A DNA stretch of 43,896 bases, taken from Trichosphaerium sp. ATCC 40318. Taxonomy: Eukaryota; Protista; Tubulinea. The stretch lies in assembly GCA_038496445.1 (NCBI GenBank), contig JALMLS010000095.1:1-43896 (forward strand), given 5' to 3'. Both the position numbers and the translations under genes were made by a program. Within the stretch, counting starts at the first letter, position 1; each line of letters starts with the position of its first letter. This document shows, piece by piece, positions 1-43,896 of this stretch. Below the pieces are notes generated by a model. That model was not told the origin of the DNA. It saw nothing but the letters and a program-made list of their open reading frames with translations, and searched no databases.

Positions 1-200
1 ACATCGCCGAATTGAATATACGTATCCTACCTTTAGACGGGACGCAGACTTTGGCTCGTAACGAATTGAACCGTTATTACACTATTTGCAATAGTATGGA
101 TTAACCGTTATCCTAACGAGCCTTTTTCAGTGACGGGACTTGAACCGCACTTTTTCAACACGAGATCTAAATCCGACGTGTCTACATTCACCACACTGAC
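1..200 (-). tRNA. Copy-1 tRNA-Leu(TAG), tRNA-Cys(GCA) and partial tRNA-Glu(TTC), error-rich
   Basis: Reverse complement of 19291-19494 with several indels. Confidence 0.8.
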
Positions 201-3200
201 TTTTTTTTCTTTTTTCCTTCTAACAAGGATTTTTATAGTTGAGGATTGCTTTTTTTAAATATAGATGCAGATCGTAGTTTTGTTGCATCTATGGAAATAT
301 AAACAATTCTTTGAGATTGTTTATATTTCCATAGATGCACAAAAATACGATCTGCATTATATTTAAAAAAAAGCAATCTCAAAAAAGACTCTATTTCCGT
401 TATATAAGTATAATCTCTCAATAAACTCCACTTTCTTAGAGTTCTCTGAAAATTAAATATGAATAAATCTACCTTCATAACTTAACAACAATCACTAAAT
501 ATTTCATACGACACGCAAACCTACGACGTAAATTTCAAAAAATAAGTAAACCTTTCATTATTTATCTTACTTTTATAATCTATAAAATAATACTATAATT
601 ATATAACCTTAAATTTAACATTACTTTACGCCCATTAAAGTTAATTTTTTTAAAGACATGTGAGGCTTAGTTTCTGTTACTAATTCTCTTTCATCATTTT
701 CAAATTCATCAAATTTTATTCATCGATGAAATTCTAAATAAAAAAAGAAATAAAACCACATGCAAAGAAAATATTTCAAGAAATACAAAATTAAATATAC
801 TTATTTTAAATAATTTAAAACATTATATAAAAATCTATTGCATTTTGTATAAATTTATTTATATTTTTTCAAAACGTTTGAAAACTATACAAATTTTTAA
901 TACCTTTTTCACGACGTCACTAATACGCATCCTCTTATTTCAACGTTTTTTATTTCTTACTTTTTTTTTTGTTGTTAAATATACTTCTTTATTTTTTATT
1001 TTTATATTTTGCCAGCTTTTAGTGGTAATAATAGACGCTTGTTTTTTATTTCCTATTAGTATTATTATTTTTTTCTTTTTTTTTTTTCTTTTTTTTTTTG
1101 CTTTTGATTTTAAATTTTTTTATATTTAATTATATATTTTTTGCAAGTTTATTTCTTTTTTTTTCTTTTATCGATCTTTTTCACAATTATTAATTTTACC
1201 TTTTATTTTTTTTACCCTTTTTTTTTGTTTTACTTTTATAAAGCTGCGTATTAAACAAAAATAAATGTAAAAGCTCACGCGATTTCTGTTCGAAAAAAAA
1301 AAGAGTAATATAATCTTATTAAGTTATATTACTCTTTTTTTTTTCGAACTCTTTTTAAATACCCATCTTATTTAATTTTTTGTTAATATTACTAAAACTA
1401 GTACCATAACTTCTTTTTATACATTAATTTTGTCCATAAACTTATAAACAATAATTTTTTAAAAATCACGCATCATATTTTATATTATTACGCGATTTTT
1501 TACCTCTATTTTTTTTTATATTAAACCTACACCTTTTATTAATCTATTAATTTATTATAAAACATGTATGTATATATTGTTTTAATTTATCTAAACTTTA
1601 TATTTATAATCACTTCTCGCTAAATTTAACCTTCACGGCTCTTTTTTAAAAAATTAAACCTACATTTGTTTGAAAAATATTTCCTATCTTTTATTTAAAA
1701 TAAATTAGATAATATACTCTTTTTTCTCTTCTTTTTCAAAATCTATCCACTAAACGCATTGACCTATTTCACGCATGCGTTTAGTGGATAATACACTTAC
1801 CTTTACTAAAATAATTTGAATATACCAAAGGCAATTTATTTTTGATAAACTTTTATATTTAAATTTTTTACACTAAACTTTCTTTTAATACCCTAAAATA
1901 AACAAAAGATCGGCTTTTAAGATACCTATAGGTATCTTAAAAGCCGATCTTTTGTTATATAAAAATTTGACTTTTATTTTTTTTATTACAATATCTGATG
2001 CATGCTCAAATAATAACTTTGACTTTCCTTTTTGTCACAATATTCAAACCATGCACGCCACCTTTCATCATTTTTTTACTAAACCTTAATCGTCTAATTC
2101 TACGTCTTCTTTTTTTCAAAGCACTTCTAGTTTTTGGAATTCTTTTAACGGGCTTAGTTTTTTTATATATTTACTATTTAATAAACAAAATAAATAAATT
2201 TCATTTTTGACAACATATAATATCACCAAGAGATAATGACTTTACACCAAACCAAAATTTCCCCCCAAATTCTTTAATTTTTTTCTCTTCTTTTTAATTT
2301 TTTATAATTATTCCTAACATTCTTATTAGATTTTTTTTTCAGTTTGGGTCCCCTTTATTTCTTTTAATGTTTTTTGGCATATTGACCTTTTACACCTTTC
2401 AATCCCAATATTTAGATCAATATAATTATATTGCTTTAAATAATACATTTCTTTTTAGTGTGTTTTGATAAAGCAACCTATCAAAAGAGATTCCTTTTAC
2501 TACATGCCCTTTTCAACAGGATTCCCCTAACAATCTTATTTACTTATATCTTTTAAATTGCTATTTTTAAAGTAGATAATCTCGCGCTTTAAACAAATTA
2601 AGATAATGTTTAATATATTCTTCTGTTTTATTTCTCTTTAAAAAATAACTTAATGAATTTTTATTCATTTATCAACTAAAATAAACCTTTATAAGTATAA
2701 TAATAACTCATAAAAAACTATAAAATTACAAAATATATTCACTAAACTAAATTAAAAGATCAAAAAAAACTTTTTGACGTAAATAAAATCTATTTAAATT
2801 TAACTTTTTCTCTCACGACTAAAAATATGTTTACGTCAAACTTAATATAACGTTTTATATAACTCGCCTTAATCTTTTAAATTTATTCTTTTTGCATTTC
2901 TTTGTCGACTTTTTCTAGAAGTAAAAGTTTGTGCAGCATCCCACAAAATTTATAAGTACGCCATTATTTAAATGTTCACTAATTTACATTTAAATTTAAT
3001 TTCTAAAGATCCAGCGTTAGTTTTACTTGATCTTTGGCTTTAAATTTAAAGCCAAAGATCAAGTAAAACTAACGCTGGATCTTTTTACTATCTCCTCTTT
3101 ATTACGTGAACGCAAGATGTTCGAAACACCAAAATACGGTGTTTCGAACATCTTGCGTTCACGTAATAAACTTTCCAACATCATTTACTCTAGCTCTTAA

Positions 3201-4132
3201 CCCACATCTTCTATTTTACCACACACGTCGCACGTTCTTTATTTAACAAATTTAAAAATTCTACATAATATAAGCTATAAAAAAAAATCAATAACTTCAG
3301 AAACCAAATAATGTTTTGATAATCCACATAATGATACATTACATTACACATCATCGTAACCCTCTAATGTACGTAAATTTAAATTTTTTCTTTAAATTTT
3401 TTAATCCTAAATTAAATCAACTTGTAAATTTAAAATTCCTAAATTTTTAAATTTACACCCCTATATATTATTTTTTTTGCTTTTCTATATATACATAATC
3501 AACATCCAACTGTTAAAATAATACTGACTTTTAAATGTTTTTGTGTCCCTGCTAAACAACAATCCACCACTGAACTAACCCATCTGAACTAACAACACTA
3601 CCGACGGAACCCTAACACCCCTTGATTCCCGTACATATTTAAACTCTTCAAGCTGCACTTAAAAACACTCAACAGGTAATTTATAACGCATTTGTAACCT
3701 TCTAACTGTTCTCCAAATTTATCACTTGCTCTAGCATCTCTGTTATCAATAAACCCATCATCTTACTATAACCTAAAATTTGTTAAAGTTCCTTCTCTTC
3801 ACGCACTGCTACATAAGGTTGTCACATAAATATGCAGCTGCTTAGTTAACCTTCTAAAAATAACGCGTAATTCGCAAACAACACGGCACCTCTCTCTCTA
3901 AACCTCATCTTATTAATTTATTTATATATGAAATCCTTGAAACATATATCCATTTCTAAAATACACATTTTATAGGATTCTCTAAAATACACCAACCACT
4001 TAAATAATTTGTATCTTCTTTAAAGAACCAAAAAATATTCAATCTACAAATAATTGATTCACCAGCGCTTTACTTTTATCATTTTTAATATTTATATTTA
4101 TTTTTAAATTACGTCTATCCTTATATTTACTC

Positions 4133-4575
4133 TTACCCCCCTATAAATAAACGAAAACTTTGGTGCCTATAGGTAACCCCTCAATAAGCATTTTTTTTTT
4201 TCCAAATTACAAATCCCTGCCCTATGGATGCCTTTAATAATTCACCTGCTAATTGCTATAACTGAACCTAGGCTTTACATTTCTGGTAACCAGAACACTA
4301 CCATTGTTCTCTTTTCCGCTCATTAACATACATGGGTACTGCACCGTTCTTTTGCCTAAAACAACTGTTTTAGGCAAAAGAACGGTGTGAACGCCTAAAA
4401 GCAACTGCAAAATAGTAGAAGGACTCCACTATTTTGCTCCTTTAATCACATATATATTTTAAAATACAAATCACCGCACGAATTTTTTTTCTTTTTTTAT
4501 TAAAGAAGTTACATACGCGTTCTATAACTAAATAAACTATTTGTTGATCCTTTTCACTAAATCTAACCATCGCAT
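4133..4575 (-). CDS. rps7: Ribosomal protein S7 cryptogene (copy 1)
   Basis: Mirror of 14918-15360. Confidence 0.65.
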
Positions 4576-5504
4576 GTTATTTTAAATTTTTACGTTCTTA
4601 AATTCACTGAAGTTAAAATTATAAAACTATATAGTATAAAAATATAATATAATATAATAAAAAAAATAAAAAAAAATAAAAAATAAATAAAATTAAATAT
4701 CAACAACATAAAGATGCCTTATTTTCCTGATATTTTATATAATTTTTATTTTTATTTCCTACCTCCTATATTACACCTGAATAATTTATTAAATTATTGA
4801 ATGGCAAAGATTACGCAATTTAAGTTAGTAAAATCTACGACGTAGATTTTACTAACTTAAATTGCGTAATCTTTGCCATTCAATAATCCCGCTAATAAAA
4901 ATTACATTTAAACAAATTCTTTAAACATTCTATATTTTTATTTGCAACGTATTTTTATTAATCCTTCTAAAATATTAATATTACTTCTATAAAATTATCC
5001 AAACTAAATTCTGACTTGAATAAACTCGGCTTAAATTTTAAATTTCTAATAATTTTTCAAAAATATCATCTTTATCAATATTGCACTATCTACATAAAAT
5101 AACGATAATAAAAAGACTAAATAACACCAGTACTTTTAACAAATAGATTATTTACTTTATTTTTAATCTTAAACTAAATTCTTTAAAAATAAACATTTAA
5201 CTTTTATTAAAGATACATATCTACTGAAACACTTTTTAAAGTTCGCGATATTGTCACAATATCGCCAGTCCAATCGCGATTGGGCTGCTGCTCCTATAAT
5301 TATGATGATACCTAATATACACCTACAGAAATATCCGTTACGACTGCAAAACCAAAGCAAGAACGTAGATTAAAACTCTAATAACTCTAAACTTATTAAC
5401 ATTTCTAATATACTTTGGAAGTTATTATAACCCCGATGATGTAAAAATACACAACAATAATCTAAAATTACCATTTTCTTTAATTTTTTATCTTCACATT
5501 TTTT

Positions 5505-6047
5505 CTACTCATTCATATCAAAATCAAACATGCGATAATCCTGTGTTAGCTCTACCGTTCATAAACTATACCTTTCCTTGATCATCATATCTCACTCATA
5601 ATAACCTGTTAATGGAAAATCCTTTCTTAAAGGAAACCTCTAAAAGTATAGTCTAATAAAATTCTACGCATATCTACATTCCCGAAAAGTATACGCCAAA
5701 TAAATCTTGCGCTCTCTTTCTAACCACAAACCTGATCTAAAAATTTTACACGATGTAAATAAACTACCTCTTTTTTTATATGCAAAACCTTCTAATCTTA
5801 TTCTACGATTTTAAATAAACTTGAAAAAACGTAAGCTACCTTCAATTTACAGCAGCTGCACTATTATCTACACAAAAATATCTAACAATGATTTTCAGCA
5901 TGCGCTCACTTAATTTTAACCAAAAAAATAAAAACCACAAATCGCCATATCTTTACAAGATCCTATAAAAGTTCTTAAATATGTCCAAAAGATTTAATAA
6001 AAGACCTAAAATAAATTCAAAAGCAAAAACTCTCTAATTCAACGCAT
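5505..6047 (-). CDS. nad9: NADH dehydrogenase subunit 9 cryptogene (copy 1)
   Basis: Mirror of 13446-13988. Confidence 0.9.
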
Positions 6048-6049
6048 AA

Positions 6050-7013
6050 TTAACCTAAAAAACTACCATATAAAATTACTTACCTCCCAAAGCTATTCAC
6101 TATTAAACAATAAAACCCTACCGTTATAGGTAACAAAGTTTTTCACCTAAACTCATTAAATGATCATATCTATATCTAGGTAATGAAGCTCTAACCAAAT
6201 AAACATAAGCATTATTAATAAACTTTTAATATACAAAAAATAGGAATTCCTTCCACAAATCATTATAAAAAAAAATATTTCGCCAAGAAATAAATTGGCA
6301 AACAAAATACTTAATATAATCATGTTTATATATCAGAAAGAAAAAAACAAACAAAACCCATGAAGAATATTCAACATTATAACAGACACTAATTCACCTT
6401 CTGCCTCTGGTAAATCTGCGAAAGGTGGCCTATTAGTCTCTGCTAATATTGTCACTATAAAAATTATTGCCGCTCAGGCGCATATAAAAATAAAATAGTA
6501 TCTTTTGTAAATTAACTACACTTATAAGATTTAACGTACCTGCTCAAGCACCAATATAATAATAACTAAACCAAAAGGAACTCATAAGAAATCATTTGGG
6601 CAGCAGCTCTTATTGCACTAAAAAAGCATATTTTGAGTTACTTGCCCAACCCGCAAAAATTAAACATAAACACCTAATGACGATATAACAAATATCAACA
6701 TCAAACTATATCTATATCTATGATTACATTTTAAAAGACAAAGGTAATAAGGATAAAAGAACTAAGATAAAAATAACAACCACAAGGAGCAAAAACAAAT
6801 AAAATACCATAGCGTATTGAGGAATTATTGTTTCTTTTCAAATCATTTCAACCCATCAGCTATGGCTGTAATAAACCATATAAACCTACTACATAGGTCC
6901 TTTCCTTCTTTGATACCAGCCATAACTTTTCTTTCCATAAAGTTAATAATGCTCCGCAAAAATAAACGGAAACATTAAAATAATAAAATAATAAACTTTA
7001 AAATAACTAACAT
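6050..7013 (-). CDS. nad1: NADH dehydrogenase subunit 1 cryptogene (copy 1)
   Basis: Mirror of 12480-13443. Confidence 0.92.
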
Positions 7014-7223
7014 TATTTTATTAATATATTTAAAATTACTAAAAAACAAAAAAAATAAAATAAAGAACTTAATTTATTTTTAATTTCGCTTCTTCCCTTG
7101 AAACTATAAAAAATTATAAACAAATAACTATCTTTTTTAAATATTCATTTATAATACAAATAACATTCTTTTTTTTCAAAATTTACACACTTTTCTTATT
7201 TTTTTACTTAAACTATAAGTAGT

Positions 7224-8282
7224 TTAAGTAAAAAAATAAGAAAAAAATTCATATATATTTCCCAGCATGTTGGTTATAAAATAATAAAAATCAACGCCTT
7301 TTTCATAAAATCATTCGCTTCATCTGTTTTCTATTTCTTTATCTAATATTGATAATTTTTTTTTTATTGCCTCTTTTATTATTGATCTAGACTTAACAAT
7401 CCCTCATAATATATCTTGCAGTAATCCATATTTTTCTAAAAGCTTTGCCCATAAATCACGTCGGGCCTCTAATAGCGATGCATTATTCTCCACAAATCTA
7501 TGCATTTGATCCTTAAAATACTTGGACAGTTTTCCTACATCTGTAGCTTGCCAGTCAAAAACTTCTATCAAATCATATAAATTTTTTTTTATTGCTCTTA
7601 AATTTTCTAAATCTAAGGTTTTTATGTTTTCTTTAGTATTAAAATAAGCAAATAATTCTTCTAATTTCAATTTCAGACTATTTATACAGACGTCTATATA
7701 ACACACTACATTTTTTTTAGATAATGCTGAAACACTGTTTTCTAAATAAATTTTTAAATTTTCACTGTTATACAATTCTCACTCTTTTATTCAATCAAAA
7801 ATTTTTTCTAATCCTTCTATATTTTCTCCTTCTATATTTTCTCCTTCTATTTTTTCTAATCCTTCTATATTTTCTCCTTCTATATTTTCTCCTTCTATTT
7901 TTTCTAATCCTTCTATATTTTCTCCTTCTATTTTTTCTCCTTCTATTTTTTCTAATCCTTCTATATTTTCTCCTTCTATTTTTTCTCCTTCTATTTTTTC
8001 TACTCCTTCTATTTTTTCTTCTTCTATTTTTTCTCCTTCTATTTTTTCTACTCCTTCTATTTTTTCTTCTTCTATTTTTTCTTCTCCTTCTATTTTTTCT
8101 CCTTCTATTTTTTCTTCTTCTTTCTTTTCTCCTTCTATATTTTTTTCTCCTTCTTCTGATGCTGATCTTCTATTTACTACCACCATCACGCCTACTATTA
8201 CTCCTATAATACAAGTGGCTGCAAAACCAAAACCTATGTCTACATACCCAATACCTCCCACAGCTAACGCCATAGGATCCAT
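7224..8282 (-). CDS. ORF352 (UGA=Trp), unedited ORFan (copy 1)
   Basis: Mirror of 11211-12269. Confidence 0.7.
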
Positions 8283-8539
8283 TCCTCATAACATAATAAC
8301 ATTTTTTTTTTGCTTTTTTATAACATTGTTATAAAAAAGCAAAAAAAAAATCGTTAATATTCATATAAAAAATATTATAAAAATTAAAATTAAAAATAAA
8401 TTATAACTAATAATTAATGTAAAAAAAAAACCCTAAACCTACAAAATCAAATATTTATAAATATCACACTTTCCACAATATTTCTCTTTTATTTATATTT
8501 TGAACCCAACATTATAAATACCAAAAGAACCTATTCACT

Positions 8540-8680
8540 CTAATATACTTTTTCCATTAAATTAAAACTATATTTATAAGAAAACAAATAAAAAACTATA
8601 CCTATACTTGCTCCTCCTACACCGACAGTACATACTCCTGCTGCTAATACTTTTGCTGCTAATACTATTTGTCATTCCAT
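8540..8680 (-). pseudogene. atp9-like N-terminal fragment (copy 1)
   Basis: Mirror of 10812-10952. Confidence 0.55.
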
Positions 8681-8697
8681 TTTTTTTTTACTCTTTT

Positions 8698-10046
8698 TTA
8701 AAATTTATACTATTACTATACTGTTTCTACCTGTTGCCGCAAATATTTTGACGATTTAACATATTCATTGTTATCTTAAAGTAATTACAAATAAAAAAAC
8801 TTACGATAACAATCAGTTTAAAAACACTTTATTATACTTCTTTTCATAATTACTTTTTTATAAAACTATTTTTCCCCAACAAAAAAAACATTACCTAGGA
8901 AAAATACAATAATAATTTACTGTTGGTATATTGCTCAAAATACTATACTTTTTATGAAAATATACATATTAATAATATGTATATTTTCATAAAAAGTATA
9001 GTATTTTGAGCAATATACCAACAGTAAATTATTGAAAAATAAAATAGAAATTACATTTTTTTCAACTCAAAAGACGCATTACCTTGTAACTTTTTGTAAA
9101 ACATTTTCTATATTAGAATATCAACATCTTTTTCCGTATAGACCAATCTGGCACCGCTACATCTACTCACGCCCTAAATTTTTACGTAAATTATAATTTA
9201 GATGAATAAATTTACTTAATCTATATTTAATAAATTTATTCTGTTTATTCTCCTTGCCCAAAAAACAAATTCAAATTATGCTTTGAATTTGTTTTTTTTT
9301 TACACCTTTTTTTGCAAGCCTAATAACCCTAAAAAACTAAAATTAACCTTGAAATATCTTGACTTATAAAATTCCTAAATTATTCTTACTTTCTCATTTT
9401 ATATTTAAATTTAAACTTTTGTTGTATAATACCACACTTCTTTTAAATTAGTATACCTTCCCATCTACTAAACATATTTTGATTTTTTTCAGCGAACCTT
9501 TCTTTACAATTAGCCCTACACCAAAGCTAAATATAATAATTCTTTATAGTACAGCCTATATTATTACACTAAGTATATAGACTTTTTACACCTAACCAAC
9601 AGTAAAATATTTCATTAGTTTTTCAAATCAAACTTTCTTAATCAGTAACCTAATAAAGGCAATTCTAAACGAATATCAGAAAACATATAAAAAAGCAATC
9701 AAACAAAGCAATTTCGAAATCAATTCACAAATAAAATACCATATTTGTTATAATTTATGACAATACAATCTGTTATTAACACTCCTATATTATTATAAAA
9801 TTAGTAATGCTATTTACACTTTATTCAAAACTACTATGTATACTAAAATGTAAAATTTAACGATTTGTATAGTCATAACCATATGAGATTAATAAGATCA
9901 ACTTACGCTTATATGATTGATCTTATTTTTCTCTATTTTCTTGTCAAAAAACCTAAATCTAATCCATAACGTTTAAAATAAAAACTGTAATGAAAATTTG
10001 CTTTATTAGTTAATCATTCTATATTAAAATCATTTAACTTGTTTAG
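8698..10046 (-). CDS. nad11: nad11 cryptogene, 3' two-thirds, cut at the fold-back junction (copy 1)
   Basis: Matches 40371-41731. Confidence 0.75.
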
Positions 10047-10049
10047 TTG

Positions 10050-10794
10050 GGAAGGTATACTAATTAAAAAAATTAAAACATGTTTAAATTTAAATATAAA
10101 ATCAAGTAAGAATAAAGGAATTTTATAAGTCAAGATATTTCAAGGTTTTTTAGATATTTCAAGGTTATTAGGCTTGCAAGGTTAAGGTGTAAAAAAAAAA
10201 CAAATTCAAAGCATAATTTGAATTTGTTTTTTGGGCAAGGAGAATAAACAGAATAAATTTATTAAATATAGATTAAGTAAATTTATTCATCTAAATTATA
10301 ATTTACGTAAAAATTTAGGGCGTGAGTAGATGTAGCGGTGCCAGATTGGTCTATACGGAAAAAGATGTTGATATTCTAATATAGAAAATGTTTTACAAAA
10401 AGTTACAAGGTAATGCGTCTTTTGAGTTGAAAAAAATGTAATTTCTATTTTATTTTTCAATAATTTACTGTTGGTATATTGCTCAAAATACTATACTTTT
10501 TATGAAAATATACATATTATTAATATGTATATTTTCATAAAAAGTATAGTATTTTGAGCAATATACCAACAGTAAATTATTATTGTATTTTTCCTAGGTA
10601 ATGTTTTTTTTGTTGGGGAAAAATAGTTTTATAAAAAAGTAATTATGAAAAGAAGTATAATAAAGTGTTTTTAAACTGATTGTTATCGTAAGTTTTTTTA
10701 TTTGTAATTACTTTAAGATAACAATGAATATGTTAAATCGTCAAAATATTTGCGGCAACAGGTAGAAACAGTATAGTAATAGTATAAATTTTAA
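10050..10794 (+). CDS. nad11: nad11 cryptogene, 3' part (copy 2)
   Basis: Frameshifted [24 protein letters not shown] resembles the Nad11 C-terminal DVILP..YTEK..YxNxEGRxQ motif. Contiguous with the nad11 5' end in copy 3. Confidence 0.7.
10459..10581. repeat. Perfect palindrome, 61-bp arms, 1-nt centre, inside the putative nad11 3' region
   Basis: aataatttactg...catatta-t-taatatg...cagtaaattatt. Confidence 0.95.
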
Positions 10795-10811
10795 AAAAGA
10801 GTAAAAAAAAA

Positions 10812-10952
10812 ATGGAATGACAAATAGTATTAGCAGCAAAAGTATTAGCAGCAGGAGTATGTACTGTCGGTGTAGGAGGAGCAAGTATAGGTATAGTTTT
10901 TTATTTGTTTTCTTATAAATATAGTTTTAATTTAATGGAAAAAGTATATTAG
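10812..10952 (+). pseudogene. atp9-like N-terminal fragment, 46 aa, no frameshift needed
   Basis: MEWQIVLAAKVLAAGVCTVGVGGASIGIVF resembles Atp9 helix 1 (AAK.IGAG.ATIG..GAG.GIG). No RNP loop or conserved Glu helix follows. Confidence 0.55.
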
Positions 10953-11141
10953 AGTGAATAGGTTCTTTTGGTATTTATAATGTTGGGTTCAAAATATAAA
11001 TAAAAGAGAAATATTGTGGAAAGTGTGATATTTATAAATATTTGATTTTGTAGGTTTAGGGTTTTTTTTTTTACATTAATTATTAGTTATAATTTATTTT
11101 TAATTTTAATTTTTATAATATTTTTTATATGAATATTAACG

Positions 11142-11192
11142 ATTTTTTTTTTGCTTTTTTATAACAATGTTATAAAAAAGCAAAAAAAAAAT
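11142..11192. repeat. Palindrome, 25-bp arms, upstream of ORF352
   Basis: a(t10)gc(t6)ataaca-a-tgttat(a6)gc(a10)t. Confidence 0.9.
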
Positions 11193-11210
11193 GTTATTAT
11201 GTTATGAGGA

Positions 11211-12269
11211 ATGGATCCTATGGCGTTAGCTGTGGGAGGTATTGGGTATGTAGACATAGGTTTTGGTTTTGCAGCCACTTGTATTATAGGAGTAATAGTA
11301 GGCGTGATGGTGGTAGTAAATAGAAGATCAGCATCAGAAGAAGGAGAAAAAAATATAGAAGGAGAAAAGAAAGAAGAAGAAAAAATAGAAGGAGAAAAAA
11401 TAGAAGGAGAAGAAAAAATAGAAGAAGAAAAAATAGAAGGAGTAGAAAAAATAGAAGGAGAAAAAATAGAAGAAGAAAAAATAGAAGGAGTAGAAAAAAT
11501 AGAAGGAGAAAAAATAGAAGGAGAAAATATAGAAGGATTAGAAAAAATAGAAGGAGAAAAAATAGAAGGAGAAAATATAGAAGGATTAGAAAAAATAGAA
11601 GGAGAAAATATAGAAGGAGAAAATATAGAAGGATTAGAAAAAATAGAAGGAGAAAATATAGAAGGAGAAAATATAGAAGGATTAGAAAAAATTTTTGATT
11701 GAATAAAAGAGTGAGAATTGTATAACAGTGAAAATTTAAAAATTTATTTAGAAAACAGTGTTTCAGCATTATCTAAAAAAAATGTAGTGTGTTATATAGA
11801 CGTCTGTATAAATAGTCTGAAATTGAAATTAGAAGAATTATTTGCTTATTTTAATACTAAAGAAAACATAAAAACCTTAGATTTAGAAAATTTAAGAGCA
11901 ATAAAAAAAAATTTATATGATTTGATAGAAGTTTTTGACTGGCAAGCTACAGATGTAGGAAAACTGTCCAAGTATTTTAAGGATCAAATGCATAGATTTG
12001 TGGAGAATAATGCATCGCTATTAGAGGCCCGACGTGATTTATGGGCAAAGCTTTTAGAAAAATATGGATTACTGCAAGATATATTATGAGGGATTGTTAA
12101 GTCTAGATCAATAATAAAAGAGGCAATAAAAAAAAAATTATCAATATTAGATAAAGAAATAGAAAACAGATGAAGCGAATGATTTTATGAAAAAGGCGTT
12201 GATTTTTATTATTTTATAACCAACATGCTGGGAAATATATATGAATTTTTTTCTTATTTTTTTACTTAA
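11211..12269 (+). CDS. ORF352 (UGA=Trp): N-terminal TM helix, acidic EKIEG repeats, helical C-terminal part; unedited ORFan
   Basis: The 163-aa and 123-aa track ORFs are in one frame separated only by TGA, and the frame runs to TAA at 12267-12269. It is open upstream to ~11004, with an in-frame ATG at 11199. Confidence 0.72.
11347..11693 (+). repeat. Coding tandem repeat, 15/18-nt units (gaaaaaatagaagga; E[K/N]IEG, with L/V variants)
   Basis: Directly visible. Confidence 0.95.
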
Positions 12270-12302
12270 ACTACTTATAGTTTAAGTAAAAAAATAAGAA
12301 AA
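12249..12302 (+). terminator. Hairpin (25-bp arms, 4-nt loop) overlapping the ORF352 stop; possible processing/termination signal
   Basis: ttttcttatttttttacttaaacta-ctta-tagtttaagtaaaaaaataagaaaa. Function is inferred. Confidence 0.5.
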
Positions 12303-12479
12303 GTGTGTAAATTTTGAAAAAAAAGAATGTTATTTGTATTATAAATGAATATTTAAAAAAGATAGTTATTTGTTTATAATTTTTTATAGTTTCAAGGGAA
12401 GAAGCGAAATTAAAAATAAATTAAGTTCTTTATTTTATTTTTTTTGTTTTTTAGTAATTTTAAATATATTAATAAAATA

Positions 12480-13443
12480 ATGTTAGTTATTTTAAAGTTT
12501 ATTATTTTATTATTTTAATGTTTCCGTTTATTTTTGCGGAGCATTATTAACTTTATGGAAAGAAAAGTTATGGCTGGTATCAAAGAAGGAAAGGACCTAT
12601 GTAGTAGGTTTATATGGTTTATTACAGCCATAGCTGATGGGTTGAAATGATTTGAAAAGAAACAATAATTCCTCAATACGCTATGGTATTTTATTTGTTT
12701 TTGCTCCTTGTGGTTGTTATTTTTATCTTAGTTCTTTTATCCTTATTACCTTTGTCTTTTAAAATGTAATCATAGATATAGATATAGTTTGATGTTGATA
12801 TTTGTTATATCGTCATTAGGTGTTTATGTTTAATTTTTGCGGGTTGGGCAAGTAACTCAAAATATGCTTTTTTAGTGCAATAAGAGCTGCTGCCCAAATG
12901 ATTTCTTATGAGTTCCTTTTGGTTTAGTTATTATTATATTGGTGCTTGAGCAGGTACGTTAAATCTTATAAGTGTAGTTAATTTACAAAAGATACTATTT
13001 TATTTTTATATGCGCCTGAGCGGCAATAATTTTTATAGTGACAATATTAGCAGAGACTAATAGGCCACCTTTCGCAGATTTACCAGAGGCAGAAGGTGAA
13101 TTAGTGTCTGTTATAATGTTGAATATTCTTCATGGGTTTTGTTTGTTTTTTTCTTTCTGATATATAAACATGATTATATTAAGTATTTTGTTTGCCAATT
13201 TATTTCTTGGCGAAATATTTTTTTTTATAATGATTTGTGGAAGGAATTCCTATTTTTTGTATATTAAAAGTTTATTAATAATGCTTATGTTTATTTGGTT
13301 AGAGCTTCATTACCTAGATATAGATATGATCATTTAATGAGTTTAGGTGAAAAACTTTGTTACCTATAACGGTAGGGTTTTATTGTTTAATAGTGAATAG
13401 CTTTGGGAGGTAAGTAATTTTATATGGTAGTTTTTTAGGTTAA
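12480..13443 (+). CDS. nad1: NADH dehydrogenase subunit 1 cryptogene
   Basis: With single-base insertions: [84 protein letters not shown]. Confidence 0.95.
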
Positions 13444-13445
13444 TT

Positions 13446-13988
13446 ATGCGTTGAATTAGAGAGTTTTTGCTTTTGAATTTATTTTAGGTCTTTTATTAAA
13501 TCTTTTGGACATATTTAAGAACTTTTATAGGATCTTGTAAAGATATGGCGATTTGTGGTTTTTATTTTTTTGGTTAAAATTAAGTGAGCGCATGCTGAAA
13601 ATCATTGTTAGATATTTTTGTGTAGATAATAGTGCAGCTGCTGTAAATTGAAGGTAGCTTACGTTTTTTCAAGTTTATTTAAAATCGTAGAATAAGATTA
13701 GAAGGTTTTGCATATAAAAAAAGAGGTAGTTTATTTACATCGTGTAAAATTTTTAGATCAGGTTTGTGGTTAGAAAGAGAGCGCAAGATTTATTTGGCGT
13801 ATACTTTTCGGGAATGTAGATATGCGTAGAATTTTATTAGACTATACTTTTAGAGGTTTCCTTTAAGAAAGGATTTTCCATTAACAGGTTATTATGAGTG
13901 AGATATGATGATCAAGGAAAGGTATAGTTTATGAACGGTAGAGCTAACACAGGATTATCGCATGTTTGATTTTGATATGAATGAGTAG
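13446..13988 (+). CDS. nad9: NADH dehydrogenase subunit 9 cryptogene
   Basis: WLERE.[57 protein letters not shown] after single insertions. Confidence 0.93.
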
Positions 13989-14286
13989 AAAAAATGTGAA
14001 GATAAAAAATTAAAGAAAATGGTAATTTTAGATTATTGTTGTGTATTTTTACATCATCGGGGTTATAATAACTTCCAAAGTATATTAGAAATGTTAATAA
14101 GTTTAGAGTTATTAGAGTTTTAATCTACGTTCTTGCTTTGGTTTTGCAGTCGTAACGGATATTTCTGTAGGTGTATATTAGGTATCATCATAATTATAGG
14201 AGCAGCAGCCCAATCGCGATTGGACTGGCGATATTGTGACAATATCGCGAACTTTAAAAAGTGTTTCAGTAGATATGTATCTTTAA
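13981..14286 (+). CDS. rpl11: Probable ribosomal protein L11 cryptogene (very divergent)
   Basis: C-terminal IVTISRTLKSVSVDM resembles L11 I.GTARSMGI.V. Position at the head of the r-protein cluster fits. Confidence 0.45.
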
Positions 14287-14296
14287 TAAAAGTTAA

Positions 14297-14730
14297 ATGT
14301 TTATTTTTAAAGAATTTAGTTTAAGATTAAAAATAAAGTAAATAATCTATTTGTTAAAAGTACTGGTGTTATTTAGTCTTTTTATTATCGTTATTTTATG
14401 TAGATAGTGCAATATTGATAAAGATGATATTTTTGAAAAATTATTAGAAATTTAAAATTTAAGCCGAGTTTATTCAAGTCAGAATTTAGTTTGGATAATT
14501 TTATAGAAGTAATATTAATATTTTAGAAGGATTAATAAAAATACGTTGCAAATAAAAATATAGAATGTTTAAAGAATTTGTTTAAATGTAATTTTTATTA
14601 GCGGGATTATTGAATGGCAAAGATTACGCAATTTAAGTTAGTAAAATCTACGTCGTAGATTTTACTAACTTAAATTGCGTAATCTTTGCCATTCAATAAT
14701 TTAATAAATTATTCAGGTGTAATATAGGAG
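14297..14730 (+). CDS. Unidentified cryptogene, possibly rpl10
   Basis: Follows putative rpl11. FLLAGLLNGK resembles the L10 LLGG..EG motif, but weakly. Confidence 0.3.
14606..14700. repeat. Perfect palindrome, 47-bp arms
   Basis: attattgaatggc...atctacg-t-cgtagat...gccattcaataat. Confidence 0.95.
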
Positions 14731-14917
14731 GTAGGAAATAAAAATAAAAATTATATAAAATATCAGGAAAATAAGGCATCTTTATGTTGTTGATATTTAA
14801 TTTTATTTATTTTTTATTTTTTTTTATTTTTTTTATTATATTATATTATATTTTTATACTATATAGTTTTATAATTTTAACTTCAGTGAATTTAAGAACG
14901 TAAAAATTTAAAATAAC

Positions 14918-15360
14918 ATGCGATGGTTAGATTTAGTGAAAAGGATCAACAAATAGTTTATTTAGTTATAGAACGCGTATGTAACTTCTTTAATAAAAAA
15001 AGAAAAAAAATTCGTGCGGTGATTTGTATTTTAAAATATATATGTGATTAAAGGAGCAAAATAGTGGAGTCCTTCTACTATTTTGCAGTTGCTTTTAGGC
15101 GTTCACACCGTTCTTTTGCCTAAAACAGTTGTTTTAGGCAAAAGAACGGTGCAGTACCCATGTATGTTAATGAGCGGAAAAGAGAACAATGGTAGTGTTC
15201 TGGTTACCAGAAATGTAAAGCCTAGGTTCAGTTATAGCAATTAGCAGGTGAATTATTAAAGGCATCCATAGGGCAGGGATTTGTAATTTGGAAAAAAAAA
15301 AATGCTTATTGAGGGGTTACCTATAGGCACCAAAGTTTTCGTTTATTTATAGGGGGGTAA
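14918..15360 (+). CDS. rps7: Ribosomal protein S7 cryptogene
   Basis: PKTVVLGKRTVAVPMYVNERKRETMVVFWL...LAGELLKASIGQG resembles S7 RRVGGATYQVP...AIRWL...LA.EL.DA...G. Confidence 0.68.
15106..15151. repeat. Palindrome, 22-bp arms, inside rps7
   Basis: caccgttcttttgcctaaaaca-gt-tgttttaggcaaaagaacggtg. Confidence 0.95.
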
Positions 15361-15410
15361 GAGTAAATATAAGGATAGACGTAATTTAAAAATAAATATA
15401 AATATTAAAA

Positions 15411-15583
15411 ATGATAAAAGTAAAGCGCTGGTGAATCAATTATTTGTAGATTGAATATTTTTTGGTTCTTTAAAGAAGATACAAATTATTTAAGTGGTTG
15501 GTGTATTTTAGAGAATCCTATAAAATGTGTATTTTAGAAATGGATATATGTTTCAAGGATTTCATATATAAATAAATTAATAA
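15411..15583 (+). CDS. rps19: Probable short, divergent S19 cryptogene
   Basis: LFVD...IQI.S...IL....RNG..F resembles S19 PFVD..IKIWSR.STIL...YNGK.F; synteny fits. Confidence 0.4.
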
Positions 15584-15584
15584 G

Positions 15585-15834
15585 ATGAGGTTTAGAGAGA
15601 GAGGTGCCGTGTTGTTTGCGAATTACGCGTTATTTTTAGAAGGTTAACTAAGCAGCTGCATATTTATGTGACAACCTTATGTAGCAGTGCGTGAAGAGAA
15701 GGAACTTTAACAAATTTTAGGTTATAGTAAGATGATGGGTTTATTGATAACAGAGATGCTAGAGCAAGTGATAAATTTGGAGAACAGTTAGAAGGTTACA
15801 AATGCGTTATAAATTACCTGTTGAGTGTTTTTAA
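15585..15834 (+). CDS. rpl16: Probable L16 cryptogene
   Basis: RITRYF..LHIYV.PY.AV...KG...GLLITE...YKLPV resembles the L16 C-terminal KLP motif; synteny fits. Confidence 0.5.
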
Positions 15835-16008
15835 GTGCAGCTTGAAGAGTTTAAATATGTACGGGAATCAAGGGGTGTTAGGGTTCCGTCGGTAGTGTTG
15901 TTAGTTCAGATGGGTTAGTTCAGTGGTGGATTGTTGTTTAGCAGGGACACAAAAACATTTAAAAGTCAGTATTATTTTAACAGTTGGATGTTGATTATGT
16001 ATATATAG
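15820..16008 (+). CDS. Possible L14 cryptogene
   Basis: Weak similarity plus position after rpl16. Confidence 0.3.
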
Positions 16009-16049
16009 AAAAGCAAAAAAAATAATATATAGGGGTGTAAATTTAAAAA

Positions 16050-16500
16050 TTTAGGAATTTTAAATTTACAAGTTGATTTAATTTAGGATTAAAAAATTTA
16101 AAGAAAAAATTTAAATTTACGTACATTAGAGGGTTACGATGATGTGTAATGTAATGTATCATTATGTGGATTATCAAAACATTATTTGGTTTCTGAAGTT
16201 ATTGATTTTTTTTTATAGCTTATATTATGTAGAATTTTTAAATTTGTTAAATAAAGAACGTGCGACGTGTGTGGTAAAATAGAAGATGTGGGTTAAGAGC
16301 TAGAGTAAATGATGTTGGAAAGTTTATTACGTGAACGCAAGATGTTCGAAACACCGTATTTTGGTGTTTCGAACATCTTGCGTTCACGTAATAAAGAGGA
16401 GATAGTAAAAAGATCCAGCGTTAGTTTTACTTGATCTTTGGCTTTAAATTTAAAGCCAAAGATCAAGTAAAACTAACGCTGGATCTTTAGAAATTAAATT
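16050..16500 (+). CDS. Possible L5 cryptogene
   Basis: Mostly synteny (between putative rpl14 and rps14); weak motifs. Confidence 0.25.
16323..16395. repeat. Palindrome, 33-bp arms, 7-nt loop
   Basis: tttattacgtgaacgc...aacacc-gtatttt-ggtgtt...gcgttcacgtaataaa. Confidence 0.95.
16409..16488. repeat. Perfect 80-bp palindrome with no spacer
   Basis: aaagatccagcg...gctttaaa|tttaaagc...cgctggatcttt. Confidence 0.95.
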
Positions 16501-16528
16501 TAAATGTAAATTAGTGAACATTTAAATA

Positions 16529-16751
16529 ATGGCGTACTTATAAATTTTGTGGGATGCTGCACAAACTTTTACTTCTAGAAAAAGTCGACAAAGAAATGCA
16601 AAAAGAATAAATTTAAAAGATTAAGGCGAGTTATATAAAACGTTATATTAAGTTTGACGTAAACATATTTTTAGTCGTGAGAGAAAAAGTTAAATTTAAA
16701 TAGATTTTATTTACGTCAAAAAGTTTTTTTTGATCTTTTAATTTAGTTTAG
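16529..16751 (+). CDS. rps14: Probable S14 cryptogene
   Basis: ASYIKRY..LT.KHIFSR...LNRFYLRQ resembles S14 RIKNRC..TGR.R....LSR..FR. Confidence 0.4.
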
Positions 16752-17167
16752 TGAATATATTTTGTAATTTTATAGTTTTTTATGAGTTATTATTATACTT
16801 ATAAAGGTTTATTTTAGTTGATAAATGAATAAAAATTCATTAAGTTATTTTTTAAAGAGAAATAAAACAGAAGAATATATTAAACATTATCTTAATTTGT
16901 TTAAAGCGCGAGATTATCTACTTTAAAAATAGCAATTTAAAAGATATAAGTAAATAAGATTGTTAGGGGAATCCTGTTGAAAAGGGCATGTAGTAAAAGG
17001 AATCTCTTTTGATAGGTTGCTTTATCAAAACACACTAAAAAGAAATGTATTATTTAAAGCAATATAATTATATTGATCTAAATATTGGGATTGAAAGGTG
17101 TAAAAGGTCAATATGCCAAAAAACATTAAAAGAAATAAAGGGGACCCAAACTGAAAAAAAAATCTAA
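16751..17167 (+). CDS. Cryptic r-protein region (rps8/rpl6 expected by synteny)
   Basis: Coding-like frameshifted sequence; identity not resolved. Confidence 0.2.
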
Positions 17168-17172
17168 TAAGA

Positions 17173-17507
17173 ATGTTAGGAATAATTATAAAAAATTAAA
17201 AAGAAGAGAAAAAAATTAAAGAATTTGGGGGGAAATTTTGGTTTGGTGTAAAGTCATTATCTCTTGGTGATATTATATGTTGTCAAAAATGAAATTTATT
17301 TATTTTGTTTATTAAATAGTAAATATATAAAAAAACTAAGCCCGTTAAAAGAATTCCAAAAACTAGAAGTGCTTTGAAAAAAAGAAGACGTAGAATTAGA
17401 CGATTAAGGTTTAGTAAAAAAATGATGAAAGGTGGCGTGCATGGTTTGAATATTGTGACAAAAAGGAAAGTCAAAGTTATTATTTGAGCATGCATCAGAT
17501 ATTGTAA
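17173..17507 (+). CDS. rps13: Probable S13 cryptogene
   Basis: NFGLGVK...RIRRL...WKGWR resembles S13 IYGIG...I.RL..I.SYRG.RH. Confidence 0.5.
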
Positions 17508-17536
17508 TAAAAAAAATAAAAGTCAAATTTTTATAT

Positions 17537-17592
17537 AACAAAAGATCGGCTTTTAAGATACCTATAGGTATCTTAAAAGCCGATCTTTTGTT
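17537..17592. repeat. Perfect 56-bp palindrome
   Basis: aacaaaagatcggcttttaagataccta|taggtatcttaaaagccgatcttttgtt. Confidence 0.95.
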
Positions 17593-17702
17593 TATTTTAG
17601 GGTATTAAAAGAAAGTTTAGTGTAAAAAATTTAAATATAAAAGTTTATCAAAAATAAATTGCCTTTGGTATATTCAAATTATTTTAGTAAAGGTAAGTGT
17701 AT

Positions 17703-17749
17703 TATCCACTAAACGCATGCGTGAAATAGGTCAATGCGTTTAGTGGATA
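17703..17749. repeat. Hairpin, 16-bp arms, 15-nt loop
   Basis: tatccactaaacgcat...atgcgtttagtggata. Confidence 0.9.
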
Positions 17750-18049
17750 GATTTTGAAAAAGAAGAGAAAAAAGAGTATATTATCTAATTTATTTTAAAT
17801 AAAAGATAGGAAATATTTTTCAAACAAATGTAGGTTTAATTTTTTAAAAAAGAGCCGTGAAGGTTAAATTTAGCGAGAAGTGATTATAAATATAAAGTTT
17901 AGATAAATTAAAACAATATATACATACATGTTTTATAATAAATTAATAGATTAATAAAAGGTGTAGGTTTAATATAAAAAAAAATAGAGGTAAAAAATCG
18001 CGTAATAATATAAATATGAATGCGTGATTTTTAAAAAATTATGGCGTTA

Positions 18050-19100
18050 TAAGTTTATGGACAAAATTAATGTATAAAAGAAGTTATGGTACTAGTTTAG
18101 TAATATTAACAAAAAATTAAATAAGATGGGTATTTAAAAAGAGTTCGAAAAAAAAAGAGTAATATAACTTAATAAGATTATATTACTCTTTTTTTTTCGA
18201 ACAGAAATCGCGTGAGCTTTTACATTTATTTTTGTTTAATACGCAGCTTTATAAAAGTAAAACAAAAAAAAGGGTAAAAAAAATAAAAGTAAAATTAATA
18301 AATTGTGAAAAAGATCAGATAAAAGAAAAAAAAGAAATAAACTTGCAAAAAATAACAATAAAAATAAAAAAATTAAAATCAAAAGCAAAAAAAAAAAGAA
18401 AAAAAAAAAAGAAAAAAATAATAATACTAATAGGAAATAAAAAACAAGCGTCTATTATTACCACTAAAAGCTGGCAAAATATAAAAATAAAAAATAAAGA
18501 AGTATATTTAACAACAAAAAAAAAAGTAAGAAATAAAAAACGTTGAAATAAGAGGATGCGTATTAGTGACGTCGTGAAAAAGGTATTAAAATTTGTATAG
18601 TTTTCAAAACGTTTTGAAAAAAATATAAATAAATTTATACAAAATGCAATAGATTTTTATATAATGTTTTAAATTATTTAAAATAAGTATATTTAATTTT
18701 GTATTTCTTGAATATTTTCTTTGCATGTGGTTTTATTTCTTTTTTTATTTAGAATTTCATCGATGAATAAAATTTGATGAAATTTGAAAATTGATGAAGA
18801 GAATTAGTAACAGAAACTAAAGCCTCACATGTCTTTTAAAAAAATTAACTTTAATGGGCGTAAAGTATTGTTAAATTTAAGGTTATATAATTATAGTATT
18901 ATTTTATAGATTATAAAAGTAAGATAAATTAATGAAAGGTTACTTATTTTTTGAAATTTACGTCGTAGGTTTGCGTGTCGTATGAAATATTTAGTGATTG
19001 GTTGTTAAGTTTATGAAGGTAGGATTTATTCATATTTAAGTTTTCAGAGAACTCTAAGAAAGTGGGAGTTTATTGAGAGATTATACTTATATAACGGAAA
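18050..19100 (+). CDS. Lys/Arg-rich cryptogene, possibly rps4
   Basis: KASHVF..INFNGRKV near 18820-18870 resembles the S4 motif ARQLI.H..V.VNG.KV; boundaries unknown. Confidence 0.3.
18143..18202. repeat. Hairpin, 25-bp arms, 10-nt loop
   Basis: gttcg(a9)gagtaatataa...ttatattactc(t9)cgaac. Confidence 0.9.
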
Positions 19101-19110
19101 TAGAGTCTTT

Positions 19111-19251
19111 TTGAGATTGCTTTTTTTAAATATAGATGCAGATCGTAGTTTTGTGCATCTATGGAAATATAAACAATCTCAAAGATTGTTTATATTTCCA
19201 TAGATGCACAAAACTACGATCTGCATCTATATTTAAAAAAAGCAATCTCAA
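19111..19251. repeat. 141-bp palindrome (69-bp arms, 3-nt loop) with nested inverted repeats, upstream of the tRNA cluster
   Basis: ttgagattgc...aaacaatct-caa-agattgttt...gcaatctcaa. Confidence 0.95.
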
Positions 19252-19290
19252 CTATAAAAAATCCTTGTTAGAAGGAAAAAAGAAAAAAAA

Positions 19291-19370
19291 GTCAGTGTGG
19301 TGGAATGTAGACACGTCGGATTTAGATCTCGTGTTTGAAAAAACGTGCGGTTCAAGTCCCGTCACTGAAA
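19291..19370 (+). tRNA. trnL: tRNA-Leu(TAG)
   Basis: gtcagtg..ggaat.gtagaca..tt-tag-a..long variable arm..ggttcaagtccc..cactgaa. Confidence 0.85.
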
Positions 19371-19372
19371 AA

Positions 19373-19444
19373 GGCTCGTTAGGATAACGGTTAATCCATA
19401 CTATTGCAAATAGTGTAATAACGGTTCAATTCCGTTACGAGCCA
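19373..19444 (+). tRNA. trnC: tRNA-Cys(GCA)
   Basis: Acceptor ggctcgt/acgagcc; anticodon arm acta-ttgcaaa-tagt. Confidence 0.9.
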
Positions 19445-19446
19445 AA

Positions 19447-19516
19447 GTCTGCGTCGTCTAAAGGTTAGGATACGTATTTTCAATTCGGCGATGTTGGTTC
19501 AAGTCCAACGTGGATA
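19447..19516 (+). tRNA. trnE: tRNA-Glu(TTC)
   Basis: Loop tt-ttc-aa; T arm gttggttcaagtccaac. Confidence 0.82.
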
Positions 19517-19527
19517 TTTTTTTTAAA

Positions 19528-19597
19528 GAACTATAGTTTAAAGGCAAAAACAGCAACTCATAAGTTGTAAGATGTGGGTTCGAGTCCACTGGGCTAA
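19528..19597 (+). tRNA. tRNA with CAT anticodon (elongator Met or lysidine-Ile)
   Basis: gcaa-ctcataa-gttgt; T arm gtgggttcgagtcc[c]ac. Confidence 0.8.
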
Positions 19598-19665
19598 ATG
19601 GGTATGCCGAGAGGTTAGGCGCTTGATTTTGAATAAGTTACGTTGGTTCGAATCAACTACCCAAC
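19598..19665 (+). tRNA. trnQ: tRNA-Gln(TTG)
   Basis: Acceptor tgggta/taccca; loop tt-ttg-aa; T arm gttggttcgaatc[c]aac. Confidence 0.8.
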
Positions 19666-19669
19666 AAAA

Positions 19670-19751
19670 GTACGTGTATCCAAGTGGTTAAAGGAGTAGA
19701 TTGTAAATTTATTGAGTTTTTCTCTTCGTGGTTCGAATCCCACCGCGTTAG
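19670..19751 (+). tRNA. trnY: tRNA-Tyr(GTA)
   Basis: gtaga-ttgtaaa-tttat; long variable arm. Confidence 0.88.
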
Positions 19752-19754
19752 GGA

Positions 19755-19826
19755 GGGGGCGTAGCTTAATAGGTAGAGCAGTGGGTTTTTAACCCAAAGG
19801 TTGCAGTTCGATGCCTGTCGCCCGAA
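19755..19826 (+). tRNA. trnK: tRNA-Lys(TTT)
   Basis: tggg-tttttaa-ccca. Confidence 0.88.
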
Positions 19827-19835
19827 GTTAAAAAG

Positions 19836-19907
19836 GTATCAGTAGTTTAATTGGTAAAATAGAGGTTTCCAAAATCTTTGATGTCGGTTCAAGTCCGGCC
19901 TGAAAAA
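19836..19907 (+). tRNA. trnW: tRNA-Trp(CCA)
   Basis: gaggt-ttccaaa-atctt; T arm gtcggttcaagtccggc. Confidence 0.85.
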
Positions 19908-19987
19908 GTCAGTGTGGTGGAATGTAGACACGTCAGATTCAAAATTTGTGTTTGAAAAAACGTGCGGTTCAAGTCCCGTCACTGAAA
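19908..19987 (+). tRNA. trnL: tRNA-Leu(CAA)
   Basis: Near-identical to 19291-19370 except the anticodon arm (tt-caa-aa). Confidence 0.85.
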
Positions 19988-19989
19988 AA

Positions 19990-20062
19990 TCGGGAGTGGA
20001 GTATAGGTTAGCTCGCAGGCTCATGACCCTTGAGGAGATCGGTTCGAGTCCGGCCTCCAAAA
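19990..20062 (+). tRNA. trnM: tRNA-Met(CAT), probably initiator
   Basis: tggagta..ggttagctc D arm; agg-ctcatga-ccct. Confidence 0.82.
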
Positions 20063-20068
20063 AAAAAA

Positions 20069-20138
20069 CAGGGTATAACTTAAAAGGTAGAGTGTTGGCT
20101 TTGGAGCCAAAAGTGCAGGTTCGAGTCTGCTATCCAAA
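20069..20138 (+). tRNA. trnP: tRNA-Pro(TGG)
   Basis: ttggc-tttgga-gccaa (6-nt loop, one base missing); T arm gcaggttcgagtc[c]tgc. Confidence 0.85.
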
Positions 20139-20141
20139 AAA

Positions 20142-20212
20142 GGGCCAATAGTTTAAAAGGTAAAATAGAAGTTGTCGGCCTTTCAGATATCGGTTCAAGT
20201 CCGATTTGCTCG
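20142..20212 (+). tRNA. trnD: tRNA-Asp(GTC)
   Basis: Loop tt-gtc-gg; acceptor gggccaa/ttg[g]ctc. Confidence 0.83.
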
Positions 20213-20244
20213 TTATTAAAGGTAGTTGGTGTAAAAACAAGTAA

Positions 20245-21945
20245 AAGTTAGCGTATGATTTTGCGCTGAGTGAGTGCTAATGTGGACTTAACACATGCAA
20301 GGTAATATTCTATATTATTTAGAATGCCCGTAAGGTGAGTATTAATCGATATTAGCTAGCTATGTTAAGCAAAATAAGCTTAATAAAGTAAATAGATTTA
20401 TAATTTTTATATAAAGAGATACGAGTTTTTGACACATAGGAATGTATCGTAAATGATAAGTAGTAGGTTTAAGGTAAAGCTTACCTAGCCGAAGACCGTA
20501 CCAGGACTGAGAGGGTAAACTGGCACAGCGGGGAGAGATGACCCGAACGTTAAGGCGCAGCAGTGAGGGATTTTGGACAAGTTTAATGCACGATCCAGTT
20601 ATGCCGTGTGGCTAAATTTAGCACAGTTGTAGAAAGATTGTTCGCTTAAGAAGGCAGAGTCGAAAGTCAGTGAAATAATGATAATAGTGATAGTAATTAT
20701 TGGAAAGGCTGTCTAACTTCGTGCCAGCAGTCGCGGTAACACGGGGGCCCAAGTGCTACTCATCTTGATTGGTGTAAAGGGAAGTAAACTGTCCATAAAG
20801 TTTTGAGTAAAAAACTCGGGTTGATCTGAGGATAACTCATTTAACTTATGTCTTTGTATTTTTTTGAGTACGTGGTATTATAAATTAGGAGTAGAATTCT
20901 AAGATTTATAAGACCATCATGCGGAGCAATCGCGTACTGTGAAAGAATAGACGTTAGTAATCGAAAGCGTAGGGAGTGAAAAGATTAGATACCCTTGTAA
21001 TCTACGCTGTGACCGATGGATATTTGGCGCTGGACATCTAGGAGGTTTTAAATCCTTTGTGACTTGTACCGGTGGTGAAGCTTACGCGTAAATATCTCAC
21101 CTGGGGAAATATGTCGCAAGATGTAAACCTAAGAAATTGGCGGAGTGTATTACCAGCAGTGGATCATGTTGATTATCTGATGATCCGCGTTTAATCTTAC
21201 AAACCTAGATATATGCCCCAAGATAAAGTTATATTTATAAGTAGTAGGTTTTTTTCAAATTTATATTAAAAATTGAGAGAATACTTTAGGTCCAGGTGTT
21301 GCATGGCGCCGTCAGCTCGTGTAGTGATATGTCGCCTTACTGGATAAACGGGCGTACCCATGAAATTGAGTGAAAATAATAATACAATTTAGCAAATCAT
21401 GCAATATGATAGTTAGTAGTGATGACGACTGGTCGTCATGGCCTTAATGGTTTGGCTTCAAATGTGATACAACGTTGGTACAACAAGATGCTATTCATAA
21501 GTGATTAGCGCTAGTCTGATAAAACAATCTCTTGTTCGGATATTCCCTGAAATAGGAATATGAAGATGAATTGCTAGTAATCGCGGATCATCACACCGCG
21601 TGAATACTTGCCTGCGCTCGTACATACCGCCGTGGCCCAGCGAAAGCTGGGTGGCTGGACGTAGTTTAAATTAATCAAAAAAAAAATCAAAAAAGTTTGT
21701 ATTTTAAAGTAGAGTTTTCTTAGGAAAAGCAACTTTTTATGAAAAATAAACTAAATAGGGCAAGAAATAAAAAGATAATTTAAATTTAAATTATCTTTTT
21801 AACGTAAGCTAAAAGCGGTTGAGTAAATCTCCTGCTTTAAAAGATAATTAAAAAGTAGAAAAGATAAAAAAAAGGACTATAAAACCTATGTCAGCGATTG
21901 CTGTAACTCGTAACAGGGTAGTGTATCGGAAGGTGTAACTGATAA
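20245..21945 (+). rRNA. rns: Mitochondrial small-subunit rRNA (missing single bases at conserved sites)
   Basis: taacacatgcaag, gtgccagcagtcgcggtaa, gattagataccc, gtcagctcgtgt, gctagtaatcgc, tcgtaacagggta. Confidence 0.96.
21768..21801. repeat. 34-bp perfect palindrome within the rns 3' expansion
   Basis: taaaaagataatttaaa|tttaaattatcttttta. Confidence 0.9.
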
Positions 21946-22019
21946 AATTAAAAAAATTTAAAGGGTTATTTTAAATTTTATTTTAATAAAAAAATAAAAG
22001 AAGTAAAGAAAAGAGAAAG

Positions 22020-22718
22020 ATGTCAGTTTTGGAGCATTTTGATCCCGTAGTAAATAATTTAGGTTGTTTGTGTTTTCAAGTTGGTTTTTATTTTGGTAAG
22101 TTGTTTTTTTTTTTATGGATTTTTTTACGGTTTATTTTTTTTAAATTAAGTGTTTTAGGGATGGTTCTTTTAGTTTTTTTGAATTTATAGTTAATTTTGT
22201 TGGGGAGTAACTGGGAAATTAACGGTTGTTTTTTAAATAATAAAAATAAAAGAATATTAAACCTTTCATTTTTGTTGTTTTCGCGAGATTTTGTTTTTAA
22301 ATATAATAGCAATGATACCCGGAGATTATCAATTACAAGTTTTTGGGCAGTTGCATTTTTTTTTGCAGCGTAATTTGAATATATGCAGGTTTATTAAGGT
22401 TTATTTTAAACGAACTGGTTTATTACTTTATTTGTACCGGAAATAAAAGCGTAATTCTTTTTATTTTAATAATATAGAGTTTGTATCTTATATTTTAAGG
22501 TAGTTAGTCTACATGTGCGTTTAATGGCTAATATATTAGCTGGCACGCATTATTAAATGTTTATGCGCAGTGTTTTATGCGAGTATAGCTTATATTTACA
22601 AACAATTTTAATCGTAGTGACGTTTTAATTATGATTTTAGAATTTATAGTTGCGGCAATACAGCTTATATTTTCTTAATGTTAATGTGCTTTATTTAAGC
22701 GATTTTTTATCTAATTAA
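22020..22718 (+). CDS. atp6: ATP synthase subunit 6 cryptogene
   Basis: IEFVSY...VRLMANILAGHALL and LEFIVAAIQAYIF after single insertions. Confidence 0.93.
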
Positions 22719-22754
22719 ATTATTTAAATTTATAATAAAAAAGTGAAAAAGTTG

Positions 22755-22988
22755 ATGGATAAAAGGTTATTTGCGGAAGAATTTAAAATATTTACATTAT
22801 ATTTAAAATTATTAATAAGTGTTGATATTAACGCATATATAGAAATATCGCTTTTATGTCGACATATTATTTATTTTTTTTATGATTTATTTATTTGATA
22901 TATAAATTTAGAAATAAAACTAGATATTGTTAATAACTATTATAAAGGGGTTTACGACATTATAATTTGCAATATAGTGATAAAATAA
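22755..22988 (+). CDS. ORF77 (UGA=Trp), uninterrupted, unknown function
   Basis: MDKRLFAEEFKIFTLYLK...IVIK*, 78 codons without a frameshift, abutting cox3. Confidence 0.35.
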
Positions 22989-23774
22989 AAAATCGTCAAA
23001 GCATCGTTGGCATTATGTAGATGCTAGCCATGGCCTTTTTTTTTAAGTTATGGACGTTACTTTTATTTTTAGGGCTATTACGTGGATGCATTGTCAAAAT
23101 TGTGCCCTGGTTTATTTTTATTTGGTACAATGTGTCATTATTATCAGTTTATGGTTGGTGGCGTGATTTAGATAGAGAGTGATTTTAGGTCATAGAACAG
23201 TGTAATAGCAAGAAACTTACAATATGTTTTATTTTTTTTTTAGTTGCGGAATGATGTTTTTTGTACCTTTTTTTGCGCTTTTTTTTATTATGTTTGTGTT
23301 ATGTAGCTAGAATAGGAGGTAATGACCAGGTTGTGGTATAAGTAGCCCAGCGCCTTTTGTATACCTTTGATAAATACTTTATTATTATTATATTCAGTTT
23401 AATTTGTCAGGTAGCTACTATGGCTGTAGCCGCCGTGAATATTATCATGTTATTTGGGTTATGTGGTAACATTGGTTTTTGGATTATTATTTTTATTTAA
23501 TCAGTGATAGAATATTTTACATTACCTTTTAGTATAACCAGCGGGTTTTTGGAAGTACATCTTTATGTTAACAGGTTTACATGGTTGTCATGTAATAGCC
23601 GGTGAATTTTTTTGTGCGTATGTTTGGTCGATATCTACATATGGTTATAGTGCACGTATTTACAGGGATTTGCTTTTGCTAATTGTATTGACATTTTGTA
23701 GATGTTATTTGATAGTTTTATTTATAGGTGTTTATATGTGAACAGACTTTTTGAATGGAATAAAAGTGATTTAG
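22977..23774 (+). CDS. cox3: Cytochrome c oxidase subunit 3 cryptogene
   Basis: HRWHYVDASPWP, GSTFFMLTGLHGCHV, YWHFVDVIW (W=TGA); start approximate. Confidence 0.94.
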
Positions 23775-23842
23775 TTTTTAATATGCTTTATATTTATCAA
23801 TAGTGTTAAGTTACAGTGATAAAAAAAAAAAGAAAAAATATA

Positions 23843-24236
23843 ATGATTCAATAGATATTTTATTTTTTCAACAGAAATTATTTTATTATTTTTTACTTTA
23901 TTTATAGTATATTTTTTGTGTTTTTTTTTATATTAAAGGTATCTCAGAAATAACAAAATTGAGGTATGAATTAATGTTAAATATGTACAAGTAAATAAAT
24001 TGTATGTCTAGTTAAACAAAATGTCATTTAGTATAATTTTATTATTAGAAGAGGAATATTAAATTTATCATGTGTTTTTTTGTAACTCTTTTTTGTATTT
24101 AATTTTATGCTTATTAGAATTTTTTAGTTTAGAAGTTATTTTAGCTGACGTACTATTTTATTTTTTGTTTTATTATTATATTTGAACTGAGCAATATTGT
24201 TGGAGGGTTTGGTTCTTTATAGTTTTAAAGCGTTAA
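23843..24236 (+). CDS. atp8: Probable ATP synthase subunit 8 cryptogene
   Basis: MIQ[I]D start, hydrophobic stretch, then ISEITKLR; resembles MPQLD...I..ILKLR. Confidence 0.55.
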
Positions 24237-24240
24237 TAAA

Positions 24241-26208
24241 ATGGAAAGGCTTAATATTATTACGGTTAAAAAAATTAAAAAAATATAAAATAAATGGACG
24301 ATCATGTAATTTCTTATCATTTTAATGGTTTAGGTAAGTAAGCTACGTTGCAGATGAGTAGTTTATGCTATAGAATCATGAAAGTGAGTGCTGGTGAGCG
24401 AGTAGTTTTTGCAGATGGAGGACTTTAGGAGTAGTTATGAACTTAGAAGCTAAGAGAATAGTATCTTAGTTTTCGGACGAGATATAGTATTCAAATAGGT
24501 GATTTTTTATTTTGAACTGGTAAAGTTTTAAATGTGAACGTTGCGCGTATAAAAGTGGTTTTATAGGTGATGGTTTAGTCAATCTTTAGTTGTTAAAAAA
24601 TATATAAATTGTAGTGGGTTGTAGTTTTTGATTCTATAGAGAGTTATTCTGAGTATGATGGACTAATTGATGATTTGGCGAAAAATTTTTAGAGTTTTAA
24701 GGAATGGGAATATATTACATGGGATTCTTATCTTTATAGGAGAAGAATAAGCATATAGTAAATACTGTAATATTATTCAAAGTACAAATGGTTTATTGCT
24801 GGTAATTTAGTTTTACCTTTATAATGCAAACTCAACAAACAAAAGAAATTTGCCTTTATTTTGTTTGTTGGAAATCTATTAGGTCAGTTTGGTAGTAAAG
24901 AAATTGTACATCAATAAAAATAGATTTTTACAATACATAAGGATCCAAAATTTTACAGATTACAAACAATGTGAAACATCATAATTATTATTATCAGCAA
25001 GTTAATTTAAATATGTTGAGAAAAAAGCTCCAGGATTATAAGAAGAACATCAATAGCTCAAGCTTTGGAAACTGTGTTAAAGCAATAGATTCTATGTACC
25101 AATAGGAAAAGTCAAAGGGAATTAGTTTTGGGAGATAGACAGACAGAAAAACAGCAATTTGTTTAGATACATAATACATCAAAGTAGAGAATTTAGAAGA
25201 AAAAGCCAAGATTTGGTGCAGTAAATGTATTTTTAATGCTATTTATGTAGCTATAGGTCAAAAAATGTCAACGTTAAAAGAATAGCATGTTATTAAAAAT
25301 GAAAAATTGTTGAAGAATGTAACTTTAATATGTTCAACTGCAAGTTCAGCAATGGTTATCAATATTTAGCTCCTTATGTAGTACATCTATAGGAGAATAT
25401 TGAAGAGAATTGGGTATGGATGCTTTAATTATATATGATGATTTAAGTAAGCATGCTAATATTTATAGCAAATATCTCTTTTATTGGGTCGTCCTCCAGG
25501 ACGAGAAGCTTATCCTGGGATGTTTTTTATTTGCATTCTCGTTTATTAGAAAGATCCGCAAAATTAGTGAATCTTGGGCTGTATGGCGTTGTGGTTTAAC
25601 GCGCTATGAAAATGAGAACATGTGTAGAGAGATTAGGAGAACTTTAACAGCGTTACCTATAGCAGAAACTATAGAAGAGATGTATCAGCTTATATACCAA
25701 CAAACTTAATTTCTATTACGATGGACAAATTGTTTTAGATACAAACTTGTTTAAAAAAGGGTAAGACCTGCTGTTAATTTAGGTTATCTGTAAGTAGGGT
25801 AGGTCAATGGCTCAAAGTAAAATGATGAATATTTAGCAAAAGATTTAAAATTAGAATTGGCTCAATTTCGTGAGTTGAAGATTTTGCTAAATTTGATCGT
25901 CTTTAGATGAGGCTACCTTAAATTTAATAATAGAGGTCAAAGATTAATACAAATGATGTTCAAAAAAATAAAATGCCGATGCAACAGATCATCAGTTGTT
26001 ATCTTTGTTTGCAGCATCTGAAGTTTTTTAGATAATATTGCTGTAAATAAGTAGCTACTTTTGAAAATATTATGCATAAAGTAAGTATAGAAACAGTATA
26101 TTTGGTAGAAATTGGTTTAAGATAATATAAGAAAACGTCAGTAAAGTTAAATGTAAAAAAATTAAATGCTTTTTTGAAGAGTTTGCAGATTGTTTTGTTT
26201 TAATTTAA
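24241..26208 (+). CDS. atp1: ATP synthase F1 alpha cryptogene with a large insertion
   Basis: EKKAPGII, ELVLGDRQTGKT (Walker A), [47 protein letters not shown]. Confidence 0.96.
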
Positions 26209-26223
26209 AAAATTAGTTAAAGT

Positions 26224-27425
26224 ATGTTGCTAAAGCAGAATCTACGGGGAAAGAGGTCTTTAAGCGTGTAAAGCCGCATGTAACAATAGAACTATAGGGC
26301 ACGTAGATCATGGTAAACAACGTTAACATCAGCAATAACTCAGGTATTATCGTTTTATACAGAACTAAAATTTTAATTATGATGAAATTGATAAAACTCC
26401 AGAAGAAAGGCGCGTGGGATTACTATAAACGCATTACATGTGAATATGAAACGGAAACAGACATTATACACATGTTGATTGCCCAGGACATCAGATTTTA
26501 TGAAGAATATGATAATAGGAGCAATCCAGATGACGGAGTTATTTTAGTAGTAGCTTGACAGATGGTCCTCAAGAACAAACAAGGGACATATAATATTAAT
26601 AAGTCAAGTAGGTATTAAAAATTTGGTGCTTTTTTTAATAAATTAGATGCTATATTGACCCGAATTTAAAAGATTTAGTATCTTTGGAAACTTAGAGCTT
26701 TTAGAAACTTATGTTATGAAGATGTACCTTTCTCTGTGGGATCGGCGCATGAGCTATGAACGAAGTGGAAGAAAAGGGTTTTTCAGAAAATGGCATAAAA
26801 GTGTAAAAGAATTAATGCGCTAATAGATGAAAAAATACCTTTACAGTTAGAAATAAAGATGATCGTTTATAATGCCTATAGAAGATGTTTATACAATTCA
26901 GGTCGAGGTACTGTAGTATCGGATGCATAGAACAAGGTATTGTAAAAAGTGTCAAGATTTGGAATTGGTAGGTTCTGATGTAATAAAAACAACATGTTAC
27001 GTGTAGAAATGTTTCATAAATAATGAACGATGCTATGGCGGGTGAAAATGTTGGGTTTTAATAAAAGTGTAAAAAGAAAACAAGTTATACGAGAATGGTT
27101 TTATGTGATTTAAAAGCGTTGTGCCTAAAAATGAATTTAGAGCGCAGTCTATATTTTGACAAGAAAAGAGGGAGGAAGAAAAAACCATTTAGTTCTGTTT
27201 TCAACCTCAATTTTTTTTTAGAACATCTAATGTTACGGGACAATAAAGGTTTTAAATGAGGATGAAGTAATTTTACCTGGGCAAATGAAAAAATAGAGTA
27301 AAGTTGATGTCTAAAGTTGCGTTAAATGAAAATTACAATTTACAATAAGAGAAGGACAAATACAGTAGGTAAGGAAAAATAATAGGTAAAATCAGCAAAA
27401 GTTGGGAGTTAGATAAATTTAATAG
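26224..27425 (+). CDS. tufA: Elongation factor Tu cryptogene
   Basis: [66 protein letters not shown].TVG.G; 3' end lies near the fold junction. Confidence 0.96.
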
Positions 27426-27451
27426 ACACCAGGTTATAGGCCTATTGGTAG

Positions 27452-28188
27452 CATATTAAGTCTGTTCACATATAAACACCTGTCAATACAATTAGCTCCC
27501 TGTAAATACGTGCACTATAACCATATGTAGATATCGACCAAACATACGCACAAAAAAATTCACCGGCTATTACATGACAACCATGTAAACCTGTTAACAT
27601 AAAGATGTACTTCCAAAAACCCGCTGGTTATACTAAAAGGTAATGTAAAATATTCTATCACTGATTAAATAAAAATAATAATCCAAAAACCAATGTTACC
27701 ACATAACCCAAATAACATGATAATATTCACGGCGGCTACAGCCATAGTAGCTACCTGACAAATTAAACTGAATATAATAATAATAAAGTATTTATCAAAG
27801 GTATACAAAAGGCGCTGGGCTACTTATACCACAACCTGGTCATTACCTCCTATTCTAGCTACATAACACAAACATAATAAAAAAAAGCGCAAAAAAAGGT
27901 ACAAAAAACATCATTCCGCAACTAAAAAAAAAATAAAACATATTGTAAGTTTCTTGCTATTACACTGTTCTATGACCTAAAATCACTCTCTATCTAAATC
28001 ACGCCACCAACCATAAACTGATAATAATGACACATTGTACCAAATAAAAATAAACCAGGGCACAATTTTGACAATGCATCCACGTAATAGCCCTAAAAAT
28101 AAAAGTAACGTCCATAACTTAAAAAAAAAGGCCATGGCTAGCATCTACATAATGCCAACGATGCTTTGACGATTTTTTATTTTATCAC
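27452..28188 (-). CDS. cox3: cox3 cryptogene (copy 3; 3' end corrupted by deletions at the junction)
   Basis: Mirror of 22977-23774. Confidence 0.85.
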
Positions 28189-28446
28189 TATATTGCAAAT
28201 TATAATGTCGTAAACCCCTTTATAATAGTTATTAACAATATCTAGTTTTATTTCTAAATTTATATATCAAATAAATAAATCATAAAAAAAATAAATAATA
28301 TGTCGACATAAAAGCGATATTTCTATATATGCGTTAATATCAACACTTATTAATAATTTTAAATATAATGTAAATATTTTAAATTCTTCCGCAAATAACC
28401 TTTTATCCATCAACTTTTTCACTTTTTTATTATAAATTTAAATAAT

Positions 28447-29145
28447 TTAATTAGATAAAAAATCGCTTAAATAAAGCACATTAACATTAAGAAAATATAA
28501 GCTGTATTGCCGCAACTATAAATTCTAAAATCATAATTAAAACGTCACTACGATTAAAATTGTTTGTAAATATAAGCTATACTCGCATAAAACACTGCGC
28601 ATAAACATTTAATAATGCGTGCCAGCTAATATATTAGCCATTAAACGCACATGTAGACTAACTACCTTAAAATATAAGATACAAACTCTATATTATTAAA
28701 ATAAAAAGAATTACGCTTTTATTTCCGGTACAAATAAAGTAATAAACCAGTTCGTTTAAAATAAACCTTAATAAACCTGCATATATTCAAATTACGCTGC
28801 AAAAAAAAATGCAACTGCCCAAAAACTTGTAATTGATAATCTCCGGGTATCATTGCTATTATATTTAAAAACAAAATCTCGCGAAAACAACAAAAATGAA
28901 AGGTTTAATATTCTTTTATTTTTATTATTTAAAAAACAACCGTTAATTTCCCAGTTACTCCCCAACAAAATTAACTATAAATTCAAAAAAACTAAAAGAA
29001 CCATCCCTAAAACACTTAATTTAAAAAAAATAAACCGTAAAAAAATCCATAAAAAAAAAAACAACTTACCAAAATAAAAACCAACTTGAAAACACAAACA
29101 ACCTAAATTATTTACTACGGGATCAAAATGCTCCAAAACTGACAT
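28447..29145 (-). CDS. atp6: atp6 cryptogene (copy 3)
   Basis: Mirror of 22020-22718. Confidence 0.9.
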
Positions 29146-29219
29146 CTTTCTCTTTTCTTTACTTCTTTTATTTTTTTATTAAAATAAAATTTAAAATAAC
29201 CCTTTAAATTTTTTTAATT

Positions 29220-30920
29220 TTATCAGTTACACCTTCCGATACACTACCCTGTTACGAGTTACAGCAATCGCTGACATAGGTTTTATAGTCCTTTTTTTTA
29301 TCTTTTCTACTTTTTAATTATCTTTTAAAGCAGGAGATTTACTCAACCGCTTTTAGCTTACGTTAAAAAGATAATTTAAATTTAAATTATCTTTTTATTT
29401 CTTGCCCTATTTAGTTTATTTTTCATAAAAAGTTGCTTTTCCTAAGAAAACTCTACTTTAAAATACAAACTTTTTTGATTTTTTTTTTGATTAATTTAAA
29501 CTACGTCCAGCCACCCAGCTTTCGCTGGGCCACGGCGGTATGTACGAGCGCAGGCAAGTATTCACGCGGTGTGATGATCCGCGATTACTAGCAATTCATC
29601 TTCATATTCCTATTTCAGGGAATATCCGAACAAGAGATTGTTTTATCAGACTAGCGCTAATCACTTATGAATAGCATCTTGTTGTACCAACGTTGTATCA
29701 CATTTGAAGCCAAACCATTAAGGCCATGACGACCAGTCGTCATCACTACTAACTATCATATTGCATGATTTGCTAAATTGTATTATTATTTTCACTCAAT
29801 TTCATGGGTACGCCCGTTTATCCAGTAAGGCGACATATCACTACACGAGCTGACGGCGCCATGCAACACCTGGACCTAAAGTATTCTCTCAATTTTTAAT
29901 ATAAATTTGAAAAAAACCTACTACTTATAAATATAACTTTATCTTGGGGCATATATCTAGGTTTGTAAGATTAAACGCGGATCATCAGATAATCAACATG
30001 ATCCACTGCTGGTAATACACTCCGCCAATTTCTTAGGTTTACATCTTGCGACATATTTCCCCAGGTGAGATATTTACGCGTAAGCTTCACCACCGGTACA
30101 AGTCACAAAGGATTTAAAACCTCCTAGATGTCCAGCGCCAAATATCCATCGGTCACAGCGTAGATTACAAGGGTATCTAATCTTTTCACTCCCTACGCTT
30201 TCGATTACTAACGTCTATTCTTTCACAGTACGCGATTGCTCCGCATGATGGTCTTATAAATCTTAGAATTCTACTCCTAATTTATAATACCACGTACTCA
30301 AAAAAATACAAAGACATAAGTTAAATGAGTTATCCTCAGATCAACCCGAGTTTTTTACTCAAAACTTTATGGACAGTTTACTTCCCTTTACACCAATCAA
30401 GATGAGTAGCACTTGGGCCCCCGTGTTACCGCGACTGCTGGCACGAAGTTAGACAGCCTTTCCAATAATTACTATCACTATTATCATTATTTCACTGACT
30501 TTCGACTCTGCCTTCTTAAGCGAACAATCTTTCTACAACTGTGCTAAATTTAGCCACACGGCATAACTGGATCGTGCATTAAACTTGTCCAAAATCCCTC
30601 ACTGCTGCGCCTTAACGTTCGGGTCATCTCTCCCCGCTGTGCCAGTTTACCCTCTCAGTCCTGGTACGGTCTTCGGCTAGGTAAGCTTTACCTTAAACCT
30701 ACTACTTATCATTTACGATACATTCCTATGTGTCAAAAACTCGTATCTCTTTATATAAAAATTATAAATCTATTTACTTTATTAAGCTTATTTTGCTTAA
30801 CATAGCTAGCTAATATCGATTAATACTCACCTTACGGGCATTCTAAATAATATAGAATATTACCTTGCATGTGTTAAGTCCACATTAGCACTCACTCAGC
30901 GCAAAATCATACGCTAACTT
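29220..30920 (-). rRNA. rns: SSU rRNA (copy 3)
   Basis: Mirror of 20245-21945. Confidence 0.95.
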
Positions 30921-30952
30921 TTACTTGTTTTTACACCAACTACCTTTAATAA

Positions 30953-31874
30953 CGAGCAAATCGGACTTGAACCGATATCTGAAAGGCCGACAACTTCTAT
31001 TTTACCTTTTAAACTATTGGCCCTTTTTTGGATAGCAGACTCGAACCTGCACTTTTGGCTCCAAAGCCAACACTCTACCTTTTAAGTTATACCCTGTTTT
31101 TTTTTTGGAGGCCGGACTCGAACCGATCTCCTCAAGGGTCATGAGCCTGCGAGCTAACCTATACTCCACTCCCGATTTTTCAGTGACGGGACTTGAACCG
31201 CACGTTTTTTCAAACACAAATTTTGAATCTGACGTGTCTACATTCCACCACACTGACTTTTTCAGGCCGGACTTGAACCGACATCAAAGATTTTGGAAAC
31301 CTCTATTTTACCAATTAAACTACTGATACCTTTTTAACTTCGGGCGACAGGCATCGAACTGCAACCTTTGGGTTAAAAACCCACTGCTCTACCTATTAAG
31401 CTACGCCCCCTCCCTAACGCGGTGGGATTCGAACCACGAAGAGAAAAACTCAATAAATTTACAATCTACTCCTTTAACCACTTGGATACACGTACTTTTG
31501 TTGGGTAGTTGATTCGAACCAACGTAACTTATTCAAAATCAAGCGCCTAACCTCTCGGCATACCCATTTAGCCCAGTGGACTCGAACCCACATCTTACAA
31601 CTTATGAGTTGCTGTTTTTGCCTTTAAACTATAGTTCTTTAAAAAAAATATCCACGTTGGACTTGAACCAACATCGCCGAATTGAAAATACGTATCCTAA
31701 CCTTTAGACGACGCAGACTTTGGCTCGTAACGGAATTGAACCGTTATTACACTATTTGCAATAGTATGGATTAACCGTTATCCTAACGAGCCTTTTTCAG
31801 TGACGGGACTTGAACCGCACGTTTTTTCAAACACGAGATCTAAATCCGACGTGTCTACATTCCACCACACTGAC
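30953..31874 (-). tRNA. Cluster of 12 tRNAs (L, C, E, CAT, Q, Y, K, W, L, fM, P, D), copy 3
   Basis: Mirror of 19291-20212. Confidence 0.9.
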
Positions 31875-33657
31875 TTTTTTTTCTTTTTTCCTTCTAACAA
31901 GGATTTTTTATAGTTGAGATTGCTTTTTTTAAATATAGATGCAGATCGTAGTTTTGTGCATCTATGGAAATATAAACAATCTTTGAGATTGTTTATATTT
32001 CCATAGATGCACAAAACTACGATCTGCATCTATATTTAAAAAAAGCAATCTCAAAAAGACTCTATTTCCGTTATATAAGTATAATCTCTCAATAAACTCC
32101 CACTTTCTTAGAGTTCTCTGAAAACTTAAATATGAATAAATCCTACCTTCATAAACTTAACAACCAATCACTAAATATTTCATACGACACGCAAACCTAC
32201 GACGTAAATTTCAAAAAATAAGTAACCTTTCATTAATTTATCTTACTTTTATAATCTATAAAATAATACTATAATTATATAACCTTAAATTTAACAATAC
32301 TTTACGCCCATTAAAGTTAATTTTTTTAAAAGACATGTGAGGCTTTAGTTTCTGTTACTAATTCTCTTCATCAATTTTCAAATTTCATCAAATTTTATTC
32401 ATCGATGAAATTCTAAATAAAAAAAGAAATAAAACCACATGCAAAGAAAATATTCAAGAAATACAAAATTAAATATACTTATTTTAAATAATTTAAAACA
32501 TTATATAAAAATCTATTGCATTTTGTATAAATTTATTTATATTTTTTTCAAAACGTTTTGAAAACTATACAAATTTTAATACCTTTTTCACGACGTCACT
32601 AATACGCATCCTCTTATTTCAACGTTTTTTATTTCTTACTTTTTTTTTTGTTGTTAAATATACTTCTTTATTTTTTATTTTTATATTTTGCCAGCTTTTA
32701 GTGGTAATAATAGACGCTTGTTTTTTATTTCCTATTAGTATTATTATTTTTTTCTTTTTTTTTTTTTTTTTTTTTTTTGCTTTTGATTTTAATTTTTTTA
32801 TTTTTATTGTTATTTTTTGCAAGTTTATTTCTTTTTTTTCTTTTATCTGATCTTTTTCACAATTTATTAATTTTACTTTTATTTTTTTTACCCTTTTTTT
32901 TGTTTTACTTTTATAAAGCTGCGTATTAAACAAAAATAAATGTAAAAGCTCACGCGATTTCTGTTCGAAAAAAAAAGAGTAATATAATCTTATTAAGTTA
33001 TATTACTCTTTTTTTTTCGAACTCTTTTTAAATACCCATCTTATTTAATTTTTTGTTAATATTACTAAACTAGTACCATAACTTCTTTTATACATTAATT
33101 TTGTCCATAAACTTATAACGCCATAATTTTTTAAAAATCACGCATTCATATTTATATTATTACGCGATTTTTTACCTCTATTTTTTTTTATATTAAACCT
33201 ACACCTTTTATTAATCTATTAATTTATTATAAAACATGTATGTATATATTGTTTTAATTTATCTAAACTTTATATTTATAATCACTTCTCGCTAAATTTA
33301 ACCTTCACGGCTCTTTTTTAAAAAATTAAACCTACATTTGTTTGAAAAATATTTCCTATCTTTTATTTAAAATAAATTAGATAATATACTCTTTTTTCTC
33401 TTCTTTTTCAAAATCTATCCACTAAACGCATTGACCTATTTCACGCATGCGTTTAGTGGATAATACACTTACCTTTACTAAAATAATTTGAATATACCAA
33501 AGGCAATTTATTTTTGATAAACTTTTATATTTAAATTTTTTACACTAAACTTTCTTTTAATACCCTAAAATAAACAAAAGATCGGCTTTTAAGATACCTA
33601 TAGGTATCTTAAAAGCCGATCTTTTGTTATATAAAAATTTGACTTTTATTTTTTTTA

Positions 33658-35754
33658 TTACAATATCTGATGCATGCTCAAATAATAACTTTGACTTTCC
33701 TTTTTGTCACAATATTCAAACCATGCACGCCACCTTTCATCATTTTTTTACTAAACCTTAATCGTCTAATTCTACGTCTTCTTTTTTTCAAAGCACTTCT
33801 AGTTTTTGGAATTCTTTTAACGGGCTTAGTTTTTTTATATATTTACTATTTAATAAACAAAATAAATAAATTTCATTTTTGACAACATATAATATCACCA
33901 AGAGATAATGACTTTACACCAAACCAAAATTTCCCCCCAAATTCTTTAATTTTTTTCTCTTCTTTTTAATTTTTTATAATTATTCCTAACATTCTTATTA
34001 GATTTTTTTTTCAGTTTGGGTCCCCTTTATTTCTTTTAATGTTTTTTGGCATATTGACCTTTTACACCTTTCAATCCCAATATTTAGATCAATATAATTA
34101 TATTGCTTTAAATAATACATTTCTTTTTAGTGTGTTTTGATAAAGCAACCTATCAAAAGAGATTCCTTTTACTACATGCCCTTTTCAACAGGATTCCCCT
34201 AACAATCTTATTTACTTATATCTTTTAAATTGCTATTTTTAAAGTAGATAATCTCGCGCTTTAAACAAATTAAGATAATGTTTAATATATTCTTCTGTTT
34301 TATTTCTCTTTAAAAAATAACTTAATGAATTTTTATTCATTTATCAACTAAAATAAACCTTTATAAGTATAATAATAACTCATAAAAAACTATAAAATTA
34401 CAAAATATATTCACTAAACTAAATTAAAAGATCAAAAAAAACTTTTTGACGTAAATAAAATCTATTTAAATTTAACTTTTTCTCTCACGACTAAAAATAT
34501 GTTTACGTCAAACTTAATATAACGTTTTATATAACTCGCCTTAATCTTTTAAATTTATTCTTTTTGCATTTCTTTGTCGACTTTTTCTAGAAGTAAAAGT
34601 TTGTGCAGCATCCCACAAAATTTATAAGTACGCCATTATTTAAATGTTCACTAATTTACATTTAAATTTAATTTCTAAAGATCCAGCGTTAGTTTTACTT
34701 GATCTTTGGCTTTAAATTTAAAGCCAAAGATCAAGTAAAACTAACGCTGGATCTTTTTACTATCTCCTCTTTATTACGTGAACGCAAGATGTTCGAAACA
34801 CCAAAATACGGTGTTTCGAACATCTTGCGTTCACGTAATAAACTTTCCAACATCATTTACTCTAGCTCTTAACCCACATCTTCTATTTTACCACACACGT
34901 CGCACGTTCTTTATTTAACAAATTTAAAAATTCTACATAATATAAGCTATAAAAAAAAATCAATAACTTCAGAAACCAAATAATGTTTTGATAATCCACA
35001 TAATGATACATTACATTACACATCATCGTAACCCTCTAATGTACGTAAATTTAAATTTTTTCTTTAAATTTTTTAATCCTAAATTAAATCAACTTGTAAA
35101 TTTAAAATTCCTAAATTTTTAAATTTACACCCCTATATATTATTTTTTTTGCTTTTCTATATATACATAATCAACATCCAACTGTTAAAATAATACTGAC
35201 TTTTAAATGTTTTTGTGTCCCTGCTAAACAACAATCCACCACTGAACTAACCCATCTGAACTAACAACACTACCGACGGAACCCTAACACCCCTTGATTC
35301 CCGTACATATTTAAACTCTTCAAGCTGCACTTAAAAACACTCAACAGGTAATTTATAACGCATTTGTAACCTTCTAACTGTTCTCCAAATTTATCACTTG
35401 CTCTAGCATCTCTGTTATCAATAAACCCATCATCTTACTATAACCTAAAATTTGTTAAAGTTCCTTCTCTTCACGCACTGCTACATAAGGTTGTCACATA
35501 AATATGCAGCTGCTTAGTTAACCTTCTAAAAATAACGCGTAATTCGCAAACAACACGGCACCTCTCTCTCTAAACCTCATCTTATTAATTTATTTATATA
35601 TGAAATCCTTGAAACATATATCCATTTCTAAAATACACATTTTATAGGATTCTCTAAAATACACCAACCACTTAAATAATTTGTATCTTCTTTAAAGAAC
35701 CAAAAAATATTCAATCTACAAATAATTGATTCACCAGCGCTTTACTTTTATCAT
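33658..35754 (-). CDS. Ribosomal protein cryptogene cluster rps19...rps13 (copy 3)
   Basis: Mirror of 15411-17507. Confidence 0.45.
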
Positions 35755-35804
35755 TTTTAATATTTATATTTATTTTTAAATTACGTCTATCCTTATATTT
35801 ACTC

Positions 35805-36247
35805 TTACCCCCCTATAAATAAACGAAAACTTTGGTGCCTATAGGTAACCCCTCAATAAGCATTTTTTTTTTTCCAAATTACAAATCCCTGCCCTATGGA
35901 TGCCTTTAATAATTCACCTGCTAATTGCTATAACTGAACCTAGGCTTTACATTTCTGGTAACCAGAACACTACCATTGTTCTCTTTTCCGCTCATTAACA
36001 TACATGGGTACTGCACCGTTCTTTTGCCTAAAACAACTGTTTTAGGCAAAAGAACGGTGTGAACGCCTAAAAGCAACTGCAAAATAGTAGAAGGACTCCA
36101 CTATTTTGCTCCTTTAATCACATATATATTTTAAAATACAAATCACCGCACGAATTTTTTTTCTTTTTTTATTAAAGAAGTTACATACGCGTTCTATAAC
36201 TAAATAAACTATTTGTTGATCCTTTTCACTAAATCTAACCATCGCAT
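35805..36247 (-). CDS. rps7: rps7 cryptogene (copy 3)
   Basis: Mirror of 14918-15360. Confidence 0.65.
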
Positions 36248-37176
36248 GTTATTTTAAATTTTTACGTTCTTAAATTCACTGAAGTTAAAATTATAAAACT
36301 ATATAGTATAAAAATATAATATAATATAATAAAAAAAATAAAAAAAAATAAAAAATAAATAAAATTAAATATCAACAACATAAAGATGCCTTATTTTCCT
36401 GATATTTTATATAATTTTTATTTTTATTTCCTACCTCCTATATTACACCTGAATAATTTATTAAATTATTGAATGGCAAAGATTACGCAATTTAAGTTAG
36501 TAAAATCTACGACGTAGATTTTACTAACTTAAATTGCGTAATCTTTGCCATTCAATAATCCCGCTAATAAAAATTACATTTAAACAAATTCTTTAAACAT
36601 TCTATATTTTTATTTGCAACGTATTTTTATTAATCCTTCTAAAATATTAATATTACTTCTATAAAATTATCCAAACTAAATTCTGACTTGAATAAACTCG
36701 GCTTAAATTTTAAATTTCTAATAATTTTTCAAAAATATCATCTTTATCAATATTGCACTATCTACATAAAATAACGATAATAAAAAGACTAAATAACACC
36801 AGTACTTTTAACAAATAGATTATTTACTTTATTTTTAATCTTAAACTAAATTCTTTAAAAATAAACATTTAACTTTTATTAAAGATACATATCTACTGAA
36901 ACACTTTTTAAAGTTCGCGATATTGTCACAATATCGCCAGTCCAATCGCGATTGGGCTGCTGCTCCTATAATTATGATGATACCTAATATACACCTACAG
37001 AAATATCCGTTACGACTGCAAAACCAAAGCAAGAACGTAGATTAAAACTCTAATAACTCTAAACTTATTAACATTTCTAATATACTTTGGAAGTTATTAT
37101 AACCCCGATGATGTAAAAATACACAACAATAATCTAAAATTACCATTTTCTTTAATTTTTTATCTTCACATTTTTT

Positions 37177-37719
37177 CTACTCATTCATATCAAAATCAAA
37201 CATGCGATAATCCTGTGTTAGCTCTACCGTTCATAAACTATACCTTTCCTTGATCATCATATCTCACTCATAATAACCTGTTAATGGAAAATCCTTTCTT
37301 AAAGGAAACCTCTAAAAGTATAGTCTAATAAAATTCTACGCATATCTACATTCCCGAAAAGTATACGCCAAATAAATCTTGCGCTCTCTTTCTAACCACA
37401 AACCTGATCTAAAAATTTTACACGATGTAAATAAACTACCTCTTTTTTTATATGCAAAACCTTCTAATCTTATTCTACGATTTTAAATAAACTTGAAAAA
37501 ACGTAAGCTACCTTCAATTTACAGCAGCTGCACTATTATCTACACAAAAATATCTAACAATGATTTTCAGCATGCGCTCACTTAATTTTAACCAAAAAAA
37601 TAAAAACCACAAATCGCCATATCTTTACAAGATCCTATAAAAGTTCTTAAATATGTCCAAAAGATTTAATAAAAGACCTAAAATAAATTCAAAAGCAAAA
37701 ACTCTCTAATTCAACGCAT
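37177..37719 (-). CDS. nad9: nad9 cryptogene (copy 3)
   Basis: Mirror of 13446-13988. Confidence 0.9.
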
Positions 37720-37721
37720 AA

Positions 37722-38685
37722 TTAACCTAAAAAACTACCATATAAAATTACTTACCTCCCAAAGCTATTCACTATTAAACAATAAAACCCTACCGTTATA
37801 GGTAACAAAGTTTTTCACCTAAACTCATTAAATGATCATATCTATATCTAGGTAATGAAGCTCTAACCAAATAAACATAAGCATTATTAATAAACTTTTA
37901 ATATACAAAAAATAGGAATTCCTTCCACAAATCATTATAAAAAAAAATATTTCGCCAAGAAATAAATTGGCAAACAAAATACTTAATATAATCATGTTTA
38001 TATATCAGAAAGAAAAAAACAAACAAAACCCATGAAGAATATTCAACATTATAACAGACACTAATTCACCTTCTGCCTCTGGTAAATCTGCGAAAGGTGG
38101 CCTATTAGTCTCTGCTAATATTGTCACTATAAAAATTATTGCCGCTCAGGCGCATATAAAAATAAAATAGTATCTTTTGTAAATTAACTACACTTATAAG
38201 ATTTAACGTACCTGCTCAAGCACCAATATAATAATAACTAAACCAAAAGGAACTCATAAGAAATCATTTGGGCAGCAGCTCTTATTGCACTAAAAAAGCA
38301 TATTTTGAGTTACTTGCCCAACCCGCAAAAATTAAACATAAACACCTAATGACGATATAACAAATATCAACATCAAACTATATCTATATCTATGATTACA
38401 TTTTAAAAGACAAAGGTAATAAGGATAAAAGAACTAAGATAAAAATAACAACCACAAGGAGCAAAAACAAATAAAATACCATAGCGTATTGAGGAATTAT
38501 TGTTTCTTTTCAAATCATTTCAACCCATCAGCTATGGCTGTAATAAACCATATAAACCTACTACATAGGTCCTTTCCTTCTTTGATACCAGCCATAACTT
38601 TTCTTTCCATAAAGTTAATAATGCTCCGCAAAAATAAACGGAAACATTAAAATAATAAAATAATAAACTTTAAAATAACTAACAT
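37722..38685 (-). CDS. nad1: nad1 cryptogene (copy 3)
   Basis: Mirror of 12480-13443. Confidence 0.92.
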
Positions 38686-38895
38686 TATTTTATTAATATA
38701 TTTAAAATTACTAAAAAACAAAAAAAATAAAATAAAGAACTTAATTTATTTTTAATTTCGCTTCTTCCCTTGAAACTATAAAAAATTATAAACAAATAAC
38801 TATCTTTTTTAAATATTCATTTATAATACAAATAACATTCTTTTTTTTCAAAATTTACACACTTTTCTTATTTTTTTACTTAAACTATAAGTAGT

Positions 38896-39954
38896 TTAAG
38901 TAAAAAAATAAGAAAAAAATTCATATATATTTCCCAGCATGTTGGTTATAAAATAATAAAAATCAACGCCTTTTTCATAAAATCATTCGCTTCATCTGTT
39001 TTCTATTTCTTTATCTAATATTGATAATTTTTTTTTTATTGCCTCTTTTATTATTGATCTAGACTTAACAATCCCTCATAATATATCTTGCAGTAATCCA
39101 TATTTTTCTAAAAGCTTTGCCCATAAATCACGTCGGGCCTCTAATAGCGATGCATTATTCTCCACAAATCTATGCATTTGATCCTTAAAATACTTGGACA
39201 GTTTTCCTACATCTGTAGCTTGCCAGTCAAAAACTTCTATCAAATCATATAAATTTTTTTTTATTGCTCTTAAATTTTCTAAATCTAAGGTTTTTATGTT
39301 TTCTTTAGTATTAAAATAAGCAAATAATTCTTCTAATTTCAATTTCAGACTATTTATACAGACGTCTATATAACACACTACATTTTTTTTAGATAATGCT
39401 GAAACACTGTTTTCTAAATAAATTTTTAAATTTTCACTGTTATACAATTCTCACTCTTTTATTCAATCAAAAATTTTTTCTAATCCTTCTATATTTTCTC
39501 CTTCTATATTTTCTCCTTCTATTTTTTCTAATCCTTCTATATTTTCTCCTTCTATATTTTCTCCTTCTATTTTTTCTAATCCTTCTATATTTTCTCCTTC
39601 TATTTTTTCTCCTTCTATTTTTTCTAATCCTTCTATATTTTCTCCTTCTATTTTTTCTCCTTCTATTTTTTCTACTCCTTCTATTTTTTCTTCTTCTATT
39701 TTTTCTCCTTCTATTTTTTCTACTCCTTCTATTTTTTCTTCTTCTATTTTTTCTTCTCCTTCTATTTTTTCTCCTTCTATTTTTTCTTCTTCTTTCTTTT
39801 CTCCTTCTATATTTTTTTCTCCTTCTTCTGATGCTGATCTTCTATTTACTACCACCATCACGCCTACTATTACTCCTATAATACAAGTGGCTGCAAAACC
39901 AAAACCTATGTCTACATACCCAATACCTCCCACAGCTAACGCCATAGGATCCAT
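38896..39954 (-). CDS. ORF352 (copy 3)
   Basis: Mirror of 11211-12269. Confidence 0.7.
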
Positions 39955-40212
39955 TCCTCATAACATAATAACATTTTTTTTTTGCTTTTTTATAACATTG
40001 TTATAAAAAAGCAAAAAAAAAATCGTTAATATTCATATAAAAAATATTATAAAAATTAAAATTAAAAATAAATTATAACTAATAATTAATGTAAAAAAAA
40101 AAACCCTAAACCTACAAAATCAAATATTTATAAATATCACACTTTCCACAATATTTCTCTTTTATTTATATTTTGAACCCAACATTATAAATACCAAAAG
40201 AACCTATTCACT

Positions 40213-40353
40213 CTAATATACTTTTTCCATTAAATTAAAACTATATTTATAAGAAAACAAATAAAAAACTATACCTATACTTGCTCCTCCTACACCGACA
40301 GTACATACTCCTGCTGCTAATACTTTTGCTGCTAATACTATTTGTCATTCCAT
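40213..40353 (-). pseudogene. atp9-like fragment (copy 3)
   Basis: Mirror of 10812-10952. Confidence 0.55.
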
Positions 40354-40370
40354 TTTTTTTTTACTCTTTT

Positions 40371-42440
40371 TTAAAATTTATACTATTACTATACTGTTTC
40401 TACCTGTTGCCGCAAATATTTTGACGATTTAACATATTCATTGTTATCTTAAAGTAATTACAAATAAAAAAACTTACGATAACAATCAGTTTAAAAACAC
40501 TTTATTATACTTCTTTTCATAATTACTTTTTTATAAAACTATTTTTCCCCAACAAAAAAAACATTACCTAGGAAAAATACAATAATAATTTACTGTTGGT
40601 ATATTGCTCAAAATACTATACTTTTTATGAAAATATACATATTAATAATATGTATATTTTCATAAAAAGTATAGTATTTTGAGCAATATACCAACAGTAA
40701 ATTATTGAAAAATAAAATAGAAATTACATTTTTTTCAACTCAAAAGACGCATTACCTTGTAACTTTTTGTAAAACATTTTCTATATTAGAATATCAACAT
40801 CTTTTTCCGTATAGACCAATCTGGCACCGCTACATCTACTCACGCCCTAAATTTTTACGTAAATTATAATTTAGATGAATAAATTTACTTAATCTATATT
40901 TAATAAATTTATTCTGTTTATTCTCCTTGCCCAAAAAACAAATTCAAATTATGCTTTGAATTTGTTTTTTTTTTACACCTTTTTTTGCAAGCCTAATAAC
41001 CCTAAAAAACTAAAATTAACCTTGAAATATCTTGACTTATAAAATTCCTAAATTATTCTTACTTTCTCATTTTATATTTAAATTTAAACTTTTGTTGTAT
41101 AATACCACACTTCTTTTAAATTAGTATACCTTCCCATCTACTAAACATATTTTGATTTTTTTCAGCGAACCTTTCTTTACAATTAGCCCTACACCAAAGC
41201 TAAATATAATAATTCTTTATAGTACAGCCTATATTATTACACCTAAGTATATAGACTTTACACCTAACCAACAGTAAAATATTTCATTAGTTTTTCAAAT
41301 CAAACTTTCTTAATCAGTAACCTAATAAAGGCAATTCTAAACGAATATCAGAAAACATATAAAAAAGCAATCAAACAAAGCAATTTCGAAATCAATTCAC
41401 AAATAAAATACCATATTTGTTATAATTTACACAATACAATCTGTTATTACACTCCTATATTATTCATAAAATTTCTAATGCTATTTACACTTTAATATCA
41501 AAACTACTCTTATACTAAAATGTAAAATTTAACGATTTGTATAGTCATAACCATCATGAGATTAAATAAGATCAACTTACGCTTATATGAGTTGATCTTA
41601 TTTTTCTCTATTTTCTTGTCAAAAAACCTAAATCTACATCCCCATAACCGTTTAAAATAAAAACTGTAAACGCAAATCTTGCTTTATTAGTTAATCATTC
41701 TATATTAAAAATTCATTTAACTTGCTTTAGTTCGAACTATATATATAAAAATTACATCATTGTTAAATTTCCTCTAACACATCATTAACATCTAAAGTAT
41801 CCTGAACAACTGCTCCCATTTTCTAGACGCAAACTCAAAAGGCTTCAAGGTAAATGCTCTACAGGACATACTGCTATAAAATTTGTTGTTAATTCTCCGT
41901 AATTATTTTTTCTCTATACGTACTAATTCTAAAAACATGCCACGACCTAAAAAACTAAACCAAAACTACCAAATACTTCTAAGCTAAACAAAACACACTA
42001 GCACACTGAATACACTTGTCATATATGTGCTTGTTAATTCTCAACAAAAAAACCTAATACTGACCTTTTTTTTTTTTCATGTATCTTCCTCTATCATCCC
42101 AAAAATAAAAGAAATATCTTGTAAATCACAACACCCGCCTGATCACAAATTGGACAATCCAACGGATGATTACATAGTAAATATTCCATTACATTTTCTC
42201 TAGCAATCTCTATCTTAAAGATATTTTCTTATAACTAAACCTGATACTAGAGGTACACTACATGCTATTTCTAATTAGACGTTCTAGTTGTCTCTATTAA
42301 ACATAATCTGCAGTTCCCAATATTCCTAATTTTTCAAAATAACATAATCTTGGTAAATTTAAATTAATACATCTAAACCTTGGATTGCTGTTCGCCACTC
42401 GGTACCAAAATTACTCGATTAATCGCTTTATACCTACCAT
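40371..42440 (-). CDS. nad11: NADH dehydrogenase subunit 11 (75-kDa Fe-S) cryptogene, full length
   Basis: [48 protein letters not shown]; ATG at 42440; 3' end approximate. Confidence 0.92.
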
Positions 42441-42519
42441 TTCTGATTCTCACATTTTGGGGTGTTTTTTTTTTACTTTTTTTTATATTTTAATTAAACA
42501 GGGGGAAAAGAAGGGAGAT

Positions 42520-42619
42520 AACTTTGATTTTTTTTAAAAAGATTAATTGAATATCTTTTAGAAATAACCAAATTTTTCTAAAAGATATTCAATTAATCTT
42601 TTTAAAAAAAATCAAAGTT
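42520..42619 (-). terminator. Hairpin, 45-bp arms, 10-nt loop, overlapping the stop of the upstream ORFan
   Basis: aactttgattttttttaaaaagattaattgaatatcttttagaaa / tttctaaaag...atcaaagtt. Function is inferred. Confidence 0.55.
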
Positions 42620-43857
42620 TTTTAAAAAGTCAAGTAAAAAATACATAATGTCAATTAACAAATTTATCAAAATTTACAGGAGACAAACTTATTCATAAAA
42701 TAGGAAGTATAAAAAAAGTCTCCCCAAAGCTTGCAAAAGTTACTAATTTGTCAAGAACAATTAAATCTAAAAAAGAATATAAAGTTTCTATAAAAACGAA
42801 CTCTCTTTCTTTTTCAAGCATGCTTATAATTTTATCTTTTCAAATTTCATTTATACTATCTATTATAGTATATCAATCCATTCATCAAACAAGTTCATCC
42901 TTTTTAATATCTCTTCATAAATTTTCGTAATAGTTACGTAAATTCTCTTCATAATTTTTAGAAAAATTTAAAACAGCATCATGAATGTTTTCACTGTAAC
43001 TACTCTCTAAATCTGCTAATTCTTCACCTTTCTTTTTTTTTTTTATAAATTCTTTTCATTTAGGATAATCTTGCACAATACTTAAATCAACGTTATGTTT
43101 AACACAAGTATTTGTTAAATAATTAAAAAAAATATCTAGCTGATTTTCAAAATATTTAGTAGTTTGTTCAATTAAATTTTCTTTATCTATTTCCATTGCT
43201 TTTTTTTTTTCTAACATTATTTTTTTTAATTCTACTATTAAATTTACATTTTTTTCACTTATATCATAATTTTCAATTATAAATTCTACTCAGCTTAAAT
43301 TCTCAAACATAACTGACAAATTACTTTCTTCTATTATTATTCCTTCGTTTTCTAAAGTATAAGTTACAAAATTAAAAAAAATCAGCATCTTGACTTTGCT
43401 CAATTTCACCTATATGATCTACTATTTTTTTTTTTATAAACTCTTTATCATTTTGCATAAATAGAATAAAATTATTTATTTCTTCTAAATTAAGCATAGA
43501 ATTAATAAAAAAATGATAATAAATAGAACACATAACTAATCATAAGATCATAGAAGCAAACGCACTATAGCTTCAAGTTAAACTATATCCTTGGCTAGCT
43601 AGTTGCGTATATAGATCTGCTACCACTGTTGGATCTATAGGTACTAAATTGTCTAACTTATCCACTATTTCTTCTCTGCTTTTTTCTTCATTAAAGAACG
43701 TTAAGGTTAAGCCTCCCCCCTCGAAGCTTAACCATTCAAAAAAATGAACCCTCCCTTTCGCTAATAAAGCATAATTATTTATCAAATCTTCTTTAAAAAA
43801 AGGATTATTATAAAATACTAATTCTTTACTAAATAAAAAATAAAATTTAAAAAACAC
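42558..43857 (-). CDS. ~430-codon ORFan (UGA=Trp), unedited, with one apparent +1 homopolymer shift near 43375
   Basis: With TGA=W the frame is open from 43857 to ~43375, and then from 43379 to TAA at 42558-42560 (274 codons). Acidic and helical, with hydrophobic segments. Confidence 0.68.
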
Positions 43858-43896
43858 TTATAAAACACCCCGCCATGTAATGTATTGAATTCAATA

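What the first reader, a model, noticed from the sequence alone, without database searches (positions are those of the whole stretch)
11211..12269. Hidden 352-aa ORFan is frameshift-free: an internal control and a second, unedited gene class
With UGA=Trp the two track ORFs join into 1059 nt without a frameshift, despite dozens of A5-A10 runs. The flanking nad11 and nad1 break every few dozen bases. Homopolymer-type sequencing error should hit this ORF hardest, so the gaps look gene-specific. The editing machinery must then skip these ORFs or they are untranscribed. Physarum mtDNA likewise carries unedited unassigned ORFs. ORFans could include editing factors or plasmid-derived genes (speculative).
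Basis: partly seen in the sequence, partly recalled or inferred. Interest (0 to 1): 0.75.

Follow-up and report, generated by a model that had tools for sequence, protein, structure and literature searches.

The report
Intact unknown gene among broken mitochondrial genes
In a marine amoeba's mitochondrial DNA, where most genes lack letters that are added back in the RNA, this 352-codon reading frame of unknown function is written out in full; it is one of at least ten such frames, a pattern described before in the slime mould Physarum.

Summary
Observation confirmed. With TGA read as a sense codon, 11211-12269 (possibly from ATG 11199) is one 352-codon frame with no TAA/TAG. It has 27 homopolymers of 5 or more bases. 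It is identical in six mitochondrial copies; a seventh, at a low-quality contig end, differs by one A in the A10 run. nad1 downstream needs four single-base doublings in its first 95 nt. nad11 upstream is broken too, but is not the direct neighbour: a duplicated atp9 5' fragment and a 230-nt repeated module lie between.

The predicted protein has one N-terminal membrane helix, a strongly acidic (IEGEK)n tandem array whose units are all multiples of 3 nt, and a helical C-terminal half. Perfect 25-bp hairpins bound the frame. No relative appeared in Pfam, 1.84 billion representative proteins, or metagenome, genome and viral scans.

It is not alone. A 468-codon ORF beside nad11, at least eight more intact ORFs on two other mitochondrial contigs, and true atp9 are also unbroken. 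This parallels Physarum's unedited unassigned ORFs; in amoeba BB2 all four unknown ORFs are edited.

My reading: a young, lineage-specific ORF that never acquired editing sites. The scan had already found the editing system and the unedited atp9 elsewhere in this genome, but not this ORF.

The parts
10792..10916 (+). Duplicated 5' fragment of atp9: upstream bases plus the first ~28 codons, then divergence and a TAA at 10914. It is not fused to the ORF.
   Evidence: 96-99% identical to copies at C350:1823, C309:381, C309:17323 and C369:20503. The full 77-codon atp9 is at L025 1517-1750.
10905..11133 (+). ~230-nt repeated module upstream of the ORF. A near-identical copy lies on mitochondrial contig C339, where a different hairpin follows it.
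   Evidence: the alignment is about 99% identical up to about 11133, then unrelated.
11142..11192 (.). Perfect 25-bp palindrome (hairpin) ending 6 nt before ATG 11199 and 18 nt before ATG 11211.
   Evidence: I9, 100% complementary. As RNA it folds at -25.7 kcal/mol, z = -7.8.
11211..12269 (+). Intact 352-codon ORF, open only if TGA is a sense codon; alternative start at ATG 11199.
11211..11338 (+). N-terminal part with one predicted membrane helix (residues ~8-39), rich in Gly/Val/Ile/Ala.
   Evidence: Kyte-Doolittle 19-residue windows reach 1.6-2.3 only here. G makes up 53% of codon position 1.
11339..11692 (+). Tandem array. All 19 internal units are 15, 18 or 30 nt and encode IEGEK, IEGEEK, IEGVEK, IEGLEK or IEGEN. 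Net charge of this region is -32.
   Evidence: TRF finds periods of 15 and 48 nt, with 93% matches at period 48.
11693..12266 (+). Non-repetitive C-terminal half (~190 codons), predicted all-helical, holding all five TGA codons.
   Evidence: 0 TAA/TAG in frame against 22 and 11 in the other forward frames. G is 27% at codon position 1 against 13% and 12% at positions 2 and 3. AF2 single-sequence model has pLDDT 51.5 and is all helices.
12249..12302 (.). Perfect 25-bp palindrome. Its first arm encodes the last seven codons and the TAA stop.
   Evidence: I8. As RNA it folds at -26.6 kcal/mol, z = -8.1.
12556..13560 (+). nad1 cryptogene, the downstream neighbour; the 3' end given here is approximate.
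   Evidence: Frame reading. PF00146 E = 2.7e-6 on 13020-13157. At least 17 insertions are needed (lower bound).
7224..8282 (-). Second copy of the ORF in the window, in the palindromic arm.
   Evidence: 100% identical.
38896..39954 (-). Third copy of the ORF in the window.
   Evidence: 100% identical.
41788..42228 (-). 5' part of the nad11 cryptogene, upstream of the third ORF copy on the minus strand.
   Evidence: PF10588 E = 4.6e-9, matching profile positions 1-23 of 40 only. The conserved motifs are spread over three frames.
42561..43857 (-). Second intact unassigned ORF: 468 codons with 14 TGA. It appears as two pieces here because of an indel near the contig end; it is one frame on C369 (15001-13598).
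   Evidence: No Pfam match. It ends inside a perfect 45-nt palindrome.

Best explanation
The ORF is a real reading frame, intact in the DNA, read in the mitochondrial code where UGA is a sense codon (very probably Trp). It would encode a lineage-specific, single-pass membrane protein: an N-terminal anchor, a very acidic (IEGEK)n linker, and a helical C-terminal domain.

It belongs to a set of at least ten long unassigned ORFs in this mitochondrial genome. Like atp9, and unlike nad1, nad11, atp1 and cox3, they need no base-doubling insertions.

The likeliest reason is historical. Editing sites are individual single-letter losses that accumulated in old genes. This ORF is young, built from a recent tandem expansion inside a mosaic of recent duplications and perfect palindromes, and it has never acquired such a loss. 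So the machinery has nothing to insert there, rather than actively skipping it.

Shown: the frame is intact, it is beyond chance, it is identical across copies, its neighbours are broken, it has no relatives, and a class of such ORFs exists. Inferred: youth as the cause, and that the ORF is expressed and translated.
For: - Open frame and TGA positions.
- Stop avoidance is frame-specific, G is enriched at codon position 1, and simulations never reach this length. Zero frame shifts are needed, against at least 5 in every shuffle.
- All repeat units are multiples of 3 nt.
- TGA is a sense codon. The intact atp9 has an in-frame TGA at codon 3, and an identical public protein reads MEW. atp1 reads GEY[TGA]RELGMDALIIYDD, and the downstream part aligns to ATP synthase alpha residues 259-280. 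nad1 reads KLI[TGA]KETIIP.
- G-doubling at the first TGA would end the frame at codon 171.
- Six identical copies.
- Native composition: the sense strand of the non-repeat C-terminal half is 8% C, as in neighbouring genes (7-11%).
- Signs of youth: units 93% alike at period 48; flanking duplications 96-99% identical; perfect hairpins at both ends.
- No relative among 1.84 billion representatives, although atp9 variants 97-100% identical to this genome's are in the larger collection that those representatives are drawn from.
- Other intact ORFs exist.
- Precedent for a transcribed, unedited ORF in Physarum (php15/ORF Z; PMC3152335, PMC10048350).
Against: - There is no RNA or protein evidence. 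The exact N-terminal piece is absent from 15 billion public proteins, and phmmer found not even a self-match for the C-terminal piece. Any public assembly that carries this organism's atp9 therefore has no gene call for this ORF.
- No relatives means no test of purifying selection.
- In BB2, the only published system of this kind, all four unknown ORFs are edited (PMC5421314). Lack of editing is therefore not a general property of unknown ORFs.
- About one third of the ORF is low-complexity repeat that is open in several frames.
- The only tRNA-Trp found has anticodon CCA, which should not read UGA.
Confidence: 0.5

Rival explanations
1. Silent young ORF of the Physarum SURF type. The frame is intact only because it arose or was rearranged recently. 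It is not transcribed, or only as read-through, it makes no protein, and it will decay.
For: - In Physarum, 19 of 20 such ORFs are untranscribed in growing plasmodia yet intact (PMC3152335, PMC10048350).
- No gene call for this ORF appears in public assemblies, although atp9 of the same organism does.
- The setting looks young: a recent tandem array, duplicated modules and perfect palindromes.
- Strong hairpins on both sides could insulate it from neighbouring transcription.
Against: - It lies between nad11 and nad1 on the same strand of a compact arm where every gene points the same way, so read-through transcription is likely.
- The codon-position G bias matches the other long ORF.
- At least ten intact ORFs of up to 675 codons are hard to keep open without selection, given that single-letter losses are evidently frequent in this genome.
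Confidence: 0.3
2. A very divergent classical mitochondrial gene, for example a small membrane subunit such as ATP synthase b or 8, that like atp9 happens to carry no editing sites.
For: - The architecture (N-terminal membrane helix followed by a long helical soluble part) resembles such subunits.
- In Physarum the unedited php25 was tentatively called atpB (PMC3152335).
- atp9 shows that a classical gene can be free of editing sites here.
Against: - No Pfam match at E <= 0.01 on any piece.
- No hit in 1.84 billion proteins.
- The ESM Atlas gave only unnamed helical proteins with low recognition.
- A 120-residue young acidic repeat is atypical for such subunits.
- An inventory of which classical genes are missing was not made.
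Confidence: 0.1
3. Chance open frame in purine-rich, low-complexity DNA; not a gene at all.
For: - The repeat third is open in two of three forward frames and two of three reverse frames.
- AT-rich skewed DNA gives long chance ORFs: the simulated mean of the longest ORF is about 130 codons and the maximum 207-247.
Against: - After removing the repeat, the frame is still longer than in all 300 unit-composition simulations.
- The C-half has 0 stops against 22 and 11 in the other frames, and p < 0.005 by shuffling.
- TGA is tolerated while TAA/TAG are excluded, as in the 468-codon ORF with 14 TGA.
Confidence: 0.07
4. The contrast is a sequencing artefact. The neighbours' missing letters are assembly errors that happened to spare this ORF.
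For: - Contig ends in this assembly do carry indels. The first ~1.5 kb of the window, the C588 copy (A10->A9) and the split of the 468-codon ORF near 43400 all show this.
Against: - Between 10184 and 18014 the three window copies differ at a single T-run.
- The inferred missing letters in nad1 are at single bases, not long runs.
- The ORF's 27 long runs are intact in six copies.
- The same editing type was confirmed by PCR and Sanger sequencing in BB2 (PMC5421314).
Confidence: 0.02

Closest known systems
Physarum polycephalum 'significant unassigned reading frames' (SURFs/ORFs 1-20, php15/ORF Z)
   Same: Long intact ORFs with no detectable relatives, many with membrane helices, lie among cryptogenes that need dense insertional editing. 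They need no editing themselves (PMC3152335, PMC10048350).
   Different: - The editing chemistry and lineage differ: C and other insertions in a myxomycete, against neighbour-doubling of the BB2 type here.
- Physarum SURFs sit mostly in large untranscribed blocks, and one block carries a plasmid-type RNA polymerase. This ORF sits between nad11 and nad1, and no polymerase was found.
- The transcription status here is unknown.
Unknown reading frames (URFs) of amoeba BB2 mitochondria
   Same: The same kind of editing system (single-nucleotide insertions identical to a neighbour), a large inverted-repeat genome architecture, and lineage-specific ORFs of unknown function (PMC5421314).
   Different: All four BB2 URFs are edited (113 insertions), and 43 of 44 protein genes are edited. 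Here at least ten long ORFs need none, even though editing of the classical genes is denser.
Plant CMS-type chimeric mitochondrial ORFs
   Same: A novel ORF lies in a recombination mosaic next to a duplicated 5' fragment of atp9 and a repeated upstream module.
   Different: The atp9 fragment ends in a stop about 300 nt upstream and is not fused in frame. The similarity of the N-terminus to atp9 is not significant (p = 0.07).

Membership tests
Physarum-type unedited unassigned ORFs (SURFs) | ORF far longer than chance in a genome where classical genes lack open frames | tested here: met
   352 codons, or 234 from the ATG without the repeat, against a simulated maximum of 207 (unit composition; 247 with local composition). 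Classical gene regions show no frame longer than 126 codons.
Physarum-type unedited unassigned ORFs (SURFs) | No similarity to classical mitochondrial genes or other proteins | tested here: met
   Pfam gave nothing significant. The word search, phmmer against 1.84e9 proteins, and metagenome and genome scans were all blank. The viral hit was spurious.
Physarum-type unedited unassigned ORFs (SURFs) | Transcript absent, or present without insertions | not testable with these tools
Both metagenome scans were blank.
Physarum-type unedited unassigned ORFs (SURFs) | Link to a linear plasmid (polymerase genes) | tested here: not met
   No significant Pfam match (nothing at or above a curated cut-off) and no polymerase on 27 TGA-free pieces of this and the other intact ORFs. 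Only pieces could be searched, so the test is weak.
BB2-type base-doubling cryptogene | The frame is restored only by single-nucleotide insertions that copy a neighbour | tested here: not met
   The ORF needs 0 insertions. nad1 next door needs 4 in 95 nt.
Mitochondrial gene read with UGA = Trp (code 4) | In-frame TGA in conserved genes at positions compatible with Trp or another aromatic residue | tested here: met
   atp9 codon 3, atp1 GEY[TGA]RE, and nad1 KLI[TGA]KE.
Mitochondrial gene read with UGA = Trp (code 4) | A tRNA-Trp able to read UGA (anticodon UCA) | tested here: not met
   Only trnW(CCA) was found in the window and in the other four wholly mitochondrial contigs (C350, C369, C339, C309). 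ARAGORN misses most of the edited tRNA genes, so the test is weak.
ATP synthase subunit b / 8 | Profile match to the family | tested here: not met
   No Pfam match. Only the general architecture is similar.

The most novel reading that the evidence does not exclude
The intact ORFs, together with atp9, are a functional, mitochondrially encoded gene class that the base-doubling system cannot or must not edit. For example, they might be components of site recognition or of the palindrome-generating DNA machinery. Comparing them with the cryptogenes would then reveal the so far unknown signal that specifies editing sites.
Probability: 0.07. Interest if true: 0.85.

Novelty: new variant of a known kind. 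Interest (0 to 1): 0.42.

Why it matters
Nobody knows how neighbour-doubling RNA editing chooses its sites; the BB2 study found no motif. Here about 1 kb of native-composition, same-strand sequence needs no insertion, while the gene 290 nt downstream needs one about every 25 nt. Together with at least nine further intact ORFs and atp9, this gives a built-in negative set for finding site determinants. It also serves as a quality control showing that the missing letters are not sequencing errors. Finally, the odd coexistence of cryptogenes and intact unknown ORFs, so far a Physarum peculiarity, recurs in an unrelated insertional-editing lineage. That fits the idea that editing sites accumulate only in old genes.

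Tried and rejected
Two metagenome scans were blank: one with the ORF protein, and one with a nad1 pattern that allowed both the edited and the unedited forms. The genome-contig scan was blank.
- Viral contigs: the two hits were seeded by one 8-residue pattern, lie partly outside an ORF on a phage contig, and were rejected.
- GG-depletion idea: I asked whether cryptogene DNA lacks GG relative to the ORF. It does not; observed/expected GG is about 0.85-1.16 everywhere.
- Paralogy between the ORF and the 468-codon ORF: not significant.
- N-terminus derived from atp9: not significant, p = 0.07.
- G-doubling at TGA codons: this closes the frame at codon 171.
- The minimum-frameshift measure cannot tell cryptogenes from random sequence; it only shows that the ORF is exceptional.
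- ESM Atlas: only unnamed helical clusters, with low recognition.
- AlphaFold single-sequence model: pLDDT 51.5. I did not run a fold search because matches to such a model are meaningless.
- The C588 copy as a test of selection: its differences sit at the junction and the contig end and look like errors.
- The tufA-like reading at 26300-26620: Pfam and PDB searches on short pieces did not confirm it.

Full report
**What the window is.** The window is AT-rich organellar DNA with a strong strand-specific G>C skew. It carries mitochondrial-type SSU rRNA and tRNA genes. It is assembled as a palindromic concatemer: 1-9416 is the reverse complement of 10082-19494, 10082-23668 is the reverse complement of 27497-41089, and 1-10091 repeats 31671-41770. 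It is contig C291 of a 70-Mb eukaryotic assembly. Earlier notes of this scan (s1-383636 and others; leads, not evidence) say that the mitochondrial genes lack one letter about every 33 bases and that RNA restores each as a copy of its neighbour. That editing type has been published only for amoeba BB2 (PMC5421314).

- With TGA read as a sense codon, 11211-12269 is a single 352-codon frame ending in TAA. It has five TGA, two TGG, and no TAA/TAG. An in-frame ATG at 11199 could be the true start.
- The ORF contains 22 A-runs and 5 T-runs of 5 or more bases, up to A10.
- It occurs three times in the window and four more times on contigs C350, C369 and C588.
- Six copies are identical. Across 10184-18014 the three window copies differ only at one T-run outside the ORF.
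- The C588 copy has A10->A9. It lies near a low-quality contig end next to non-mitochondrial DNA.

**More than chance.**
- About one third of the ORF (11339-11692) is a tandem array that is trivially open in several frames.
- The non-repeat C-terminal half has 0 TAA/TAG in frame, against 22 and 11 in the other forward frames.
- With the array removed, the frame (303 codons stop-to-stop, 234 from the ATG) exceeds the longest ORF in 300 order-2 Markov simulations of the unit (maximum 207).
- All 200 shuffles of the C-half needed at least 5 frame shifts to be read through; the real sequence needs none.
- G is enriched at codon position 1 (27% against 13% and 12%), the same pattern as in the other long ORF.
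- All 19 internal repeat units are 15, 18 or 30 nt long.

**TGA is a sense codon here.**
- The complete, unbroken atp9 (77 codons; PF00137 full length) has an in-frame TGA at codon 3. An identical public protein reads MEW.
- atp1 reads GEY[TGA]RELGMDALIIYDDLSKHA. The part after the TGA aligns to residues 259-280 of ATP synthase alpha.
- nad1 reads KLI[TGA]KETIIP.
- The long ORFs exclude TAA/TAG yet carry 5-24 TGA each.
- G-doubling at the first TGA would close the frame at codon 171, so the long frame requires unedited TGA.
- One loose end: the only tRNA-Trp found has anticodon CCA.

**The neighbours are broken.**
- The nad1 start (12556 onward) can be read as [40 protein letters not shown] only by doubling a C, an A, an A and a T within 95 nt. 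Each insertion shifts the DNA frame in the same direction.
- Pfam recognises nad1 (PF00146, E = 2.7e-6). The match covers residues 1-33 of the 46-aa piece, ending about where the conserved reading is lost.
- nad11 (PF10588, E = 4.6e-9) matches only profile positions 1-23 of 40. Its conserved CPICDQ..ECDLQD..DRGRY motifs lie in three frames.
- Every 1-kb stretch of the arm needs at least 14-23 insertions as a lower bound; the ORF needs 0.
- The inferred missing letters are single bases, not long homopolymers.

**A correction to the context.**
- nad11 is not adjacent. Directly upstream lie a duplicated 5' fragment of atp9 (10792-10916; 28 codons, then divergence and a stop) and a ~230-nt module that is about 99% identical to a copy on contig C339.
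- A perfect 25-bp hairpin (11142-11192) precedes the start. A second one (12249-12302) contains the last seven codons and the stop. Both fold far better than shuffles (z about -8).
- About a dozen such perfect palindromes of unrelated sequence occur along the arm (compare note s1-383846).

**The predicted product.**
- One N-terminal membrane helix (residues ~8-39).
- An (IEGEK)n stretch with net charge -32.
- A ~190-residue C-terminal part predicted to be all-helical.
- No family match at E <= 0.01 in Pfam.
- No hit by word search, and none in 1.84 billion representative proteins, not even a self-match.
- No exact N-terminal piece in 15 billion proteins.
- No related locus in the metagenome or genome collections. 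The two viral hits are artefacts of the seeding pattern.
- The ESM Atlas gave only unnamed helical clusters.

**It is one of a class.**
- Beside nad11 lies a 468-codon ORF with 14 TGA. It is intact on C369 and split in the window by an indel near the contig end. It also ends inside a perfect palindrome.
- Mitochondrial contigs C339 and C309 carry at least eight more intact ORFs of 231-675 codons on the G-rich strand.
- None of 27 TGA-free pieces from these ORFs and from this ORF had a significant Pfam match.
- The two ORFs near nad11 are not detectably related to each other.

**How it most likely works.**
- In BB2 the insertions are site-specific with no recognisable motif and are probably co-transcriptional. 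Intergenic RNA has almost none (PMC5421314). A stretch without sites is therefore simply transcribed as written.
- The ORF's sense strand is as C-poor as native genes, so it is not a recent foreign import.
- Its tandem array, its flanking near-identical duplications, its perfect palindromes and its lack of any relative all point to a young, lineage-specific sequence. Close relatives of this organism are nonetheless visible in public data through atp9 variants.
- I therefore read it as a young ORF that never acquired the single-letter losses accumulated by old genes.
- Whether it is expressed is open. Its position between same-strand genes favours at least read-through transcription. The absence of any public gene call for it, and the Physarum precedent of silent intact ORFs, favour silence.

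**Comparison with known cases.**
- The closest known case is Physarum polycephalum. It has 20-26 intact, unassigned, unedited ORFs among 43 cryptogenes. All but one are untranscribed in plasmodia, and php15/ORF Z is transcribed and unedited (PMC3152335, PMC10048350).
- BB2 differs: all four of its unknown ORFs are edited.
- The ORF is not a plant CMS-type chimera, because the atp9 fragment is not fused to it.

**Limits.**
- Proteins could only be searched as TGA-free pieces.
- No fold search was run, because the model confidence was too low.

Noticed in passing
window 1-43896; junction at 10082-10091: The contig is a palindromic concatemer with a 31,670-bp unit. One fold-back junction lies inside nad11 and truncates it, and the first ~1.5 kb of the window carries many indels. 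This is either a real rearranged or linear isomer or a long-read assembly artefact.
   Followed up: partly
G000 contigs C339 (L029-L032, L037, L038) and C309 (L033-L036): A block of at least eight long intact ORFs of unknown function (231-675 codons, up to 24 TGA each). Several are extremely Lys-rich, and one has a membrane helix plus an acidic tail. Copies on the two contigs differ by frameshifts, for example 531 against 675 codons.
   Followed up: partly
L031 4708-4802 (C339 24708-24802); L015 3557-3656 (C369 13557-13656): Perfect 45-nt-arm palindromes lie inside or at the end of intact ORFs and remain in frame. In one case they encode mirror-like peptides (SDAIASS...DEAIASD).
   Followed up: no
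window 19836-19907 and 31258-31329: The only detectable tRNA-Trp has anticodon CCA, although TGA is clearly used as a sense codon. How UGA is decoded is unexplained.
   Followed up: partly
window 26300-26620 (+), next to the centre of the large palindrome: EF-Tu-like motifs (KARGITIN, EYETE, KNMIIGAxQM, DGVILVV) are spread over three frames, which suggests a mitochondrial tufA cryptogene. To my knowledge this gene is rare in mitochondrial DNA outside jakobids. Pfam and PDB searches on the short in-frame pieces gave nothing.
   Followed up: partly
G000 contig C588 1-7828 versus 7828-11685: DNA with 42-46% GC and no skew is joined to mitochondrial sequence (nad11 to the start of nad1, including the ORF). 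This is either a nuclear insertion of mitochondrial DNA or a chimeric contig.
   Followed up: partly
proteins P0001, P0100-P0104: atp9 proteins 97-100% identical to this genome's occur in JGI/IMG, Logan and ENA assemblies. The organism and close relatives are therefore present in public environmental data and could be mined for the ORF.
   Followed up: partly
window 18163-18597 (+): A further 145-codon Lys-rich open frame begins inside a perfect 25-bp palindrome (18143-18202).
   Followed up: no

Follow-up and report, generated by a model that had tools for sequence, protein, structure and literature searches.

Editing of RNA by doubling of a neighbouring base has so far been described in one organism, the heterolobosean amoeba BB2 (Yang, Harding, Kamikawa, Simpson and Roger, 2017, Genome Biol Evol 9:1161; PMC5421314). 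In BB2, 475 mononucleotide insertions were reported, 84% of them G and always identical to the neighbouring base, which affect mRNA, rRNA and 12 of the 25 tRNAs, where GUUC motifs, acceptor stems and anticodon loops are regained; the editing is 99.7% efficient, and polymerase stutter was proposed by its authors (PMC5421314). For Physarum, PMC5192504 gives an editing density of about 4% of the residues in mRNA and about 2% in rRNA/tRNA. Editing is also on record for the calcaronean sponges (Lavrov et al., 2016, Curr Biol 26:86, as cited in PMC12710240). A literature search for later descriptions of doubling-type editing returned the BB2 paper only; the paper on the Meteora mitochondrial genome has the BB2 study in its reference list only, with RNA editing unmentioned, and the editing of paradinids (Ascetosporea) is of the substitutional kind.

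Insertion in the sponges is reportedly limited to U, added to short U tracts that mRNAs and rRNAs already contain. During stuttering at the paramyxovirus P and filovirus GP genes the polymerase re-reads its template and the transcript gains copies of the templated base. In Acanthamoeba-type 5' editing, one to three nucleotides at the very 5' end of a tRNA are exchanged after processing, with the 3' strand as template, and kinetoplastid editing inserts or deletes only U, in mRNAs only, by means of guide RNAs. Here we describe a second organism with neighbour doubling, a type of editing that is already known from the BB2 precedent and not new in kind. Its mitochondrial RNA very probably gains single bases that are absent from the DNA, each a copy of the adjacent base, with co-transcriptional stutter as the likeliest origin.

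A mitochondrial contig of cryptogenes

The window, that is, the whole 43,896-nt stretch of DNA analysed, is a mitochondrial contig in which nearly all genes are cryptogenes. It contains an inverted repeat whose two arms of 13.5 kb each (10184-23668 and 27497-40981) are 100% complementary. No real open reading frame longer than about 100 amino acids could be seen in the 44 kb, where fragments of nad1, cox3 and atp1 are visible. Protein searches gave no candidate for the antisense open frame lying over the Gln, Tyr and Lys tRNA genes and no match for a frameshift-free ORF of 123 amino acids (11718..12089), and an exact look-up of a 163-aa ORF (11211..11702) returned no record. For the 58-aa fragment of cox3, an exhaustive HMMER search produced no matches and a comparison with the PDB no cox3 match, the fragment being too broken. 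Sequence of the window occurs in marine metagenomes and in several marine samples; among metagenome and viral contigs, neither an exact anchor taken from the unedited tRNA-Trp gene nor an edit-tolerant SSU anchor found a match.

The first 1450 nt of the contig show 96.7% identity to the clean copy of the same sequence, with 44 gap openings and 7-8 mismatches. In this noisy end copy of the Leu and Cys genes, shortening extends to additional GG and CC runs.

Twelve mitochondrial tRNA genes were located within 19291-20214, followed by the SSU rRNA gene (Table 1). Applied to the unaltered DNA sequence with the default threshold, ARAGORN detected only four of them (Cys, Trp, one Met and Asp), and five of the twelve remained below the Rfam tRNA gathering score of 29 bits. 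A 5S rRNA searched for downstream of the Rfam SSU end was not found, this stretch being the 3' part of the SSU itself.

Table 1. Features of the tRNA cluster and the adjoining rRNA gene; doublings in tRNAs are predictions from structure, and ARAGORN scores are given as encoded and then with the doublings added.
Feature	Position	Strand	Remarks	Predicted doublings	ARAGORN score
tRNA-Leu(UAG), cryptic	19291..19370	+	Rfam 25 bits, below gathering	G at run 19349-50 (T stem, third G); probably G 19307 (D loop)	87.8; 97.7 with G 19349; 102.2 with both
tRNA-Cys(GCA), intact	19373..19444	+	Rfam 61.2 bits		122.5
tRNA-Glu(UUC), cryptic	19447..19516	+	Rfam 28.2 bits	C 19473 (anticodon stem), C 19509 (T stem/acceptor junction); both weaker calls	98.0; 103.3; 107.2
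tRNA-Met(CAU) copy 1, cryptic	19527..19596	+	Rfam 27.7 bits; 6-nt anticodon loop	C 19531 (acceptor); C 19557 or T 19558 (anticodon loop); C 19586-87 (T stem)	113.2 after three doublings
tRNA-Gln(UUG), cryptic	19598..19665	+	Rfam 27 bits; one base short at positions 8/9	G 19606 or T 19605 (8/9); T 19634 (anticodon stem); C 19654 (T stem)	84.2; 115.2 after three steps of about 10 units each
tRNA-Tyr(GUA), cryptic	19672..19748	+	Rfam 22.2 bits	G 19730-31 (T stem); A 19672 (acceptor stem)	95.2; 105.1; 110.8
tRNA-Lys(UUU), cryptic	19757..19823	+		G 19806 (T arm, GGTTC motif regained)	96.7; 107.9
tRNA-Trp(CCA), no insertion required	19836..19907	+	Rfam 48.9 bits		110.9
tRNA-Leu(CAA), paralogue of tRNA-Leu(UAG)	19908..19987	+		G 19966-67 (T stem); G 19924 (D loop)	91.0; 100.9; 105.4
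tRNA-Met(CAU) copy 2	19990..20062	+		G 20018-19 (anticodon stem); possibly A 20017 and C 20057-58	100.9; 106.8 with one G; 116-120 with other doublings
tRNA-Pro(UGG), cryptic	20069..20138	+	6-nt anticodon loop 20100-20105	G 20103-04 (anticodon loop); C 20127 (T stem)	95.5; 109.7 as tRNA-Pro(tgg)
tRNA-Asp(GUC)	20140..20214	+		G 20208 (acceptor 3' strand); G 20171 (anticodon stem)	104.3; 111.7; 116.5
SSU rRNA	20243..21945	+	Directly downstream of tRNA cluster; 3' end at about 21945
SSU insertions, best-supported 12 of 186	behind 21306, 21338, 21420, 21453, 21473, 21507, 21524, 21540, 21567, 21599, 21629, 21648
Second tRNA cluster copy, identical	30951..31874	-	Other inverted-repeat arm; equal ARAGORN and Rfam scores

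Single bases missing from the tRNA genes

A closer look at the twelve cloverleaves revealed that one to three insertions each are required in ten of them and none in tRNA-Cys and tRNA-Trp. The nine defects listed in the initial annotation (seven T arms, the acceptor of tRNA-Asp and the 6-nt anticodon loop of tRNA-Pro) were all found in place, and a comparison before and after the proposed insertions, made with ARAGORN, came out in its favour, with the number of detected tRNAs rising from four to eight once the nine doublings were made. The list was right as far as it went but short, three insertions being needed in tRNA-Met copy 1 and in tRNA-Gln and two in several of the others; with a set of 20 doublings all twelve tRNAs were detected. 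By comparison, 1000 sets of 9 or 18 random doublings gave at most 6 or 7 detected tRNAs. With any base allowed at any place, the best single insertion duplicated an adjacent base in eight of the ten defective tRNAs, against a chance level of about 23% (the share of doublings among the possible insertions), and this free-insertion test returned all seven T-arm sites as originally proposed. The tRNA-Cys gene, which was improved by no insertion in this test, serves as an internal control, and in the intact Cys and Trp genes the gain from any insertion stayed below 5 score units.

The 20 predicted sites, whose exact positions are inferred from the modelled structures, comprise 11 G, 7 C, 1 A and 1 T. 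In tRNA-Leu(UAG) the second G of the D loop would regain G18-G19, and doubling of the first base of tRNA-Tyr gives a perfect 7-bp acceptor stem. The gene for tRNA-Met copy 1 is missed by ARAGORN even with a lowered threshold. For tRNA-Pro as encoded the program reports a 2-nt anticodon, and the doubled G yields UGG with G37 in place; the Rfam alignment places deletions at both predicted positions of this tRNA, as it does at exactly the predicted site in tRNA-Lys. In tRNAs the read-out is clean, since pairing fixes the identity of the inserted base and nearly its position, free of codon ambiguity. The two Leu genes do lack the same bases, as had been remarked, but these cannot be counted as independent evidence because the genes are 95% identical copies, differing only in the anticodon arm, and represent one event.

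Extra bases in the RNA contigs

The comparison of RNA with DNA was made on assembled contigs rather than reads, and the kinds of the runs X1, X2 and X6 are presumed. Record 25 of the RNA run X6, a single edited contig that extends over six tRNAs and their spacers (19446-19924), shows 11 single-base gaps and no substitutions with respect to the window (490 versus 479 nt), and record 26 of the same run (20005-20259) shows five gaps and no substitutions. By structure, 11 sites (plus one at the edge) had been placed in the first interval and five in the second, numbers equal to the RNA gap counts, the weaker sites having been picked with these counts already known. Record 24, which covers the tRNA-Cys region (19349-19473), contains no gaps. 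A contig of the Illumina RNA-seq run X10 with a depth of 3.9 carries two insertions in 19606-19803, versus four or five predicted.

Contigs of the tRNA cluster, of the SSU rRNA and of the cox3-atp1 region all show gaps, and 186 insertion places could be counted in 6 kb. The X6 contigs of the SSU, like those of the tRNA cluster, are free of substitutions. Record 31 of X6 displays 95 gaps across 3.2 kb of the mRNA region, approximately one per 34 nt, together with seven substitutions that include an adjacent pair at 23278-79. The edited fraction amounts to about 3% of the positions in mRNA and 2.3-2.6% in rRNA/tRNA. In the SSU, the gaps of the RNA contigs number 23 over 20250-21113 and 15 over 21181-21799, giving at least 38 sites. 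All of the best-supported 12 of the 186 insertions lie in this rRNA. Each of these twelve is a single base, with no dinucleotide among them, and the inserted base is identical to the next one in every case; an isolated base (run length 1) is doubled at nine of them. The twelve comprise 7 G, 3 C, 1 A and 1 T, a small sample, and only about 9% of the isolated G's in the SSU stretch are edited. Universal motifs are regained through the SSU insertions, for example ACACCGCCCGT and GCGGTGAATAC.

Both X10 and X6 carry all twelve of the best-supported SSU insertions, and the depths of the extra bases in the RNA runs track expression. The run X2, of uniform low depth and DNA-like, comes from a strain diverged by about 4% and has none of the twelve; over 373 nt of the SSU (21287-21659) it shows 16 substitutions and no gaps. 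The 12 sites are conserved between the two strains. A 590-nt contig of X1 (19343-19932) is unedited and identical to the window. The repair at the RNA level by copies of the adjacent base that had been proposed earlier is supported by RNA contigs that are 11 and 5 bases longer without substitutions and by the 12 of 12 SSU sites, and the RNA contigs likewise support the argument that ribosomal frameshifting is not the repair. Accurate DNA reads restoring the bases had been named as an outcome that would speak against the proposal; in the DNA-like contigs the 12 SSU bases are absent (X2) and the tRNA cluster is reproduced without extra bases (X1).

Origin of the inserted bases

Co-transcriptional stutter is most likely the mechanism, an assignment drawn from two things, the analogy with BB2 and the doubling rule. 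The cluster of twelve tRNAs shares a polycistronic transcript with the SSU rRNA that follows it, and in this scenario a phage-type mitochondrial RNA polymerase would read one template base twice at programmed sites. Among the best-supported SSU sites and the predicted tRNA sites G is the most frequent inserted base, then C, with few A and U. In the tRNAs the insertions would complete the G53-T54-T55-C56 motif, supply the fifth pair of the T stem and, elsewhere, regain 7-nt anticodon loops, pairs of the anticodon and acceptor stems and the two-base 8/9 spacer. Editing would take place ahead of tRNA excision, as the edited contig covering six tRNAs and their spacers suggests. Re-reading by the polymerase would account for the doubling with no need of a guide or a stem template, and it would also allow insertions at unpaired positions, such as the anticodon loops of tRNA-Pro and tRNA-Met copy 1 and the 8/9 spacer of tRNA-Gln.

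An artefact of error-prone long reads, which would have dropped one base of short runs from DNA that in truth encodes normal tRNAs, is hardly credible. The raw error type of the assembly, with its noisy and gap-rich contig ends, resembles the claimed defect, but the long repeat arms match each other perfectly, most of the best-supported sites (nine of twelve) are isolated bases outside any homopolymer, and the share of positions affected, about 3%, far exceeds the errors left in a consensus after polishing. Sequencing error is in fact largely refuted by the DNA-like contigs without the 12 bases (the 373 nt of X2 having 16 substitutions and no gaps) and by the unedited form, identical to the window, that the short-read contigs of X1 reproduce, and the RNA runs carry the extra bases at a depth that tracks expression. 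Decay of the defective genes into pseudogenes, with translation served by imported cytosolic tRNAs, would agree with a standard tRNA finder passing only four of the twelve and with the acceptor-stem mismatches that persist after the predicted insertions. It is nevertheless extremely improbable: every defect amounts to one missing base and one doubling leads to a canonical cloverleaf, where random decay would have added substitutions and indels of other kinds, the cluster is transcribed with as many insertions in RNA as the structures need, and it is maintained within a 100% identical repeat. Very improbable, too, is a second version of the DNA, in which rare genes containing the bases would be copied faithfully into RNA and the abundant form would be silent. 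Contigs drop rare variants, so that a minor form could escape, and the architecture of this genome is complex, palindromic and in several pieces; against this stand the DNA-like contigs of X2 without insertions, the strict doubling rule, which would stay unexplained, and the BB2 study, in which DNA reads were mapped and such a polymorphism was ruled out.

The insertion of the bases after transcription by separate machinery, either by cleavage, addition and ligation or by a stem-templated tRNA-repair enzyme, is unlikely, although several observations are in line with it. Most predicted tRNA sites belong to stems, and the opposite strand there could set the base; template-dependent repair of tRNAs exists (Acanthamoeba-type 5' editing); and the unedited cluster is found at a depth of about 1100 in X1, a cDNA library, so that it could be a precursor rather than DNA. 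This unedited form is, however, flat in depth over tRNA, mRNA and spacer, as expected for DNA, and the edited contig consists of six unprocessed tRNAs with their spacers. Insertions are also needed at unpaired places of the tRNAs (the loops and spacer mentioned above and the D loop of tRNA-Leu) and occur in mRNAs and rRNA loops, so a stem template is not general, and the doubling rule would be left without explanation. In BB2, moreover, reads without the inserted base account for only 0.33% (PMC5421314).

Comparison with described editing systems

The closest likeness is with BB2. In both organisms only single bases are inserted, each identical to the adjacent encoded base, at sites without an evident sequence motif, and G is the commonest in BB2 and, in a small sample, here as well. 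In both, mRNAs, rRNAs and tRNAs are edited, and the tRNA insertions, at predicted sites in the present case, mend the GUUC motif, the acceptor and anticodon stems and anticodon loops of 6 nt. Both have tRNAs that are invisible from DNA alone, and both mtDNAs have a large inverted repeat. The differences are mainly of density and base composition. At least 38 sites are seen in the SSU versus 18 in BB2, mRNA carries approximately one site per 34 nt versus roughly one per 150 nt overall in BB2, and ten of twelve tRNAs are affected, several at two or three sites, versus 12 of 25, all with a single site, in BB2. Bases other than G make up a larger part of the insertions here (5 of the 12 best-supported sites), and C is predicted at seven tRNA sites, versus none in BB2. 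Nor is the organism BB2 itself, a thermophile cultured at 42 C: the present sequence occurs in marine samples, the editing is about six times denser, and several tRNAs require more than one edit. The editing may even be unrelated to that of BB2, the duplicative, stutter-like type having arisen at least twice and reached here a Physarum-like density of about 3% of transcript positions, with as many as three edits in one tRNA on an unprocessed precursor, a proposal that we regard as tentative and rather doubtful. If a second, independent and denser system of this kind is real, it would permit a comparative search for what programmes the polymerase to re-read chosen bases. Since public RNA and DNA data and an assembled nuclear genome exist for the organism, comparing features of the polymerase and its partners, as well as site conservation, is feasible.

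With Physarum and Didymium (MICOTREM) this editing shares a similar density, the regaining of tRNA stems and of the GUUC motif and, if the analogy holds, non-templated co-transcriptional insertion into mRNA, rRNA and tRNA. Physarum inserts mostly C, and dinucleotides, with a base independent of the neighbour (PMC5421314), whereas G is commonest here and all of the best-supported 12 of 186 events are doublings of a single base. The calcaronean sponges are likewise marine and, as far as described in the source cited above, insert a base identical to its neighbours; at the present locus all four bases are inserted, in most cases beside a single base, T accounts for one of the twelve best-supported insertions, and tRNAs are edited. 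Unlike viral stuttering, which takes place on slippery homopolymer tracts with mixed products, insertion here occurs mostly at isolated bases and its product appears uniform. Insertion of all four bases, in tRNAs and rRNA as well, sets the locus apart from kinetoplastid editing.

These features have a direct consequence for annotation, the correct description of mitochondrial tRNA, rRNA and protein genes being impossible here from the DNA alone: standard pipelines will give 4 of the 12 tRNAs and no intact protein genes.

Acanthamoeba-type editing is similar in that defective stems of mitochondrial tRNAs are mended in RNA, but it makes no internal insertion and could not mend T arms or anticodon loops. 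A second system of this type may also operate in the cluster, given the mismatches at acceptor pairs 1-3 of its tRNAs; in tRNA-Trp, pairs 1:72 and 3:70 are both mismatched.

The contig and its tRNA genes

The 43.9 kb contig is mitochondrial, with ~74% AT and a strong, strand-specific GC skew, and carries an SSU rRNA of bacterial type together with a cluster of tRNA genes; neither LSU nor 5S rRNA was detectable in the window. Its two arms are complementary at 100%, forming a palindromic, over-circularised map with a unit of ~31.7 kb. No credible ORF longer than ~100 aa was found in the window and pieces of nad1, cox3 and atp1 are detectable with the frame shifting along them, the genes being therefore cryptogenes. 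Each end of the contig repeats interior sequence in a noisy form (96–97% identity) with nearly all differences being indels, which indicates an assembly from long reads with unpolished ends; readings taken from these ends are unreliable.

Features of the window
Feature	Position	Strand	Remark
Noisy left end	1-1450		96.7% identity with interior sequence
tRNA-Cys in noisy end	52-122		71 nt vs 72 nt in clean copies
Noisy right end	~40980-43896
Repeat arms	10184-23668 / 27497-40981
Hairpin	19112-19250		perfect, ~140 nt; directly 5' of tRNA cluster; repeated in other arm
tRNA cluster	19291-20214	+	Leu(UAG), Cys, Glu, Met, Gln, Tyr, Lys, Trp, Leu(CAA), Met, Pro, Asp
SSU rRNA	20243 to ~21945		Rfam end at 21667
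AT-rich SSU expansion	~21660-21880
Universal SSU 3' end motif	~21897-21944		beyond the expansion; adapter-joined read end at 21941; RNA depth still high across SSU 3' part
cox3 3' end	23565-23741	+	spans repeat border 23668
cox3 3' end	27466-27600	-

The tRNA set (n=12) was defined by Rfam and ARAGORN combined. As encoded, four genes (Cys, Trp, one Met and Asp) pass the ARAGORN default threshold, and 5/12 miss the Rfam gathering score. The initial annotation had listed nine single-base defects in these genes, all of which are found in the window sequence, and the observation of defective tRNA genes is confirmed. The defect described as common to both Leu paralogues is indeed present in each of them, but it represents a single event since the two genes are 95% identical, differing only in the anticodon arm.

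Structural prediction of the missing bases

A blind scan, in which each possible doubling (a single-base insertion copying the adjacent encoded base) was tried in each tRNA gene, placed the best single doubling at the previously listed site in both Leu, Tyr, Lys, Pro and Asp, with a gain of 7–11 score units each. Three doublings were needed in the first tRNA-Met (Met1) and in Gln by beam search, and Tyr, Asp, Glu, Pro and both Leu genes probably need two each. When any of the four bases could be inserted at all positions, doublings accounting for only ~23% of distinct variants, the best insertion was a doubling in 8/10 defective tRNAs and at 7/7 T-arm sites; in the intact genes, Cys and Trp, no insertion was worth as much as 5 score units. 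With the nine listed doublings applied, the number of genes found at the ARAGORN default threshold rises from 4 to 8. Twenty doublings bring it to 12/12, and 1000 random control sets of 9 or 18 doublings gave at most 6 or 7 detected tRNAs, respectively.

Despite the predicted doublings, acceptor pairs 1:72, 2:71 or 3:70 are mismatched in most tRNAs (G1.A72 in Leu; G1.A72 and A3.A70 in Trp; G1.A72 and G2.G71 in Lys; likewise in Met1, Gln, the second tRNA-Met and Pro). Such residual mismatches are characteristic of 5' tRNA editing as in Acanthamoeba, here a putative second repair system; the precursor contig carries no substitutions, in line with a step that would come after 5' processing.

RNA-derived and DNA-like contigs

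The window sequence is contained in 21 public runs, including marine metagenomes and RNA libraries, and contigs of four of them (X1, X2, X6 and X10; the kinds of the first three guessed by the tool) were aligned to 19260-25259. Run X6 is RNA, with maximal depth over the rRNA and Illumina adapter ends on reads. Its contig over 19446-19924, covering six tRNAs and their spacers, shows 11 single-base insertions and 0 substitutions, a second one (20005-20259) shows five, and a 3.5-kb contig across cox3-atp1 has 95; over the intact Cys gene the X6 contig has none. The structure-based sites number 11 inside the first interval, with a further one at its edge, and 5 within the second, equal to the insertion counts, which is agreement, not proof, and the weaker sites (Glu, Leu D loops, Tyr 19672) were kept with these counts in view. 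A low-depth contig of X10 (Illumina RNA-seq) over 19606-19803 has 2 insertions versus 4–5 predicted, a shortfall that may stem from incomplete editing, from a contig of mixed origin or from errors in the predicted sites.

Sequencing error of the long-read assembly was the initial suspicion given the noisy, indel-rich contig end, where raw errors shorten GG and CC runs. The best-supported 12 of 186 insertion places, all within the 3' third of the SSU rRNA, speak against such a homopolymer artefact: each is present in both X6 and X10 and copies the adjacent base, nine double an isolated base instead of extending a run, and together they re-create universal SSU motifs. In X2, DNA-like with flat low depth and derived from a related strain with 16 substitutions in 373 nt of SSU, that same stretch contains 0/12 insertions and 0 gaps; since the same 12 bases are missing in this strain, the rRNA editing sites are conserved between strains. 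X1, a template-switch cDNA library, holds deeply covered edited forms of rRNA and mRNA, plus an unedited form at flat depth (~500-1100) that matches the window exactly over 19343-19932. Taken together, these contigs exclude the artefact. Restoration in the RNA by base doubling, as initially proposed, is supported by the X6 and X10 insertions, the exact tRNA sites being predicted. Across the tRNA cluster (19448-19987), 27 substitutions and 24 indels separate the X2 strain from the window.

Comparison with known editing systems and mechanism

Editing of this kind is already known from BB2, a heterolobosean amoeba whose mitochondrial system, described in 2017, comprises 475 mononucleotide insertions (84% G), each matching its neighbour, in 43/44 protein genes, both rRNAs and 12/25 tRNAs (PMC5421314). 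Its tRNA insertions repair the GUUC motif, acceptor stems, anticodon stems and one 6-nt anticodon loop (PMC5421314). Given this precedent the finding is a rediscovery, in a further organism with such editing; no later reports of doubling-type editing were found within the literature searched. The sequenced organism is not BB2, an axenic thermophile with 18 SSU editing sites against at least 38 here. In BB2 each edited tRNA carries a single edit, never a C insertion, whereas here 10/12 tRNAs are edited according to the predicted sites, several repeatedly and commonly by C doublings. Editing density in the mRNAs is ~1 per 34 nt; Physarum-type editing is similar in density but differs in rule. 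In kinetoplastid editing U is the sole inserted base, as is reportedly the case in sponges.

Predicted tRNA insertions fall in stems, where pairing could specify the base, and also in the unpaired Pro and Met1 anticodon loops, at Gln positions 8/9 and in the Leu D loop. Because of these unpaired sites, and of the same process acting in rRNA and mRNA, stem-templated repair cannot be the general mechanism. The simplest account of the doubling rule would be a mitochondrial RNA polymerase that, at programmed positions, transcribes a template base twice; polymerase stutter was proposed by the BB2 authors (PMC5421314). The 12 best-supported SSU sites (of 186 places) share no visible flank, and only ~9% of isolated G's are edited in the well-resolved SSU stretch. 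Editing would come before tRNA excision, as suggested by the edited contig, which extends across six tRNAs not yet processed.

The hairpin preceding the tRNA cluster, whose Rfam microRNA-family matches are spurious, may act as a signal for transcription or replication. As the cox3 3' end crosses the repeat border, the C-termini of the two copies would differ. Finally, the window CT at 23278-23279 is GC in the X1, X6 and X10 contigs, which could be an RNA substitution, a polymorphism or a window error.
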